NCBI GenBank assembly: GCA_031406155.1
Contig: JANOGW010000049.1
Coordinates: 582-64,581 of the forward strand
DNA: 64,000 nt
Source of the DNA: Pseudorhodobacter sp.
GTDB lineage: Bacteria; Pseudomonadota; Alphaproteobacteria; Rhodobacterales; Rhodobacteraceae
Reading direction: 5' to 3'
The notes beneath the pieces are model-generated. The model searched no databases, was not told where the DNA came from, and saw only the letters and a program-made list of their open reading frames with translations. The position numbers and the translations under genes are program-made. Positions 1 through 64,000 of this stretch are shown piece after piece (position 1 is the first letter of the stretch; every line of letters starts with the position of its first letter).

Positions 1-68
1 TCGAGTGTGGGGTTCATGAAGACCAATCTGGAGACACAGGTGAGTTTGCGCCCCGGTGGGATTGACTG

Positions 69-941
69 GTGATGTCGCGGATCGGAATGGCCTCGGAAAC
101 TTTGTATGCGGATTTCTTCGGCCTTGCCGAAAGGCCGTTCACGCTTGTGCCGGATCCCAGCTTTATCTACTGGTCCGAACAGCACAAGCGCGCCTTTGCC
201 GTGCTGGAATTCGGCATCATGTCGCGCGCGCCGATCACTTTGATCACAGGCGAAATCGGGTCGGGTAAGACCACGCTTCTGCAGGAACTTCTGGCCCGCA
301 TGGCGGCATCGGTCACCGTGGGCCTGGTATCCAACGCCCAAGGCGGGCGGGGCGAATTGCTGCAATGGGTGCTGCATTCGCTGGCGGTGGAGTGTAACCC
401 GGCGGCAAGCTATGTGCAGATGTTCCAGAAGCTGCAGGATTTCCTGATCAACGAATATGCCGAAGGCCGCCGCGTCATCCTGATTTTCGATGAGGCGCAG
501 AACCTGTCGACCGAAGGTCTGGAAGAGTTGCGCATGCTGACCAACATCAACGCCAACAAGGATGAGCTGATCCAGCTCATTCTGGTCGGCCAGCCCGAAT
601 TGCGCGAGATTGTCCTGCGCCCCACCATGCGCCAGCTGGCCCAGCGGGTGGCCGCCAGTTTCCATCTGCAAAGGATGGATTCAGACACCGTCACCAAGTA
701 TATAGAGCATCGGCTGCAAAAGGCGGGTGGCAGCGGCGAGGAATTCACCCATGGCGCCTGCGGCGTGGTGCACAAGGCGACGCGCGGGGTGCCGCGTCTG
801 GTGAACCAGCTTTGCGACTTTGCGATGCTTTATGCCTGGAGCGTCGAGGACAAGATCATTACCGCCAGCACGGTCGACAAGGTTCTGGCGGACGGCGTGT
901 TTTTTGGCGGTTATTCGCTGGAAGAGGAGACGACAGTCTGA
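69..941 (+). CDS. ExeA/GspA-like AAA ATPase of the kind found in PEP-CTERM/exosortase EPS loci
   Basis: N-terminal FFGLAERPF...PDPSF motif, Walker A GEIGSGKTTLL, Walker B ILIFDEAQNL. GTG at 69, so ATG 72 or 87 may be the real start. Its stop overlaps the next start (TGATG at 939-943). Confidence 0.8.
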   Translation: MMSRIGMASETLYADFFGLAERPFTLVPDPSFIYWSEQHKRAFAVLEFGIMSRAPITLITGEIGSGKTTLLQELLARMAASVTVGLVSNAQGGRGELLQWVLHSLAVECNPAASYVQMFQKLQDFLINEYAEGRRVILIFDEAQNLSTEGLEELRMLTNINANKDELIQLILVGQPELREIVLRPTMRQLAQRVAASFHLQRMDSDTVTKYIEHRLQKAGGSGEEFTHGACGVVHKATRGVPRLVNQLCDFAMLYAWSVEDKIITASTVDKVLADGVFFGGYSLEEETTV

Positions 942-2479
942 TGGCGAACCTGAGTTATTATTTTTCGATTTTCCTGCGCCGGCTGCCGTATTTTCTGCCC
1001 GTTGCCCTGGTCATCGCGGCGGTGTCGGTCATCGTGGCCCTGTCATTGCCGCCGGCGTTTGTCTCGCGCATGCAACTGATCGTGGAATCACCGCAGATCC
1101 CGGGTGAACTGGCGGCCCCGACTGCGGCGGCCCCCGCGCAAGAGCAGCTTCAGGTGGTCGAACAGCGGCTTCTGACGCGTGCCAACCTGCTGGATATCGC
1201 GAACCGCCTGCAGGTTCTGGACGATCAGGCGACGATGAACCCCGACGAGATTGTGCTGGCGATGCGGGCGCGCACCGTGGTCACCTCCAGTTCCGGACGT
1301 GACGAAGCCTCGCTGATGACGATATCGTTCGAGGCGGGGTCGGGGGAGAAGGCAGCGGGCGTTCTGAACGAATATCTGACGCTGATCCAGCAAGAAGACA
1401 TCGAATCGCGCACCGGGCGTGCCGCCCAGACACTGGAGTTCTTTGATCAGGAAGTGACCCGGCTGAATGCCGAACTGGCCGAGCAGAGCGCCGCCATTCT
1501 GGCTTTCAAGACCGCCAATTCCGATGCGCTGCCCGACAGTCTTGATTACCGGCTGGGTCAGCAATCGCAACTGCAGGAACGTCTGGGCCAACTGGACCGC
1601 GATATCTTCAACCTGACCAGCCAGCGGTTGCGGCTGGTGGAAGTGTTCAAGACGACGGGGCAGGTGGCCGAGGCCCGTGTCGAGGCGCTGACCCCCGAGC
1701 AGCGGCAACTCGAAGAGCTGCGCGTAGAACTGAACGACGCTTTGGCGGTCTATTCCGCCGAAAACCCCCGCGTGAAGATGTTGCAGGCCCGGATTTCCCA
1801 GGTTGAGGCCATCGTGCGGGCGCTGCCGGCAGACCAGCCCGATGATGCGGTGCAGACCGGCAATGCGATGCTGGATTTCCAGTTGACCGAGATCGACACC
1901 CGTCTGGCGTCTTTGAAAGAACAGAAGACAACAGTCGCGGCCGAGCTGAAAAAGCAGGAGGCCACGATCAAGCGCACGCCGGCAAACGCCATTCGCCTGG
2001 ATGAATTGACGCTCAACTATCAGAACATCCAGTTGCAGTACAATTCGGCGGTGGACCGGTTGGCCAAGGCCAGTGCGGGCGAGCGGATCGAGTTCATGTC
2101 GCAAGGGCAGAAAATCTCGGTAATTGAACCGCCGGCAACCCCCAACCAGCCAACCAAGCCGAACCGCCTGCTGATCGCCGGTGGCGGCAGTGTCTTCGGG
2201 ATCATGGTGGGGCTTGGCCTTGTGCTGCTGCTTGAAGTGCTTAACCGGTCGATCCGGCGCCCCGAGGATCTGGTGCGCGCCCTTGGCGTGTCGCCGATCG
2301 CCACCATCCCTTACGTCCAGACCCGTGGCGAGGTATTTGCCCGGCGCGGGCGCAAGCTGGTCCTGACGCTGCTGATCCTGATAGGGGTGCCGGCCATCGT
2401 CTATGCCATCCATACCTATTACCAGCCGCTCGACCTGATCGCAGAGCAGATCATGAACAAGATAGGTGTGCGGTGGTGA
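941..2479 (+). CDS. Polysaccharide co-polymerase / chain-length determinant (Wzz/GumC type)
   Basis: Start taken at the internal ATG 941 (MANLSYYFSIFLRRLPYF), not the track start 812. It has an N-terminal TM helix, a long coiled-coil-like Q/E/L-rich periplasmic region and a C-terminal TM (LLIAGGGSVFGIMVGLGLVLLL). Confidence 0.8.
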   Translation: MANLSYYFSIFLRRLPYFLPVALVIAAVSVIVALSLPPAFVSRMQLIVESPQIPGELAAPTAAAPAQEQLQVVEQRLLTRANLLDIANRLQVLDDQATMNPDEIVLAMRARTVVTSSSGRDEASLMTISFEAGSGEKAAGVLNEYLTLIQQEDIESRTGRAAQTLEFFDQEVTRLNAELAEQSAAILAFKTANSDALPDSLDYRLGQQSQLQERLGQLDRDIFNLTSQRLRLVEVFKTTGQVAEARVEALTPEQRQLEELRVELNDALAVYSAENPRVKMLQARISQVEAIVRALPADQPDDAVQTGNAMLDFQLTEIDTRLASLKEQKTTVAAELKKQEATIKRTPANAIRLDELTLNYQNIQLQYNSAVDRLAKASAGERIEFMSQGQKISVIEPPATPNQPTKPNRLLIAGGGSVFGIMVGLGLVLLLEVLNRSIRRPEDLVRALGVSPIATIPYVQTRGEVFARRGRKLVLTLLILIGVPAIVYAIHTYYQPLDLIAEQIMNKIGVRW

Positions 2480-2517
2480 CCCCTGCCGGACGCAGACAAC
2501 GACAAGGAAACGCGTGA

Positions 2518-3321
2518 ATGGAACGACTGCAAGCGGCGATCGAGAAGGCACGGACCCGGCGCCAGGATACCCGGACGCAAGGATCGGCACCCCGGCCGGA
2601 GGCTCCGGCAACAGGGGTCGAGGCAGCTTGGGCAAGCCTCGCGGCCTTAGAAATCCACAGCAGCAAATTGCGCAAGAACCGTCTCGTTGCCTTCGAGAGC
2701 GGCCCGGACGCCGCCCCCTATGACATGCTGCGCACGCGGATGCTGCAGCAGGCCCGGAAAAACAACTGGCGCCGGGTTGCGATTGTCTCGCCCCATGCAG
2801 GTTGTGGCAAGACCACGACGGCGGCCAATCTGGTGTTCAGCTTCAGCCGGCAAAAAGATCTGCGCTGCATCATTCTTGATCTTGATCTGCGCCGGATCGG
2901 CCTTGGCAAGGCGCTTGATCAGAAACGCACCTACAGCATGGCCGATGTGCTCGAACGGCGCGTCAGCTTTGCCGACCACGGGTTGCGCTATGGCACCAAT
3001 GTTGCGGTCGGGCTGAACAGCACGACGGCAAGCAGTCCGTCCGAGCTGTTGCAAAGCCAGCAGACCCGCGATGTTCTGGCCGAGATTGAAGCCGCCTATC
3101 AGCCAGACCTCATGATCTTCGACATGCCCCCCCTGATGAGCAGTGACGATAACTACGGTTTTCTGAAGAATGTCGATTGCGCGCTGATCCTCGCCGAGGC
3201 CGACACCACCACGATAGAACAGGTGGATGCAGCGGAACGCCAGGTTGCCGACCTGACCAATGTCCTAGGCGTTGTTCTGAACAAATGCCGCTATAATGAA
3301 GGGGCTTACGGGTATGAATAA
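2518..3321 (+). CDS. BY-kinase-like P-loop ATPase (EpsG/CpsD-type tyrosine autokinase partner of the co-polymerase)
   Basis: Walker A SPHAGCGKTTTAANL, Walker A' ILDLDLRR, Walker B LMIFDMPP, and a Tyr-containing C-terminal tail RYNEGAYGYE. RBS-like AAGGAAA lies upstream. Confidence 0.75.
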   Translation: MERLQAAIEKARTRRQDTRTQGSAPRPEAPATGVEAAWASLAALEIHSSKLRKNRLVAFESGPDAAPYDMLRTRMLQQARKNNWRRVAIVSPHAGCGKTTTAANLVFSFSRQKDLRCIILDLDLRRIGLGKALDQKRTYSMADVLERRVSFADHGLRYGTNVAVGLNSTTASSPSELLQSQQTRDVLAEIEAAYQPDLMIFDMPPLMSSDDNYGFLKNVDCALILAEADTTTIEQVDAAERQVADLTNVLGVVLNKCRYNEGAYGYE

Positions 3322-3364
3322 ACACTGCCGCGCCCCATCCCGACCGCACTGAAGGGGGCTGGCC

Positions 3365-4240
3365 ATGTCCGGCACAGACCTGCCCGAGGCGGCGGTCATC
3401 ATTCCGCATTATAATGATGTCATCCGGCTGGAGCGCTGCCTGAAAGCCCTGACGGCGGGTGCTCTGCAGGGGGTCGATATTCTTGTTGTCGATAATGGCT
3501 CGACACAAAGCCTGACCGGGCTGCAGGCGGCCTTTCCCATGGTGCGCGTCCTGACCGAGCCGGAAAAGGGCGCGGCCGCTGCGCGCAACCGCGGTGTGCG
3601 TGAGACGGCGGCCCCGATCCTGATTTTCATCGATTCCGATTGCCTGCCGGCACCCGATTGGCTTGATGTCGCCCGCGCCGTGGCCCCGAAGGCCGATCTG
3701 ATCGGCGGGCGCGTCGATGTGTTTGACGAAACCCCGCCACCCCGTTCAGGGGCCGAGGCGTTCGAGACGGTCTTTGCCTTCAATTTTCGCAATTATATCG
3801 AGGTGCAGGGCTTTACCGGGGCCGGTAATCTGGTCACCCGACGTGATGTGTTTGACGCTGTCGGCGGTTTTGTGAACGGCGTGTCCGAAGATCGCGACTG
3901 GAGCATGCGCGCGGTCGCCAAGGGCTACCGGCTGATCTACGAGGACGGCCTTGTCGTCAGCCATCCGTCGCGGTCGGACTGGCCGGCCTTGCGCCATAAG
4001 TGGCATCGCATGACCCGCGAATTATGCGCCTCGAATGGCACCAGCCCGCGGGCCAGGCTGCGCTGGGGGCTGCGGGCGCTGGCGATGCCGGTCAGCGCCA
4101 TTGCCCATCTGCCCAAAGTGCTGTTCAGCAGCAAGTTGAACGGCATGCCCGAGCGGGTGCGCGCCGTGGCAACCCTGATCCGGCTCAGGCTGTTGCGCAT
4201 GGTATGGATGCTGCGTCAGGCCGCGGGTCTGACGATCTGA
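3365..4240 (+). CDS. Family 2 glycosyltransferase
   Basis: AAVIIPHYND...VVDNGS...ARNRGV...IFIDSDC (DxD) is a typical GT-A/GT2 motif order. Confidence 0.8.
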   Translation: MSGTDLPEAAVIIPHYNDVIRLERCLKALTAGALQGVDILVVDNGSTQSLTGLQAAFPMVRVLTEPEKGAAAARNRGVRETAAPILIFIDSDCLPAPDWLDVARAVAPKADLIGGRVDVFDETPPPRSGAEAFETVFAFNFRNYIEVQGFTGAGNLVTRRDVFDAVGGFVNGVSEDRDWSMRAVAKGYRLIYEDGLVVSHPSRSDWPALRHKWHRMTRELCASNGTSPRARLRWGLRALAMPVSAIAHLPKVLFSSKLNGMPERVRAVATLIRLRLLRMVWMLRQAAGLTI

Positions 4241-4279
4241 CAGTGGCCTTCTGGCCGGACAAGCGTCACGGGCGCGGCT

Positions 4280-4873
4280 TTACGGGCGCGGGCGCAGAAG
4301 TCGCCAGCTGGCGGTGATGATCAAAACCGGGCAAAGCACCTCCAACGTCGTGGTCAGACCATGCAGAAAAATATCTGCAGTCCCTTGATCCGGAACGAAA
4401 ATATGCAGAAGGTGTCCGGCGCGGATCAAAACGAAACCGGCAAGTGCTGCCAGGCCCAAAAGCGGCAGCAGGTTCTGGCGGACGGTGCCGCGCAGGATCC
4501 AGAACATTGCCGCGCACGCCAGCGCTGCCACAACGATCAGGCCAAAAACGAAGTCGCGTTGCACGATGCGGCGGTTTTCGTACCAGCCCTGTTGCTGAGC
4601 AAGGCAGCGGCCAAGGGCGGTCAGCAGCGATTGCAGATCAAGTTGCTTGTTAACGGCCAAAGCCGCCATCAACAGGGCAATCAGGCCCCAGAACACCTGC
4701 GTCTGCCGACGATGCGGGGAGGAGAAAGTCACTCGCCGCAGCACAATCACTGCCGTTGCGAAGGCCAGCGCATAGGCGGCAAAAACCGCCCATCCCGTTA
4801 TGTTCGGGTCCCCTATGACCAGCTGCCAGCGGTCGGATACACAGGCGGAAAAACGATCATGGGAAAAGGCCAT
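4280..4873 (-). CDS. Hypothetical polytopic membrane protein
   Basis: 197-aa ORF with about five hydrophobic helices. It fills the gap between flanking genes. No recognisable catalytic motif. Confidence 0.5.
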   Translation of the reverse strand: MAFSHDRFSACVSDRWQLVIGDPNITGWAVFAAYALAFATAVIVLRRVTFSSPHRRQTQVFWGLIALLMAALAVNKQLDLQSLLTALGRCLAQQQGWYENRRIVQRDFVFGLIVVAALACAAMFWILRGTVRQNLLPLLGLAALAGFVLIRAGHLLHIFVPDQGTADIFLHGLTTTLEVLCPVLIITASWRLLRPRP

Positions 4874-5052
4874 TGGGGGTCTATTCTGGGTCTAATTGTG
4901 CCGGATTGCTGCCCTCATCCGGGCGTCTGGATCGGTTCGGTTTTTTGTTTTATCGCGTATAGCCGCAACGGGCTGGTAATATCAAAGCTTTCCATGGCAG
5001 GAACGCCACGGGTTTTCAGGATGTGGTCTGATCAAGGGTAAACGGGGACAAG

Positions 5053-6294
5053 ATGGCATTGGATGCAGATCGCAAGGCGCAGCAGACCCCCGCTCTGGCG
5101 CGGGTGGAACGGGGTAATATGTGCACTGGTTGTGGCGGCTGTGCGCTGGTAGCCCCTGATGCCGTGCGGATGGAGATGCGTGCCCCCGGCTATCTGCGCC
5201 CGGCGCAAATCGGGGTGCTGACACCAGCCGAGGACGCCCGCATCGCCCGCATCTGCCCCGGTCTCGGGCAGACCGTGCAGGCTGAAGGGCGGACCGATGA
5301 TGTGCTTTGGGGGCCCTATGTCAGCATGCACACCGGATATGCCACCGATGCAGCCTTGCGGCATACCGCGTCCTCTGGTGGCGGGCTGTCGGCGGTGCTG
5401 GTGCATCTGCTGCAAAGCGGTCAGGTCGACGCCGTGATCCAGACCGGTGCCGCCCCCGATGTGGCCGTGGCCAATGTGGCGGTGCTGTCAGACACGGCTG
5501 ACGGTGTGCTGGCGGCCGCCGGATCGCGCTATGCGCCGTCCTCGCCCTTGGCGGGATTGCAGCCGCATCTGGACAGTGATCGGCGCTTTGCCTTTGTCGG
5601 CAAGCCTTGTGATGTTGCCGCGCTGCGCGCGCTTGCCCTGGAAGATCCCCGCGTCGATGCACGAATTCCGGTGATGCTGTCGTTCTTTTGCGCGGGCATC
5701 CCGTCGCAGACCGGTGCCGAGGCGGTATTGGCAGCATTGGGCACCGATCCGGCCCATACGGCGGCGTTTCGCTATCGCGGCAATGGCTGGCCGGGGCAGG
5801 CGACGGCGACCCTGCAAGATGGCAGCACCCGCTCGATGAGCTATAATGACAGTTGGGGCAAGATCCTGTCGCGCCATGTGCAGCACCGCTGCAAGATCTG
5901 CGCCGATGGCACCGGCACGGCCGCCGATCTGGTCTGCGCCGATGCCTGGGTCAGTGATGCGCGCGGCTATCCGGTGTTTGAAGAACAAGATGGCATCAGT
6001 CTGATCGTGGCCCGCAATGCCAAGGGGGCCGATCTTCTGGCGCAGGCCAAAGCCGCGGGGCATCTGGTGACAGAAGGCTTCGATGTGTCCCGGCTGACCG
6101 CGATCCAGCCGGGACAGGTCGGGCGCAGGCGCGCGCTTCTGGCGCGGCTTGCCGGGCTTTGGCTGCTGGGAAGACCGGTTCCACGCTACCGCGGGCTGCA
6201 TCTGCGCAGCGCGGGGGCGCAAAACTCTCTGGCTCGCAATCTGAAGAACTTTCTTGGCATGGTGCGGCGCGGGCTGACGGGGCGGCTTGGCTGA
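5053..6294 (+). CDS. Coenzyme F420 hydrogenase/dehydrogenase beta-subunit-like (FrhB family) Fe-S flavoprotein
   Basis: CTGCGGCALVAP cysteine cluster, FVGKPCDVAALR motif and CKICADGTG. This family commonly accompanies polysaccharide pyruvyl transferases. Confidence 0.7.
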   Translation: MALDADRKAQQTPALARVERGNMCTGCGGCALVAPDAVRMEMRAPGYLRPAQIGVLTPAEDARIARICPGLGQTVQAEGRTDDVLWGPYVSMHTGYATDAALRHTASSGGGLSAVLVHLLQSGQVDAVIQTGAAPDVAVANVAVLSDTADGVLAAAGSRYAPSSPLAGLQPHLDSDRRFAFVGKPCDVAALRALALEDPRVDARIPVMLSFFCAGIPSQTGAEAVLAALGTDPAHTAAFRYRGNGWPGQATATLQDGSTRSMSYNDSWGKILSRHVQHRCKICADGTGTAADLVCADAWVSDARGYPVFEEQDGISLIVARNAKGADLLAQAKAAGHLVTEGFDVSRLTAIQPGQVGRRRALLARLAGLWLLGRPVPRYRGLHLRSAGAQNSLARNLKNFLGMVRRGLTGRLG

Positions 6295-6478
6295 ACCATC
6301 CCCACATTTCGAGGGGGCTGTTTTGCCACACCAGAATTACTTTGCCGTGAACCCTGCAAGGCTTTAAACTTAAACATCAATATTTGAGGCTACTTTCGCA
6401 CCATAACCTAGGAGAAGCCTTTTCTTTGACTGATTGAAGTCCTAGCTACAGTGTTGTCCTTGAACTTCACAATTCACA

Positions 6479-9400
6479 TTGGTTGCCTTTGCGATGCTTA
6501 GAATATTGCCTCTGTTTCAAGATGTTACCCGCGCGTTTCAGGGGGCTGTAAAGAATCACGCGCCCGCCGTTGCGGTGGTGCAGGGATCCGTTCAGATCAG
6601 TTACGCCGATCTGGACCGGCTGTCGGATGTGCTGGCGGACCGCCTGATCAAGGCAGGTGTGGCCTCTGGCAGTTTGGTCGGGCTGGCGGCAACGCAGGAC
6701 CCCGGCACCATCATCAGCATTCTGGCCATCCTGAAGGCGGGGGCAGGCTATGTGCCGCTGCCCGGCTATTACCCTGAGGCGCGGCTGCGCGTGATCGCCC
6801 AGGATGCCGGGCTTGCGCTGATCCTAGGCTCGGTGCCTGCCTTGGTGGAAATGACCATCCCCCAGACCTCGTTTGACTGGCAGTCCTGCACGGAAACCAC
6901 CAGCCCCAGCTTGCCGACGCTGGATGGCGAGGCGGTGGCCTATGTGATGTACACCTCCGGCTCTACCGGCGTGCCCAAGGGCGTCGTCGTGCCGCACCGC
7001 GCCATTCTGCGGCTGGTGCAGGGCCAGAATTTCATGGCGCTGGGGCCGGATGAGCGGATATTGCAGAACTCAGCCATCGCCTTTGATGCCGCCACGCTGG
7101 AGATTTGGGGTGCGCTGCTGAACGGTGGCACCTTGGTCATGCCAGAAGAGACCTCGGGCTCGCTCAGCGCGCTTGGCGAGGTGATCAGGGATCAGCGCAT
7201 CACCTCGATGTGGCTGACAGCAGGGCTGTTTCATGCCATGGCCGACACCCGGCCCGGCGATTTTGCCCCCCTGCGCCAGTTGCTGACCGGGGGCGATGTG
7301 GTGTCGCCTGCCTGCGTTGCAAAGGTGATGGCGGCTTGCCCCGGCCTGACGGTGATCAACGGCTATGGCCCGACCGAGAACACTACCTTCACCTGCTGCC
7401 ATACCATTACCCGCGCCGAGGCGGAACTGGGCATGTCCTTGCCCATCGGCCGCCCTATCAGCGGCACCGATGTGTTCGTGCTGGATGCAAACCTTGCCCC
7501 CGTGCCCGCAGGCGAGCCGGGGGAGTTGTTTGCTGCAGGCGAGGGTCTGGCACTTGGCTATCTGGGCCGGGCTGATCTTACAGCCGAGAAATTTATCGCA
7601 GCCCCGTGGGACGCTGATGTGACGCTGTACCGTACTGGCGATCTGGTGCGGCAAGACGCAAAGGGCGTAGTGCACTATCTAGGCCGGATCGATACGCAGG
7701 TGAAAATTCGCGGCTTCCGGATTGAGCTTGGTGAAGTTGAGGCGGCACTGGAGGCTACCGGCGGCATCAGCCAGGCCGTGGTTGTGGCGCGCGCTGGTGC
7801 CGATCATGCCGACAAAATGCTGGTCGCCTATTGTGTGGCGGGGGACGCACTTGATGAAGGCACCTTGCGGGCCAGCCTTGGCGCACGTCTGCCCGATTAT
7901 GCCGTGCCATCGCGGTTTGTGACGCTGCCCGCGCTGCCGTTGAACAGCAATGGCAAAGTTGATCGGCGCGCGCTGGAGGCACTGGCTTTGCCAAAAGCTG
8001 CCAAACCGGCAAAGCCCGCCACCAGCACGCACAGCCTAGAAGAAATGATTGCAGGCCAGTTGGCGACAGCCCTTGGCATCGATGAAAGTGATCTCGACCG
8101 CAGCGCCAATTTCTTTGATCTTGGCGCCTCGTCATTGCATGTGGCCCGGGTGCATGACGGGCTGCAAACAGCGCTGGACCGGCGCTTTCCGATCTCGGAT
8201 TTCTTTCTGCATTCGACCATCGCTGCCATGGCCACTCACTTGGGCAAACCCGCCAAGGCGGCGGGGCCTGTCATCCTTGCGCCAAAGAAAGATCGCTCTG
8301 ACACCGGACTGATCGCCATCATCGGGTTGGCGGGCAAGTTTCCCGGCGCGCGCTCGGCTGAGGAATTCTGGGACGGCCTGGTGGCGGGCCGCGAGATGAT
8401 TTCGCAGTTCACCCCGGAAGAGCTGGATATCGATCTGTCCAAGGGCGACGCGGGGGCTGGGTTTGTCAATGCGCGCGGCGTGATGCCGGATGCTGACATG
8501 TTCGATGCCAGGCATTTCAACATCCCGCCCCGCGAGGCGGAACGGATGGACCCGCAGCACCGGATTTTGTTGGAAGTGGCGCAGACGGCGCTCGACAGTG
8601 CCGGCCATGATCCCGCACAGTTTGCGGGCAAGATCGGTATCTATGCAGGCTCCAGCCAGAACTCGTATCTGCTGAACAATCTGCTGTCTGCGCCGGGTGC
8701 CTCGCGGGCTTACGCGGCCAGCTATCCGCTGGACGATTTCGCGACGCTGTTTGGCAATGACAAGGATTTCATCGCCACCCGCATCGCCTACAAGCTGAAC
8801 CTGCGCGGGCCTGCGGCGACAGTGCTGTGCGCCTGTTCGACGTCACTGGTGGCGGTGGCGCAAGGCTGCGAAAGCCTGTTGTCTGGCACCTCGGATATGG
8901 TGCTGGCGGGCGGTGTGTCTGTCACCTTCCCGTCAAAGCGCAATTACAAATACATGCCCGACGGCATGGCTTCGGCCGATGGTCATTGCCGGACGTTCGA
9001 TGCTGATGCGACCGGCACGGTGTTTGGCGATGGCGCGGGGCTGGTGGTGCTGCGCCGTCTGGAAGATGCGCTGGCGGATGGCGACACTGTCATCGCGGTG
9101 ATCCGGGGTTATTCGATCAACAACGACGGCTCGGAAAAGGCGGGTTATGCAGCGCCCTCGATCAAGGCGCAGGCGGCGGTCATTCAGGCGGCGCATCTGG
9201 CAGCCGGGGTGAATGCACGTGAGATCGGCTATATCGAGGCGCATGGCACCGCGACGCCGCTGGGTGACCCGATCGAATTTGCGGCATTGCATGCGGCGTT
9301 TTCGGCCAGCACCGATGCGCGCGGGTTTTGTGCCCTGGGGTCTGCCAAGACCAATGTCGGGCACTTGGATATTGCCGCCGGCATCACTGGGCTGATCAAG

Positions 9401-12400
9401 GCGGCACTGACGCTGCAACATGGCGTCATTCCGCCCCTGCTGCATTACAAGGCGCCGAACCCCCGGATGGATTTCGCCAATTCGGCGTTTTACCCGGTGG
9501 CAAAGCTGACCGATTGGCCGCGCGGTGGTGTGCCCCGTTTGGCGGGTGTGTCGGCCTTTGGCGTTGGTGGCACCAATATTCACATGGTGCTGCAAGAAGC
9601 GCCACAAGTGGCTGTGGTGGAAAGTGCCGCGCCACATGGCCCGCAGGTTTACCCGGTATCAGCATCGTCGCCCGAAGCGTTGAAGGCAGCAGTTGCAGAG
9701 CTTGGTGCCTGGGCTGCCGCTAACCCCAAGGCTGACGCTGGCGCTGTGCGTGCGACATTGCGCCGGGGGAGGCATGCTTACAACGAGCGCGCTGTTCTGG
9801 TGGCCGATGGTATGGCTGGTCTAGCCCAAGCCGCACAGGGCTTTGCGGGCAAATCCACCACAGCGGGACGGCGCGATGCAGTGGCCTTTCTGTTTCCGGG
9901 GCAGGGCGCGCAGCATGTCGGCATGGCAAAGGCGCTGTTCGATGCCGAACCAGTATTCCGCGAGGCATTAAGCCTTTGCACCACGCTGCTGAAGCCCGCA
10001 CTTGGGCTTGATTTGCTTGATGTTATCCATGCGCCGGACAACCTGCGCGAGCAGATGACAGCGCGGCTGAAAGATACGTCATTGGCGCAGCCCGCGATCT
10101 TCTCGATCGGCTATGCTTTGGCAAAGCAATGGGATCATTGGGGTATCCGTCCGGACGTGATGGTCGGCCATTCGATCGGCGAATTTGCCGCCGCAACCAT
10201 CGCGGGTGTGATTGATTTGCCCGATGCGCTTGGCCTGATCGCCCTGCGTGGTCGGCTGATGGCCGACTTGCCTGATGGGGTGATGGTATCGGTGCGTGCA
10301 TCCGAACAGGAACTTCAACCCTATCTGGGTGCGGGGCTTGATCTGGCAGCGGTGAATGGCGCAAAAGCCTGTGTTCTGGCCGGGTCGGAAGAGGCGGCAG
10401 CGGCGCTGTTGCCAACGCTGGAGGCGGCAGGGTTTGTAACCTCGCGCCTGCACACCAGTCATGCGTTTCATTCGTACATGATGGAACCGGCCGTTGCCCC
10501 GTTCCGTGCGGCCGTGGCCAAGATCAAGCTTCGCGCCCCGAAAATCCCGATCCTGTCGACGGTAATTGGTGACTGGCTGACCGAACAGGAAGCCACCGAC
10601 CCCGACTATTGGGCGGGCCATATGCGCCGCCCCGTGCGGTTCTATGATGCGATGCAGACGCTGTGGGCCGAGGGGCGGCATATCTTCCTTGAAACCGGCC
10701 CCGGTCGCACGATGGCAACGCTGGCCGGGCAAAACCCGGATCGCCGCCGCGCACAGCCTGCACTGGCGTCGTTGCCACATGCCCAAGCCGAAAACGCCGA
10801 TGCGCATCTGTCGATGCTGGAGGCGTTTGGTGGACTTTGGGCCAGTGGCTACCCGGTGGATTGGTCACGGCTTGAAGGCGACGGGCCAGAGCCGCACCGT
10901 GCCGCGGGCCTTCCGACCACTCCGTTCCAGCGCAAGCGGTTCTGGGTGGAACCCACGGATGTGGGAACCGCACCTGCCGCCGCCATTGCCCTTGAAGCCG
11001 CCCCTGCGGCAGATCAGATCACCGCCCCTGTACCGCAAATTTCCGCCGCCGACGCGCTGCGCGACATGCTGTCCGATCTGTCGGGCGTCGAGCCTGCCGA
11101 GATGGATGGCGGCGCCAGCTTTCTGGAACTGGGCTTTGATTCGCTGCTGCTGACGCAAGCCACGCGCGAGTTGTCTGAACGTTTTGGTGTGACGGTTACT
11201 CTGCGCCAGTTGATCGACGGCTTCCCCACCATTGATACGCTTGCCGCCCATATCGACGCGCATGGCAATCTGGCGGGCCGTGCCCCCGCCGACCGCACGC
11301 CGTTGGCCGAAATGACCCGGATCGAGGGCCGGGAGGAGGAGGCCGAAGCCACGCCATCTTCGGCCCCGATGACCAGGATCAGCCGCGAGACGGAAGAGCT
11401 GACACCCGCACAGCGCGGCCATATCGACGCATTGGTGGCGCGCTACACTGCGAAAACCGCGAAATCCAAGGCGTTGACGGCACAGTACCGGGGTGTGCAT
11501 GCCGATCCGCGCACCGCGTCCGGCTTCAACCGGCTGTGGAAGGAAATCGTCTATCAGATTGTCACCGTCAAATCGAAAGGCTCGCGGCTGATCGATGTCG
11601 ATGGCAATGAATACATCGATATCCTGAACGGTTTTGGCCCCGGTTTTCTGGGCCATGCACCTGAACAGGTGGTCAGCGCCTTGCATAGCCAACTGGATGC
11701 AGGCTTCGAGGTTGGCCCGCAAAGTCTGGCTGCGATGGAAGCTGCTGCCCTGTTCTGCGAAGTGACCGGCAACGACCGCGCCAGTTTCGTGTGCACCGGG
11801 TCGGAAGCGGTTTATGCCGCGATGCGGCTGGCCCGCACCTGCACCGGGCGTGACCGGATCGTGATGTTCGCGCGGGATTATCACGGCAATTTCGACGAAG
11901 TTCTAGTCCGCGGCATCGACGGCAAGGATGGCCCGCGCTCTCTGCCGATGGCCCCCGGCATTCCGCGCGATTCCGTGAAAAACGTGGTGGTGCTGCCCTA
12001 TGGTTCACCGCAGGCGCTGGATTACATTCGCCGCAACGCAGATACCATCGCCGCCGTGATCGTGGAACCGGTGCAAAGCCGCCGCCCCGAGTTCCGCCCC
12101 GCCGAGTTTATCCGCGAGGTGCGGCGGATCACTGAAAATGCAGGCTCGGTGTTCATCTTTGACGAAGTCGTCACCGGTTTCCGCTTTGGCCCGCGCGGCG
12201 CGCAGGGTTATTACGGTGTGGACGCTGACCTCGTGACTTACGGCAAGGTGGTGGGCGGTGGCATGCCGGTGGGCGTGGTGTCGGGCAAGGCCCGCTTCAT
12301 GGACACTTTTGATGGTGGTCCTTGGCAATATGGTGATGACAGCTTCCCGCAAGCGCCCGTAACCTTCTTTGCCGGTACCTTCGTGCGCCATCCGCTGGCG

Positions 12401-15400
12401 ATGGCCGCCCTGAAGGCGATGCTGACGTTCTTTAAAACCCAGCCGGACTTTTTCTGGAAGACCGTCAATGCCAAGGGCGACCGTCTGGCAGGCACGGTGG
12501 ACCGCTGGTTTGCCGATAATGACATGCCGTTCCAGATGCCGAACTGCGGCTCGCTGATGTATCTGCGCATCGGCGAGGATCAGAAATATGGCGGCCTGCT
12601 AGGGGCTGGCTTGCGGGATCGCGGCGTGTTCATGCTGGAGGGGTTCCCCAGCTACATGACGGCGGCGCATGACGACGAAGACATCGATCATGTAATCGAC
12701 GCGGTGAAGGATACCGCGCTTGAAATGCGCGCCGCAGGCCTGCTGGTCGGGCGCGGGGCGGTTGCTTACGATGGCCCGCATCTGCACCTGGCCCCGCCGC
12801 GCCTGACCCTGCCGGGCGGCGAGGCCGCGATTGCCGCCGCAATGCGCGCACCGCTTGGCACCCTGAGCGTGCCCACCACCGAGGCACAGCGTGAAATCTG
12901 GGCCGCGATGATCGTCACCCCCGATCTGGCGCCTGCCTATAATGAAAGCGTCACGCTGAAGCTGCACGGCGTGATCGACAGGGATCTGCTCAGGGCTGCG
13001 GCGCAGACCGTGTTCCGGCGGCATGATGCGCTCAGATCGACCTTCTCGGAGGACGGGATGGAGATGCACATCCAGCCCGACACGGCCATTGATGCAAGCC
13101 TGATCGATCTGTCGGACCTGACCGCCGAAGATCAGGCCGGCACGCTTGCCAGGCTGCTCGCGCAAGAGGTGGAAACCCCGTTCGACATGGTCTCGGGACC
13201 CTTCGTGCGCGCACATCTGGTGGCGTTTGGGCCAACACATCATCACCTGATCATCACCGCCCACCACATCGTCTGTGACGGCTGGTCGATCGACGTGGTG
13301 ATGCGCGACATCGGCAAGGTCTATGCCGCCGGGCTGGAAGGGCGCACGCCCCTGTTGCCGCCCGCGCAAAGCATCGTGGACTATGCGCGGGTCGAGGCGG
13401 AATGGAGCCGCTCTGCGGAGGCAACCGCCGCGCGCGAGTACTGGCTGGGGCAATTCGCAAACCAGCCACCCGTGCTGGATCTGCCAACCGATCATCCGCG
13501 CCCTCCGGTGAAAACCGTGCGTGGCGCACGGGCCGACAGGGTGATCCCGGCAGCACTGGCCGACCAGCTGCGCGCGCTTGGGCGAACGCAGGGCTCAACC
13601 TTCGTCAATCTGCTGCTGGCGGCCTACAAGATTTATGTTGCACGGCAAGCGCAGGTGTCGGACATCGTTATCGGTCTGCCCGCCTCAGGGCAAGCGGCGC
13701 GCGGCATGCCGGGCGTGGTCGGGCACTGCGTCAACCTGCTGCCCATTCGCACGCAAATAGATTGGGACAAGGGCTTTGGCAGCTACCTGACAGTCGTCCG
13801 CCGGGCGATGCTGGATGCGCTGGACCACCAGACTTATACCTACGGCGAGCTGATCCGGTCCTTGCGCATCGCGCGCGATCCGTCCCGCGTCATGCTGGTG
13901 CCGGTGATCTTCAACATCGACAACGGCATTGATCTGTCCACCATGTCCTTTGGTCCGGTGACGACGGACTTCGTGACCAACCCGCGCGCTTATGAACATT
14001 TCGAATTGTATCTGAACGTCACCGATGCACCGGGTGATGTGCACACCGAATGGAGCTATAACGCCGATCTGTTCGATGCGGCCACGATCGAGGCGCATAT
14101 CGACCGCTTCGTGCGACTGCTGGGCGAATTGATCGAAGACCCAGGCCAGCCGCTTGGGGAAATTTCGCTTTTATCGCGGGACGAGCGGCAAAAGCTGCTG
14201 GTCGATTGGCAAGGCAAGCGCGTTGATACCCCGCAAGAGGCAACACTGGCCACACTGTTCGCCGATCGCGTTGCCAAAAACCCCGATGCCATCGCCCTGA
14301 TCGAGGGCGAGACGGGCCTGCGCTATAGCCAGCTGGATGCGATGGTGGGCGATCTGGCAGCACAGTTGCAGGATCGTGGCGTGGGCCGCGGCGATATCGT
14401 CGGTATCTGCATGGAACGGTCGATGCGGATGGTGGCAGCATTGCTGGCCACGATGCGGCTTGGGGCTGCCTATATGCCGCTTGATCCGTCAAACCCGGCA
14501 GACCGCCTGCGCCATATCCTGGCCGACAGCAGCACACGGTTTGTGCTGACCACTGAAGATCTGGCCAACCGCCATGGTTTTGCTGACCCGATTATCCCAA
14601 GTGCCACCGGCAGCCATCCGGCCCCCGTCACGGCTGCCGTGCCGGCAGAGATTGCCTATATCGCCTATACCTCGGGCTCGACCGGCACACCCAAGGGCGT
14701 GATGGGCACGCACCGGGCTACGATCAACCGCTTTGCCTGGATGTGGCGGGAATTTCCCTTCTCGCCGGCTGATGTGATGTGCCAGAAAACTGCCCTGTCC
14801 TTCGTGGATTCGGTCTGGGAGATTTTTGGCCCGCTGCTGGCGGGGGTGCCGCAGGTTATCATCCCGAACGACAAGCTGCGCGATCCTGCGGCGTTTCTGG
14901 CGCTTTTGGGCAAGCATCGGGTCACGCGGCTTCTGGTGGTGCCATCGCTGCTGAAATCCATCCTTGATGTGGGCATTGATCTGGGGGCTGTGGCCCCGTC
15001 GCTGCAGCTGCTTTTCACCTCGGGTGAACGGATACCGGCAACGCTTGCACGGCAGATGCTGGCGGCGGCCCCGCAGGTAACGCTGGTCAATCTTTATGGC
15101 TCGTCCGAAGTGGCGGCGGACGTTACTTGCGAAGTGGTGCACAATGTCAGCACCGAAGAAGTGCCGATCGGGCGCGCAATAGATAATGCCCGGCTTTATG
15201 TGCTGGATGCGGCCCGCCACCTGATGTCACCCGGCGAGGCGGGAGAGCTGTATGTCGGCGGTGATGTGCTGGCGGCGGGCTATCTGCACCGCCCCGATCT
15301 GACGGCCGAGCGGTTCCTGCCCGATCCGTTTGCCGACACCCCCGGGGCGCGGATGTTTGCCACCGGTGACCGGGTGCGCCATCTTGCCGACGGGCGGCTG

Positions 15401-16843
15401 ATCTATCTTGGCCGCGCCGACCATCAGGTCAAGATCCGGGGCGCGCGGGTTGAACTGGGCGAGGTCGAGGCAGCTCTGGCAGCGATGCCAAGCGTTGCCG
15501 AAGCCGTCGCCGTCGCCCGCCCCGATGCGGATGGTGATCTGACATTGCTGGCCTTTGTCACCCTGCGGCCGGGCAGCACTGCTGACCCGCTGGCCCTGCG
15601 TGCGGCACTGGCGCAAAGCCTTCCCGATTACATGGTGCCCTCGCGCGTTCTGGTGCTTGACCAGATGCCGCTGAACCCGAACGGCAAGACTGATCGCATG
15701 GCGCTAAGCCTGCGCCCGGCGGAAGGCCAAGGTGACAGCGCCCGCACCAATTGGCCAGTGACCGCGACCGAGCGGGACTTGCGCGATATCTGGGCGCGGC
15801 TGCTGGATCAGCCCGAGATCGGGATGGAGGACGACTTTTTCGAACTGGGTGGCCATTCGCTGCTGGCGGTCAAGCTGTTCACCCAGCTGCGCCGCAGCTT
15901 TGGCGTGGATTTGCCGATCTCGACCCTGTTTGCCCATCCCACGATCCGCACGCTGGCACGCAAACTCGGCACCAGCAGCGAAACTCCGCCAAATACCAGC
16001 TATTCCGGCACGCCCGAAGACAGCCCCTGGGATACCACGACGGTGATCCACCCCGGGCCCGCGCTTGCAAGACCCCCCCTGTTCATCGTCGGCGGTGTTG
16101 GCGGCAACGTGAACAACCTGATCAGGCTCGGCCGCCTGCTGGGGGCTTACCGCCCAGTCATCGGCCTGCAGACGCGCGGCATCCTAGGCCACCGGATGCA
16201 TGAGACGATCGAGGCCACGGCCGCGGATCATCTGACCAATATCCGCCGCCATCAACCGCAGGGGCCCTATCTGCTGGCCGGTTATTCGGGGGGCGCGTTC
16301 ACTGCGTTCGAGATGGCGCGACAATTGCGGGCCGCGGGCGAAGAGGTGGGCTTTCTTGGCCTCCTTGATACCTTCGCGCCGAAATTCGTCTTCCAGAAAC
16401 ACGGCTCCAAACTGGACCGGGTTCAGTATATGACCAAGCTGGTCCTGCGGCATGGGCCGGGGCCGCTTTGGACCAATGCCATGGCCTGGCTGCACAACAA
16501 GACCACCGCAGGGGCGGTGCTGCAAGCCGGTGTGCCAACCCCGTCCGAGAAATACCGCTATAGCCATCTGGCCCGGCAATGGTGGAAGATATCAACGATT
16601 TATGACCCCGCCCCCTATGCCGGCGATGCGTGGCTGTTCCTGACAGAATCTGAAAAAGATGGCTTTTACGCAACCCAGCTGCGCAAGAGCGATCCGAATT
16701 ACGGCTGGCCAGGGTTCATACGCGGCCAATTGCGGGTCAGCCGGCATACGTCGGATCACCTGAGCATGCTGACCGGAACCGCCGTCCAGGACCTTGCCAA
16801 CATGATCGAGGCCGAGATCCTGCACGCGAAACAAGGGACGTAA
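6479..16843 (+). CDS. Hybrid NRPS-PKS megasynthase: A-T-KS-AT-ACP-AMT-C-A-T-TE
   Basis: 3454-aa ORF; domains are read from core motifs. NRPS start: A (YTSGSTGVPKG ~6950, NGYGPTE), T (FFDLGASSL ~8110). PKS part: KS (CSTSLVAV, HGTATPLGD, GHLDIAAG; ~8310-9600), AT (GQGAQ, GHSIGE, HAFH; ~9880-10800), ACP (LGFDSL ~11130). Then a class-III aminotransferase (~11400-12745). NRPS end: C (HHIVCDG 13262-13282), A (YTSGSTGTPKG ~14670), T (GGHSL ~15850), TE (GYSGG ~16285). Start is TTG 6479 or ATG 6494. Confidence 0.95.
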   Translation: MVAFAMLRILPLFQDVTRAFQGAVKNHAPAVAVVQGSVQISYADLDRLSDVLADRLIKAGVASGSLVGLAATQDPGTIISILAILKAGAGYVPLPGYYPEARLRVIAQDAGLALILGSVPALVEMTIPQTSFDWQSCTETTSPSLPTLDGEAVAYVMYTSGSTGVPKGVVVPHRAILRLVQGQNFMALGPDERILQNSAIAFDAATLEIWGALLNGGTLVMPEETSGSLSALGEVIRDQRITSMWLTAGLFHAMADTRPGDFAPLRQLLTGGDVVSPACVAKVMAACPGLTVINGYGPTENTTFTCCHTITRAEAELGMSLPIGRPISGTDVFVLDANLAPVPAGEPGELFAAGEGLALGYLGRADLTAEKFIAAPWDADVTLYRTGDLVRQDAKGVVHYLGRIDTQVKIRGFRIELGEVEAALEATGGISQAVVVARAGADHADKMLVAYCVAGDALDEGTLRASLGARLPDYAVPSRFVTLPALPLNSNGKVDRRALEALALPKAAKPAKPATSTHSLEEMIAGQLATALGIDESDLDRSANFFDLGASSLHVARVHDGLQTALDRRFPISDFFLHSTIAAMATHLGKPAKAAGPVILAPKKDRSDTGLIAIIGLAGKFPGARSAEEFWDGLVAGREMISQFTPEELDIDLSKGDAGAGFVNARGVMPDADMFDARHFNIPPREAERMDPQHRILLEVAQTALDSAGHDPAQFAGKIGIYAGSSQNSYLLNNLLSAPGASRAYAASYPLDDFATLFGNDKDFIATRIAYKLNLRGPAATVLCACSTSLVAVAQGCESLLSGTSDMVLAGGVSVTFPSKRNYKYMPDGMASADGHCRTFDADATGTVFGDGAGLVVLRRLEDALADGDTVIAVIRGYSINNDGSEKAGYAAPSIKAQAAVIQAAHLAAGVNAREIGYIEAHGTATPLGDPIEFAALHAAFSASTDARGFCALGSAKTNVGHLDIAAGITGLIKAALTLQHGVIPPLLHYKAPNPRMDFANSAFYPVAKLTDWPRGGVPRLAGVSAFGVGGTNIHMVLQEAPQVAVVESAAPHGPQVYPVSASSPEALKAAVAELGAWAAANPKADAGAVRATLRRGRHAYNERAVLVADGMAGLAQAAQGFAGKSTTAGRRDAVAFLFPGQGAQHVGMAKALFDAEPVFREALSLCTTLLKPALGLDLLDVIHAPDNLREQMTARLKDTSLAQPAIFSIGYALAKQWDHWGIRPDVMVGHSIGEFAAATIAGVIDLPDALGLIALRGRLMADLPDGVMVSVRASEQELQPYLGAGLDLAAVNGAKACVLAGSEEAAAALLPTLEAAGFVTSRLHTSHAFHSYMMEPAVAPFRAAVAKIKLRAPKIPILSTVIGDWLTEQEATDPDYWAGHMRRPVRFYDAMQTLWAEGRHIFLETGPGRTMATLAGQNPDRRRAQPALASLPHAQAENADAHLSMLEAFGGLWASGYPVDWSRLEGDGPEPHRAAGLPTTPFQRKRFWVEPTDVGTAPAAAIALEAAPAADQITAPVPQISAADALRDMLSDLSGVEPAEMDGGASFLELGFDSLLLTQATRELSERFGVTVTLRQLIDGFPTIDTLAAHIDAHGNLAGRAPADRTPLAEMTRIEGREEEAEATPSSAPMTRISRETEELTPAQRGHIDALVARYTAKTAKSKALTAQYRGVHADPRTASGFNRLWKEIVYQIVTVKSKGSRLIDVDGNEYIDILNGFGPGFLGHAPEQVVSALHSQLDAGFEVGPQSLAAMEAAALFCEVTGNDRASFVCTGSEAVYAAMRLARTCTGRDRIVMFARDYHGNFDEVLVRGIDGKDGPRSLPMAPGIPRDSVKNVVVLPYGSPQALDYIRRNADTIAAVIVEPVQSRRPEFRPAEFIREVRRITENAGSVFIFDEVVTGFRFGPRGAQGYYGVDADLVTYGKVVGGGMPVGVVSGKARFMDTFDGGPWQYGDDSFPQAPVTFFAGTFVRHPLAMAALKAMLTFFKTQPDFFWKTVNAKGDRLAGTVDRWFADNDMPFQMPNCGSLMYLRIGEDQKYGGLLGAGLRDRGVFMLEGFPSYMTAAHDDEDIDHVIDAVKDTALEMRAAGLLVGRGAVAYDGPHLHLAPPRLTLPGGEAAIAAAMRAPLGTLSVPTTEAQREIWAAMIVTPDLAPAYNESVTLKLHGVIDRDLLRAAAQTVFRRHDALRSTFSEDGMEMHIQPDTAIDASLIDLSDLTAEDQAGTLARLLAQEVETPFDMVSGPFVRAHLVAFGPTHHHLIITAHHIVCDGWSIDVVMRDIGKVYAAGLEGRTPLLPPAQSIVDYARVEAEWSRSAEATAAREYWLGQFANQPPVLDLPTDHPRPPVKTVRGARADRVIPAALADQLRALGRTQGSTFVNLLLAAYKIYVARQAQVSDIVIGLPASGQAARGMPGVVGHCVNLLPIRTQIDWDKGFGSYLTVVRRAMLDALDHQTYTYGELIRSLRIARDPSRVMLVPVIFNIDNGIDLSTMSFGPVTTDFVTNPRAYEHFELYLNVTDAPGDVHTEWSYNADLFDAATIEAHIDRFVRLLGELIEDPGQPLGEISLLSRDERQKLLVDWQGKRVDTPQEATLATLFADRVAKNPDAIALIEGETGLRYSQLDAMVGDLAAQLQDRGVGRGDIVGICMERSMRMVAALLATMRLGAAYMPLDPSNPADRLRHILADSSTRFVLTTEDLANRHGFADPIIPSATGSHPAPVTAAVPAEIAYIAYTSGSTGTPKGVMGTHRATINRFAWMWREFPFSPADVMCQKTALSFVDSVWEIFGPLLAGVPQVIIPNDKLRDPAAFLALLGKHRVTRLLVVPSLLKSILDVGIDLGAVAPSLQLLFTSGERIPATLARQMLAAAPQVTLVNLYGSSEVAADVTCEVVHNVSTEEVPIGRAIDNARLYVLDAARHLMSPGEAGELYVGGDVLAAGYLHRPDLTAERFLPDPFADTPGARMFATGDRVRHLADGRLIYLGRADHQVKIRGARVELGEVEAALAAMPSVAEAVAVARPDADGDLTLLAFVTLRPGSTADPLALRAALAQSLPDYMVPSRVLVLDQMPLNPNGKTDRMALSLRPAEGQGDSARTNWPVTATERDLRDIWARLLDQPEIGMEDDFFELGGHSLLAVKLFTQLRRSFGVDLPISTLFAHPTIRTLARKLGTSSETPPNTSYSGTPEDSPWDTTTVIHPGPALARPPLFIVGGVGGNVNNLIRLGRLLGAYRPVIGLQTRGILGHRMHETIEATAADHLTNIRRHQPQGPYLLAGYSGGAFTAFEMARQLRAAGEEVGFLGLLDTFAPKFVFQKHGSKLDRVQYMTKLVLRHGPGPLWTNAMAWLHNKTTAGAVLQAGVPTPSEKYRYSHLARQWWKISTIYDPAPYAGDAWLFLTESEKDGFYATQLRKSDPNYGWPGFIRGQLRVSRHTSDHLSMLTGTAVQDLANMIEAEILHAKQGT
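11400..12745 (+). other. Integrated PLP-dependent class-III aminotransferase (AMT) domain inside the megasynthase (approximate borders)
   Basis: GSEAVYAAMRLAR, IFDEVVTGFRFG and TYGKVVGGG (putative PLP lysine codon at 12245-12247). This is the same layout as glutamate-1-semialdehyde-aminomutase-like AMT domains of MycA/ItuA-type synthetases. Confidence 0.8.
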
Positions 16844-16847
16844 CACG

Positions 16848-17657
16848 ATGACGGCGATGGGCCCCAGCCGTTTGCCGATCCGTGCCGCAGACATTGGCGT
16901 GGCGCAGTGCCGTCTGGGGGATGACCGCGACATCACCCTGAGTGCTGCCTGGGCGCTGTTGTCGGCGGATGAGATCACACGCGCGCACCGCTTTCATTTT
17001 GACCGTGATCGAACTCGTTATGTGCGGGGGCGGGGGTTTTTACGCCAGATGCTGGGCCAGGTCTGCGGACAGAACCCGGCAAGTTTGATTTTTGGCACGG
17101 GCGCGCGGGGCAAACCGTTTTTGGCAGGCAGCAATCTGGGCAGCGATCTGGCCTTCAACCTGTCGCACAGCCGCGATCTGGCCGTTCTGGCCATCTCGCA
17201 AACCGGGCCTTTGGGGATTGATGTCGAATTTATCGACCGCAGCGCAGATCTGGCCGGGCTGACCCAAAGCTGCATGACCCCCGCCGAGGCCGCGGTTCTG
17301 GCAGCCCTGCCCGCAACCGAACGGCCTGCACGGTTCTTTGCGTTCTGGACGGCAAAAGAGGCCCGCATGAAACTGACCGGTGAGGGGATGTCCCTGGCCC
17401 CGCAGCAAATTGCGCTGGATTTGCGGGACGGTGTTCCAGTAGGCTATCTGCACCCCGGGACACCGGACGTGCAGGCCGTTTTTCTTGATCTGGGACATCC
17501 CCTTGCCCAGTGCTGTCTGGCGTTGGCACGGGGTCCCCAACCCGTTATTATCCCTCTTATTGCCACGACCCCCGTTATTATCATCACCAGTCCCCCTGTT
17601 ACGGAGTATGCGTATTTTGGCTCATTCGAGAGACACCATCAAACTTCTGGCCGGTAA
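16848..17657 (+). CDS. Sfp-type 4'-phosphopantetheinyl transferase
   Basis: GKPFL, FNLSHSRDLAVLA, GIDVEFI and FWTAKEARMKLTGEG motifs. It starts 5 nt after the megasynthase stop. The last ~40 codons look like read-through into an A/T-richer spacer. Confidence 0.85.
   Translation: MTAMGPSRLPIRAADIGVAQCRLGDDRDITLSAAWALLSADEITRAHRFHFDRDRTRYVRGRGFLRQMLGQVCGQNPASLIFGTGARGKPFLAGSNLGSDLAFNLSHSRDLAVLAISQTGPLGIDVEFIDRSADLAGLTQSCMTPAEAAVLAALPATERPARFFAFWTAKEARMKLTGEGMSLAPQQIALDLRDGVPVGYLHPGTPDVQAVFLDLGHPLAQCCLALARGPQPVIIPLIATTPVIIITSPPVTEYAYFGSFERHHQTSGR
17541..17582. repeat. Two perfect 12-bp direct repeats CCCGTTATTATC spaced 30 bp apart
   Basis: Copies at 17541-17552 and 17571-17582, with a degenerate third copy (CCCTGTTACGG) at ~17594. 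They lie just upstream of the GGAG/ATG (17608) of the methyltransferase gene. Confidence 0.9.
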
Positions 17658-18453
17658 CCTGTTGGAGGTTCTGGCCCCCTGGGTTCGGCGCGATCTGGAT
17701 GCAGATCGTCATTCTGGCCGCTTCATAAAGCTGAAGCGCTGGATCCTTTATGCCCGCACCACCCGGGCAAAGGCACGCGGCGATGCCTCTGCGTTGCAAA
17801 AAAGCCTGTTCCAGTTCTGGCGCGCCGACACCGCAGATCCCTATTTTGAGCGATACCAGGATCGCTATGACAAATGGTTTCTGGGGCCGCATCATGAAAT
17901 CGTCGATCAATTGGCAAAGCTTACCCGCAGTGGCGCCTACAACCACCTGGTCGAAGTTGGTTGCGGTTCCGGGCGAGTGCTGGCGCATTGCGCCGAGGCC
18001 ATGCCGCAGATGTCTGATTTCATCGGGGTCGACATCAACCCCGTCATTATCGCCCATGACAGGACCGCTTTCGCGCCGAACCCGCGGCTGCAATTCCTGG
18101 CTGCCGATGCGTCGGTCTGGCTGCAGAAAAACGCCAGACCCGGCACCATTTTGCTGACCTATGGCGGGGTGATGGAGTATTTCTCGGCCGAGACCCTGAG
18201 CGCGATGTTTTGTGGGCTGGCACAACATCACCCGGCCGCAGTGGCCCTGGTGGAACCGGTCGACCCCGACCACGATCTGGCAAATGATCCGGCATCGCAT
18301 GTCTTCGGACAGGAAAACTCGTTCTCGCACAATCATGAAAAATTGCTGCAAAATGCCGGCTACAGGACGCTGTTTCGCAAGGATCTGCGCCTTGGTGGGG
18401 CGTCATGGGTGATGCTTGTGGCCACGGCCGGACGGCAAAATTCCGGGCATTGA
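17608..18453 (+). CDS. Class I SAM-dependent methyltransferase
   Basis: Start taken at ATG 17608, preceded by GGAG (17603-17606). Motif I is VEVGCGSGRVL and post-I is FIGVDINP. It overlaps the PPTase tail by 50 nt. Confidence 0.75.
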   Translation: MRILAHSRDTIKLLAGNLLEVLAPWVRRDLDADRHSGRFIKLKRWILYARTTRAKARGDASALQKSLFQFWRADTADPYFERYQDRYDKWFLGPHHEIVDQLAKLTRSGAYNHLVEVGCGSGRVLAHCAEAMPQMSDFIGVDINPVIIAHDRTAFAPNPRLQFLAADASVWLQKNARPGTILLTYGGVMEYFSAETLSAMFCGLAQHHPAAVALVEPVDPDHDLANDPASHVFGQENSFSHNHEKLLQNAGYRTLFRKDLRLGGASWVMLVATAGRQNSGH

Positions 18454-18528
18454 TCTGACACGCCGTTCTGATGATAAGAGCAACCTGATACCCGCCCCCA
18501 AAGGCCCCCGAAAAGGATTACCCACGCG

Positions 18529-19341
18529 ATGATGTCTGCCTTACGCAACTATGAGGTTTGGTGGTTTTTGGGCCTGATTATCGTGGCCAATGCCGTGTTT
18601 GTGTCGGGGATAGATTTTGGTATTCTGCCGGACAGACTTTATTCCTATGGGCGCTTTGCCTTGCTGGCGGGGGTGTTGGGCGGCATCGTATTGCTTGCCC
18701 GTGGCTGGGAGGGGATTGCAGATCTGTTGCGCCCGATGCTGCAATGGCAACGCTCGGTGGCATGGTATCTGTTCGCCTTTCTATGGAACCCGGTGATTTG
18801 CTTGCTAGTCCTGATGGCACTTCATACCCTGCACCCCAGCTCCATGTCGGAATTCAAGCCTAACTTTGCCATCGCATTACGGCCCGACATCATCAGAACC
18901 GTGCTCATCGGATCTTTCATCGGTGAAATCGTCTGGATCAGCTATGCAATCCGGCGTCTGTCGATCAGCTTCACCCCCTATGTTTCAGCCCTGATCGTCG
19001 GTGTTGTCTGGACGGCATGGTGGGTGCCGATGGTGTTTTACAATATCGGCATCGTGCCTGACCTGCCGATAGCAGCGCTTTTGTTCAACCAGATCGGCAT
19101 CGCTGCAATGTGCACCTTTGTTTACATGCACACCAGAAGCGGATTGCTGGTGTTGTGCCTGCAGGTAACGTTCAACTTTACGATCCTGGTGTTGCCCGTC
19201 ACCCCGGCGGTGGGCGGTTTCACCACCTATTGGACTTTTGCCGTCACCTATTTCATCGCAGCGCTGTTGCTTTTTGTGGTTTTCGGGCCAAAACCGCTGT
19301 TCACCGCACCGGTGCGCAGTGGCAGCCCGACACAGGCCTGA
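18529..19341 (+). CDS. Polytopic membrane protein, possibly a degenerate CPBP/Abi-family (CAAX-protease-like) protein
   Basis: 270 aa with ~7 hydrophobic helices. FVYMH (FxxxH-like) is followed by LQVTFNF where CPBP proteins have HxxxN, and only a single E appears in the GEIVW segment. The gene is visibly A/T-richer than its neighbours. Confidence 0.5.
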   Translation: MMSALRNYEVWWFLGLIIVANAVFVSGIDFGILPDRLYSYGRFALLAGVLGGIVLLARGWEGIADLLRPMLQWQRSVAWYLFAFLWNPVICLLVLMALHTLHPSSMSEFKPNFAIALRPDIIRTVLIGSFIGEIVWISYAIRRLSISFTPYVSALIVGVVWTAWWVPMVFYNIGIVPDLPIAALLFNQIGIAAMCTFVYMHTRSGLLVLCLQVTFNFTILVLPVTPAVGGFTTYWTFAVTYFIAALLLFVVFGPKPLFTAPVRSGSPTQA

Positions 19342-19418
19342 GCAGGCTTTTGGGGCCAGGTGCGCTTGCAGGAGTATCTCAATGAGGCACGCTGCTTGTA
19401 TCAATAGAATGAGCTGCC

Positions 19419-19600
19419 GTGCCCGCCCAAACTTCGGTGCTGCATATCCACGTTGATGATCACCTCAAAGCCAAGGCGGCGCTGGCCTTGGGAAGGGGTG
19501 GGCCTGACCCTGTAGGATGCCGTTCGCATTCTGCTTGCCCATGTAGCCGCCGACGGGGGAATGCCCGCTGGGCTAACCGCCAATCCGGATGCATATGACA
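19419..19600 (+). pseudogene. Decayed RelB/DinJ-family antitoxin gene (frameshift plus in-frame stop)
   Basis: From GTG 19419 it reads VPAQTSVLHIHVDDHLKAKAALALGRG. After a +1 shift in the G-run ~19495-19501 it reads GLTL*DAVRILLAHVAADGGMPAGLTANPDAYD, with a TAG at 19513-19515. The 3' border is approximate. Confidence 0.5.
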
Positions 19601-19888
19601 GCCGGGCCCGTTCTTCAGGGACGCTCAACTGCAATTGCCGACCTTCTGGCTACTGTCGATTACATCGCGGACGATGATCAGGCCACCGCACAAGCGTTGA
19701 GAGCCGATGTGGCTGCCAAGGCATCTTGTCTGGCTGACAGCCGCGGGCTTGCCCGTACAGGGCGGATAGACGGCAGGCGGGAAATGGTGGTGCGGCACAA
19801 CTACATTGTTTACATTGTTGTTAGCGCCGAGGATGACAGCACTTTAACCATCCTTCAGGTGCTGCACGCAGCGCAACAATGGCCATAA
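19589..19888 (+). CDS. parE: ParE/RelE-superfamily type II toxin
   Basis: 99-aa ORF with AIADLLATVDYIADDD near the N-terminus and the C-terminal LTILQVLHAAQQWP signature typical of ParE toxins. It appears uninterrupted. Confidence 0.7.
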   Translation: MHMTAGPVLQGRSTAIADLLATVDYIADDDQATAQALRADVAAKASCLADSRGLARTGRIDGRREMVVRHNYIVYIVVSAEDDSTLTILQVLHAAQQWP

Positions 19889-19979
19889 GCGCTAAAGAGC
19901 TAGTATTGCTGCCCGGACCCAAGCCATGAACCATTGCCAAGGCCCGTGGACGCAGCGATAGCCCGCCTTAATATTGTCG

Positions 19980-20050
19980 CCTTGGTGCGTTTCTAAAACC
20001 TACTCCTTTTACCTTGGTTCAGTAGGCTCTATTGGTCTTCCTTGGTGCGT
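19980..20050. promoter_or_regulatory. Candidate operator/promoter repeats: CCTTGGTGCGT x2 plus a CCTTGGT half copy
   Basis: Perfect 11-mers at 19980-19990 and 20040-20050, 60 bp apart, with CCTTGGT at 20012-20018. The last copy ends 24 nt before ATG 20074. Confidence 0.4.
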
Positions 20051-20073
20051 CCTCTCAGTCCAGAAGTGTTGCA

Positions 20074-23000
20074 ATGAAGTCCATATTTTGCGGGAACGGA
20101 TCGCTTCTCATTCAATGTGCAGAGGCGTTTTTGCAGGCTGGCGGGCAGCTGCTTGGCGTGATCACTGCCGATGCGCAGATCGCGGCCTGGGCGGCGGCGC
20201 AGGGTATACCGCATCTCGGGCCGCCTGAGGCGCCCGATCTGGATGGCGTCCACTTTGACTGGCTGTTTTCTGTCGCCAACCTGACGGTTCTGCCAGCGGC
20301 GCTGATTGCAAAGGCCACGCGGGGGGCGATCAACTTTCATGACGGTCCGTTGCCCGAGCGCGCCGGTCTGAACGTGCCGGTCTGGGCGATACTGGACGGG
20401 GCTACGACCCACGCCATCACCTGGCATGACATGCTGGCGGCGGTGGATGCGGGCGCTGCCCTGAAGGTGCGAACGTTTGATATTCGGGATACCGACACCG
20501 CCTTCAGTCTGAACGCCAGTTGCTACGAGGCGGGGTTGGACAGTTTCCGCGACCTGCTGGCCGAGATGCAGGCGGGCCAGGTGGTACGCCAGCCCCTGAC
20601 CGGCCCTCGCGGCTGGTACGGTCGTGCCAAGCGGCCCGAGGCGCTGGCGACATTGAATTTCAGCCACACCATGGCGGGTCTGGACCGGGTGATGCGGGCG
20701 CTTGATTTTGGCGGTTATGCCAACCCGCTGGCTATCCCGAAACTATGGACCGGGCAGGCGCTGTTGGCGGTTGCGCGGCTGGACATGGTGCCGGGTATGC
20801 CGGGGCCTGCAGGGCAGGTGCTGCGGGTTGACGGCGCTGGCCTGCTGGTCGGCACCGCCGATGGTGCAGTGCGGCTGTCCGGGCTGATGGATATGGCTGG
20901 CCGGGCGGTGGATGTGGCGACCCTTGGTCTTGCGCGCGGGCAGACCCTGCCTGAAATCCCGACAACAGATACAACAGCCATCGGCAAGGCCGAACCTGTC
21001 TGGGAAGCAGCTCTGCTGGCTGCCACCCCCGCCATACCACCCTATCCGGTGGAGCATGCCGCAGGCCATGGCACCGTGTCCGCCCCGTTCGATGCGCATG
21101 GTGCCAGCCAAGACACCGTGCTCGCCGCCTATATGGCGTGGGTGTGCGGGCTGACCGGGCAGGATCATGCAACGATTGCCCTGAAGGGCCCGGAGCCAAC
21201 CGCGCCCTATCTATCCGCGCTGCGCCCGATCAGCTTGGGCGTGGATGCGGCAGCCATCCCGCGCAGCCTGACGGCCATGTTGGCCACAACCCGTGATGCC
21301 GCCCTTGGCCTGGCCCCGATGGCCGCCGATCTGGCCTTGCGCATTGCCCATCCGGAAACCCGCGCCCACGCCCTGCGGGCGTTAAGCGTCGTCCACGCCG
21401 GGAATAACGGTGATGATGCCCTGGCCTTGGGCAGTGCCGATCTGGCAATAGCCGCTGACCCCACTCGCCTGATCACCCGGACAGGGGTTTTCGCCCCGGC
21501 GACACTGCAAGCCATGGCAGCGGCGTTTGAGGCCTATCTTGCCGCCTTCACCGCCGCCCCTGATACGCCCCTTGCCGACCTGCCACTCGGGACGGGTACA
21601 GTATTGCAAGGGCCAGCCCTGCCGATTTCCCCCTCGCGCATCCATGAGGCGATTGCCGCCATGGCGGCCAGAACCCCCGACGCCCCGGCGCTGGAGGCGG
21701 GGTCAGTCCGGCTGAGTTATGCCGAGCTGGATGCACGCGTCAATGATCTGGCGGGGGCGCTGGTCGCACGCGGTGCCGGCCCCGGCAAGGTTGTCGGCCT
21801 GTGTCTGGAACGATCTGCCGATCTGATCATCGCGATGCTGGCGATCCTGAAAACCGGGGCTGCCTATCTGCCGCTGGACCCCGCCTATCCGGTGGACCGG
21901 CTGACCTATATGGTGGAAGACGCTGGTGCGCCTTTGATCGTGGCCAGCCGCAAGGCGGCGGCTGATCTGGGTCTGGACCCCAGCAAAGTGGTATTCCCCG
22001 ATGCAACCGGAGCATTGCCCGCCAACCTGACCGGCAGCCCTGATGATCTGGCCTATCTGATCTATACCTCCGGCTCCACCGGCAGGCCGAAGGGCGTGAT
22101 GATCCCGCACCGCGCGGTCAGCAATTTCTTTGTCGGCATGGACGCGGTGGTGCCTTTGGAACCCGGCGCGCGACTGCTGGCGGTGACATCGGTGTCGTTC
22201 GACATCTCGGTGCTGGAAATTCTGTGGGTCTTGGCGCGCGGGGCGACGCTGGTCTTGCAGACCGACGGGCCGCAAACAGGCACCATGCCCGATTTCTCGC
22301 TGTTCTATTTCTCGTCCGAGGCGTCAGGCAGCGGGCATCATGCCTACCGGCTGCTGCTGGAAGGGGCGAAGTTCGCCGATGCCAATGGCTTTGCCGCGAT
22401 CTGGACGCCGGAACGGCATTTCCATGCTTTTGGCGGGTTATATCCCAATCCCGCAATCAGTTCGGCAGCACTGGCGGGCATCACCAAGAATGTAAAACTG
22501 CGGGCGGGATCGTCCGTCGCACCGTTGCACCACCCGGTGCAAGTGGCCGAAGATTGGGCGCTGGTCGATAACCTGTCGAACGGGCGGGCCGGCATGGCGA
22601 TTGCGTCGGGCTGGCAGCCCAATGATTTCGTGCTGCGGCCTGAGGCGTTTGCCAAGCGCAAGGATATCATGCTGGAGACAGTCACCACCCTGCGCCGCCT
22701 GTGGGCGGGGGAATCCCTGCCGTTCCCCGGCCCGGATGGCAAGCCGGTGATGGTGGAAATTCACCCCAAACCGATGCAAAAGCCCATTCCTTTGTGGCTG
22801 ACAGCCGCAGGCAACCCCGAAACCTTTGCCGCCGCCGCGCGTCTTGGCTGCGGGGTACTGACGCACCTTCTGGGCCAGACCTTCGAGGAAGTGGAAACCA
22901 AGATCGCCGCCTACCGCGCGGCATGGCGGGCCGCGGGCCATGCCGGCCAAGGCCATGTCGTGCTGATGCTGCATACCTTTGTGGGCCAGGATGAGGAACA

Positions 23001-24507
23001 AGTGCGCAGCGTCGCGCGCGGGCCGATGAAAGGCTATCTGAAAAGTGCCGTCGATCTGGTGCGCCGCGCTGCCTGGACCTTCCCGACGATTGTGAACCGC
23101 GCCGATAGTGCCGGGGTAACGCCGCAGGAAATGTTCGAGAAAGAGGCGCTGTCACCGCAAGATCTGGATCAGTTGCTCGATCACGCGTTTGAGCGGTATT
23201 ACCAGACCTCGGGTCTGTTCGGCACGCCGGACTCGGCGAAAGACATCGTGCGCCGGGTGACGGAAATTGGCGTCGATGAAGTGGCCTGCCTGATCGATTT
23301 TGGCATTGATACCGATCTGGTACTGGAAAACCTGCCCAATATCAAAGCCTTGATGGATGGTTTGCAGGCAGAGGGCGGCGTTGCCCGCAAGGTCAGCGTG
23401 GCCGATGATGTGGTCATCAAGGCGATTACGCATCTGCAATGCACGCCCTCGATGGCAACGTTTCTGCCCGGCACCGGGGCTTTGGCGCAACTCGATTGCC
23501 TGATGGTGGGCGGTGAGGCGTTTCCGCCCGATCTGGCGGCAGAGATGCGCGCAGGCCTGAAGGGGCGGCTGCTGAATATGTATGGGCCGACCGAAACCAC
23601 GATCTGGTCATCGGTGGCAAACCTTGATGCGGTGGGGGATAAAATCCCGCTGGGCGCACCGATTGCCAATACTGTGCTATCGGTACGATCCCCCGATGGC
23701 CGTGCCGTGCCCAACATGGTCGAAGGCGAGTTGTGGATTGGCGGGGCAGGGGTGGCGGATGGCTATTGGCAGCGCCCCGATCTGACTGCCGAGCGCTTTG
23801 TAATGGCGGATGGCATGCGGTTCTACCGCACGGGTGATCTGGTGCGCCGCGCGTCGGGTGGCACGCTGGAATTTCTGGGCCGCATCGACAACCAAGTGAA
23901 AATCCGCGGCCACCGGATTGAGCTGGGCGAGATTGAAGCCGCCTTGCGTGCCACTGATGGCATCCGTGACGGCGTGGTGCATCCTGTCACCTTTGGCCCC
24001 GGCGATGTGCGGCTGATCGGCTATGTCACCGGCAAAGGCACCGACCCTGTGGCCTTGCGCGCCAAACTGGCCGAAACCCTGCCCGAGATCATGGTCCCTG
24101 CGCAGATCGTCGTGCTGGACCGCATGCCGCTGACGCCGAATGGCAAGATCGACCGCAAGGCGCTGCCGAAACCGCTGGCCGAGGCCGCCGCGGATGTGGT
24201 TGCCGCCGCCGATGATACCGAAGCCACCATTGCCGGCATCTGGGCCGCGGCTTTGGGGGTGAAAACAGTCTCTACCACTGCCAATTTCTTTGATCTGGGC
24301 GGCCATTCGCTGCTGGTGGTGCAAGTGCAACGCCAGATGCGCGATGCGCTGTCGCGTGACATCGCGATTACCGATATCTTCCGCTTCCCAACTGTACGCG
24401 CACTTGCCGCTCATCTGGGCGATACAGGGGCAGAGGGCCGCCCTGATGCCGCCAGTCGCGGTGTTGCAAGGGCCGCAGCACGACTAGCGCGAATGGGGCG
24501 GCGGTGA
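20074..24507 (+). CDS. NRPS module: formyltransferase-like domain, partial C-like region, A domain interrupted by a luciferase-like monooxygenase, T
   Basis: Start taken at ATG 20074 (MKSIFCGNG). Fmt-fold motif NFHDGPLPERAG (20332-20367) plus VDAG. A ~190-aa stretch (~21050-21620) resembles only the C-terminal half of a C domain and has no HHxxxDG. A cores are YTSGSTGRPKG (~22066) and FDISVLE. The LLM insert follows (~22285-23360), then NMYGPTE (~23575) and GRIDNQVKIRG. T has GGHSL (~24300). Confidence 0.9.
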   Translation: MKSIFCGNGSLLIQCAEAFLQAGGQLLGVITADAQIAAWAAAQGIPHLGPPEAPDLDGVHFDWLFSVANLTVLPAALIAKATRGAINFHDGPLPERAGLNVPVWAILDGATTHAITWHDMLAAVDAGAALKVRTFDIRDTDTAFSLNASCYEAGLDSFRDLLAEMQAGQVVRQPLTGPRGWYGRAKRPEALATLNFSHTMAGLDRVMRALDFGGYANPLAIPKLWTGQALLAVARLDMVPGMPGPAGQVLRVDGAGLLVGTADGAVRLSGLMDMAGRAVDVATLGLARGQTLPEIPTTDTTAIGKAEPVWEAALLAATPAIPPYPVEHAAGHGTVSAPFDAHGASQDTVLAAYMAWVCGLTGQDHATIALKGPEPTAPYLSALRPISLGVDAAAIPRSLTAMLATTRDAALGLAPMAADLALRIAHPETRAHALRALSVVHAGNNGDDALALGSADLAIAADPTRLITRTGVFAPATLQAMAAAFEAYLAAFTAAPDTPLADLPLGTGTVLQGPALPISPSRIHEAIAAMAARTPDAPALEAGSVRLSYAELDARVNDLAGALVARGAGPGKVVGLCLERSADLIIAMLAILKTGAAYLPLDPAYPVDRLTYMVEDAGAPLIVASRKAAADLGLDPSKVVFPDATGALPANLTGSPDDLAYLIYTSGSTGRPKGVMIPHRAVSNFFVGMDAVVPLEPGARLLAVTSVSFDISVLEILWVLARGATLVLQTDGPQTGTMPDFSLFYFSSEASGSGHHAYRLLLEGAKFADANGFAAIWTPERHFHAFGGLYPNPAISSAALAGITKNVKLRAGSSVAPLHHPVQVAEDWALVDNLSNGRAGMAIASGWQPNDFVLRPEAFAKRKDIMLETVTTLRRLWAGESLPFPGPDGKPVMVEIHPKPMQKPIPLWLTAAGNPETFAAAARLGCGVLTHLLGQTFEEVETKIAAYRAAWRAAGHAGQGHVVLMLHTFVGQDEEQVRSVARGPMKGYLKSAVDLVRRAAWTFPTIVNRADSAGVTPQEMFEKEALSPQDLDQLLDHAFERYYQTSGLFGTPDSAKDIVRRVTEIGVDEVACLIDFGIDTDLVLENLPNIKALMDGLQAEGGVARKVSVADDVVIKAITHLQCTPSMATFLPGTGALAQLDCLMVGGEAFPPDLAAEMRAGLKGRLLNMYGPTETTIWSSVANLDAVGDKIPLGAPIANTVLSVRSPDGRAVPNMVEGELWIGGAGVADGYWQRPDLTAERFVMADGMRFYRTGDLVRRASGGTLEFLGRIDNQVKIRGHRIELGEIEAALRATDGIRDGVVHPVTFGPGDVRLIGYVTGKGTDPVALRAKLAETLPEIMVPAQIVVLDRMPLTPNGKIDRKALPKPLAEAAADVVAAADDTEATIAGIWAAALGVKTVSTTANFFDLGGHSLLVVQVQRQMRDALSRDIAITDIFRFPTVRALAAHLGDTGAEGRPDAASRGVARAAARLARMGRR
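22285..23360 (+). other. Luciferase-like FMN monooxygenase (MOx/LLM) domain inserted between A-domain cores A4 and A5 (approximate borders)
   Basis: FSLFYFSSE...YRLLLEGAKFADANGFAAIWTPERHF...LRAGSSVAPLHHPV...GRAGMAIASGW is typical of the LLM fold. It sits between FDISVLE (A4) and NMYGPTE (A5). Confidence 0.8.
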
Positions 24508-24548
24508 TACGCAATGAAGATACAGCACCAAGGTATTAAGACCTGTCG

Positions 24549-27500
24549 ATGAGTGACGATTTTACAGACACTGGGGCGCCCGACAACCGCATCGCCATCA
24601 TCGGCCGTGCCGGGCGTTTTCCCGCCGCGCGCAATGTGGCCGAGTATTGGGATATGCTGCAATCGGGGCGGCGGGCGGCGTCGAAATTAAACGAGGCTGA
24701 CCTATTGGCGGCGGGCGTCAGCCGCAAAATGCTGGCCGACCCGACCTATGTGCGCGAAGCCAATATCCTGCCCGATATGGAATGCTTTGATGCGGGCTTC
24801 TTTGGCTTTTCGCCACGCGAAGCCTCGATCCTCGACCCCCAGCACCGGCACTTTCTGGAAACCGCGTGGGAGGCGTTTGAGGACGCAGGCCACATGCCCG
24901 AAAACTTTGATGGCCGAATCGGGGTTTATGCAGGATCAGGCATGCAGGCCTATTTGCCGTTCAACCTGCTGTCGAACCCTGCGCTGGTTGAAGAAATCGG
25001 CCTGTTCCTGCTGCGCCACACGGGCAATGACAAGGATTTTCTCACCACCCGGCTGTCGTACCTCATGAACCTGACTGGCCCGTCGGTGGCCGTGCAAACC
25101 GCCTGTTCCACCTCGCTTGTCGCCGTGCATATGGCCGTCAATTCGCTGCTGAACATGGAATGCGAAATGGCGATTGCGGGGGGCGTCACCATCGAGCTGC
25201 CGCACCGCGTCGGCTACCGCTTTGCCGAAGGTGAGATCCTGTCGCCCGATGGTCTGTGCCGGGCGTTTGATGACGAAAGCCAAGGCACCGTGTTCGGGTC
25301 TGGCGCCGCCCTTGTGGTGCTGCGTCGTTACGCCGATGCGGTTGCTGACGGCGATGATATCAAGGCGGTGATCCTTGGCACGGCCATCAACAACGACGGC
25401 GCGGGCAAGGCAAGCTATCTGGCCCCGTCCGTCGATGGCCAGGCCGAAGCGGCAGCCGAAGCTGTGGCGCTGGCAGGTGTGACGCCGCAATCCATCAGCT
25501 ATATCGAAGCACATGGCACCGGCACGCCGATCGGCGATCCGATCGAACTGGCCGCCCTGCAGCAGGTCTATGGCAAGGCCCCGAAAGGCAGCATCGGCAT
25601 CGGGTCGGTGAAAACCAATATCGGGCATCTGGATACTGCCGCTGGCGGTGCCAGCCTGATCAAGGTGATCGAGGCGATGCGGCACAAGCATCTGCCTGCC
25701 AGCCTGAATTTCAAGACCCCTAACAGCCGCTTTGATTTTGCCAAAAGCCCGTTCGAAGTGGTGTCCAAAGGTCGTGATTGGCCTGCAGGCCCCACCCCAC
25801 GCCGTGCTGCGGTTAATTCGCTGGGTGTCGGCGGTACCAATGCGCATGTGATTGTCGAAGAAGCGCCCGCGCGCGCCAAAACTAACAGCACCGACGGCTG
25901 GAGGGTCTTCCCGTTCTCGGCCAAGACACCATCTGCACTGGCCCGCACAGGTGACAAATGGGCGCCGTTCCTGGCCTCTGATACGCCCGATCCTGCCGAC
26001 ATCGCCTTCACTCTGCGGACTGGACGCCGGGCGTTTCCCGAACGTATGGCCGTTGCCGCACGTGGCCCCGATGATCTGGCCGCAGCGCTTACCGCCAAAG
26101 CCTCGGCCTATCTGCAAAAGGGCAAGGCTGGGGCCACACCCCCCAGCATCGTATTCCTGTTCCCCGGTGGTGGTGCGCAATATCCCGGTGCCGGGGCTGG
26201 CATGCTGGCGCAGTCCCCCGCCTTTGCCAAAGCGGTGGCCGATTGCTTTGCGGCGCTACCCAAAGACGCCCCCGCCGATCTGCACGAGGTGATGTTCGCC
26301 CGCACGCTGGAAGATGCCGAGGCGCGCGGCAAACTGGGGCAGTCCGGCTATGCCATCCCGGCGCTGTTCATTCTGGAATATGCTTACGCCAAGCATTGGC
26401 AAAGCTGGGGCATCACCCCCGATGCGATCCTTGCCCATAGTGTCGGCGAATATGCGGGCGCTGTCACGGCGGGTGCGATGAACCTGTCGGATGCGCTGCG
26501 CATCGTCACCCTGCGCGGTCAGGTGATGGATGCCGCGCCAGCGGGTGCGATGACCACTGTGCCGAAATGCGCGCCAGCCGTGCAGGAAATGCTGGGCGAG
26601 CACTTGGACATCGCCGCCATCAACATGGCCGAGGCAACCGTTGTGTCCGGCCCCTTGGCCGTGATCGAGGCGCTAGAGGCACGGCTGGCAGATACTGATC
26701 ACGCCGCACGCCGCATTCATATTGATGTGGCAGCACACTCGCGCCAGTTGGACGGGCAGTTGGACCGGTTCCGCGCCGGATTTGACGGCGTGCGCTTTGG
26801 CAAACTGACAGTGCCGATGGTGTCGTCCTTGCGCGGTGACTGGGCGCAGGATGATGACATTACCTCGGCTGACTACTGGGTGCGCCATCTGCGCCATACC
26901 GTGCGCTTTACCGATGCCATCGCGGCCACCTTTGCGACCGACAACCGGATCGTGATCGAAGTCGGTCCCGGCCAGACGCTTGGGCCGCTGGTCGATATGG
27001 CAAGTCTGACCCATCGCCCGGTGGCGATCCTGCCCTCAGCCCCGCGTCCGCGCGATGGAACGGATGAAATGGGCGTTGTCAGTGCCGCTTTTGGTGGGCT
27101 TTGGGCCAACGGCGTGCCCGTGGATTGGGCTCTGCTGCACGGTGCCGAGGGCCAGCGCGTATCGCTGCCTACCTATGCCTTTGAAAAAGAGCGGCACTGG
27201 GTGGAACCCGGTCGCGGCGCTGTGTCCGAAGACGCAGCAGAAGCGACCCCTGATCTGACCCGGATCCCGGATATGGCGGATTGGGTCGAAGTGCTGGACT
27301 GGGATATCGCAGCACGGTCCGGGGCAAGCCCTGATCTGCGCGGCAATTGGTTGGTTCTGGCAGGCGCGGAGGCGTTGTCATCCGCTGTATTGGCCAGGTT
27401 GGAGCGCGCCGGAGCATCAGTGACCGTGCTGCGTGCGGGCGCTGGTTTTTCGGCCACATCTGACGGCTTTACCCTGCGCCCCGATGCCACCGAAGATTTT

Positions 27501-30500
27501 GAGGCACTGGCAGCAGCCCTGCCTGCCATTCCGGCCCGTGTCCTGTCACTTTGGGCGCTCGATCCGGCCTTGTCAGACACTGTTTTCGATGCGGGCTATC
27601 TGCTGGCGCGCATGCTGCAGCAAGTGGATGCAGGCGCTGATACGCATCTGGTATTTGCTGCATCAGGGACTGTTTCAGCAGCGGGCGAAGCCATTAACAA
27701 CCCCCTTGCCGCAAGCCTGCTAGGGCCAGTGCGTGTTGGCCCGCGTGAAATTCCGGGGCTGACAGCGGCGCTGGTTGATCTGGCAGGTTTTGAGGGCGAT
27801 GCCCAAGCGGCCGAAGCCCTACTGGCCGAGGCGGCTGGCCCAACCGGCAATGATCATGTGGCGTTGCGCGGTGCCGATCGGTACATCCGGGCCCGTACTG
27901 CAGTGGCGGCACCGCTTCCAGACACGCTGCCACCCCGGCTGCGGCAAGGTGGCGTCTATGTGATCACCGGTGGAGTGGGCGGCATCGGGCGGCAAATGGC
28001 GCTGTGGTTGGCGCAAGCCGCCAGGGCGCGACTGGCGCTGATCTCGCGCAGCGCCAAACCTGATACCAGCTTTGAAGCCGCGATTATAGACGCCGGGGGT
28101 GAGGTGATCTTCCTCGCCGCTGATGTCACCGACTCTGCCGCGATGGAAACGGCGCTGGCTGCTGTGCGCAGCCGCTTTGGCGCCATCCACGGCGTGATCC
28201 ATGCGGCAGGCCTTTTGCACGATGCACCGCTGTCGGTAAAGCCGCTGGCCGAAGCGCAGGCAGGCATGGCCCCCAAGGTGAAGGGTGCCCGGGTGCTGCA
28301 CGGATTGCTGGCCGAGGGCACAGTTGATTTCTTCGCCGTCATCTCGTCGTCCTCCGTGATCATCGGCGGGGCGGGGCAGACCGATTATGTCGCCGCCAAT
28401 GCGGTGCTGGAGGCAGTTGCAGCCTCGCGCCGCGACGGGCTGTCCATCGCCTGGGGGGTGTGGCGCGATACCGGCATGGCGGCCCGGATGTACGGCGCAG
28501 GCGACAGTGTTGCCCCCTTGGGCAGTGATAGCCTGCTTGGCATGCGCCATGACGCTGCCGATGGCACCACGCATTTCGAGACGGTGATCGACCCCGATAG
28601 TGACTGGCGTGTCGCCGAACATGTGGTTGCAGGCCAACCTGTGCTGCCCGGCACGGCTTACGTGGAAATGGCCTATGCCGCCGCGGTTGCTGTGCTGGGT
28701 CAGGCGACATTCGAAATTCACGCCTTGTCGCTGGCCATACCGATGGTCTTTGACACTGGCCTGCCGCGCCGGGTTCTGGTGCATCTGAGCCCGGTGCATA
28801 ATGGGTTTGAATTGACCATCGAAAGCATATCCGGCCCAGCAGATGAGCCGCTGGAACATGCCCGTGCCCAGATCAAGATATTCCGCTATGAAGATCGCCA
28901 ACTGCCCGAAGGTATGGCCGATCCGGTTGCACTGGCTCCGGCCCCGCGATCTGGCCATGCCCCGCAAGAGGTGTTGATCGCCTTTGGCCCGCGCTGGAAA
29001 AATGTGGGTGCTGTGCGGATTAACGGCGATATTGCCGAAGGCGTGTTCACTCTGGCCCCGGATTTTGCCAGTGATCTGGCTGATCATCCGCTGCATCCGG
29101 CCCTGCTTGACATGGCCGCCACAGTGGGGCTGCATTGCCTGGCTGATGGCGGCGCAGGCGACGCGGTTTATGTTCCGATGTCAGTGGACCGGATTCGGGT
29201 GTTGCACCCTTTGCCGATGTCACTTGTCGCGCGCGCCCGGCGGGTGGCAGGCGAAGAGGGCAAGTTTACCGCCTTTGATGTGGTGATTTCCACACCTGAT
29301 GGCATTGATCTGATGGTGCTTGAACATCTGGCGCTGCGGGCCGTGTCGGGCGGGACATTGCAGACCGAACCGACCCCTGTCAGCCTGACCGGTCAGTTAC
29401 TGGCAACAGGCATTCGCACCACCGAGGCCGCGGATCTGCTGGCCCGGGTCTTCGCCCACCCGGCACGCGCCCTTGTGGTATCGCCAGTGCCGCTTGATCT
29501 GGTGCGTCTGGCGATGACAGAAGGCCTCCGTCCGGTGGTTGTGGGGCAAAAACGCCAAGGCGGCAGTGGTGGGGCCATCGCTGATCCGGTCAGTGCACGC
29601 GTGGCCGCGATCTGGGGCGAAATTCTGGGTATTGACGCCGTTGGAGCGGACGATGATTTCTTCGCGCTTGGGGGTCATTCGCTGAATGCCGTGCGGATGT
29701 TTGGCCGGATCCGCAAGGAATTTGGCCATAACCTGCCGCTGGCAACCCTGTTCGAGGCGCCACGCGTCAGGGATCTGGCAGCTGTTTTGAAAGATCACGG
29801 CGTCAGCATTGCTGTACCTGCCGAAGTGGCAGCCCCGCTCGCAGCACTGCCCCCGCTGGTGCCCGCCACCCCAACCAGCCCACAGATCCTGACGGCCCCG
29901 CGCCAGATCGAGATGACTGAGGCGCAACGCGAAATTGCAACCGCGATCCTGATAAACCCCGACAGCTCGTTGTCCTACAATCTGTCCTTCAGCCTGCATA
30001 TCAAGGGCAAGCCAGACCCCAAGGCTCTGCAAGCAGCCCTTGACGGGGTCATTGCTCGGCATGACAGCCTGCGCGCTGGTTTCGATGTGGAACGGTTTAT
30101 CCTGACCATCCGGCCCACAGCCGAAGTGCCGTTGCAACTGGCCGATCTGATCGGCCTCCCTGCGAGCGAACAGTCCGTCAAACGGCACAACTTGCATGAA
30201 ACCATCGCTGGACAGGCCTTTGATCTGATCCAGGGGCCGGTAATCCGGGCTGTGCTGGTGCACCTGTCGGAAACCCGCCATGAACTGATGCTGTTCGTGC
30301 ATCACATAGCTTGCGATGGCTGGTCGATGGGCGTCGTAATGCAGGATCTGGCCGCGCTTTATTCTACCGCAGCGGGCGGATCAGCCGCCCCGCTAGACCC
30401 TCCGGGCAGCATCGCAGACCTGCTGGCGGCAGAAACCACCTGGGCAGGATCGCACGACGCTGCGGCGCATCGCGATTACTGGCTTCAGACCTTTGCAGAT

Positions 30501-33500
30501 GGCATCCCAGCCATGGATCTGCCGACCGATCGGCCGCACTCGCAGGTCATGACAACCCATGCCGACCGGGTCACCAGCCTGCTGGATCCCGCCCTTGAAC
30601 GCAGCCTGCGCGCGCGCGCGGCCGAGGCCGAAACTTCGCTGCGCACCCTGATCTTCGGGGCATTCCAGCTATATCTGTCGCGGCTGACGGGGGCACGCGA
30701 TGTGGTGGTGGGTCTGCCCGCATCAGGGCAGTTGTCACATGGGCTGGAAGGGGTGGTCGGGCACGGCGTGAACTTCCTGCCGATCCGGGCCAGGATCGAC
30801 ACCGGGGCAAGCCTCGCAGCCTTTCTTGCCCAGACCCGGCACAGCATCCTGGAAGCGATGGACCATCAGAATTACACCTATGGGTCGCTGATGCGCGATA
30901 TGAACGTGGCGCGAGATCCGTCCCGGGTTGCCATTGTGCCGGTGGTCATCAACATCGACAATCTGGCGGACGTTCTGCACTTCAAAGGCCTGGAAACCGA
31001 ACTGGTCGCCAATTCAACGGGGCATGAGCATTTCGAGTTGTTCTTCAATCTGCTGGATGCGGCGGGCAGGGTAACATTCGCCTGGAATTACAATACGGAT
31101 CTTTTCGACCGCGAGACGGTGGAACTGCATGCCGAGAATTTCCTGCGTCTTCTGCGTGCAATTGTGCGGCCGGAAAACGGCTTGAACACGCCACTGGGAA
31201 CATTCCTGATCGGCGATACCCGGCGCCCCGCCAGCGGGACACATGAAGATCCCGGGGCCAAGGGTCCACAGACCATCACCGAAGTGTTCGGTGCCGTCGC
31301 CGCCCGTATGCCGGACCGCATTGCCCTGCGCTTTGGCAGCCAGACAATGGATTATGCCACTTTGAATGCCCGGTCAGACGTGCTGGCGGCACATCTGGCG
31401 GCTGAGGGTATCGAGGCGGGTGATCTGGTCGGGATTTCCTCGCAGCGATCTCTTGCACTTCTGGTGGCTGTGCTGGGGGTGCTGAAGGCGGGGGCGGGCT
31501 ATGTGCCCTTCGATGCGGCCCTGCCCGCCGCGCGGCTGGAGTTCATGGCAAAAGATACCGGGATCAAGATTTTGCTCGGGTCTTGTCCACCGGTGACGGC
31601 GGCTGGCGTGAAAACACTGCCCCATGAGGCATTCCCCGCCAAAGCGGCGCCCGCCCCAAACCCACAGATCACCGGGGCGTCGATTGCCTATGTGATGTTC
31701 ACCTCAGGGACCACTGGCACGCCCAAAGGGGTTGTGCTGCCGCACAGGTCCGTGATCCGGATGCTGTGCGATACAGACTGGCTTCGGCTTGGTCCGGATA
31801 CGGTGACGCTGCATTCATCGGCCTTCGCCTTTGACACCTCTATCATTGATATCTTCGGGGCCCTTCTGCATGGCGGGACGGTGGTGATCCCCAAGGATGG
31901 CGCGCTGTCCATCGCCGATCTGGCGGACGCCGTGGCAAACCACGGGGTGAACACGCTCTGGCTGACATCGGGGCTGTTTCATGCTGTGGCCGACAGCCGG
32001 CCATCCGCCTTCGAAAAGGTGGATCAGGTGATTGTGGGGGGGGATATCGTGTCGCCCGGTCATGTGGCCCGGGTCAAAGCCGCTTGCCCGGATGTGGCCG
32101 TGATCAACGGTTATGGCCCGACCGAAAGCAATGTGACCAACGCCCATGTGATTGAAGCCGCCGATCTTGCCCTGGGCCAGGCGTTGCCGATCGGGCGCGC
32201 CGTGCCGGGCACGCAGATCTATATTCTGGACGAGTATCTGCAACCGGTGCCGACGGGTGTGATGGGCGAGTTGTGCATCGCGGGCCGGGGGCTGGCGCTG
32301 GGGTATTGGAACCGGCCTGACCTCACGGCCGAGAAATTCATCACTGTGCCGTGGCAGCCTGGATTGCGGCTGTACCGATCCGGTGATCTGGCGTTGGACC
32401 CGGGCAACGGAGTGCTGCGCTTTTTTGGCAGGATGGACACACAGGTGAAAATCCGAGGGTTCCGCGTCGAGTTGTCGGAAGTGGAAGCCGCCATTGAAAG
32501 CCATCCGAACGTGCAGCAGGCCGTGGTAATAGCCACTGTGCCAGACGGGCAGACCGACAAGATCCTTGTCGCCTATTTTGTGATGAAAGACCCCAAGGCC
32601 AGGACCGTCACCCCTGCAGCCCTGGCCGACCATGTCAGATCGCGCCTGCCCGACTTTGCACGACCCACTTTCTTTGTCGCCGTGGACGCGATACCGCTGA
32701 ACCCCAATGGCAAGGTAGATCGCCGACGGCTGCCGCCGGTGTCAGCCGGCACCCCCGATCCGCAAGGCGATGCGTCCCTGACCACGATGGAACGGCGCTT
32801 GGCCATGATCTGGGGCGATGTTCTGGGACATCGCAAGATTGGTGCGGCCTCAAATTTCTTTGCGCTTGGCGGGCATTCGCTGTTAGCGGTGCGGCTGTTC
32901 GACCGGATCCGTAACGAACTTGGGGTGGATCTGCCGATTTCGACCCTTTTCCAGCATCAGACCCTGCGCGATCTGGCCACGATCATCCCCGACCCCGCAG
33001 GAGCCGCTGCCGGGCAGGCAGCGCAGCACGGCGCTGACCCGGAAGCTGACTGGGATACCAGCACGGTGATCCATTCTGGCCCCGATACAGGGGGTGGACG
33101 GGCGTTGTTCATCGTCGGCGGGGTCGGCGGTAATGTGAACAATCTGGTAGAGCTTGGCCGGCTGCTCGGGCGCCGCCGGCGTGTCATCGGGTTCCAGACA
33201 CGTGGCGTGCTGGGCCACCGCCCGCGCGGATCAATTGAAGAGATGGCGCAGGAAAACATCCGCTATCTGCGCCAGCATCAGGCACGGGGCCCCTATCTTC
33301 TGGCCGGATATTCGGGCGGCGCTTTAACGGCCCTGGAAATGGCTCGACAGCTTGAAGTGGCGGGTGACGAGATCCTGCAGCTTTTCATTCTTGACACTTT
33401 TGCGCCGGGTTTTGCTGTTGATTTTGTGCCCAAGGTGCGGACCAGCCTGAAACGACGCTTGCAGCATGAGGTGGCCTCGCTTCAGGATGAAGGGGTTGGC

Positions 33501-33863
33501 TATCTGTTCGAGCGGATTTGGCACAAGATCAACCACGCCGTGATGCGGGGCCCAATTCTGACGGCGATGCGCCGGATCAGCCTGTCACACTACCGCTATC
33601 AGGTGATGGAGAAGGCATGGCGCGCGGCGGCGCGGGGCTACATGGGTGGCCCGCTTCGTGGTCAGATCACCTTGTTCAGATCGCGCCCGGTGCGGCTGAT
33701 GCAAAAGCTGTCGCTGGAAGCTGATCCCAGTCTGGGTTGGGCTGAGGTGGCCGAAGGGACCGCACCCGAACTGATCCCGATTACCGGCGATCACCTGAGT
33801 ATGCTGAAGGGTGAGAATGTGCAAAATCTGGCGCATCTTATTGAGCAGCGTGCCGGGGACTGA
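24549..33863 (+). CDS. Hybrid PKS-NRPS megasynthase: KS-AT-KR-DH-T-C-A-T-TE
   Basis: 3104-aa ORF; domains are read from core motifs. KS (TACSTSLVAV, HGTGTPIGD, GHLDTAAG; ~24590-25860). AT (FPGGGAQY, AHSVGE, VAAHS; ~26140-27050). KR (GGVYVITGGVGGIG from ~27948, YVAAN; ~27300-28480 including the structural half). DH (HVVAGQPVLP, His codon 28620-28622; ~28540-29350). T (GGHSL ~29670). C (HHIACDG 30300-30320). A (FTSGTTGTPKG ~31700). T (GGHSL ~32870). TE (GYSGG; ~33050-33863). Confidence 0.95.
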   Translation: MSDDFTDTGAPDNRIAIIGRAGRFPAARNVAEYWDMLQSGRRAASKLNEADLLAAGVSRKMLADPTYVREANILPDMECFDAGFFGFSPREASILDPQHRHFLETAWEAFEDAGHMPENFDGRIGVYAGSGMQAYLPFNLLSNPALVEEIGLFLLRHTGNDKDFLTTRLSYLMNLTGPSVAVQTACSTSLVAVHMAVNSLLNMECEMAIAGGVTIELPHRVGYRFAEGEILSPDGLCRAFDDESQGTVFGSGAALVVLRRYADAVADGDDIKAVILGTAINNDGAGKASYLAPSVDGQAEAAAEAVALAGVTPQSISYIEAHGTGTPIGDPIELAALQQVYGKAPKGSIGIGSVKTNIGHLDTAAGGASLIKVIEAMRHKHLPASLNFKTPNSRFDFAKSPFEVVSKGRDWPAGPTPRRAAVNSLGVGGTNAHVIVEEAPARAKTNSTDGWRVFPFSAKTPSALARTGDKWAPFLASDTPDPADIAFTLRTGRRAFPERMAVAARGPDDLAAALTAKASAYLQKGKAGATPPSIVFLFPGGGAQYPGAGAGMLAQSPAFAKAVADCFAALPKDAPADLHEVMFARTLEDAEARGKLGQSGYAIPALFILEYAYAKHWQSWGITPDAILAHSVGEYAGAVTAGAMNLSDALRIVTLRGQVMDAAPAGAMTTVPKCAPAVQEMLGEHLDIAAINMAEATVVSGPLAVIEALEARLADTDHAARRIHIDVAAHSRQLDGQLDRFRAGFDGVRFGKLTVPMVSSLRGDWAQDDDITSADYWVRHLRHTVRFTDAIAATFATDNRIVIEVGPGQTLGPLVDMASLTHRPVAILPSAPRPRDGTDEMGVVSAAFGGLWANGVPVDWALLHGAEGQRVSLPTYAFEKERHWVEPGRGAVSEDAAEATPDLTRIPDMADWVEVLDWDIAARSGASPDLRGNWLVLAGAEALSSAVLARLERAGASVTVLRAGAGFSATSDGFTLRPDATEDFEALAAALPAIPARVLSLWALDPALSDTVFDAGYLLARMLQQVDAGADTHLVFAASGTVSAAGEAINNPLAASLLGPVRVGPREIPGLTAALVDLAGFEGDAQAAEALLAEAAGPTGNDHVALRGADRYIRARTAVAAPLPDTLPPRLRQGGVYVITGGVGGIGRQMALWLAQAARARLALISRSAKPDTSFEAAIIDAGGEVIFLAADVTDSAAMETALAAVRSRFGAIHGVIHAAGLLHDAPLSVKPLAEAQAGMAPKVKGARVLHGLLAEGTVDFFAVISSSSVIIGGAGQTDYVAANAVLEAVAASRRDGLSIAWGVWRDTGMAARMYGAGDSVAPLGSDSLLGMRHDAADGTTHFETVIDPDSDWRVAEHVVAGQPVLPGTAYVEMAYAAAVAVLGQATFEIHALSLAIPMVFDTGLPRRVLVHLSPVHNGFELTIESISGPADEPLEHARAQIKIFRYEDRQLPEGMADPVALAPAPRSGHAPQEVLIAFGPRWKNVGAVRINGDIAEGVFTLAPDFASDLADHPLHPALLDMAATVGLHCLADGGAGDAVYVPMSVDRIRVLHPLPMSLVARARRVAGEEGKFTAFDVVISTPDGIDLMVLEHLALRAVSGGTLQTEPTPVSLTGQLLATGIRTTEAADLLARVFAHPARALVVSPVPLDLVRLAMTEGLRPVVVGQKRQGGSGGAIADPVSARVAAIWGEILGIDAVGADDDFFALGGHSLNAVRMFGRIRKEFGHNLPLATLFEAPRVRDLAAVLKDHGVSIAVPAEVAAPLAALPPLVPATPTSPQILTAPRQIEMTEAQREIATAILINPDSSLSYNLSFSLHIKGKPDPKALQAALDGVIARHDSLRAGFDVERFILTIRPTAEVPLQLADLIGLPASEQSVKRHNLHETIAGQAFDLIQGPVIRAVLVHLSETRHELMLFVHHIACDGWSMGVVMQDLAALYSTAAGGSAAPLDPPGSIADLLAAETTWAGSHDAAAHRDYWLQTFADGIPAMDLPTDRPHSQVMTTHADRVTSLLDPALERSLRARAAEAETSLRTLIFGAFQLYLSRLTGARDVVVGLPASGQLSHGLEGVVGHGVNFLPIRARIDTGASLAAFLAQTRHSILEAMDHQNYTYGSLMRDMNVARDPSRVAIVPVVINIDNLADVLHFKGLETELVANSTGHEHFELFFNLLDAAGRVTFAWNYNTDLFDRETVELHAENFLRLLRAIVRPENGLNTPLGTFLIGDTRRPASGTHEDPGAKGPQTITEVFGAVAARMPDRIALRFGSQTMDYATLNARSDVLAAHLAAEGIEAGDLVGISSQRSLALLVAVLGVLKAGAGYVPFDAALPAARLEFMAKDTGIKILLGSCPPVTAAGVKTLPHEAFPAKAAPAPNPQITGASIAYVMFTSGTTGTPKGVVLPHRSVIRMLCDTDWLRLGPDTVTLHSSAFAFDTSIIDIFGALLHGGTVVIPKDGALSIADLADAVANHGVNTLWLTSGLFHAVADSRPSAFEKVDQVIVGGDIVSPGHVARVKAACPDVAVINGYGPTESNVTNAHVIEAADLALGQALPIGRAVPGTQIYILDEYLQPVPTGVMGELCIAGRGLALGYWNRPDLTAEKFITVPWQPGLRLYRSGDLALDPGNGVLRFFGRMDTQVKIRGFRVELSEVEAAIESHPNVQQAVVIATVPDGQTDKILVAYFVMKDPKARTVTPAALADHVRSRLPDFARPTFFVAVDAIPLNPNGKVDRRRLPPVSAGTPDPQGDASLTTMERRLAMIWGDVLGHRKIGAASNFFALGGHSLLAVRLFDRIRNELGVDLPISTLFQHQTLRDLATIIPDPAGAAAGQAAQHGADPEADWDTSTVIHSGPDTGGGRALFIVGGVGGNVNNLVELGRLLGRRRRVIGFQTRGVLGHRPRGSIEEMAQENIRYLRQHQARGPYLLAGYSGGALTALEMARQLEVAGDEILQLFILDTFAPGFAVDFVPKVRTSLKRRLQHEVASLQDEGVGYLFERIWHKINHAVMRGPILTAMRRISLSHYRYQVMEKAWRAAARGYMGGPLRGQITLFRSRPVRLMQKLSLEADPSLGWAEVAEGTAPELIPITGDHLSMLKGENVQNLAHLIEQRAGD

Positions 33864-33891
33864 ACCTGGTGGCGCATGGAGGCGGTTCACA

Positions 33892-34710
33892 TCACTCGAC
33901 CTGGTTGTCGAGGAAATCTTTCATCACCCCAATCAGGCCATGCGCCGCCAGATTGGCATGGCCCCCGCCGGGAAGGGCTGCAAAGGCCTTTGGGGCAGGG
34001 GCGACAGCAAAAAGCTGTTGCCCCCAGGCAAGCGGCACATCCATGTCCGCCGTGCCGTGAACAAACAGTTTTGGTGCAGAAATCCGTTCTACCCGGTCAA
34101 TCACATCATAGCGTTCCGCCCACATCAGGGCACAGAATGGAAGGCCGCGATAGCGCCTTTGATAGTAGACACAGGCACGTGGAAAACTGGCTTCCAGCAC
34201 CACGGCGGCAAAAGGCCGCTCGACCGCCAGACGACTGCCAACGCCGACCCCCAGACTGAAGCCATGCACAGCCCGACGGCTTTGCGCAATTGTCTGCCCG
34301 GCCAGCACGTCCAGTTGATCATAAAGCGCGCGCGCATCGCGGGCGAAGTTTTCCTCGGAGGGACGGCCCGGCATACCGCCACCACCCCGATAGTGCAGCA
34401 TGACGATGCCGGTGCCATCCGCGATCAGCGGGGCAAGCCGCTGCATTGACGGACCTATGGCAGAAAAATTTCCGTAAAAGCTGAACAGCATCGGCTTTCC
34501 CGGGGCTGGCACCGACAACCAGGCCTGCACCGGAGCACCGTCTTCCGAACTAAAGCCCACCACCTTGACCCCAGCCAAGCCAACGGCTTCGGGCGATTGC
34601 GCGGTCTGGTCAAAGCGATAGATCCCGTAAGTCTGAAAGGCCCAGATGCCGCCCGACAACAGCGCCAAGGCAAGGGAAAAGGCCGCAAGGCTGATTTGAA
34701 AGCTCGTCAT
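33892..34710 (-). CDS. Alpha/beta-fold hydrolase with N-terminal signal/anchor helix
   Basis: N-terminal hydrophobic LAAFSLALALLSGGIWAF and nucleophile elbow HGFSLGVG (GxSxG). A C-terminal HGTADMDVP...GGGH fits an Asp/His triad arrangement. It is convergent with the PKS-NRPS gene across a 28-nt gap. Confidence 0.7.
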   Translation of the reverse strand: MTSFQISLAAFSLALALLSGGIWAFQTYGIYRFDQTAQSPEAVGLAGVKVVGFSSEDGAPVQAWLSVPAPGKPMLFSFYGNFSAIGPSMQRLAPLIADGTGIVMLHYRGGGGMPGRPSEENFARDARALYDQLDVLAGQTIAQSRRAVHGFSLGVGVGSRLAVERPFAAVVLEASFPRACVYYQRRYRGLPFCALMWAERYDVIDRVERISAPKLFVHGTADMDVPLAWGQQLFAVAPAPKAFAALPGGGHANLAAHGLIGVMKDFLDNQVE

Positions 34711-35198
34711 AGGGATACCTCTGGTTAGCGAATTTCAAACTCTGTTTTACATAATTACTATTATCAGGCTATTTTTCCTGGCTGGGGCGGTGGAATCCTC
34801 TTGCCACCCTACACGGGTTTTCCGAGGGAATGGCAGGCCTGCCCGGTTTCGTTACGATGGGCTACTTTGCAAAACAAACGATGGTTCAACACTGCCGCGC
34901 TGCCTGCCGATTCGCAGGCTTGATCAGGGTATGCAGCGCTCTTGTCCGGGGCTCTTGTGTCTTGACCCACCCCGCAACAGCGCGTTTACAAGCCTGCGTG
35001 GCAAGATCGGCGGCGGTGCGCCGACACCGCAGCGAAGACACGGCAAAGAGCCGCCTAGCAAAATGCCCCGCAGTGAAACCGCGATGGTTTGCACCATCAT
35101 GAGGCGTAACACTTGCAATCACCAAGCAACCGTTACGCCGACCAGGCATCAATACACCTTTCGCAGCATGCCAAATTTCACGCCATGCCAAAGCCCGC

Positions 35199-35230
35199 CA
35201 GTCTGACAGTCTGACAGTCTGACAGTCTGG
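35199..35230. repeat. Tandem octanucleotide repeat (CAGTCTGA)x3 plus CAGTCTGG
   Basis: Read directly: units at 35199-35206, 35207-35214 and 35215-35222, with an imperfect fourth at 35223-35230. Confidence 0.95.
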
Positions 35231-35404
35231 CAGGCAAGCGATCCCAGGCAATCAGGCGCAGTTAACCGGGCATAAAGAAAGATGGGCGAAAACGATGTAC
35301 CGGGCCTGCGCCGGAACAGACCATCAGATTTTACTTGCCTAGAGAGACACAAAGCGTAAGTCTTCTACCTATAGTTGTATTTCACCCCTTCAGAGGAAAT
35401 CACC

Positions 35405-35629
35405 ATGATCCTTGTTTTCGCATTGGCTGGTACCGTTACGGCGACCATCGCTGGTGTCACGGCATTGATCATGGGGCAATCCTGGTGGATCGGGCTGCTC
35501 AGCTATATCGCTGCGGGGATGCTAACCGTCCTTGTTCTGGCGGTTTTCACGGGCTTTGCCCTGAAGGTCGCCCCGCGCAAGGCAGACGGACAGGCGCTGC
35601 GCGTGCGCATGCCGGTGGCGGAACACTAA
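35405..35629 (+). CDS. Small hypothetical two-helix membrane protein
   Basis: ATG 35405 is preceded by AGAGGA. The 74-aa product has two hydrophobic helices and a basic tail. No homology was recognised. Confidence 0.35.
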   Translation: MILVFALAGTVTATIAGVTALIMGQSWWIGLLSYIAAGMLTVLVLAVFTGFALKVAPRKADGQALRVRMPVAEH

Positions 35630-35807
35630 AGCTCTTTCAGGTCTGGGGCAGACGCGTGGCACACCTGCGAATCTGGCGGTTTGCTCTGGGCGGTCATGCC
35701 TGATCGCTCTTTTGCCTGTTTCTATTTCGTGAACAAAGGTCGCTGTCCACCAGACACGGGCCAATGACAGAAACAGCACTCCACCGCGGCCTCGAAAAAA
35801 AATCTGA

Positions 35808-36878
35808 TCACTCAGCCCCCTGCCCCACCCTTGCGCGCACATAGCCCAGATAGGCCCGATCGACAGCACGTAGCCGCGGCCTGCCAGAAGCCGCCCAGTA
35901 GGCGCGCCAATCGGCCTCCAGCGCGTAGATATCCCAACCCGGGGCCAGGCTGCGGGCCGTGTCATGGGTGGCACTGGCCAGCGGTGGCAGTTGCAGCCCC
36001 TGCCCAGCCCCTGTTTCCAGAACGGTCACGCGGTTGACAAAGCGGATGATGTCGCCGGGGTCTTCGGCCATGGTATAGTCGGGCAGGTGATCGGCCGTGA
36101 TCATCTCGCGCAGCATGGCGCGGAATACCCGGCGCGGACTGGCAGAGCCGGATTTCTTCAACAACGTGTCGACCGAAACGCGCCAGCTGTCCTGCCGGCC
36201 GCAATGCTTGCGCGCCAGTTCATAGATGCGCCGCTCCAGCGGTTTGCGCAGCCGGAAATAATCGCGGCTCAGCGTCAGCACCGCCGACGACATCACCGCG
36301 CGGTAAAGCCAGTCCGACAGCGTGACCGACACCGATATCATCCGCCCGCTCCGGGTCTTGCGGGCAATTTCCCAGCCCTCGATCAGGCCAAAGCCGCGGG
36401 TAACCTCGATCCCGTCCCCACCCTGCCCCTCAATTGCCAGGTTGGTGGTGATCCGGGTGCCAGCCAAGCGTTCAAACGCCTCACGCAGCCGCCGGTACGC
36501 ATCGCCCGAGGTTTCGCGGTTGGTAGCCACCAGCAGATCATGCGCGCGCAGGGTCAGAGTGCGGCTGACGCTGCGGCCCGTGTTCAGCGCCGCCATCAAC
36601 TGACTGATGCAGTAGATCAGAATGTCCTTGTCATGGATGGTGGCAAGCCCACGCACCGACGGGGTCACGGTGATATCAACGCCGTTATGGACATAGGCAA
36701 GGATGCGCAGATCGGGCTTCGTCGCCAATGAAAACACCGGGTGTTCCATGGTCGCCATATCGTCCTTGGGCAGCGCATCTAGGATATCGCAAACGAAAAA
36801 ATCGCCCGTCGGGTGCCTATGCGGCACCAACCCCCCTGCCCTGCCTGTGCTCACCACTGTCACTGTCGTTGCCTGCAT
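35808..36878 (-). CDS. repA: Plasmid replication initiator protein (RPA / Replication initiator protein A family)
   Basis: DFFVCDILDALPKDDMATMEHPVFSLATKPD...GLATIHDKDILIYCISQL matches the conserved N-terminal core of RPA-type initiators. The longest ORF starts at GTG 36962, but that codon lies inside a perfect DnaA box, so ATG 36878 is preferred. Confidence 0.85.
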   Translation of the reverse strand: MQATTVTVVSTGRAGGLVPHRHPTGDFFVCDILDALPKDDMATMEHPVFSLATKPDLRILAYVHNGVDITVTPSVRGLATIHDKDILIYCISQLMAALNTGRSVSRTLTLRAHDLLVATNRETSGDAYRRLREAFERLAGTRITTNLAIEGQGGDGIEVTRGFGLIEGWEIARKTRSGRMISVSVTLSDWLYRAVMSSAVLTLSRDYFRLRKPLERRIYELARKHCGRQDSWRVSVDTLLKKSGSASPRRVFRAMLREMITADHLPDYTMAEDPGDIIRFVNRVTVLETGAGQGLQLPPLASATHDTARSLAPGWDIYALEADWRAYWAASGRPRLRAVDRAYLGYVRARVGQGAE

Positions 36879-36954
36879 TCCGCCCCGGTTCCCGCTGGAT
36901 ATCCCCCAAACAGCCCGAGATTCGTTTCGTGGTTTTAGTGACACCACGCTAGAG

Positions 36955-36963
36955 TTATCCACA
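36955..36963 (+). promoter_or_regulatory. Perfect consensus DnaA box TTATCCACA
   Basis: Read directly. It lies 23 bp from the first iteron, upstream of the initiator gene. Confidence 0.6.
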
Positions 36964-36985
36964 GCGTCGGTCCAGCCCGGCTTTC

Positions 36986-37044
36986 GGGGGTTCAGAGTCA
37001 GACGAACGGGGGATCAGAGTCGCATCATCGGGGGTTCAGAGTCA
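36986..37044. repeat. Three iteron-like direct repeats GGGGG(T/A)TCAGAGTC(A/G) on an exact 22-bp register (candidate oriV)
   Basis: Copies at 36986-37000, 37008-37022 and 37030-37044. They are followed by an A8 tract and a ~230-bp A/T-rich stretch up to parA. Confidence 0.7.
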
Positions 37045-37288
37045 TGCAATCTAAAAAAAAGCCCGATTTGTACATAAGACACAGCGGCTTACGGACGGGG
37101 CTTTTCTACTTAACTGATTCAATAACTCCGATTATAACTGCAAAAAGATGAGGACATCTTTGCCAAACGCAGAAAACAACCCCAAAATCCCAGAAATTGC
37201 TTAGAATAAAAAGGTTTTGTGCGCCCTTTGCTTCCATATGCTGCGTTTTGTGGTATATGTTTAAAAACAGCATACATGGGGTCAACCG

Positions 37289-38677
37289 ATGTCCAAAGAC
37301 GGTGACGAGCAGCCGCCCTATTTCAACATCAACCCCGAGACGGCTTTGGCTGATCTGGGGCCTGCGACCGGCACCGCGGACTTTGCCGCCCTTGCCGATG
37401 CCTGTGCGCGGGGCCGGGCCGATCTTGCCAGTCGCGGGATCAAGGAAGAAGGCCGCAAAACGCTGCGGCTGTTTTCGACGTGGGAGATTACGCGCTACCT
37501 GATCCCGGTGGCGCCTGCGCATTTTCGCCGCGTGCTGAAGGCCAATCCCGATTTGCCGCAGGGCCGATCCGAAACCGAAACCGGCGCCAGGTGGTTCATG
37601 CTGGATGAAGTGCTGCGCCTGCGCGCGCATTTCGCCGCCGAAGGATCCCGTGCCAAGGAATACCTGCCTTACCGCCCCAAGGGATTGCCGGCAAAAATCG
37701 TCGCTGTGGCCAATTTCAAGGGCGGTGTCGGCAAGACCTCGACTGCGGCGCATCTGGCGATGTCGGCAGCACTTGATGGCTACAAGGTGCTGGTGATCGA
37801 TCTGGACAGCCAAGGCTCGATGACCTCGATCTTTGGCGGCCGGGTGGCGGATGAATGGCAGACTGTATTCCCGCTGATCGCGCGGCATTATGCCGGGCAT
37901 CTGCGGGCCGAAAATCAGATGCGGCTGGCGCGGGGTGAGGCGCCGTTGCCGCTGGACGAGACGATGACCGAGGCGCTGAGGATCACGGCGCAGGATGTCA
38001 TCCAGAAAACCCATTGGCCGAACATCGATCTGATCGGGGCGCAGTTGAACCTATACTGGGCCGAGTTCCAGATCCCCGTCTGGCGCATGCAGGCGCGTGG
38101 CTGGAAGCTGTGGGATGCGCTGACCGACATGCTGGACGCCGACGGCGTGCTGGATGCCTATGACATCGTGCTTTTGGATACGCCCCCTGCCCTTGGGTAC
38201 CTCACGATCAACGGGCTGGCGGCGTCGGATATCCTGCTGGTACCGGTGGGGGCCTCGTTTCTGGAGTTTGACTCTACGGGACGGTTCTTTGACATGCTGC
38301 ATTCGACATTCTCGTCAATCGAAACCGGGGAAAACATGGCCGCACGGGCCTTGGGACGGCCGGAGCTGGCGTTTGAGTGGGATGCGGTGCGCGCGGTCAT
38401 CACCCGCTATGACGGCGCGCAGCAGGCCGAACTGGCGGGGCTGATGCAGGCCTATCTGGGGCGCAGCCTCAGCCCCTACCGGCAGGATTTCACCGCGCTG
38501 ATCGGTCAGGCGGGCGAACGGATATCGGGCATCTACGAGGCGGATTACCGCGATTTCAACCGCGATACCTATACCCGGGGTCGCGAAACCTTTGATCAGA
38601 CCTATGCCGCCTTCAAGCGCCTGCTGCTGGGGGTCTGGCGACGGGATGAATTGAAAGCGCAGGGCAATTTGATTTAG
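37289..38677 (+). CDS. parA: ParA-family partition ATPase with long N-terminal (HTH-like) extension
   Basis: Deviant Walker A KIVAVANFKGGVGKTSTAAHLA, then VLVIDLDSQGS and DIVLLDTPPALG. It is divergent from the initiator gene. Confidence 0.9.
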   Translation: MSKDGDEQPPYFNINPETALADLGPATGTADFAALADACARGRADLASRGIKEEGRKTLRLFSTWEITRYLIPVAPAHFRRVLKANPDLPQGRSETETGARWFMLDEVLRLRAHFAAEGSRAKEYLPYRPKGLPAKIVAVANFKGGVGKTSTAAHLAMSAALDGYKVLVIDLDSQGSMTSIFGGRVADEWQTVFPLIARHYAGHLRAENQMRLARGEAPLPLDETMTEALRITAQDVIQKTHWPNIDLIGAQLNLYWAEFQIPVWRMQARGWKLWDALTDMLDADGVLDAYDIVLLDTPPALGYLTINGLAASDILLVPVGASFLEFDSTGRFFDMLHSTFSSIETGENMAARALGRPELAFEWDAVRAVITRYDGAQQAELAGLMQAYLGRSLSPYRQDFTALIGQAGERISGIYEADYRDFNRDTYTRGRETFDQTYAAFKRLLLGVWRRDELKAQGNLI

Positions 38678-38747
38678 GTGCCCTGCCCTACGGAAAAGGC
38701 TCTAACATGGCTGAAACTATGTATGGTTGGCGGTAAGGAGGCAAAGA

Positions 38748-39758
38748 ATGGCAAAACGCAAGCGATTAACACCGCCACAAGAGACCTATCTTGCCCCGGT
38801 TACGGCCGAAAATAAGGCTCTGAACGGCCCTTTCGGGTCTGTTGTGCGTAGCCCTGCCCCGATTGCCCAGATGGCCGGCGATGCCGCTGCGGTGGCGGCC
38901 CTGCGTGAAGTTACGGAAGAGCTGCACTCGGCCCGCGCTGAAGGGCGGTTGGTGCAGCAAGTACCGCTTACCGCGATCGAGGTGGAACACCTGCTGCGCG
39001 ACCGCATCCATCACGACGACGAAGACATGGCGGCGCTGAGGGCAAGCCTGCGGGCGCGCGGCCAGCAGACGCCGATCGATCTGGTTGATCTTGGCAGTGG
39101 GCGTTACGGCCTGATCTCGGGCTGGCGTCGGTTGATGGCGCTAAGCGATCTGCACGCCGAGACGGGAGAGGCTCGTTTTTCCACGATTCAGGCTCTGTTA
39201 CGGCGGCCCGACGGGTCTGCGGATGCCTATCTGGCCATGGTCGAGGAAAACGAAATTCGCGTGGGCCTTGGCCATTACGAACGCGCCCGCATTGCGGCAA
39301 AAGCAGCAGAAGCGGGTGTTTATCCGGATCTGCACGCAGCATTACGGCATCTTTTTTCGGCGGCAAGCCGGGCGAAACGATCAAAAATCGGCACGTTCGT
39401 GTCGATCTACAAAGCCCTTGATGGCGCGCTGCAATTTCCCGGCGCAATTTCTGAACGCCTTGGCCTTGCACTGGCCGCAGCCCTGGAGGCCGATGCGACA
39501 CTTGGCGCGCGTTTGGTGCGGATGCTGGACGATGCGAATCCGAAATCCCCACCCGAGGAGCAATCGCTGCTGGCCAGAGCGCTGCGGCCTGCGAGGCCAG
39601 ACAAAGGTTCGCCTCGGAAAACAGGGAAAAACATCGCGCCCGGCATCACGTTGCGTGTTTCGGGGAAGGGTGTGCAGGCGCAATATACTTTGTCGGGTCC
39701 CGGCCTTGGCGGGGATTTCGAGGCGAGGTTGGTGGGTTGGCTGAAATTATCCAGCTAG
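38748..39758 (+). CDS. parB: ParB-family partition protein
   Basis: Start taken at ATG 38748, behind AAGGAGG (38735-38741). The ParB N-terminal domain region is RGQQTPIDLVDLGSGRYGLISGWRRLMAL. Confidence 0.85.
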   Translation: MAKRKRLTPPQETYLAPVTAENKALNGPFGSVVRSPAPIAQMAGDAAAVAALREVTEELHSARAEGRLVQQVPLTAIEVEHLLRDRIHHDDEDMAALRASLRARGQQTPIDLVDLGSGRYGLISGWRRLMALSDLHAETGEARFSTIQALLRRPDGSADAYLAMVEENEIRVGLGHYERARIAAKAAEAGVYPDLHAALRHLFSAASRAKRSKIGTFVSIYKALDGALQFPGAISERLGLALAAALEADATLGARLVRMLDDANPKSPPEEQSLLARALRPARPDKGSPRKTGKNIAPGITLRVSGKGVQAQYTLSGPGLGGDFEARLVGWLKLSS

Positions 39759-39789
39759 GGCAGCGATTGCTTGCTGTGGTGGCCTTACC

Positions 39790-40782
39790 ATGGAAGAAGG
39801 GCCTGAACCGGTCCAATGCGGCCCTTTCTACGGTAGTTCACACGTGACCGAAACGCGCCCAAAAACCTCCATCCTCATCATCAGCTACAACACAAGAGAG
39901 ATGACACTGGCCTGCTTGCGGTCGGTCATCGCCGAAACGCGGTCGTCGCATGAGGTGATTGTACTTGATAACAACTCTGCGGATGGTTCGGCGGCGGCCA
40001 TAGCGGTGGAGTTTCCCGATCTGCTGCTGATAGCCGAGAAAGATAATCATGGCTTTGCAATGGGCAACAACCTTGCGGCCAAGCGGGCGCAGGGCGAGTA
40101 TATCTTGCTGCTAAACCCCGATACCATCGTTCTGGATGGCGCAATCGACCGTCTTGTGGCCTTTGCCGACAGCCTGCCACAGGCCAGAATCTGGGGTGGT
40201 CGCACGCTTTTTGGCGATAACAGTCTCAATACCTCGTCTTGCTGGCGCAAAATGAGCCTGTGGAACATCTTCTGCCGAACGGCTGGTCTGACGGGGGTCT
40301 TTGCGCGCAGCGCGCTGTTCAATTCCGAAGCCTATGGCGGTTGGGATCGTAACTCGATGCGGCATGTCGATATCGTCTCTGGGTGTTTTTTCCTGATCAA
40401 GCGGGCGGATTGGGAGGCGTTGGATGGCTTTGACCCTGTTTTCGTGATGTACGGCGAGGAAGCCGATCTTTGCCTGCGCGCAACGCGCGATTTGCACGCA
40501 GCGCCGCATGTCACGCCGGATGCAACGATCATCCACTATGGTGGCGCGTCGGAACGGGTTCGGGCGGACCGGGTCATCCGGGTACTGCGCGCCAAGGCCG
40601 AACTGCTGCGCCGGCACATCCCGGCCTGGCAGCGGCCCCTCGCGTGGGGGCTGTTTTTGCTGTTTCCGCTATCGCGGCGCATCGCAGCAAGTGTCGGATT
40701 GCGCAAAGGCGGTGGCGAAAGCTCCAATGTCTGGCGCGAGGTCTGGCAGCGGCGCGCAGAATGGGGAAATGGGTTTACCTGA
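39790..40782 (+). CDS. Family 2 glycosyltransferase (rhamnosyltransferase-like layout)
   Basis: TSILIISYNTREMTLACLRSV...VLDNNSADGS...GFAMGNN...LLLNPDT. Confidence 0.8.
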   Translation: MEEGPEPVQCGPFYGSSHVTETRPKTSILIISYNTREMTLACLRSVIAETRSSHEVIVLDNNSADGSAAAIAVEFPDLLLIAEKDNHGFAMGNNLAAKRAQGEYILLLNPDTIVLDGAIDRLVAFADSLPQARIWGGRTLFGDNSLNTSSCWRKMSLWNIFCRTAGLTGVFARSALFNSEAYGGWDRNSMRHVDIVSGCFFLIKRADWEALDGFDPVFVMYGEEADLCLRATRDLHAAPHVTPDATIIHYGGASERVRADRVIRVLRAKAELLRRHIPAWQRPLAWGLFLLFPLSRRIAASVGLRKGGGESSNVWREVWQRRAEWGNGFT

Positions 40783-40843
40783 ATGATAGGGTGGCGGGAA
40801 ATTGCCGTATCCCAATCGCCGGGGTACTAAGGCGCCACCCCCT

Positions 40844-40932
40844 GATGTAGTCACGCCGATGTATTTGGGATGTAGTAGGTTCAGATGTGTTTCGCACGCG
40901 AAACGACGTGTACACAGCCTTGTAACACGTCG
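40844..40932. promoter_or_regulatory. Cluster of GATGT(A/G) direct repeats and two short palindromes upstream of the T1SS operon
   Basis: GATGTA at 40844, 40858 and 40869, and GATGTG at 40884. Palindrome GTTTCGC-AC-GCGAAAC at 40889-40904. CGACGTGT (40904-40911) pairs with ACACGTCG (40925-40932). Confidence 0.3.
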
Positions 40933-41056
40933 CGTGAAAGGTCAGGGGCAGGGTTTTCTCGGAAGCTCATACTTTGAAAGAAGACAGAAATTCGGTGGTA
41001 TGGTTAGCCCGTAGCGGCTTCCGACGCCGCAATGACCGAATAGTGACAGGACCAAG

Positions 41057-42811
41057 ATGCAAGACGCCCTGAACAAGATGAACAACCCCTATCGCAAAGT
41101 GCTGCGCGAGTTGAGGCGAACCTTCATTCAGGTCGGGTTGTTCAGCGCTGCGATCAACATCCTGATGCTGACCGGGCCGATCTACATGTTGCAGGTCTAT
41201 GACCGGGTGCTGTCAAGCGGGTCTGTGGCCACGCTGCAGGGTCTGTTTGTCATCGTGGTGGTGCTTTACGCATTTCTGGGCGTCTACGAATTTTTGCGTG
41301 CACGACTGCTGTCGCGGGCCGGCTACCGGATGGATGCGCTGCTGGGCAACAAGGTTTTCGATTTCTGGATGTATCTGGGGGCGACCCAGGACCGTAGCGG
41401 CGACAACCCGCTGCGCGATCTGGATGTCGTGCGCGGCTTTCTGGCGAGCCCAGCGATTCTGGGCATCTTTGATGTGCCCTGGATCCCGTTCTTTCTGGTC
41501 ATCGTGTTTTTCATTCATCCCTGGCTTGGCTATCTGACCCTTGCCGGGGCGCTGGTCGTGGCAGTTGCCGCCCTTCTGAACCAGCTGGTCACCCGCAATG
41601 CCATTTCACGGGCTGTCGGCATCGACAGTGGCGAGCGTGGCTTTATCGAGAAGAGCCGGCGCAATGCCGAGGTGGTGCTGGCTCTTGGCATGCAACGCCG
41701 GATCGTTGACCGCTGGCGTGGCATGCATGACCAAAGCCTGGCCTATTTTCAGCTAAGCGGTGAGCGGAGCGAGGGGTTTTCCGCCTTTTCCAAGGCGTTC
41801 CGGCTGCTGTTGCAATCCATGCTGCTGACGCTGGGGGCCTATCTTGCGATCAAGCAGGAAGTCTCTGCCGGGGCGATTATTGCCACATCCATCATTGCGG
41901 GGCGGGCGCTGGCCCCGGTGGATCAGGTGATCGGGCAATGGAAATCCATCGGGCGCACCTTGCAGGCGCATCGCAGTCTGCTGGCAACGCTAGACCGGAT
42001 GCCCCCCGACCAGCGCCATATCACGCTGCCTGAACCCAAAGGCAACATTCAGGTCACCAACCTGACCAAATACGCGCCCACACAAATGCAAGCCGGGCCG
42101 CGGCAGAAAATCCTCAGCCAGTTGAACTTTTCCCTGACCCCGGGCGATGGCCTGGGCGTGATCGGCAATTCGGCTGCGGGCAAATCCAGCCTGGCCAAGG
42201 TGCTGGTGGGTGCCTGGCGGCCCGAGGGGGGGGAAATTCGACTGGACGGCGCGACGCTGGATCAATGGCATCCCGAAGATCTGGGGCGTCATATCGGCTA
42301 CCTGCCGCAGACGCTGGAAATGCTGCCGGGCACGATTGCCGAAAACATCGCGCGCTTCAATCCGCAGGCGCAGGACAAGGTGATAATCGAAGCGGCCCAG
42401 ATCGCCGGCGTGCATGAGATGATCCTGGCGCTGCCGGGGGGCTATGGCACGCCGATCGGCATGGCGGGGCAGCCCCTGTCGGGGGGTCAGATCCAGCGGA
42501 TTGGCCTGGCGCGGGCGATCTACGGCATTCCGCGGCTGATCGTGCTGGATGAGCCGAACTCCAACCTTGATGGCGGTGGCGATGATGCGCTGTCGGCGGC
42601 TATTCTGACGCTGCGCGCGCGCGGCTGCGTGGTGGTGGTGATGGCGCATCGGCCAAGCGTCATTCATGCGGTGAACAAGGTGATGATCCTGCACAAAGGC
42701 ACGATCGCGCATTTCGGCAACAAGGAAGAGATCATTCAAATGGCCATGCGCCCGGTTGATACCGAAGATGATCGCCCCGCCGAAGACCCTGTTGCACAGA
42801 GGATCGGATAG
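41057..42811 (+). CDS. Type I secretion system ABC permease/ATPase (PrtD-type, no C39 peptidase domain)
   Basis: N-terminal 6-TM region, Walker A GNSAAGKSSL, ABC signature LSGGQIQRIGLARA and Walker B LIVLDEPNSNLD. Confidence 0.9.
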   Translation: MQDALNKMNNPYRKVLRELRRTFIQVGLFSAAINILMLTGPIYMLQVYDRVLSSGSVATLQGLFVIVVVLYAFLGVYEFLRARLLSRAGYRMDALLGNKVFDFWMYLGATQDRSGDNPLRDLDVVRGFLASPAILGIFDVPWIPFFLVIVFFIHPWLGYLTLAGALVVAVAALLNQLVTRNAISRAVGIDSGERGFIEKSRRNAEVVLALGMQRRIVDRWRGMHDQSLAYFQLSGERSEGFSAFSKAFRLLLQSMLLTLGAYLAIKQEVSAGAIIATSIIAGRALAPVDQVIGQWKSIGRTLQAHRSLLATLDRMPPDQRHITLPEPKGNIQVTNLTKYAPTQMQAGPRQKILSQLNFSLTPGDGLGVIGNSAAGKSSLAKVLVGAWRPEGGEIRLDGATLDQWHPEDLGRHIGYLPQTLEMLPGTIAENIARFNPQAQDKVIIEAAQIAGVHEMILALPGGYGTPIGMAGQPLSGGQIQRIGLARAIYGIPRLIVLDEPNSNLDGGGDDALSAAILTLRARGCVVVVMAHRPSVIHAVNKVMILHKGTIAHFGNKEEIIQMAMRPVDTEDDRPAEDPVAQRIG

Positions 42812-42814
42812 ATC

Positions 42815-44128
42815 ATGACCCGCCGCCCGGAACCTGAGGTCAAATTGAAAACCAGCCTTGCCGCCACGACACGGTTTGGGGTTTTTGCCAGCCTTGCCTT
42901 GCTGATCATTGGCTTTGTCTGGATGCAAAGCACGATGATCGCGGGTGCGGTCATCGCCTCGGGGCAGGCGGTGGTCAGCGGCAAGCCAAAGGTGGTGCAA
43001 AGCCTTGATGGCGGTGTCGTGGCCGAGATCTTTGTCGAAGACGGCGATGTGGTGCGCGCGGGCGATGTGCTGTTGAAGCTGGATCCGACGCTGTTGAAGA
43101 TCAACCTCGATATCTATCGCAACCGGCTGGCCGAGGTCACGGCGCGGGAAAGCCGTCTGGAGGCCGAATATACCGGTGAGCCATCGATCACCCGCCTGCC
43201 AGTGCCCGTACAATTGGACGGTGTCGTCATTGAGCGGCATTACGTTGGCCAGCAGGCGGTGTTTCAGGCCCGCCGCGAGGTGTTGGAGGGCAAGAAGGAA
43301 CAGCTGGATGAACGCATCTTGCAGTTCGGCAACCAGACTGACGGGGTGAACGGGCAGATATCGTCGGTGCGCGATCAGCTGGAGTATGTGAAGCGCGAGC
43401 TGGACGGCCTGCAGGCGCTGAACAAGGAAGGTCTGGCCCGCGAAAGCCAGGTGCTGGAATTGCAGCGCGCACAGGCCGGCCTGCTGGGGCAGATGTCACA
43501 GTTGCAGTCGGAACTGGCGCGCATCAAGAACTCGATCCGCGATACCGAACTGGAGATCCTGCAATCCGAGCGCACCTTCAAGGAAGAGGTGGTGACCGAA
43601 CTGCGCGATGCGACCGCGACGCGCGAAGAGTTGATCCTTGATATCACCACCGTCGAAAAACAACTGGAACGGGTCGATATTCTGGCCCCCACTGATGGCA
43701 TCATCCACGAAATGCAGGTCTATACCGTGGGCGGCGTGGTTCCGCCCGAGGCGACCATCGTGCAGATCATCCCGCAAGCCGAAGGCGTGGAGTTCGAGTT
43801 GCGCATCGATCCCAAGGCGATTGACCAGATCTTTGTCGGCCAGAAGGCCAAGGTGTCCTTTCCGGCCTTCGACATGCGCACGATCCCGGAAATCTTCGGC
43901 ACGCTGTCCGAGGTGCCGCCCAGTTCGGTGACCGATCCGACCACCGGGCAATCCTATTACCGGGTGGGCTTGTCGGTGCCGCCTGCGGGGTTGGCGCTGC
44001 TGGGCAATGTCGATCTGATCCCCGGAATGCCGATCGAGGCGTTCTTGGAAACCGGCGAACGGTCGGTGCTGAGCTACCTTACAAAGCCCTTGATGGACCA
44101 GTTGTCGCGCGCGTTCCGCGAGGGATGA
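42815..44128 (+). CDS. HlyD-family type I secretion periplasmic adaptor
   Basis: Single N-terminal TM, a lipoyl-like VVQSLDGGVVAEIFVEDGDVV region, long coiled coils and a C-terminal beta-barrel region. It starts 4 nt after the ABC gene stop. Confidence 0.9.
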   Translation: MTRRPEPEVKLKTSLAATTRFGVFASLALLIIGFVWMQSTMIAGAVIASGQAVVSGKPKVVQSLDGGVVAEIFVEDGDVVRAGDVLLKLDPTLLKINLDIYRNRLAEVTARESRLEAEYTGEPSITRLPVPVQLDGVVIERHYVGQQAVFQARREVLEGKKEQLDERILQFGNQTDGVNGQISSVRDQLEYVKRELDGLQALNKEGLARESQVLELQRAQAGLLGQMSQLQSELARIKNSIRDTELEILQSERTFKEEVVTELRDATATREELILDITTVEKQLERVDILAPTDGIIHEMQVYTVGGVVPPEATIVQIIPQAEGVEFELRIDPKAIDQIFVGQKAKVSFPAFDMRTIPEIFGTLSEVPPSSVTDPTTGQSYYRVGLSVPPAGLALLGNVDLIPGMPIEAFLETGERSVLSYLTKPLMDQLSRAFREG

Positions 44129-44301
44129 TTGCCGCCAAACCCCTGCGTCCGAGCAGGGCAGGGGTGATGCAGCAGGGGCACAATGCGCATCCAATGCCCG
44201 CCTGTCGTCTGGGCAAGATTGCCTAAACACCCCGCTTGCCGCAGAATCATCCCTGAGGCGATAACCGTCAAACAAAACCGCAAAAGCGGTGCATGGAACG
44301 G

Positions 44302-44329
44302 GCAGGCAGTAGTATGCAGGCAGTAGTAT
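44302..44329. repeat. Perfect 14-bp tandem duplication GCAGGCAGTAGTAT x2 ending in the start codon of the OMF gene
   Basis: Copies at 44302-44315 and 44316-44329. ATG 44328 is formed by the end of copy 2. The equivalent ATG of copy 1 (44314) is out of frame. Confidence 0.95.
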
Positions 44330-45740
44330 GATGACCCCAATTTGGCGCAAAATGCGCCCGATCTGCGTTTTTGCGGTTGCATTGGGCGCCCTTGCCGGTT
44401 GTGCCAGGGACACGCCCTATACCGCCCCCGCCTTTGCCTTCCAGCACTCGTATCTTGGCCACAAAAGCGGCGTGCCGGTGCTTTTGGAAAACACAGCCTG
44501 GTGGAAAGGCTTCAAGGACCCCACACTTGACCGTCTTGTTGACCGCGCGTTGCGCGACAACCTGAGCCTTGCCGCCGCCAAGGAACGCATCGTGGAGGCG
44601 CAGGCAACGCTGACCGCCGTTCCAAGCAATGCCACCCTGAGCCCGAGCCTGGGCGTCCGGCGATCGGAAAGCCTGGGCGGTGCGCCACAGACCCGCAGCG
44701 AAGCCTCGCTCGGGCTGTCGTGGCTGCTTGATCCGTCCGGCGCGCGGCGCCAGCAGATCAAGGCGGCCCGTGCCCGCATCGAAGTTGCCGACGCCGAGAC
44801 GGATGCAGCACAGTTGCTGGTCCTGCTCAATCTGGCCAATGCCTATGTCGATCTGCGCTTCAGCCAGCAGGTGCTGCGTATTCGCCATCAAGAGATCAGG
44901 GCTCGCAACAGGACGCTGGATCTGACCCAGACGCTGTTTGACCGAAGTGCGGCGACCCGGCTTGATCTGGTCCGCGCCGAGGCCCGCCTGAGCGAGGCCG
45001 AGGCCGCATTGCCAACCGCACGCGCCGCCATTCAAAGCCAGAAATATCAGATTGCCGTTTTGCTGGGCACCGCCCCCGGCACCCTGGACATCAGCCTCGA
45101 GGATGGCCTGATGCCACATCCGGGTATGTCGGCCAATGTGGGCATCCCTGCGGATATCTTGCGCAATCGCCCCGATATCAGGATTGCCGAGCGGGTCTAT
45201 TATGCAAGTGTCGCCGAAACCGGCGTGGCGCGGGCGCAGCTGTACCCCCAGTTATCGCTTGGCGGTGCCATCACGCTGGCCTCGATTGCCAGCGGTATAC
45301 GGGGGGCGGAATACTTCTTCGGCCCGACCCTGACCCTGCCATCCTTGCCCAACGGGCCGCGCAGAGGCGCGCTTGCCGCTCAGGAATCGCGCGTGCGCCA
45401 GGCGCATACGGCGTGGCAATCCACCGTTCTGGATGCCATCCGCGAGGTTGAAACGGCCATCACGAACTATTCCGCCAGCGCCGCCGCAGCGCGCGCCGCA
45501 GAAAAAACGGTACGACTGTACCGCGAGGCGGCCGATCTGACGCGCGATCTGGTGCTGCGCGACAGTGCCACGCTGAATGATCTGCTGGATGATGAAGAAT
45601 CAATCACCAGTGCTGAATTGACGCTGGCGCAGAATCAGCGCCAGCAAAGTCTGGGCTTTATCAATCTGAACGTGAGCCTTGGATCGGGGCACGCCTCTGG
45701 GCAGATGTCTGGGCAGGATGTCGCCCTTGGTTCCAACTGA
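44328..45740 (+). CDS. Outer-membrane factor lipoprotein (TolC/NodT family)
   Basis: Lipobox ALGALAGC, followed by the two-repeat alpha/beta OMF pattern (WWKGFKDPTLDRLV..., LYPQLSLGG...). Confidence 0.85.
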   Translation: MMTPIWRKMRPICVFAVALGALAGCARDTPYTAPAFAFQHSYLGHKSGVPVLLENTAWWKGFKDPTLDRLVDRALRDNLSLAAAKERIVEAQATLTAVPSNATLSPSLGVRRSESLGGAPQTRSEASLGLSWLLDPSGARRQQIKAARARIEVADAETDAAQLLVLLNLANAYVDLRFSQQVLRIRHQEIRARNRTLDLTQTLFDRSAATRLDLVRAEARLSEAEAALPTARAAIQSQKYQIAVLLGTAPGTLDISLEDGLMPHPGMSANVGIPADILRNRPDIRIAERVYYASVAETGVARAQLYPQLSLGGAITLASIASGIRGAEYFFGPTLTLPSLPNGPRRGALAAQESRVRQAHTAWQSTVLDAIREVETAITNYSASAAAARAAEKTVRLYREAADLTRDLVLRDSATLNDLLDDEESITSAELTLAQNQRQQSLGFINLNVSLGSGHASGQMSGQDVALGSN

Positions 45741-46036
45741 TTGAGCGGCGTTCCGCGCAGCTTTTCTCACATTGCTACCTGATTGTTGCCATCCCTGAGA
45801 GGGGATGCGATTAAATTGGCACAGGCGACAATAATCTTAAACTCCTGATTTGTAACGAAAGATGATGACGGATTGGAAACAATCCGAAGGAAGAGGCATG
45901 TCTTTCCAGACAATGAACACGCCTTTGCCTTAATCCAGTCGCGATGCTGCCGCGAAAGACTGGAGATTGTCGGATCAGGGAAAACGACATCAAAAACTGT
46001 GTGTTTCTGCACGCAAAAACTCGGAAGGTACTCTGA

Positions 46037-47905
46037 ATGGCAAACTTCATGGTTTCAAATAGCGCGCAGCTGACTGCGGCACTTAATCAAGCCTCCGGGG
46101 GGGACAAGATTCTCCTGGCGACGGGGAATTACGGCGACTTTTCATTTTCCGGAAAAAGTTTCGCATCTGATGTGACGATTGTTTCACAGAATGTGGATAA
46201 ACCGGCGACTTTCAACACGATATCGATGACCAACGTTGGTCATGTGAAAATTGACAGTGTGTTTGTTGACTTCAAGCCCACCGCGCAAACCCTCGATCAC
46301 CATGCTGGTCTGAGCGTGCGTGACGGCACCAATATCACCATCACCAATTCCGTTTTCGAGGGGGGTGTTTCGCCCAATGATGGTCTGCTGATTGGCCGCG
46401 GAATTGCTGTGCTTGGCGGTCAGAATATCGACATCACCAATAACGATGTCTCGCAGTTCCGCCGCGGCATTCTGACCTCTGATATCAACGATTTGAATGT
46501 CAGCTACAACCACGTGCACAACAACCGCACCACCACGCTGAGCGGTGGCGATGTCAGCAATGCGGTGATCGAGGGCAATCATCTGGAAAGCTCGAAGCCA
46601 AACAACTTTGGCGGGGCCGGCGATCACGGCGACTTCATTCATTACTGGACGATGCCCGATCAGACCGGAGCGAGCACGAATTTCGTGATCCGCAACAACT
46701 TCATCGAGCAGGGCACCGGGACCGGGCTGCTGGGGATCTATCTGGATAACAACAGCAATCCACAGGGCTTCACCAAGGTTCTGATCGAGAATAACGTGAT
46801 CCACAACAGCAACGGCCAAGGCATCCGTCTGGAAGACGTGAATGGTGGAACCGTGCGCAACAACACGCTTTTGCAGTCAAACGGTGACTATCACACAGCA
46901 CCGCGCATCCGGGTGGAAGATGGCAGCAAGAACATCGTGCTTGAGAACAATATTGTCTCGAACACCACCGTGGGTAAGGGGTTTGACAATGCCGCTGCCA
47001 ACAACATCGTGGAACGGGGCACCATCGTTGTTCAGCATGACAGCGCGTCAGAGCCCAACTATGTCGGCAAGCTGTTTGCGAATCTGCCGATCAGCAACGG
47101 CAATCTTGCGGATCTTCAGAAAATCCCGGGCGCATTGCCTGCCAATGCTGGTGCCAACCTGACACCCGGCATGCTGGATGCGGGCAATGATACCGGCGGC
47201 GCCACGGGTGGCGGAGGCAGCGCCGGTGGCGGTGTGGTCGGTGGCGGTGTGGTCGGTGGCGGTACGGGCGGCGGAGGCAGCGCTGGTGGCGGTACGGGCG
47301 GTGGAGGCGTTGTGACGCCCCCGGTCCTGGACGACTATGTGCTTGATTTCGTCAAGCTGATCGGAACACAGCAGCTTATTGGCAATGCCAACGTGGTCAC
47401 GACCACTGACGGCCCTGTACTGCGCTTTGACGGAGCCGGAGATTATGCCAAGCTGGGCCGCCTGACGCAGTTCGAGAAAAGCCAGGAACTTTCCGTCTCG
47501 ATCGACTACGAAAAGGATGCCGCTGGCGGTGGTGAGGACCGTTTGTTCTGGAATCACAAGAAGCTTGGCGTTTCAGTGGTCGATGATGGTCTGGTGGTTT
47601 ATGTCGGGACTGCGGATGGAAAGTTTACACCGATCTCAATCAAGAACCTGGGCCTGAATGATGCGGACAAGCACAGCATCTCTGTCATCGTGGATGCGAC
47701 GGCTGACAGGCTTCAGGTCGTGGTTGATAATAAGCTGGTGCTGGATAATGACGATCTTGATTTCCAGCTTGCTGGTTCTGGTGGCCGCGAATGGGGCTGG
47801 TCGCTGGGCACCGCTTGGGGCCGCGACCTTGATGGCGACATCAGTGATTTCAGCATTGAGGCCAATGCAGACTTTGTGGATGGCCCAGTGGCCTTGATGG
47901 GCTAA
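46037..47905 (+). CDS. Secreted right-handed parallel beta-helix protein with Gly-rich linker and C-terminal LamG/concanavalin-like domain; likely a T1SS substrate and polysaccharide-active enzyme
   Basis: At least eight PbH1-like turns (NITITNSVFEGG, NIDITNNDVSQF, LNVSYNHVHNN, AVIEGNHLES, FVIRNNFIEQG, VLIENNVIHNS, TVRNNTLLQS, IVLENNIVSNT). No N-terminal signal peptide. It sits immediately downstream of the T1SS genes and is visibly A/T-richer than the window. Confidence 0.7.
   Translation: MANFMVSNSAQLTAALNQASGGDKILLATGNYGDFSFSGKSFASDVTIVSQNVDKPATFNTISMTNVGHVKIDSVFVDFKPTAQTLDHHAGLSVRDGTNITITNSVFEGGVSPNDGLLIGRGIAVLGGQNIDITNNDVSQFRRGILTSDINDLNVSYNHVHNNRTTTLSGGDVSNAVIEGNHLESSKPNNFGGAGDHGDFIHYWTMPDQTGASTNFVIRNNFIEQGTGTGLLGIYLDNNSNPQGFTKVLIENNVIHNSNGQGIRLEDVNGGTVRNNTLLQSNGDYHTAPRIRVEDGSKNIVLENNIVSNTTVGKGFDNAAANNIVERGTIVVQHDSASEPNYVGKLFANLPISNGNLADLQKIPGALPANAGANLTPGMLDAGNDTGGATGGGGSAGGGVVGGGVVGGGTGGGGSAGGGTGGGGVVTPPVLDDYVLDFVKLIGTQQLIGNANVVTTTDGPVLRFDGAGDYAKLGRLTQFEKSQELSVSIDYEKDAAGGGEDRLFWNHKKLGVSVVDDGLVVYVGTADGKFTPISIKNLGLNDADKHSISVIVDATADRLQVVVDNKLVLDNDDLDFQLAGSGGREWGWSLGTAWGRDLDGDISDFSIEANADFVDGPVALMG
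47195..47315 (+). repeat. Coding tandem/dispersed GGN repeats giving a ~40-aa Gly-rich linker
   Basis: It encodes GGATGGGGSAGGGVVGGGVVGGGTGGGGSAGGGTGGGGVV. The 15-nt unit GGTGTGGTCGGTGGC is duplicated at 47231-47260. GG(T/C)GGCGGAGGCAGCGC(C/T)GGTGGCGGT occurs at ~47208 and ~47268. Confidence 0.85.
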
Positions 47906-47929
47906 CGCCTAACAAGACACGAAAAGCAG

Positions 47930-47963
47930 TTGGGCAGCCTTCAGGGGCTGCCCAATGTTTTTT
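47930..47963 (+). terminator. Rho-independent terminator
   Basis: 10-bp perfect stem TTGGGCAGCC / GGCTGCCCAA (47930-47939 / 47946-47955), 6-nt loop, then TGTTTTTT. It lies 25 nt after the stop of the beta-helix gene. Confidence 0.75.
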
Positions 47964-48091
47964 GATCTTTGGTTTTATTGACGTCGGTTAAGATCACTTC
48001 AGGCGATGAAAGAAGCACCGGAGCCGATCTAATCTTGTGAAGATATGCCTGTCTTTCGAAAAAACAGGTGTTTGCTTCTGTCGGACAAACT

Positions 48092-49546
48092 TTACCGGAA
48101 CGGCTTCAGCCAGCGTTTTACCGAAGACGGGATTCGGCGTGTTATTTCCCGCCGTAAAAACCGCAACTTGTCCAGCCCAATGGCGCGGTTGACCGGAACG
48201 TTTAGAAGTTCTGGCCAGAGGCTTCCCATATAGTCACGGTAAAACCGGGCTTCGAGCCGGTAGGAGGTCGGAAGCGAAAGTGATATCTCACTCAGCCTCT
48301 GGCCGGAAAAGGGATAGAGGGATGGCAGATCAACCGGATGGCCGTAAATCGCCGCACCTGCCCAACAGCCATGGATCTGTTCGATCTTTGCCAGATCAAG
48401 AACCATGACGGCGTCCGCGCCAGCGGGAATGCCGTCGAGCCAGGCCTGGCCCGCGGCCCGCACCGCCGGAGAGTCGGGAACCCGGATGCGTTTCAGAAGG
48501 CTTGTGATATCAATCCTGGGTGCAGTGGTATCGTCCTGCGTCCAGTTTGTCGCGCGTGGCAGCTCTGATCCGGTGCCGCTGATCGGGTTGTTCACCGGGG
48601 CATTGGCGATGGTGGTCGCGACCAGTTCGGCGACAGGATCGTACATCGAATATCCGGTCCGCCGCAGCCAGGCGTTCACCTGCTCCCGACTTGACGGCAG
48701 GAAGGTGACATTTCGATGGGCGACCCCCGCAAGTTTGGTCACCCGGCTGCTGACATACATATCAAGGCTGTTCGGTTCACCGAACGTCTCGCAGCGCAGA
48801 TTTTGGGCATGGTCACGCCCTGCTGCAAGCACCATGCGCGAATCATGTCCGCCGCTGAGGTAAAGCACGGTTTCCCCCTGCGCGAGAATGGCGCGCATGT
48901 GGCGCTTCACGATGCGCCCGGCCTCTTCCGCCAGGGCGCGGGCCTCGGCTTGGGTCATCTCCGGCCTGCGGCAGAACTCTGCCGTGGGCCAGATCCGGCG
49001 TGCCGAAAAATCTGTCAGGTCAAGTGCGTGGTTGGGCATAAGCCGGTGCGCGCCCTGACGGGAGGTCAGACCGAAGGGCAGAAAGCCGCGCCGCTTGGGA
49101 AAATCGAAGATCGCATTCACATCAGTCGCCTGGGCCAGCGGCGAGACGGCATCAAGAAGCGTCACCGAAGAGGCAATGGCCCGGTCCACCGGGCAATAGG
49201 AGGCGGGCAGATTGCCGGAACTGTCTTCGCGAAACAGCAGCCGGCCATCAGCGGCCTTCCACAGCATGACGAACCGGCCCGCAAGGCTTGTGAAAAGATC
49301 CTCCACCCTGGTCCCTGGCGGCAGATCGATATCGCCGTTCTTGCGATGAAAGGTCTCTCCGCTGATCACCCAACCGATCAGACGCCCATTGTCCGTGCCG
49401 TCAGGCCCAAGCAGACGCAGAACCGGCACGGCAGATGCCGTCTGGATATGCACGCTTTCGTAGGCGCAGGACTGCCCGGCGATGACGGGCCCCGGTGCGA
49501 CATGGCTGATCCGCCACTGCTTCGGGAAATCGCTAAAATCAACCAA
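48092..49546 (-). CDS. Asparagine-synthetase-like PP-loop ATP pyrophosphatase lacking the N-terminal catalytic Cys
   Basis: PP-loop YLSGGHDSRMV. The N-terminal half keeps the AsnB-like FREDSSGNLPASY (RD..G..P.Y) motif. The protein starts MVDFSD, not MCG. Confidence 0.6.
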   Translation of the reverse strand: MVDFSDFPKQWRISHVAPGPVIAGQSCAYESVHIQTASAVPVLRLLGPDGTDNGRLIGWVISGETFHRKNGDIDLPPGTRVEDLFTSLAGRFVMLWKAADGRLLFREDSSGNLPASYCPVDRAIASSVTLLDAVSPLAQATDVNAIFDFPKRRGFLPFGLTSRQGAHRLMPNHALDLTDFSARRIWPTAEFCRRPEMTQAEARALAEEAGRIVKRHMRAILAQGETVLYLSGGHDSRMVLAAGRDHAQNLRCETFGEPNSLDMYVSSRVTKLAGVAHRNVTFLPSSREQVNAWLRRTGYSMYDPVAELVATTIANAPVNNPISGTGSELPRATNWTQDDTTAPRIDITSLLKRIRVPDSPAVRAAGQAWLDGIPAGADAVMVLDLAKIEQIHGCWAGAAIYGHPVDLPSLYPFSGQRLSEISLSLPTSYRLEARFYRDYMGSLWPELLNVPVNRAIGLDKLRFLRREITRRIPSSVKRWLKPFR

Positions 49547-49701
49547 TTACAGCTCCACAGTTCTTACTTTGGATCGTTTGTCCGTTGTCGGCCCAAATTT
49601 TTACCGACTTTTCCGGTCCATGTGATGGGCTGGGGATAACATTTTGTCCATCACAGAAATGCAGCCTGTCGCGGTTTCCTGCCACCCCGGGGGCACACGT
49701 G

Positions 49702-51204
49702 TTATGGGTCATCCGCTGTGTGCCGGGGCGGTGTTGGCGTGCGGGCATAGGTAGTATTCTTGCCCGGCTGATGTCTGGGGGCGGGGGCCTTGCGCGCAAG
49801 GACGGGGCGTTGTTCGACATCCCGGCTGTGGGGGGTGAGTGTCCTGTCGGCAAAGTCGCGGCTGTAGCTGATCTTTGGCCGCAACGCAGTCTGTCCGGCT
49901 GGGCCGGATTGTGCGCCGGTGTCGGCTTTCGCGGTCAGGAACCACATGCCGGCCCCAAACAGGAAGAACACAAAGGAATAGATCGATGTCCACACATGCA
50001 CGGTACACAGCGTCAGCGTCAGGCCGGCGAATGTGATGACCCAGGCGCGGCGCAACTGCCACAGGCGGGGGTCGGCATCAAAGTTGCGCCGCCCGACCTT
50101 CCACAATGCAGGAAGGTAGCCCAGGATCAGCAGGAAGAACCCGGGAACTCCATAGCGCACGGCATTGACCAGCCAGAAATTATCCATGCTGCCCGAGCGC
50201 ATGAAGAAAGGCCGCACCCAATCATTCAGACCGATGCCGAAAATCGGGTTCGCGCGCACATTGACCATGCCCCATTCGAAGATGATGCTGCGCCAATAGG
50301 CGTTATGCGCCGAGAATGTCGCGTAGGTCATGAACACCTTGATCGGCGTGCGGTTCGACAGAAGGTCGATCGTCACATAGGCCATGACGAACAGGCCAAA
50401 CAGGATCAGCCAGCGCTGCCGCACGCTGCTCAGTGAAAAGGCCCAGAAGATCAGGAAGAACTGCAACAGGATCGGCAGCAGGGCGCCACTGGAAAGGGAT
50501 ACGAAAACGCAAAAGCAAATGATGCCGCCGGCAATGTAGCGGGTGGCCGTGCTTGCAATGCCTTTCATCCCCACGAACAGAAGCGAGAAAGCCGTTCCGC
50601 AGAAAAGCCCGTAATGGATGGGATGCGCGAACAGGGCCTGAACCCGCTCCAGACCCATGCGAGGGTCGATATTGACGATGCCGACGCTGGTGATGCCCGG
50701 AATTTTCCGGATCCACTCCAGAACAATGGGGCGCCCGGTCATCGTCTCGAACAAGGCAAGCGGCAGCGTGCAACAGACCATGATGACAAAAACCCGGATC
50801 AGGGCCAGAAAATCATCAGCCGACCGGATATAGGCTCTGCCGACCAGATAACCGCCCAGAAATTCCACACTTGTCGATCCGGCATTCTGGATCACACGGT
50901 CGGGATTATTGACTGCGATCGCGATCGCTGCCCAACCAATATGGAGAAAAAAGAAAAGATCCGTCCAGATCAGCCGCCCGTATTTTCCGCGCGCCAGATT
51001 GATGGACAACGGGATGACCATCAGCAAAAGCAGCACCCGCTGCGCCGACAGCGCAAGAGTTCCCGCATTGAACAGAACTGGCAGGATGACCGTCAGCAGA
51101 TAAAGCTTGACGGGAAACGCAAGGCGCGCGCCAGCAGCCGGATCCAGGCTTTGCTTTGCCGCGCGACCCATGGGACGGGCTTCGTTATACGCAGTCAGGG
51201 TCAA
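49702..51204 (-). CDS. O-antigen ligase/Wzy-like polytopic membrane protein (EPS polymerase or ligase)
   Basis: About 10-12 TM helices with a large loop, the usual Wzy_C-type layout. A ~70-aa Pro/Arg-rich C-terminal tail follows. Confidence 0.65.
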   Translation of the reverse strand: MTLTAYNEARPMGRAAKQSLDPAAGARLAFPVKLYLLTVILPVLFNAGTLALSAQRVLLLLMVIPLSINLARGKYGRLIWTDLFFFLHIGWAAIAIAVNNPDRVIQNAGSTSVEFLGGYLVGRAYIRSADDFLALIRVFVIMVCCTLPLALFETMTGRPIVLEWIRKIPGITSVGIVNIDPRMGLERVQALFAHPIHYGLFCGTAFSLLFVGMKGIASTATRYIAGGIICFCVFVSLSSGALLPILLQFFLIFWAFSLSSVRQRWLILFGLFVMAYVTIDLLSNRTPIKVFMTYATFSAHNAYWRSIIFEWGMVNVRANPIFGIGLNDWVRPFFMRSGSMDNFWLVNAVRYGVPGFFLLILGYLPALWKVGRRNFDADPRLWQLRRAWVITFAGLTLTLCTVHVWTSIYSFVFFLFGAGMWFLTAKADTGAQSGPAGQTALRPKISYSRDFADRTLTPHSRDVEQRPVLARKAPAPRHQPGKNTTYARTPTPPRHTADDP

Positions 51205-51381
51205 GGTGGTTCCGTACTCCGGTTAGTCATGGGCGTCAGGATGCCTGAGCCGAGGGTCAAATCCAACTGCTCAAGTGGGGGCGGGGGTTTATCTCCCATT
51301 TCGCCTTGTTTGGCGAAAGAGGCAAGGATAGGGTTTACGGTCTGTAACAGTGATATAAGTCAAGATTATGTGAGACCTCTG

Positions 51382-51885
51382 ATGTCTGAAAATGTGGCGA
51401 CCTACAAAAAGGCAAAACGCCGGGGGTTGAATCGCCTGTCGTGGTTGCGCAATGGTCTCGTTTCGCTTTACCGCCTCTATTACACGCGGATGTGGGGGAT
51501 GGATATCCACCCCACGGCCCAGTTTTCGCTGTCGGCGAAATTTGACCGGACGTTTCCGAAGGGCGTGCATGTGGGGCGGGCCAGCTATGTGGCCTTTGAC
51601 GCCCGCATTTTGACCCATGACCGCACCCGCGGGCTTTATGTGCACACAAGGATTGGCGAGAACTGCTTTATTGGTGGCTGCAGCCTGATCCTGCCGGGGG
51701 TCGAAATTGGCAATAACAGTGTCGTGGGTGCCGGATCTGTAGTGACGAAATCCGTGCCGCCCCGGTCTTTGGTGGCAGGCAATCCGGCGCGGATCTTGCG
51801 GTCCGATATCGAGGTTACCGAATACGGGCGTTTCCTTTCGGCGGACGCGACCGAAAGCACATTGGCAGAACAAGGGCTGACGTGA
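51382..51885 (+). CDS. Hexapeptide-repeat (LbH) acyl/acetyltransferase
   Basis: Only the last 167 codons of the 423-aa track ORF are used (ATG 51382). The repeat region is IGENCFIGGCSLILPGVEIGNNSVVGAGSVVTKSVPPRSLVAGNPARIL. Confidence 0.8.
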   Translation: MSENVATYKKAKRRGLNRLSWLRNGLVSLYRLYYTRMWGMDIHPTAQFSLSAKFDRTFPKGVHVGRASYVAFDARILTHDRTRGLYVHTRIGENCFIGGCSLILPGVEIGNNSVVGAGSVVTKSVPPRSLVAGNPARILRSDIEVTEYGRFLSADATESTLAEQGLT

Positions 51886-52586
51886 ACGGGACGTGGCGCC
51901 GGGGGCTTGCCGTTGTCGTAATTGCGGGGCTCGGCAGCCTGTTTCTGATCTCATCCCCGCCGAAAGGCGCCGCAGACCGGCCGCTTTTGCCGCTTTTTAT
52001 TGCAGCTAACGCCCCGGTAACAGTTATTTTCATTGGTACCAGCCTGACGGCGGGCGATCCCTGGCCTGATCTGGTGATAGAACGGCTGCGGGATTGTGTT
52101 GCTCATCCGCTGCGCGCCCGGCAAATTGCCGAAGGCGGCGTCACCTCGGCCTGGGGTCTGTCGCAGACTCAGGCGGTAATTGCCGCCGTCCCCGATCTGG
52201 TTGTGCTGGAATTTGCCATCAACGATGCGGATCTGCGGCGCGGCCTGTCTTTAAGCGACAGCCGGGATAATCATCGCACCCTGCTTGCCCGCCTGAAACA
52301 GGGTCTGCCAAAGGCGCGGATCATCTTGATGACCACAAATCCGGCCACCGGACTGCGCCGGCTGCTGCGCCCGCGCCTTGCCGCCTATTACGCGCAATAC
52401 CGCACCCTTGCCGCCGAGATGGATGTCGGGCTGATCGATCTTTACCCGCGCTGGCTGGCCTTGCCGCGTGCGGCGCAGGGGCTGACGGACGGCGTCCATC
52501 CCGCACCTGACAGTGCCGCCCTAGTGATTGTTCCCGTCGTTACCGCCTATCTTGGCGGCCTTCTCGGGCAGACCTGCACGCCCTGA
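51882..52586 (+). CDS. SGNH/GDSL-family hydrolase
   Basis: Block I FIGTSLTAG, block III EFAINDA and block V DGVHP. GTG 51882 overlaps the upstream TGA (GTGA). Confidence 0.75.
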   Translation: MNGTWRRGLAVVVIAGLGSLFLISSPPKGAADRPLLPLFIAANAPVTVIFIGTSLTAGDPWPDLVIERLRDCVAHPLRARQIAEGGVTSAWGLSQTQAVIAAVPDLVVLEFAINDADLRRGLSLSDSRDNHRTLLARLKQGLPKARIILMTTNPATGLRRLLRPRLAAYYAQYRTLAAEMDVGLIDLYPRWLALPRAAQGLTDGVHPAPDSAALVIVPVVTAYLGGLLGQTCTP

Positions 52587-52591
52587 TGGGG

Positions 52592-53509
52592 TCAGGTATA
52601 TCTTGACAGATCCAAGCCGCCGCCGGTCAGGGTCGCAAGACGCGCGTTGCTGTCGGTATAGCGCCCGGCAAAGTGTTGGCGCACATAGTCGGTGACAGGC
52701 CGATAATCTTTCAGCCGCCTTGCAATGACAGGTGCTTTAAGCACATAGCCCAAGGCCTGATACAGACCGCCAGGCGTTTCGCCCAAGCTGACAATCGGGT
52801 TGGGGCCAAGAATGCTGCGCTGGACATGGTTTGCCCGGCGTAGGAAGGGGGCCGCATGTTCGGGGTAGCTTGCCATGCGGATCTGATGCGCTTCGGGGGC
52901 AAGAGTATGGAAATCGGCATTGCCGCTGAACTCTGCCAACTGCCGGGCCGCGGCTGCCATGTCGTCCTTGATGCTTTCCTGGGTCATCACGCAGACATTT
53001 TCAGCGCCAAACAGGCTCTGATACCGCGCAATCAGATGGTCATATTCGAAATGGCCCGCATCAAAGGTGAAATATCCGCGCCAAGGCTGCCCGTCGAAGA
53101 ACTGCTTGCATGACATCGTGCCGCCGCGCGACAGGTATTGCATGTAGATCGAGGGCAGGGTCTGCAACTGCGCGCGGATCGAGATCAGGATGCGCGCATC
53201 GGGGGCGATGGCTTTCAGGCGCTCGGCGTAAACCTCGCTTTCGCGGCCCCCGAAAAACGGATTGCCGCACAGAAGTTCGGACGACAGCACCGGCACGCCC
53301 GAAGGCGGCACCTTTTCCAGCCCTGCCGCGATGATCCGGCGCATCGGGCCGGGATCAAAGCGCAGGCCGTGCGGTGCGATGATCTGGTCGAAAATCTGAT
53401 CATGGTTGGCCAGCGGGTGATAGCCATGCCCCGGCACGAACAGCAGGCGCTGCATCCAGGTTGTTGCCGTCTTGTGATAGCCGATATGGATGAACAGCCG
53501 GTCTGTCAT
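52592..53509 (-). CDS. Sulfotransferase-like protein
   Basis: Start taken at ATG 53509 (MTDRLFIHIGYHKTATTWMQ). HKTATTW resembles the 5'-PSB loop (PKxGTTW), and ILISIRAQLQTLPS resembles the 3'-PB RxxxxxxS element. Confidence 0.5.
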   Translation of the reverse strand: MTDRLFIHIGYHKTATTWMQRLLFVPGHGYHPLANHDQIFDQIIAPHGLRFDPGPMRRIIAAGLEKVPPSGVPVLSSELLCGNPFFGGRESEVYAERLKAIAPDARILISIRAQLQTLPSIYMQYLSRGGTMSCKQFFDGQPWRGYFTFDAGHFEYDHLIARYQSLFGAENVCVMTQESIKDDMAAAARQLAEFSGNADFHTLAPEAHQIRMASYPEHAAPFLRRANHVQRSILGPNPIVSLGETPGGLYQALGYVLKAPVIARRLKDYRPVTDYVRQHFAGRYTDSNARLATLTGGGLDLSRYT

Positions 53510-53522
53510 AGGATAAAGACCT

Positions 53523-54932
53523 TCACTCGGAATACTTGCTGAGGGTGCGTTTGGCGATGTAGTGCCGAAGATCACGCATGGTGACAAGGCTGAGGCAGAG
53601 CAGCACGATCATGCCCGCAAGCACCCAACCCTGATGGGTTTCCCCGGTATTGGCAAGATGCGCATGCAGCCCGGCGGCACCAAGCGTGGCCACGCTGAAC
53701 AGGATCGGCAGCCGCATCGGTTTCAGCGGCAGCTTCAGGCGGAAATAGACCAGCGCCAGCGACACCGGATAGCCAACCGCCTCGCCCGCAATGGCGATCC
53801 AGATGATGGCGTAAAGATCGCCACCCTGGGCTGCCACATACCAGGCCACCCCAAGCGAGACCACCCGGCAAAGATTGGCGATCATGGCGTTGCTGGTCTG
53901 GCCCTGGGCAAGGGCCACGACGGAACTGCCGGCCTTGAACACCCGCAGCGCCTGCAAAATCGCAAGCCAGGTCAGATAAGGCACCAGGGCCGCGTATTTC
54001 TGCCCCAGCAGGAAAAGAACAACCGGCCCGCCGATCAGCACGACGACAAGCACCACGAGCAGCCCGTTGGCGACACTTGTCTGCAGCGTGGCCATCGACA
54101 GATGCAAAAGCCGCTCGGGGTTGGCTTTGCTTGCCGAAAGCTGCGGCAGAAAGAACGACTGCGCCGACTTGGCAGCCACCAGCGTGGGCGTCAGGGTCAG
54201 GGTGAACCCCATGGCGAAAATGCCCAGTGCGACCAGACCCAATTCATGCCCCACAACCAGCTTGTCGCCCTGAAAGACCGCGAAAAGCAGGACATTGTTC
54301 AGCAAAAGCGGCCAGCCAAACTGCAGCGCCCGCTGCATGATCTGGGGGCTCAGGGACAGCCGGTAGGATCGTTCTGCCAACAGATGCGAGGCGGCAATGC
54401 CGAACAGACCCTGCGCCAGCACAGAAAACAGCATGATCCGGTAATCGCCAAACAGGGTGTACAGCGGCCAGATCAGCAAGACCGACAGAAAGGCGGGAAC
54501 AGACGAGCTGAGGATGGAGGGCAGATATTTCATCTGCCGTTGCAGCCGGTAAATGTCAAAATGCATCAGGCCGTTCATTGCCGGCAGCAATGCCAGCATC
54601 TGATAGGCCCAGCTGACCTCGGGGATGCCCAGAAAGCGCGCAATCGGCCCGGCCAGCAGAAAAAGCATTGCGCTGGAAAAAAGCCCGCGCAGCAGGTGAA
54701 AGCCCTGCAGTCCCGCCTGCAGGTCGGGATCGTTGCCCTTGCTGTCCTGCACGATCATCTGGTGCAGGCCAAGGGCGGTGATCATCTCGACGATGGCCAT
54801 GCTGATGGCGAAGGTGGCGGCGATACCGTAATCCTCGACGCTGATCAGGCGGGCCACCACAAGGTTGCGCACCAGCAGCATAGCCGAACCAAAGGCGTTT
54901 CCTGACAGGATCAGCAACGCGGACTTGAACAT
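53523..54932 (-). CDS. Wzx-type oligosaccharide flippase (MOP superfamily polysaccharide biosynthesis protein)
   Basis: Start taken at ATG 54932 (MFKSALLILSGNAFGS...ARLISVEDYGI). It has ~12-14 TM helices. Confidence 0.8.
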   Translation of the reverse strand: MFKSALLILSGNAFGSAMLLVRNLVVARLISVEDYGIAATFAISMAIVEMITALGLHQMIVQDSKGNDPDLQAGLQGFHLLRGLFSSAMLFLLAGPIARFLGIPEVSWAYQMLALLPAMNGLMHFDIYRLQRQMKYLPSILSSSVPAFLSVLLIWPLYTLFGDYRIMLFSVLAQGLFGIAASHLLAERSYRLSLSPQIMQRALQFGWPLLLNNVLLFAVFQGDKLVVGHELGLVALGIFAMGFTLTLTPTLVAAKSAQSFFLPQLSASKANPERLLHLSMATLQTSVANGLLVVLVVVLIGGPVVLFLLGQKYAALVPYLTWLAILQALRVFKAGSSVVALAQGQTSNAMIANLCRVVSLGVAWYVAAQGGDLYAIIWIAIAGEAVGYPVSLALVYFRLKLPLKPMRLPILFSVATLGAAGLHAHLANTGETHQGWVLAGMIVLLCLSLVTMRDLRHYIAKRTLSKYSE

Positions 54933-55241
54933 GAACCATCCTTTCGCACCCGATCCCAGGCAGGTGCGCGGCCTGCCCCCCCAACGGCAAACGCACCCTG
55001 ATCGCGCGCCACTCTTTGTCCGGGAACGCGCACGGGTCAAGGCGGATTGAGCGGTTTACCCCCGTCATAGATGTCTGATCGCGCCTGCGGTGTGGCCCAA
55101 AAGTGCCAAAGCCCGCGCTTTGCCGCAGAGGCGGGGCGAAAACAGATATAAGCTTTTGGTAGAAAAGGGATTGTGCTAAAGGCGTCGTGCCGTGCTTCAG
55201 ACGTTATTCCTCCCGCAACGTGACGAAATTACGAGTGTTCC

Positions 55242-56423
55242 ATGCTTAAGATTGCCTTGATTTTCCATTCCGCCAGAAATGCCAATCTGGGGGTGGGCGC
55301 GCTGACGGTGTCCGAGGTTGAAATCATCCGCCGGATTGCCGCTGCGCGCGGGATCAAGGTGCATATCGATGTGATCGACAGCATCGCAGAAGGCCCGATC
55401 TGTGTGTCCGGCCCCGATGTGACGGTGCGCGAAACCCGGATCTTGCGGCGGCCGCTTCAGGTGTTCGCGATCATTCGCAAGGCGGATCTGGTCATCGATA
55501 TCGGCGCGGGCGACAGCTTTGCCGACATCTATGGCAGCGGGCGTCTGGTCCGGCTGTTCATGATGAAATACATGGCCCATCTGGCGGGCCGGCCGCTGGT
55601 TCTGGCGCCGCAGACGTTTGGCCCTTTCGTGAAACGCCTGTCGCGGTTTTTTGCCGTCCAATCCATCAAGCGCGCCGCCATTGTCGCCACCCGTGACCGG
55701 CTTTCCACCGATTGCGCCCGCGATCTTGGCTACCGGGGCACGGTGATCGAGGCGTCGGATGTGGCGCTGCGGTTGCCCTACACGGTGCCCGCCCCGCGTG
55801 CAGCGGGGGCACGGGTCCGGGTTGGTATCAACGTCTCGGGCCTGCTGATGGCCGGGGGCTATGACGGGCGCAACATGTTCGGCCTGCAGATGGACTATCC
55901 CGCCCTGATGCGCGAGATCATCCGGCGCTTTCAGGCCCATCCTGACGGCTGCGAGGTGCATCTGGTGGCGCACGTCATTTTGCGCGAAGCATCGCGTGAA
56001 GGCTTGGGCGGGGTGGAGGATGATTATTCCGCCAGTCTTGATCTGGCAAAGGAATTTCCCGGCGTGCAGGTTGCCCCCGCTTTTGCCACCCCGTCGGAGG
56101 CGAAAAACTATATCGCCGGGCTCGATTTTTTCATGGGGGCCCGCATGCACGCCTGTATCGCGGCGTTTTCGTCAGGTGTGCCCGTGGTACCAATGGCCTA
56201 TAGCCGCAAGTTTGCCGGGCTTTTCGGCAGCCTTGGCTATGCAAAGACGGTGGATTGCACCACGGAAAGCAGTGACGCGATCATCACGCAGATCTTCAGC
56301 GCCTATGAAGACCGTGCCGGACTGGCCGAAGAGGTGCGGGTGGCCCTTGGCCATGGGCTTGAAAAGCTCGGGGCTTATGAAGCCGCCCTTGGCGATCTGA
56401 TGAGCCGCCTCGCGAAGCGATAA
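55242..56423 (+). CDS. Polysaccharide pyruvyl transferase family protein
   Basis: KIALIFHSARNANLGVGALT...DIGAGDSFADIYG...ARMHACI is the typical PS_pyruv_trans layout. Confidence 0.8.
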   Translation: MLKIALIFHSARNANLGVGALTVSEVEIIRRIAAARGIKVHIDVIDSIAEGPICVSGPDVTVRETRILRRPLQVFAIIRKADLVIDIGAGDSFADIYGSGRLVRLFMMKYMAHLAGRPLVLAPQTFGPFVKRLSRFFAVQSIKRAAIVATRDRLSTDCARDLGYRGTVIEASDVALRLPYTVPAPRAAGARVRVGINVSGLLMAGGYDGRNMFGLQMDYPALMREIIRRFQAHPDGCEVHLVAHVILREASREGLGGVEDDYSASLDLAKEFPGVQVAPAFATPSEAKNYIAGLDFFMGARMHACIAAFSSGVPVVPMAYSRKFAGLFGSLGYAKTVDCTTESSDAIITQIFSAYEDRAGLAEEVRVALGHGLEKLGAYEAALGDLMSRLAKR

Positions 56424-56512
56424 CAGGGGCTGGTTCCAGGCACGCAGGCGCCGTCTTGAAATGGTCATGATCCTTTGATTTTCACCGCCTGCGCCACCAG
56501 ATGAGGAAAAAG

Positions 56513-57736
56513 ATGCACGAAGCCGCAAAACAGGGCAGCGACGCCCGGCGCGTATTGATCGTGGTTGAAAACCTGCCGGTACCGCTGGATCGCCGGGTCT
56601 GGCTTGAAGCGACGACGCTGGTGGCAAATGGCTACAGCGTCAGCGTGATCTGCCCCACCGGGCGCGGCTGGGACAAGACCTACGAGGAAATTGACGGCGT
56701 TCATATCTACCGCTACCCCGAGCCGCCCGAAGCCCATTCCGGTGCCCTTGCCTATGCGCGCGAATATGGCCAAGCGCTTTGGCACATGTTCCGGCTGGCC
56801 AGACTGGTGCGGCGCGAGCATGGCTTTGATGTGATCCATGGTTGCAATCCGCCCGACCTGATCTTTCTTCTGGCCTGGCGCTACCGGCTGTCGGGCGTGC
56901 GCTATCTGTTTGATCATCATGATGTCTGCCCGGAACTGTTCGAGGCCAAGTTCGGCAAGAAGGGTCTGCTTTACCGGATCATGCTGATCTGGGAACGTTT
57001 GACCTTTGCAACGGCCGATGTTTCGATCGCCACCAACGAAAGCTTTCGCGACATTGCCATCCGGCGCGGCAAGATGGCGCCGGAGGATGTCTTTGTCGTG
57101 CGCTCTGCCCCCCGGATCGAGAAATTCGAGATCCGTCCCGGCGAGGTTGCGCTGAAAAAGGGGGCCAAGACCTTGCTGGGTTATGTCGGTGTGATCGGCC
57201 AGCAAGAGGGGATGGATCTTCTGGTCGCCGCCGCCGACCATCTGATCCGGGATCTGGGCTATAATGATGTGCATTTCGCCATTGTCGGCTTCGGCCCGCA
57301 GGTGCCGCAGGTGCAAAGAGACGTGACATCGCGTGGCCTTGATGCCTGGTTCACCTTCACTGGCGCGCTGTACAGCGATGACCTGCTGGCGGTGCTGAAT
57401 GCGGCAGATATCGGTGTCTCACCCGATCCGAAAAATACGATGAACGACATCTCGACCATGAACAAAATCATGGAATACATGACGCTGGAAAAGCCTGCGG
57501 TGCAGTTTGATCTGAAAGAGGGGCGCGCCTCGGCGGGGGAGGCGTCACTTTATGCAAAGGCGAATGATCCGAAAGATTTTGCTGCAAAAATTGCCTGGCT
57601 GATCGACCATCCCGACGAGGGGCGCAAGATGGGGCAGCTTGGCCGCAAACGCGTCCTTGAAAATCTAAGCTGGGATCATTCGGTACCACATCTTCTGGCG
57701 GCCTATACGCGGGTCTTTGCCAAGCGCAAACGGTGA
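56513..57736 (+). CDS. Group 1 (GT4) glycosyltransferase
   Basis: ATG 56513 lies behind AGGAAAAAG; the alternative is ATG 56501. The N-terminus is RVLIVVENLPVPLDRRVW. The C-terminal Ex7E-like motif is MEYMTLEKPAV. Confidence 0.85.
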   Translation: MHEAAKQGSDARRVLIVVENLPVPLDRRVWLEATTLVANGYSVSVICPTGRGWDKTYEEIDGVHIYRYPEPPEAHSGALAYAREYGQALWHMFRLARLVRREHGFDVIHGCNPPDLIFLLAWRYRLSGVRYLFDHHDVCPELFEAKFGKKGLLYRIMLIWERLTFATADVSIATNESFRDIAIRRGKMAPEDVFVVRSAPRIEKFEIRPGEVALKKGAKTLLGYVGVIGQQEGMDLLVAAADHLIRDLGYNDVHFAIVGFGPQVPQVQRDVTSRGLDAWFTFTGALYSDDLLAVLNAADIGVSPDPKNTMNDISTMNKIMEYMTLEKPAVQFDLKEGRASAGEASLYAKANDPKDFAAKIAWLIDHPDEGRKMGQLGRKRVLENLSWDHSVPHLLAAYTRVFAKRKR

Positions 57737-57746
57737 AATGCAGGCG

Positions 57747-59372
57747 CTACATCGGCACGAAACGGGGCAGGGGCGGCAGGCTTTGGCCGATGAACCGCAT
57801 CAGGCGTGCCTCGGCGTCCGCCTCGGTTTCGCCTTCCCAGATTGGCGTGACATAGCGGATCAGCGCGCCATCGGTGCGCCCGGTGGTCAGCCCGTCATAA
57901 ACCACGCTTAGCTTGGCGCGAAAATCATTGACCATGCGTTTGCCGCGCTGTTCGAACCAGTAATAGACCAGTTGTTTTGACAGGCCTTTCTGGATCACGG
58001 CGCGGTTGACCTCGAACACGCCATAGCCCGTGGCGCTGAAATCCACCATGTGGGGGACGAGGCTGAAGATTTCCCAGCCGCCGACCGGCAGGCAGACCTC
58101 GGGCGAATGGATGCCGGTTCCTTCGGTCTGCTTGTCATAAAAAGCCACGAACATGTTGACGATGCCGGGGTCCTGCGGGGTGGCATAGGTGGCGTTCAGA
58201 TAATCGCTGGCCCCCAGCACCCGTTCGACATCCGTGTCTAACAAGGCCGTAGACCCCGACCAATCGCCGATCTGGCGCGGAAACAGCGCAAAGGGATCGC
58301 GCGCAATGGCCACAGTTTCGGCCGGGCGCTGGATCACCCAAACCAGCGAAACGGCCAGGGTCAGGGCCGCCGCCAGTGCCAGCATCGTCGATCCGCGAAT
58401 GGCAAGAATGCGGCCCAGGATCGGGGCAAAGCCATCGACATCCAGATCGATCGCCTGCGACAGCGGCAGCGGGTCCGGCGTCAGCCGTTGCAAGGCAATG
58501 GCCAGCCCGAACAGGATGGAAATGCAGGCCAGAAAAATCACCCAGCCTTCGAAGAAATGCAAGAACCCCTCGGCCTGTTCGATGCCGTAGCGATCGACCA
58601 GAACGCCGATCACCCCGATGCGAAACGAATTCATCAGCACGGTCAGCGGTGCCGCCGACAACAAGAGCACCGCCTTGTGCCACAGCGGCCCGCGATACAG
58701 GATCGAGAACAGATAGGAAAACGACAGGATCGGAAACAGATAGCGCAGGCCCGAACAGGCCTCTGCCACCTGCAACTTGTAAACACCCAGATCGATCACA
58801 TTGCCTTCAAGGTAAACCGACACCCCGGCAAGGCTGATGAACCAGACCCCGATTTCCGATGAATAGCCCTGCAACAGGACCGTCAGCTTCCAATACAGGA
58901 ACTGCGGCAAAGGCAGCATGAACACCAGATGCACAACCGGCAACTGGTGCCGGATGCCGCGATGCCAGCCAAACACCACCAGCACCACGCCCGCCACCCA
59001 CAGGATCATCGCATAGGTCACGATGTCGGGGATCCGCGCCAGATTGCCCAAGGCGGCCACCATCAAAGCGAGGGCAATCACCACGAGCCCCGGCCAACGC
59101 GTGACAGAGCCTGCGTCCGCAATTGGTGCCCGGCGCAATTCGCGCAAGAACAGATACAGCGAGATCAGCGGGATCAGCGGCCCGTGGCTATATTCCGGCG
59201 TGGCCCAGGCCCGGCCCAGCGACACGATCCCGATCCAGAAAATCGGCACGGATCCCGCCAAAAGCAGGGCAAACGCCGCCAGCCCCCCGATGTTGAGGGC
59301 AGGGCTATCTGCTAATGGTGGATCAACATCCTTGGTCGAAGACATTCGATATTGGTCCTTGGGCGGTCTCAT
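57747..59372 (-). CDS. Exosortase fused to a C-terminal EpsI-family domain (XrtA/XrtD-like)
   Basis: Exosortase catalytic motifs [13 protein letters not shown] (Cys), [13 protein letters not shown] (Arg) and [12 protein letters not shown] (His). The C-terminal ~200 aa carry the EpsI-like PRQIGDWSG. Confidence 0.9.
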
Positions 59373-59535
59373 GGGGCGTTACGCGAGCTACCCCGGGTAC
59401 CACGACATAGCTGTGAATTATGCAAAAACAGACACCAAACAAGGGTATTTTACAGCGCTTGCGTCTTGCGGCCTGATTACAGTGTATTCCGAAAATTGTG
59501 AACCGGCTTCCGGAAAAACCGCGCGTCAGCCAGCA

Positions 59536-60936
59536 TTACCTGCGGATCGAAAATTCACGCCCCAAGGTCATGAAGACGGTGTTCGAATTTGCAGTGCCGC
59601 TGCCGTCGGTAACTTCGCGTTGATATTCGTAGCCTGCGGAAAGGTCCCAGTCGGGGGTCAGTTCATGACTATAGGTGGCCCGCAGGGAACTGCGGTTGGT
59701 ATTGACGAAAGTTCCCGTTCCAACCTCTTCGACCTCGACATAATCAAAGTCGAACGACAGGCTCGATACGGCTGTCGTGGGCACGGTGTACCCCAGTGCG
59801 GCTTCGGTGGTCAGCACGTTGTTGCCTGACGAGGAACTGACGACACGACGTTCCAGAGAGGCCGTGATTGCCCCCCTTGCCAGGGTCTGCGTGTAGTCGA
59901 TCGACCCTACGACCCCTGCATTCCCAATTTCACCCTCTGTGACGCCGATGCTGAAGGCCAGCGTGCCGCTTGGCAGATCCATGGCGCGATTGACGCTGAG
60001 TGTGGTGCGGCCACCCTCGATGCCAAAGCTGCGATCAAGCGTCACCCCGACGCTGCCGTTGGGAAGGGCGCGGGTCAGCTCAACAGTGCCAAAGGCACCC
60101 ACATCATCGCCCGTCTCGGTATCCTCGATGTCTTCCACCCCAAGCGTGGCATCCAGAAACAGGATGGGGGAAATTTCATAGGCCGCCCCAAAGCTCAGCG
60201 CCCGGGTGGTGCGTTCGGTCTGCACCAGATCTTCGGCAGAGTAATCCTCGTATGACAGCCGTGCGCGGCCTTCCAGCACGGGGGAAAGTCGCAGCCGTGC
60301 GGTCAGGGCAATGTCATCGGTCTGGTTGTCGAACAGGCCGGTATCGGTGGTGTCGCGGTAGTCGAGGGCTTCATGCCCCAGTTCAACGCCAAACCCCAGC
60401 GGGTCACTCGTGCCAGTCTCGAAGATCAGCCGGGCCGAGCGGGTTTCGCGGATGCCAGCCCCTTCGGTCAGAATGCCGTCATCGACAAATTCGAAAGGAT
60501 CGATGAAATCAAGGTTGGTTTCGCCATAATCCGCCTCAATGCTGAAGCGGCTGTTGGCGCCTTCGCGGGCATAGCTCAGCGCCACATCGGGATCGTCAAA
60601 GCGAAAATCCCCCCCGGCGCCCGGCAACTCGGACGCCCGGAGCACGCCATCCACATCAAAGGCGAAACGATCGACCGCGGTTTCGCTCAGATAGCCAAAG
60701 GACAGCACGGTATCGAGGATCGTGCTGGTGCCGGGTGCATCGACCTCAAGACTGTAATTGTCGCTGACGCTGAGCGTGGTTTCCACACCAAAGGTAAGGA
60801 CAGTGCCGCCAACAACAGCCTCGTCTGCCTCCACATCCTGCGCGAGGGCAGGGGCCACCAGCCCGCCCAGCACACAGATGATGCCCGCAAGAGCCCTGGA
60901 ATGGCCAATACGTTGTTTCTTCACTGCCCCACCCAT
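59536..60936 (-). CDS. Putative outer-membrane beta-barrel protein of the EPS/exosortase locus
   Basis: Signal peptide ending APALA-QD. The body is D/T/S/G-rich with alternating beta-strand-like segments and frequent aromatic-terminated strands. Confidence 0.55.
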   Translation of the reverse strand: MGGAVKKQRIGHSRALAGIICVLGGLVAPALAQDVEADEAVVGGTVLTFGVETTLSVSDNYSLEVDAPGTSTILDTVLSFGYLSETAVDRFAFDVDGVLRASELPGAGGDFRFDDPDVALSYAREGANSRFSIEADYGETNLDFIDPFEFVDDGILTEGAGIRETRSARLIFETGTSDPLGFGVELGHEALDYRDTTDTGLFDNQTDDIALTARLRLSPVLEGRARLSYEDYSAEDLVQTERTTRALSFGAAYEISPILFLDATLGVEDIEDTETGDDVGAFGTVELTRALPNGSVGVTLDRSFGIEGGRTTLSVNRAMDLPSGTLAFSIGVTEGEIGNAGVVGSIDYTQTLARGAITASLERRVVSSSSGNNVLTTEAALGYTVPTTAVSSLSFDFDYVEVEEVGTGTFVNTNRSSLRATYSHELTPDWDLSAGYEYQREVTDGSGTANSNTVFMTLGREFSIRR

Positions 60937-61023
60937 TATCGGCCCACCCTTATACGGACGTGTCGCCGTAGCTTACCTGTCGTATGGCCCGCCGTCTATT
61001 CGGAGACGCCTGTTTGAAGGCGT

Positions 61024-61623
61024 CTATTCGAACAGCCTGCGCTGCGGAACCACAATTACGTCACCCGATTGCAGGCGTGTACTGCCAGCAATGCCGGATG
61101 TGCCTGTGCCATCATAGTTGAAAAGATAGACCTGTTCTGCCCCACCTTTGACGGTGCGGCGCAACTGAACCCGTTTTTGTGCGGCAAAGCGGGTAAATCC
61201 GCCAGCCTGTGCCAGAAACTGCAGAACCGTCGTGCCGGGTGTTACATCCGCCTTGCCCGGCGCATTGACCTCACCCATGGCATAGACGCTGATGGTGGCT
61301 GCGGCGCCGGCAGCCCGCGGAGTTACCACGGCCAGCGTGCCGACACCGACAAAGACGGTTGGTGCAGCGGCAAAGTTCGAGGCAAGGGCCGCCGACAGAT
61401 CCGCGCGCACATCATTGACCGACCGGCCTGCTGCGGGAATGGTGCCGACCAACGGAAAATTGATGGACCCGTCCGGCAACACCAGAACAGACCGGTTCAG
61501 CGCCGGATCTTCCAGCACTTCCACCTGCAGGCTGTCGCCGCTTCTGATCTTGTAAGAGCTTTGTGCAAAAGCCCCAGTTGCAAGTGTGGCGGCAATCAGC
61601 GCGCCGAGGATGATTCTGATCAT
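61024..61623 (-). CDS. Periplasmic polysaccharide export protein (Wza/EpsE-like: Poly_export + SLBB)
   Basis: Signal peptide ATGAFA-QS. YKIRSGDSLQVEVLEDP...VLPDGSINFPLVGTIPAAGRSVNDV is the hallmark motif run. Confidence 0.85.
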   Translation of the reverse strand: MIRIILGALIAATLATGAFAQSSYKIRSGDSLQVEVLEDPALNRSVLVLPDGSINFPLVGTIPAAGRSVNDVRADLSAALASNFAAAPTVFVGVGTLAVVTPRAAGAAATISVYAMGEVNAPGKADVTPGTTVLQFLAQAGGFTRFAAQKRVQLRRTVKGGAEQVYLFNYDGTGTSGIAGSTRLQSGDVIVVPQRRLFE

Positions 61624-61748
61624 GTTAGTTCCCCATATTCTTATTTGTTAACATCACTATATTCCCGTTCAGGCAATCTTGCAAAACCGATAAGTGGCAG
61701 GAAAGTCGCCAGTGCAGCCGAATTGCCGCGTTTTTTGGGCAAAACGGG

Positions 61749-64000
61749 TCAGTTTGCGGCCTCCAGACGCGCCAGCTCTGCGGTGACCACTGCCATGAAG
61801 GGCGGCGGATTGGCAGGATCCACCATTTTTTCCACGACTCGGAACTGCGCCAGCGCCTGCGGGCCCCGCCCAAGGGCTGCGTAGGTCGCGGCCAGATGGT
61901 ATTGCACGGCTGCGTCATCTTGCAGGGCTGCGGCAGCGGGTTCAAGGTATCGCAGCGCCTCGTCATGATTGCCAAGACGGTGCGCGATCCAGCCATAGGT
62001 ATCCTGGAAGGCGGGCACTTGCGTGCCGCGCAGGCGCCGGGCGATCACCTCGGCGCGGGCCAGACTGGCGGCATCTTCGCGGTGGCTGACCAGCAACGAG
62101 GCCAGGTTGTTGGCCACAAGGGGCCTGCTGCTGTCGCGGGCATAAAGCGTCTCGTAGATCGCAATGGCCCCGTCGATATCGCCGCCCTGTTCCAGCACGC
62201 CGGCTTTGCGCAGATTGAGCGCAAGACTGTCGGGCAGGGCGGCAATCGCTGCGTCCAGCACGGTATTTGCCCCGGCACTGTCGCCCCGGCGCAGGCCAAG
62301 CTCGAACAGTGCCGTCCAGGCCCGTTCGTCCTTGCCATCCTCGGTCACAAGTGCGCGGTAGACGGCTTCGGCCTCGTCGAACCTGTCATCCGTGGCCAGT
62401 ACTGCGGCGCGCAAAAAGCGCAGATCCGGGTCGTCCGGTGCAGCTTTCAGGGCGGTGTCGACATGGCCAAGGGCGGCGGCGAAGTCGCCCCGGTCGATGT
62501 GCGACTGCACGATGGCGGCATCGACGGCGATGCCATTCGCAGAACCGGCATCGCGCTTCATCGCATCAAGAAACGCCAGCAGATCCTCGGTGCGGTTCTG
62601 GCCTGCCAGACGCTGTGCGGTCAATTCATCCGCCGATCTGCGGGCATCTTCAGTGTCGAAACTTCGCAGGGTTTCAACCACCCGGTCAACCCGGCTCCAG
62701 TCTTGCAGGCGCAGATAAATGCCCGCCAGCGTTGTCAGCAAAACGGTGTTCTGCGGCTGCTGGCGCAGGGCGGCAAGCACGGCATCCTCGGCCGGCAAAA
62801 GCCGGTCATTGGCGGCCAGAAACGCCGCATAGCGCAATGCCTCGGGTGGGGCATAGCCAGAGGCATCGGCCGCCAGCGCCAGCATTTCACCCACCAGCTC
62901 GCGGTTGCCGTCGCGTTCATGCGCCTGCGCCATCAGCGTCATCAGGTCCGGATCACGCGGGGCGACGCCAAGGCCACTGCGCAGGGTTGCGATGGCATCC
63001 CCGGTCTTGTCTTCCCGGATCAGCCAGTCGGCTTTCAGCTTCAGCGCGGCCACCTCGGTCGGGTTCTCGACCAGCACCTCTTCGATGCGCGCCCGTGCCC
63101 GCGCGGTATCGCCGGTCTGCAGCAGCATCCGGGCCAGTGTCACCTTCAGATCACGGGTTTGCTGGCCAGCCCCGGCCCCCTTGATAAGCGCCTCCATATC
63201 GGCAATGGCGGCGTCCTGCTGACCGGCATCGAAATCAAGCCCGGTCCGGATGCCGCGCAAAAGCACCGTATCCGCCCCTCCCGCCGCAATCATCCGGTCA
63301 AGTTCGGCCCGTGCCGCGGGAAGCCCGCGCATGTCGCCCAGAAACCGGATCAGCTGGATCCTGGCATCCGGGCCCTCAGTGGCAGGGTCTATCTGACGGC
63401 GCAGATGCGCCTCGGCGCCATCAAGATTGCCCTGATCAACATACCAGCGCACCAGCGCCTGATGCATGTTGGCATCCTCGGGGTAGCGTGCCACCAGATC
63501 AATCAGCTGCGCCTCGACGCCGGCACTGTCGCCAAGCTGCTGCAACAAACCCAGCCGCACGGTATAAAGATCGCGCGCCTCCGGGTTGGCGGCAAGCCCG
63601 GCATTGGTCTGCGCCAATGCGCCGGCCCAGTCATTGGTGCGCAACAGATCGCGGATCACGATTCTGCGGGCCAGGATCAGGTCGGGCTGGGCGGCCACCA
63701 GCGCCTCGGCAGAAGTGCGCGCGGCGGTCTGTCCGACGGTGTCTTCAGCCTCCAGCGCCAGCTGATAGGCAAGCGTGGCGCTGACGGCCTGCACCCGCGG
63801 GTCGGTGGGGGCAAGATCTGCCGCCGCCATCCCATGGCGCATCGCCTCTTCGCGATTGCCGGTTTCCAGCGCCATTTCGACCAGCGCAAGACGGCCCTCA
63901 AGATCATCGGGGTATTGTTCGATCAGCCGCAGATACTGGCCGTAAGCTTCCTCCAGAAAACCACGGTCGCGCTGCAGCCCGGCATAGGTCTGGCGGGCCT
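61749..64000 (-). CDS. TPR-repeat protein, PrsT-like (5' end outside the window)
   Basis: Continuous TPR-like A/L/D/R-rich repeats. The reading frame stays open from the track start (63875) to the window edge, so the gene is N-terminally truncated here. Confidence 0.75.
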   Translation of the reverse strand, partial: ARQTYAGLQRDRGFLEEAYGQYLRLIEQYPDDLEGRLALVEMALETGNREEAMRHGMAAADLAPTDPRVQAVSATLAYQLALEAEDTVGQTAARTSAEALVAAQPDLILARRIVIRDLLRTNDWAGALAQTNAGLAANPEARDLYTVRLGLLQQLGDSAGVEAQLIDLVARYPEDANMHQALVRWYVDQGNLDGAEAHLRRQIDPATEGPDARIQLIRFLGDMRGLPAARAELDRMIAAGGADTVLLRGIRTGLDFDAGQQDAAIADMEALIKGAGAGQQTRDLKVTLARMLLQTGDTARARARIEEVLVENPTEVAALKLKADWLIREDKTGDAIATLRSGLGVAPRDPDLMTLMAQAHERDGNRELVGEMLALAADASGYAPPEALRYAAFLAANDRLLPAEDAVLAALRQQPQNTVLLTTLAGIYLRLQDWSRVDRVVETLRSFDTEDARRSADELTAQRLAGQNRTEDLLAFLDAMKRDAGSANGIAVDAAIVQSHIDRGDFAAALGHVDTALKAAPDDPDLRFLRAAVLATDDRFDEAEAVYRALVTEDGKDERAWTALFELGLRRGDSAGANTVLDAAIAALPDSLALNLRKAGVLEQGGDIDGAIAIYETLYARDSSRPLVANNLASLLVSHREDAASLARAEVIARRLRGTQVPAFQDTYGWIAHRLGNHDEALRYLEPAAAALQDDAAVQYHLAATYAALGRGPQALAQFRVVEKMVDPANPPPFMAVVTAELARLEAAN

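Follow-up and report, generated by a model that had tools for sequence, protein, structure and literature searches.

A hybrid PKS–NRPS from Pseudorhodobacter with the ketoreductase ahead of the dehydratase: a probable single-extension module of an orphan family

We analyzed a stretch of 64,000 nucleotides from Pseudorhodobacter sp. (contig JANOGW010000049.1), referred to below as the window. It encodes a single-module PKS fused to an NRPS module, together with a putative starter loader and accessory genes. The relevant features are as follows.

16848–17657, + strand: Sfp-type phosphopantetheinyl transferase (PPTase) of the cluster, in its own gene (Pfam ACPS / AASDHPPT_N)
20032–24507, + strand: upstream partner with a formyltransferase-like domain, a Gly-type A domain carrying a luciferase-like monooxygenase insert, and a PCP; presumed loader of the KS starter (Pfam, hand-read code)
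24549–33863, + strand: hybrid PKS–NRPS gene, 3104 aa, KS-AT-psiKR/KR-DH-CP-C-A-T-TE (ORF list, translation, Pfam)
24585–25964, + strand: ketosynthase (KS) with Cys184 (TACSTS), His322 (EAHGTGT), His360 (NIGHL) and the dimer-loop SGMQ (Pfam, motifs, PDB sequence matches)
26151–27209, + strand: acyltransferase (AT) and post-AT linker (Pfam, motifs, PDB matches, family conservation)
27279–28490, + strand: ketoreductase (KR), structural (psiKR) and catalytic subdomains (Pfam, PDB alignment, homologue conservation, AlphaFold/Foldseek)
28533–29363, + strand: dehydratase (DH) double hot-dog, C-terminal to the KR (Pfam, PDB alignment, homologue conservation, AlphaFold/Foldseek)
29598–29786, + strand: PKS-module carrier, PCP-type GGHSL motif at 29658–29699 (Pfam, profile scores)
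29907–33833, + strand: NRPS termination module C-A-PCP-TE (Pfam, motifs)
33892–34710, − strand: alpha/beta-hydrolase, 272 aa, convergent (homologous position beside the PKS gene in the relatives L001, L003, L005 and L008)

Pfam placed the KS at residues 13–472 of the 3104-residue protein, the AT at 535–808, the KR at 1135–1307 and the DH at 1329–1604, followed by a PP-binding domain (1684–1746), C (1787–2207), A (2250–2722), a second PP-binding domain and TE (2852–2957). The NRPS part comprises the C domain with HHIACDGWS at 30300, the A domain (31296–32714) with the hand-extracted specificity code DTITIGGVTK, the PCP (32781–32993) and the TE with GYSGG at 33306. The catalytic set of a modular reducing PKS is complete, with the KS Cys-His-His, the AT Ser-His(-Arg), the KR Lys-Ser-Tyr-Asn plus psiKR, the DH His/Asp and the carrier Ser. 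According to Pfam, PDB alignment and Foldseek, however, the order is not the canonical KS-AT-DH-(ER)-KR-ACP but KS-AT-psiKR/KR-DH-CP. The carrier motif FFALGGHSLNAVRM is located at 29658–29699, and the carrier scored 59 bits with NRPS PCP models versus 27 bits for the PKS ACP in profile NF045894, confirming its earlier description as PCP-like.

The first-pass annotation of this DNA had placed the KR before the DH, and every motif it quoted for KR, DH, AT and carrier was recovered in place. The NADPH motif of the KR, GGVYVITGGVGGIG, lies at 27948–27989 (residues 1134–1147), its LDD-site reads LHD (28203–28232; B-type, Asp invariant), and the catalytic Ser, Tyr and Asn fall within 28344–28403. 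Downstream of it, the DH carries HVVAGQPVLP at 28620–28649 (residues 1358–1367, including His1358), FGPRW at 28983 and HPALLD with His1516/Asp1521 at 29094–29123. A conserved Thr (DMAAT) at the DxxxQ/H position and FGPRW in place of YGP are family features of this DH. In 48 homologues, no substitution occurred at the KR Lys, Ser, Tyr and Asn, the Asp of the LDD-site, the His of the DH motif HxxxGxxxxP or the His and Asp of HPALLD. A cryptic DH preceding the KR, named beforehand as the test of this order, was not found: in the PDB sequence comparison, residues 921–1314 aligned continuously with the psiKR and KR of Lsd14, EryKR1 and the AmphB KR. Since the post-AT linker ends at residue 886, just ~35 residues without assignment are left before the KR unit. 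The AlphaFold2 model of residues 891–1684 (pLDDT 91.1, pTM 0.87) was resolved by Foldseek into two units, of which the first ~430 residues resemble complete modular KRs (EryKR1 2fr0, TM 0.73) and the last ~285 residues resemble PKS DH double hot-dogs (CurF and CurK DH, TM 0.79–0.83). All PDB sequence matches of the DH were DHs of modular PKSs (GphF, PksJ, CurK). Thus, the Pfam assignments, the PDB matches and the confident structural model agree on the KR-before-DH order.

The module had also been labeled PUFA/enediyne-like, and this part of the first-pass annotation was not supported. NF045894, a profile of KS-AT-KR-ACP modules without DH, outscored the other curated models for KS, AT and KR, with 450, 307 and 188 bits, respectively, versus 221, 61 and 57 bits for PfaA. 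The whole protein reached 307.8 bits with the PfaA-type model TIGR02813, below its cut-off of 1010.1. No enediyne (DynE8/CalE8-type) or PUFA chains occurred among the best 60 PDB sequence matches for KS or AT; the KS instead matched best with hybrid and trans-AT-type KSs (7zma, 4oqj, 8xjy, 4wky and ClbK). In PfaA and PKSE, the ACP or ACPs sit between AT and KR; PKSE has a C-terminal PPTase domain, and PfaA needs the partners PfaB–D. The protein shares with both the position of the KR ahead of a DH-like domain. In contrast to PfaA, it has a single carrier after the DH rather than tandem ACPs in the AT–KR interval, and pfaB, pfaC and pfaD are absent from the window, where NRPS, PPTase, MT, hydrolase, replicon and EPS genes surround the PKS gene. 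Unlike PKSE (KS-AT-ACP-KR-DH-PPTase), it also has its carrier after the DH, a C-A-T-TE C-terminus and a PPTase encoded by a separate gene. A PUFA/enediyne-like identity is thus unsupported, as the domains are nearest to modular and hybrid PKSs, the PfaA model scored far below its cut-off and the carrier is placed differently.

Homologue searches returned 2947 proteins at E ≤ 0.001, and the architecture was read for the best 120 of these. Apart from three large multimodular PKSs (P0092, P0093, P0096), all of these 120 share the architecture, in two forms: proteins of ~2030 aa ending in TE, and proteins of ~3100 aa with C-A-T-TE. Their hosts include Rhodobacterales, Rhizobium, Phenylobacterium, Sneathiella, Ramlibacter and Planctomycetes. 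The loader gene was found directly upstream of the PKS gene in six of the seven relatives examined (L001, L002, L003, L005, L006 and L008) and was not found adjacent to it in the Planctomycetes relative L007. Its A-domain code, read by hand, is DILQMGMIWK and Gly-like, and its monooxygenase is MtaG-like. Judged by sequence, the protein belongs to a large, widespread bacterial orphan family whose core is the loader (formyltransferase / Gly-A with luciferase-like monooxygenase / PCP), then KS-AT-KR-DH-CP, then TE or C-A-T-TE. We found no product, labeling or biochemical data on any family member in the literature.

Similar loaders are known from oxazole polyketide lines. In phthoxazolin (PtxE/PtxC), oxazolomycin (OzmO/OzmQ) and conglobatin (CongA) biosynthesis, an F-A(Gly)-PCP loader supplies the first KS with a formylglycyl starter (PMC5764310), and the formylation-domain/Gly-A/PCP architecture is that of the upstream partner described here. 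These lines differ, however, in that they need an ATP-dependent cyclodehydratase (OzmP/CongE/PtxD), start with a module lacking KR and DH, and use loaders without a monooxygenase insert. The cyclodehydratase motif SGG[KV]DS did not occur in any frame of the window. The KS of the hybrid protein scored very high with 4oqj and 4wky, which we take to be oxazolomycin KSs.

The KR-then-DH order itself has a precedent. Module 6 of the BE-43547/rakicidin PKS is NRPS-fed, has the KR before the DH and performs a single extension; its double dehydration requires the His/Asp dyad in HPALLD, and the authors allow for a role of the KR–DH order itself (bioRxiv 10.64898/2026.09.17.752105). By its published description, this module resembles the one studied here in the NRPS feed, the order, the HxxxG..P motif with the HPALLD dyad, and the single extension and vinylogous amino-acid unit predicted here. 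It differs in being actinobacterial, in having Ser upstream and 4-amido-2,4-pentadienoate (APD) as product, and in its position inside a long lipopeptide line, whereas the present family has a predicted Gly starter from an F-A<MOx>-T loader, a PCP-like carrier and an atypical AT. An independent case of the order occurs in an unrelated multimodular PKS (P0220, KS-AT-KR-DH-ACP-KS-AT-KR-ACP), directly after a 5923-aa NRPS. A further protein, P0169, has the order too, but after a PKS module and not an NRPS module.

Could the single module cycle and build a polyenoyl chain that C-A-T-TE then amidates, as in PTM synthases, PfaA and PKSE? PTM synthases (HSAF/ikarugamycin type) likewise combine KS, AT, DH, KR, carrier, C, A, T and TE in one ~3100-aa protein, so that domain inventory and size agree with our 3104-aa protein apart from the order. 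In PTM synthases, the DH precedes the KR and a separate aminoacyl loader is lacking; the enzymes work iteratively and incorporate ornithine, with oxidoreductase tailoring genes following theirs. In contrast, the KR precedes the DH here, a dedicated loader is conserved beside the gene, and PTM-style oxidoreductase tailoring genes were not seen. The order shared with PfaA and PKSE, the provision of just one PKS module for the loader and the Planctomycetes homologue without an adjacent loader would fit iteration. Against it stand the affinity of the domains to modular and hybrid PKSs, with PfaA scores two to five times lower, the lack of DynE8/PUFA chains among the best 60 PDB matches, the carrier behind the DH without tandem ACPs or a fused PPTase, and the KR–DH order in demonstrably or evidently non-iterative modules (BE-43547/rakicidin module 6; P0220). 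The dimer-loop SGMQ in place of the enoyl-selecting VMYH points the same way, but carries little weight because the rule stems from actinomycete KSs. Modular KSs can "stutter". Nevertheless, given the NRPS-fed single-extension precedent for the order and the near-constant pairing with the loader, we consider iteration unlikely.

To assess the extender unit, we inspected the AT pocket. The AT carries FPGGGAQY at 26160–26183, GYAIPALF at 26346 (Ile603 at the Q150-equivalent position), AHSVGE at 26433–26450 (Ser631), TLRGQVM at 26508 (Arg656) and VAAHS at 26727–26741 (His730). Ser631, His630, His730 and Arg656 were kept in 48/48 homologues. The specificity positions G541, I603, V727 and A729 had the identical residue in 43–46 of the 48 at each, and the malonyl-type Q, Q, H and F were seen there in 0/48. 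Among solved structures, SpnD-AT and ZmaA-AT scored highest with the AT core (169–170 bits). SpnD-AT (splenocin; PDB 5yda), a broad alkyl- and benzylmalonyl-CoA AT, reads LPGGGTQY and AAAHS and is likewise hydrophobic at the Q150 position; ZmaA-AT (zwittermicin; PDB 4qbu), which loads hydroxymalonyl-ACP, shares the xAAH motif as GAAHS. The earlier view that the AT departs from canonical motifs and that its extender choice is unclear was supported; over the AT core, its nearest solved relatives use unusual extenders. The pocket is non-canonical, hydrophobic and lined by small residues, and the extender may thus differ from plain malonyl.

Ordinary malonyl-CoA nevertheless has an appreciable, if less than even, chance of being the substrate, with the substitutions reflecting lineage drift or a fit to the PCP-like acceptor carrier. 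Malonyl-CoA is universal. In the SpnD and ZmaA systems, clustered genes supply the extender, alkylmalonyl-CoA via CCR and hydroxymalonyl-ACP via an FkbH-type route, whereas the window and six related loci were found to contain neither CCR nor an FkbH/ACP/dehydrogenase set nor other extender genes. A CCR gene was present elsewhere in three of the seven host genomes and missing from the other four. Overall, the AT is no closer in identity to SpnD and ZmaA than to the canonical malonyl ATs 8xjy and CurL, the scores with all four being nearly alike (160–170 bits). Drift is harder to reconcile with the near-fixation of the four specificity residues, with the pair of GGGxQ and xAAH in SpnD-AT and xAAH in ZmaA-AT, and with the cluster's other AT, which retains canonical GQGAQ / AQP / GHSIGE / HAFHS. 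Supply of methylmalonyl-CoA was found in 7/7 genomes checked, making it the sole alpha-branched extender so tested and found. Motif-based predictions of AT specificity are unreliable (PMC10141241).

The KR–DH didomain may also go beyond a simple alpha,beta-double bond, namely by a vinylogous elimination or related step at the gamma carbon, or by epimerization, to yield an electrophilic warhead. The APD-forming module relies on the same order and the HPALLD dyad for double dehydration, the DMAAT Thr and FGPRW are conserved throughout the family, an MtaG-like monooxygenase in the loader would put oxygen beside nitrogen, and AlphaFold predicts a fixed KR–DH arrangement with confidence. The starter, however, appears to be Gly and not Ser, as the loader code is Gly-like and no upstream Ser was found, so that a delta-hydroxyl for the second, APD-type elimination would be missing. 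Moreover, P0220 and P0169 show the order without such a loader. We regard this extra chemistry as improbable. The candidate warhead would be a 4-amido- or 4-oxo-2-enoyl unit, with a monooxygenase-installed hydroxyl or the formamide as the gamma heteroatom.

We favor, as the probable reading, a functional modular-type, NRPS-primed reducing module with permuted psiKR-KR/DH, a PCP-like carrier and fused C-A-T-TE that extends the chain once. The single round, the extender and the product are predictions; what we observed are the domain order, the folds, catalytic residues that are intact, conservation across the family and the pairing of the genes. The loader would deliver a glycine-derived, N-formylated and possibly alpha-hydroxylated starter to the KS, and the AT would charge the GGHSL carrier with one alpha-carboxyacyl extender, possibly not plain malonyl. 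After a single decarboxylative condensation, the B-type KR would give a D-beta-hydroxy intermediate, which the DH, with its His/Asp dyad intact, would convert to an (E)-2-enoyl, gamma-heteroatom-substituted chain, i.e., a vinylogous amino-acid-type unit. The C domain would amidate this chain with the amino acid picked by A, and the TE would release the product. In close relatives with 80–87% identity, the TE directly follows the same carrier, suggesting that the PKS cassette yields, by itself, a product that can be released.

The PKS-NRPS gene (window 24549-33863, + strand) encodes a protein of 3104 aa, for which Pfam assigned the following domains, all on the + strand:

aa 13-472, +, KS
aa 535-808, +, AT
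aa 1135-1307, +, KR
aa 1329-1604, +, DH (PKS_DH_N plus PS-DH)
aa 1684-1746, +, first carrier (CP1)
aa 1787-2207, +, C
aa 2250-2722, +, A
between A and TE, +, second carrier
aa 2852-2957, +, TE

All motifs quoted in the first-pass annotation were located at their positions, and the KR-before-DH order it had described is real, as judged by sequence alignment and by the predicted fold. The post-AT linker (SLPTYAFEKERHWVE) extends no further than aa 886, and aa 921-1314 match the structural-plus-catalytic KR of Lsd14, EryKR1, AmphB and others as a single unbroken alignment. An AlphaFold2 model of aa 891-1684, based on an alignment of 48 homologues, reached a pLDDT of 91.1 and a pTM of 0.87. In Foldseek comparisons, its first ~430 residues corresponded to a complete modular KR (2fr0, TM 0.73) and its last ~285 residues to a PKS DH double hot-dog (CurF and CurK DH, TM 0.79-0.83). 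A cryptic DH ahead of the KR, the observation that would speak against this order, was looked for and is absent; alignment and fold evidence rule it out, and the order stands. The Lys, Ser, Tyr and Asn residues of the KR and the Asp of its LDD site (LHD in the window KR, which is B-type) are invariant in 49 sequences, as are the His of HxxxGxxxxP and the His and Asp of HPALLD in the DH. Judged by these residues, both KR and DH look active. The model also contains a small, confidently predicted helical element between DH and carrier (window 29385-29530, aa ~1613-1660; helices at model residues 723-729, 734-746, and 759-769), which may serve in docking or dimerisation.

The KR-then-DH order and the unusual AT motifs had led to the label "PUFA/enediyne-like", which was not supported by comparison with the respective families. 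The top NCBIfam model for KS, AT, and KR, scored per domain, was NF045894, a KS-AT-KR-ACP module profile without a DH, with 450, 307, and 188 bits, respectively. The PfaA model TIGR02813 gave 221, 61, and 57 bits for the same domains and 307.8 bits for the whole protein, compared with a cut-off of 1010. The best PDB sequence matches were hybrid or modular enzymes for the KS (7zma, 4oqj, 8xjy, 4wky, ClbK, and ClbC), the AT (8xjy, CurL, ZmaA, and SpnD), and the DH (GphF, PksJ, and CurK), and the best 60 PDB matches for KS or AT contained no enediyne or PUFA chain. On these HMM scores and PDB rankings, a PUFA/enediyne affinity is not supported. Furthermore, PfaA and PKSE carry their ACPs between AT and KR, whereas the carrier of the PKS-NRPS follows the DH, and PKSE has a C-terminal PPTase, whereas the PPTase in the window is a separate gene at 16848-17657. 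For annotation, domain order by itself is insufficient for calling a PKS "PUFA/enediyne-like" or iterative.

According to the literature, the KR-then-DH order is rare and mechanistically unexplained. When the KR-DH fragment was searched against 1.84 billion cluster representatives, the contiguous KR-then-DH matches were mostly distant members of the family. The order was also found in two unrelated multimodular PKSs, P0220 and P0169, which have canonical HAFHS ATs and GGDSL ACPs; the order is therefore independent of the atypical AT. In P0169, from a Thermoanaerobaculia MAG, the KR-then-DH module lies behind a PKS module. P0220 is a bimodular protein of 3424 aa (KS-AT-KR-DH-ACP-KS-AT-KR-ACP) with canonical malonyl ATs and the KR-then-DH order in its first module. 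Its gene (10001-20275 of locus L012, GCA_029263395.1, contig JAJCXO010000148.1) is directly preceded by a 5923-aa NRPS and followed by a 2951-aa NRPS and then a penicillin-amidase gene. A third case comes from the BE-43547/rakicidin lines: according to a 2026 preprint on how 4-amidopentadienoate is formed, their PKS module 6 stands downstream of an NRPS serine module, adds one malonyl unit, and requires the His/Asp dyad (HPALLD) of its DH (bioRxiv 10.64898/2026.09.17.752105). Ordinary assembly-line modules can thus have the KR-then-DH order, and these modules are often NRPS-fed. By published description, the rakicidin/BE-43547 KR-DH module is the closest known functional relative.

Homologues of the PKS-NRPS were numerous, with 2947 proteins at E<=0.001. 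Among the best 120 of these 2947, all but three share the architecture, the exceptions being the large multimodular PKSs P0092, P0093, and P0096. They come in two forms, one of ~2030 aa (KS-AT-KR-DH-CP-TE) and one of ~3100 aa with C-A-T-TE, and their hosts (Rhodobacterales, Rhizobium, Phenylobacterium, Sneathiella, Ramlibacter, and Planctomycetes) span several alphaproteobacterial orders in addition to the last two. In six of seven loci examined, a counterpart of the loader (window 20032-24507, + strand) lies directly upstream of the PKS gene. In the loader, a formyltransferase-like domain precedes an A domain that is interrupted by a luciferase-like monooxygenase, and a PCP follows. In the Planctomycetes MAG locus L007 (GCA_020638735.1), the long-form gene (10001-19417) has a copper ATPase upstream and no adjacent loader; here, the loader gene may lie at another place in the genome, or the KS may be primed differently. 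A hand reading of the loader's A-domain code gave DILQMGMIWK, similar to the glycine code. Because it is Gly-like and not Ser-like, we dropped the idea that the loader makes an ACP-linked aminomalonyl extender for the ZmaA-like AT. In the oxazolomycin, phthoxazolin, and conglobatin lines, the first KS receives its starter from an F-A(Gly)-PCP loader (PMC5764310). The cyclodehydratase required by these lines is absent from the window.

The carrier behind the DH is PCP-like, as previously noted, scoring 59 bits as an NRPS PCP versus 27 bits as a PKS ACP, and its GGHSL motif is invariant in short and long forms. Five short-form relatives (P0003-P0006 and P0014), 80-87% identical to the window protein over AT-KR-DH, have a TE immediately behind the CP1 orthologue, in place of the arrangement at window 29598-33863. 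The PKS part is 80-87% identical between the close short-form relatives and the window, and their TE is only ~32% identical to the long-form TE. A simple deletion between the two GGHSL carriers is ruled out as the origin of the short forms, since their carrier is CP1-orthologous throughout and the TE is this divergent. Recombination at the carrier boundary has therefore exchanged the termination part, as opposed to a simple loss of C-A-T, and KS-AT-KR-DH-CP acts as a cassette to which different termination modules can be attached. The A domain of the long-form C-A-T (window 31296-32714) gave the code DTITIGGVTK, extracted by hand with imperfect spacing. The same code occurs in 28 of 41 long-form homologues and DTITVGGVTK in nine more; it matched no known substrate.

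These relatives also bear on the proposal that the single PKS module acts iteratively, which we consider quite unlikely. The sequence gives no sign of iteration, and several features point away from it: the dedicated loader is conserved, every domain has modular affinity, the KR-then-DH precedents are non-iterative, and the close relatives with a TE directly behind the same carrier release their product there. A further argument is that the KS dimer-interface loop reads SGMQ and not VMYH, by which enoyl intermediates are selected; it is weak because this gatekeeping rule derives from actinomycete KSs.

The atypical AT motifs were confirmed and proved to be common to the family. Ser631, His630, His730, and the carboxylate-binding Arg656 are invariant in 48 homologues. 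The four specificity positions, which deviate from the usual motifs, are also conserved, namely Gly541 (46 of 48; Gln in GQGSQ), Ile603 (43 of 48; the Q150 or "YTQ" Gln position), Val727 and Ala729 (45 of 48 each; H/Y and F/S of HAFH/YASH, respectively). The second AT of the cluster is a textbook malonyl AT (FPGQGAQH, LAQPAIF, GHSIGE, HAFHS). Searched alone, the AT core had ZmaA-AT and SpnD-AT as its top solved structures. ZmaA-AT loads hydroxymalonyl-ACP and has the motif GAAHS; SpnD-AT, which is broad for alkyl- and benzylmalonyl-CoA, combines LPGGGTQY and AAAHS with a hydrophobic residue at the Q150 position. The pocket thus points to an alpha-carboxyacyl unit other than plain malonyl. Supply genes and literature cut the other way, and the doubt that the first-pass annotation had raised about the choice of extender was confirmed. 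The window and all relative loci examined lack clustered genes for extender units; crotonyl-CoA carboxylase/reductase (CCR) is encoded in only three of seven host genomes, compared with methylmalonyl-CoA mutase in all seven; and AT motifs are described as insufficient for predicting specificity (PMC10141241). Nothing relevant on an AT motif "VAAH" emerged from the literature. We regard methylmalonyl, malonyl, and something else as about equally probable. With four host genomes lacking CCR, ethylmalonyl-CoA is ruled out as a family-wide extender. The host genome of the window encodes a bona fide CCR (616 bits, above the cut-off) adjoining a mutase homologue (C85:45659-46831 and C85:49447-50898). 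This host therefore has ethylmalonyl-CoA at its disposal, which does not hold for every carrier of the PKS family.

A more far-reaching reading is tentative and, on balance, doubtful. The KR-then-DH didomain would be the recurring hallmark of PKS modules that receive heteroatom-substituted aminoacyl chains from an NRPS and convert them into electrophilic vinylogous "warheads". In the family, the substrate would be an N-formylglycyl starter hydroxylated by the monooxygenase, or a glyoxylyl starter derived from it, the AT would pick a non-malonyl extender, and the outcome would be a small 4-amido- or 4-oxo-2-enoyl metabolite. If this is true, such a metabolite would be of a kind so far undescribed from Roseobacter-group, rhizobial, and other aquatic bacteria. 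We found no described counterpart of the whole system (F-A(Gly)<MOx>-T loader, atypical AT, permuted didomain, and PCP-like carrier), and for the product of a Roseobacter NRPS/T1PKS hybrid the literature gave genome-mining mentions only. In this large family, whose clusters are compact and comprise two or three genes, the KR-then-DH order is constant, which makes the family a small, tractable study system. It offers a test case for the effect of a permuted reductive didomain on module architecture and chemistry, for loading by an AT with a Gly/Ile/Val/Ala pocket and no clustered extender genes, and for the small molecule made by such clusters in marine and soil bacteria.

The contig that carries the cluster is plasmid-like, encoding an RPA initiator and ParA. 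The distribution of the cluster is patchy: of 81 genomes belonging to the same taxonomic family, four carry it, and it is absent from the single same-genus genome. A convergent alpha/beta-hydrolase gene, at 33892-34710 in the window, is frequent at the examined loci. In the window (812-4240 and 39790-47905) and at the Aliiroseovarius locus L002 (129-3542), the loader and PKS genes stand beside polysaccharide-type genes encoding a GNVR chain-length determinant, a CbiA/BY-kinase-like ATPase, and GT2 glycosyltransferases; an ABC/HlyD/OEP export set is present beside them in the window only, not at L002. The 90%-identical metagenomic relative L001 carries an intact RelB/ParE pair (4757-5333) between a membrane-protein gene and the loader, and the corresponding place in the window is ~19400-19900.
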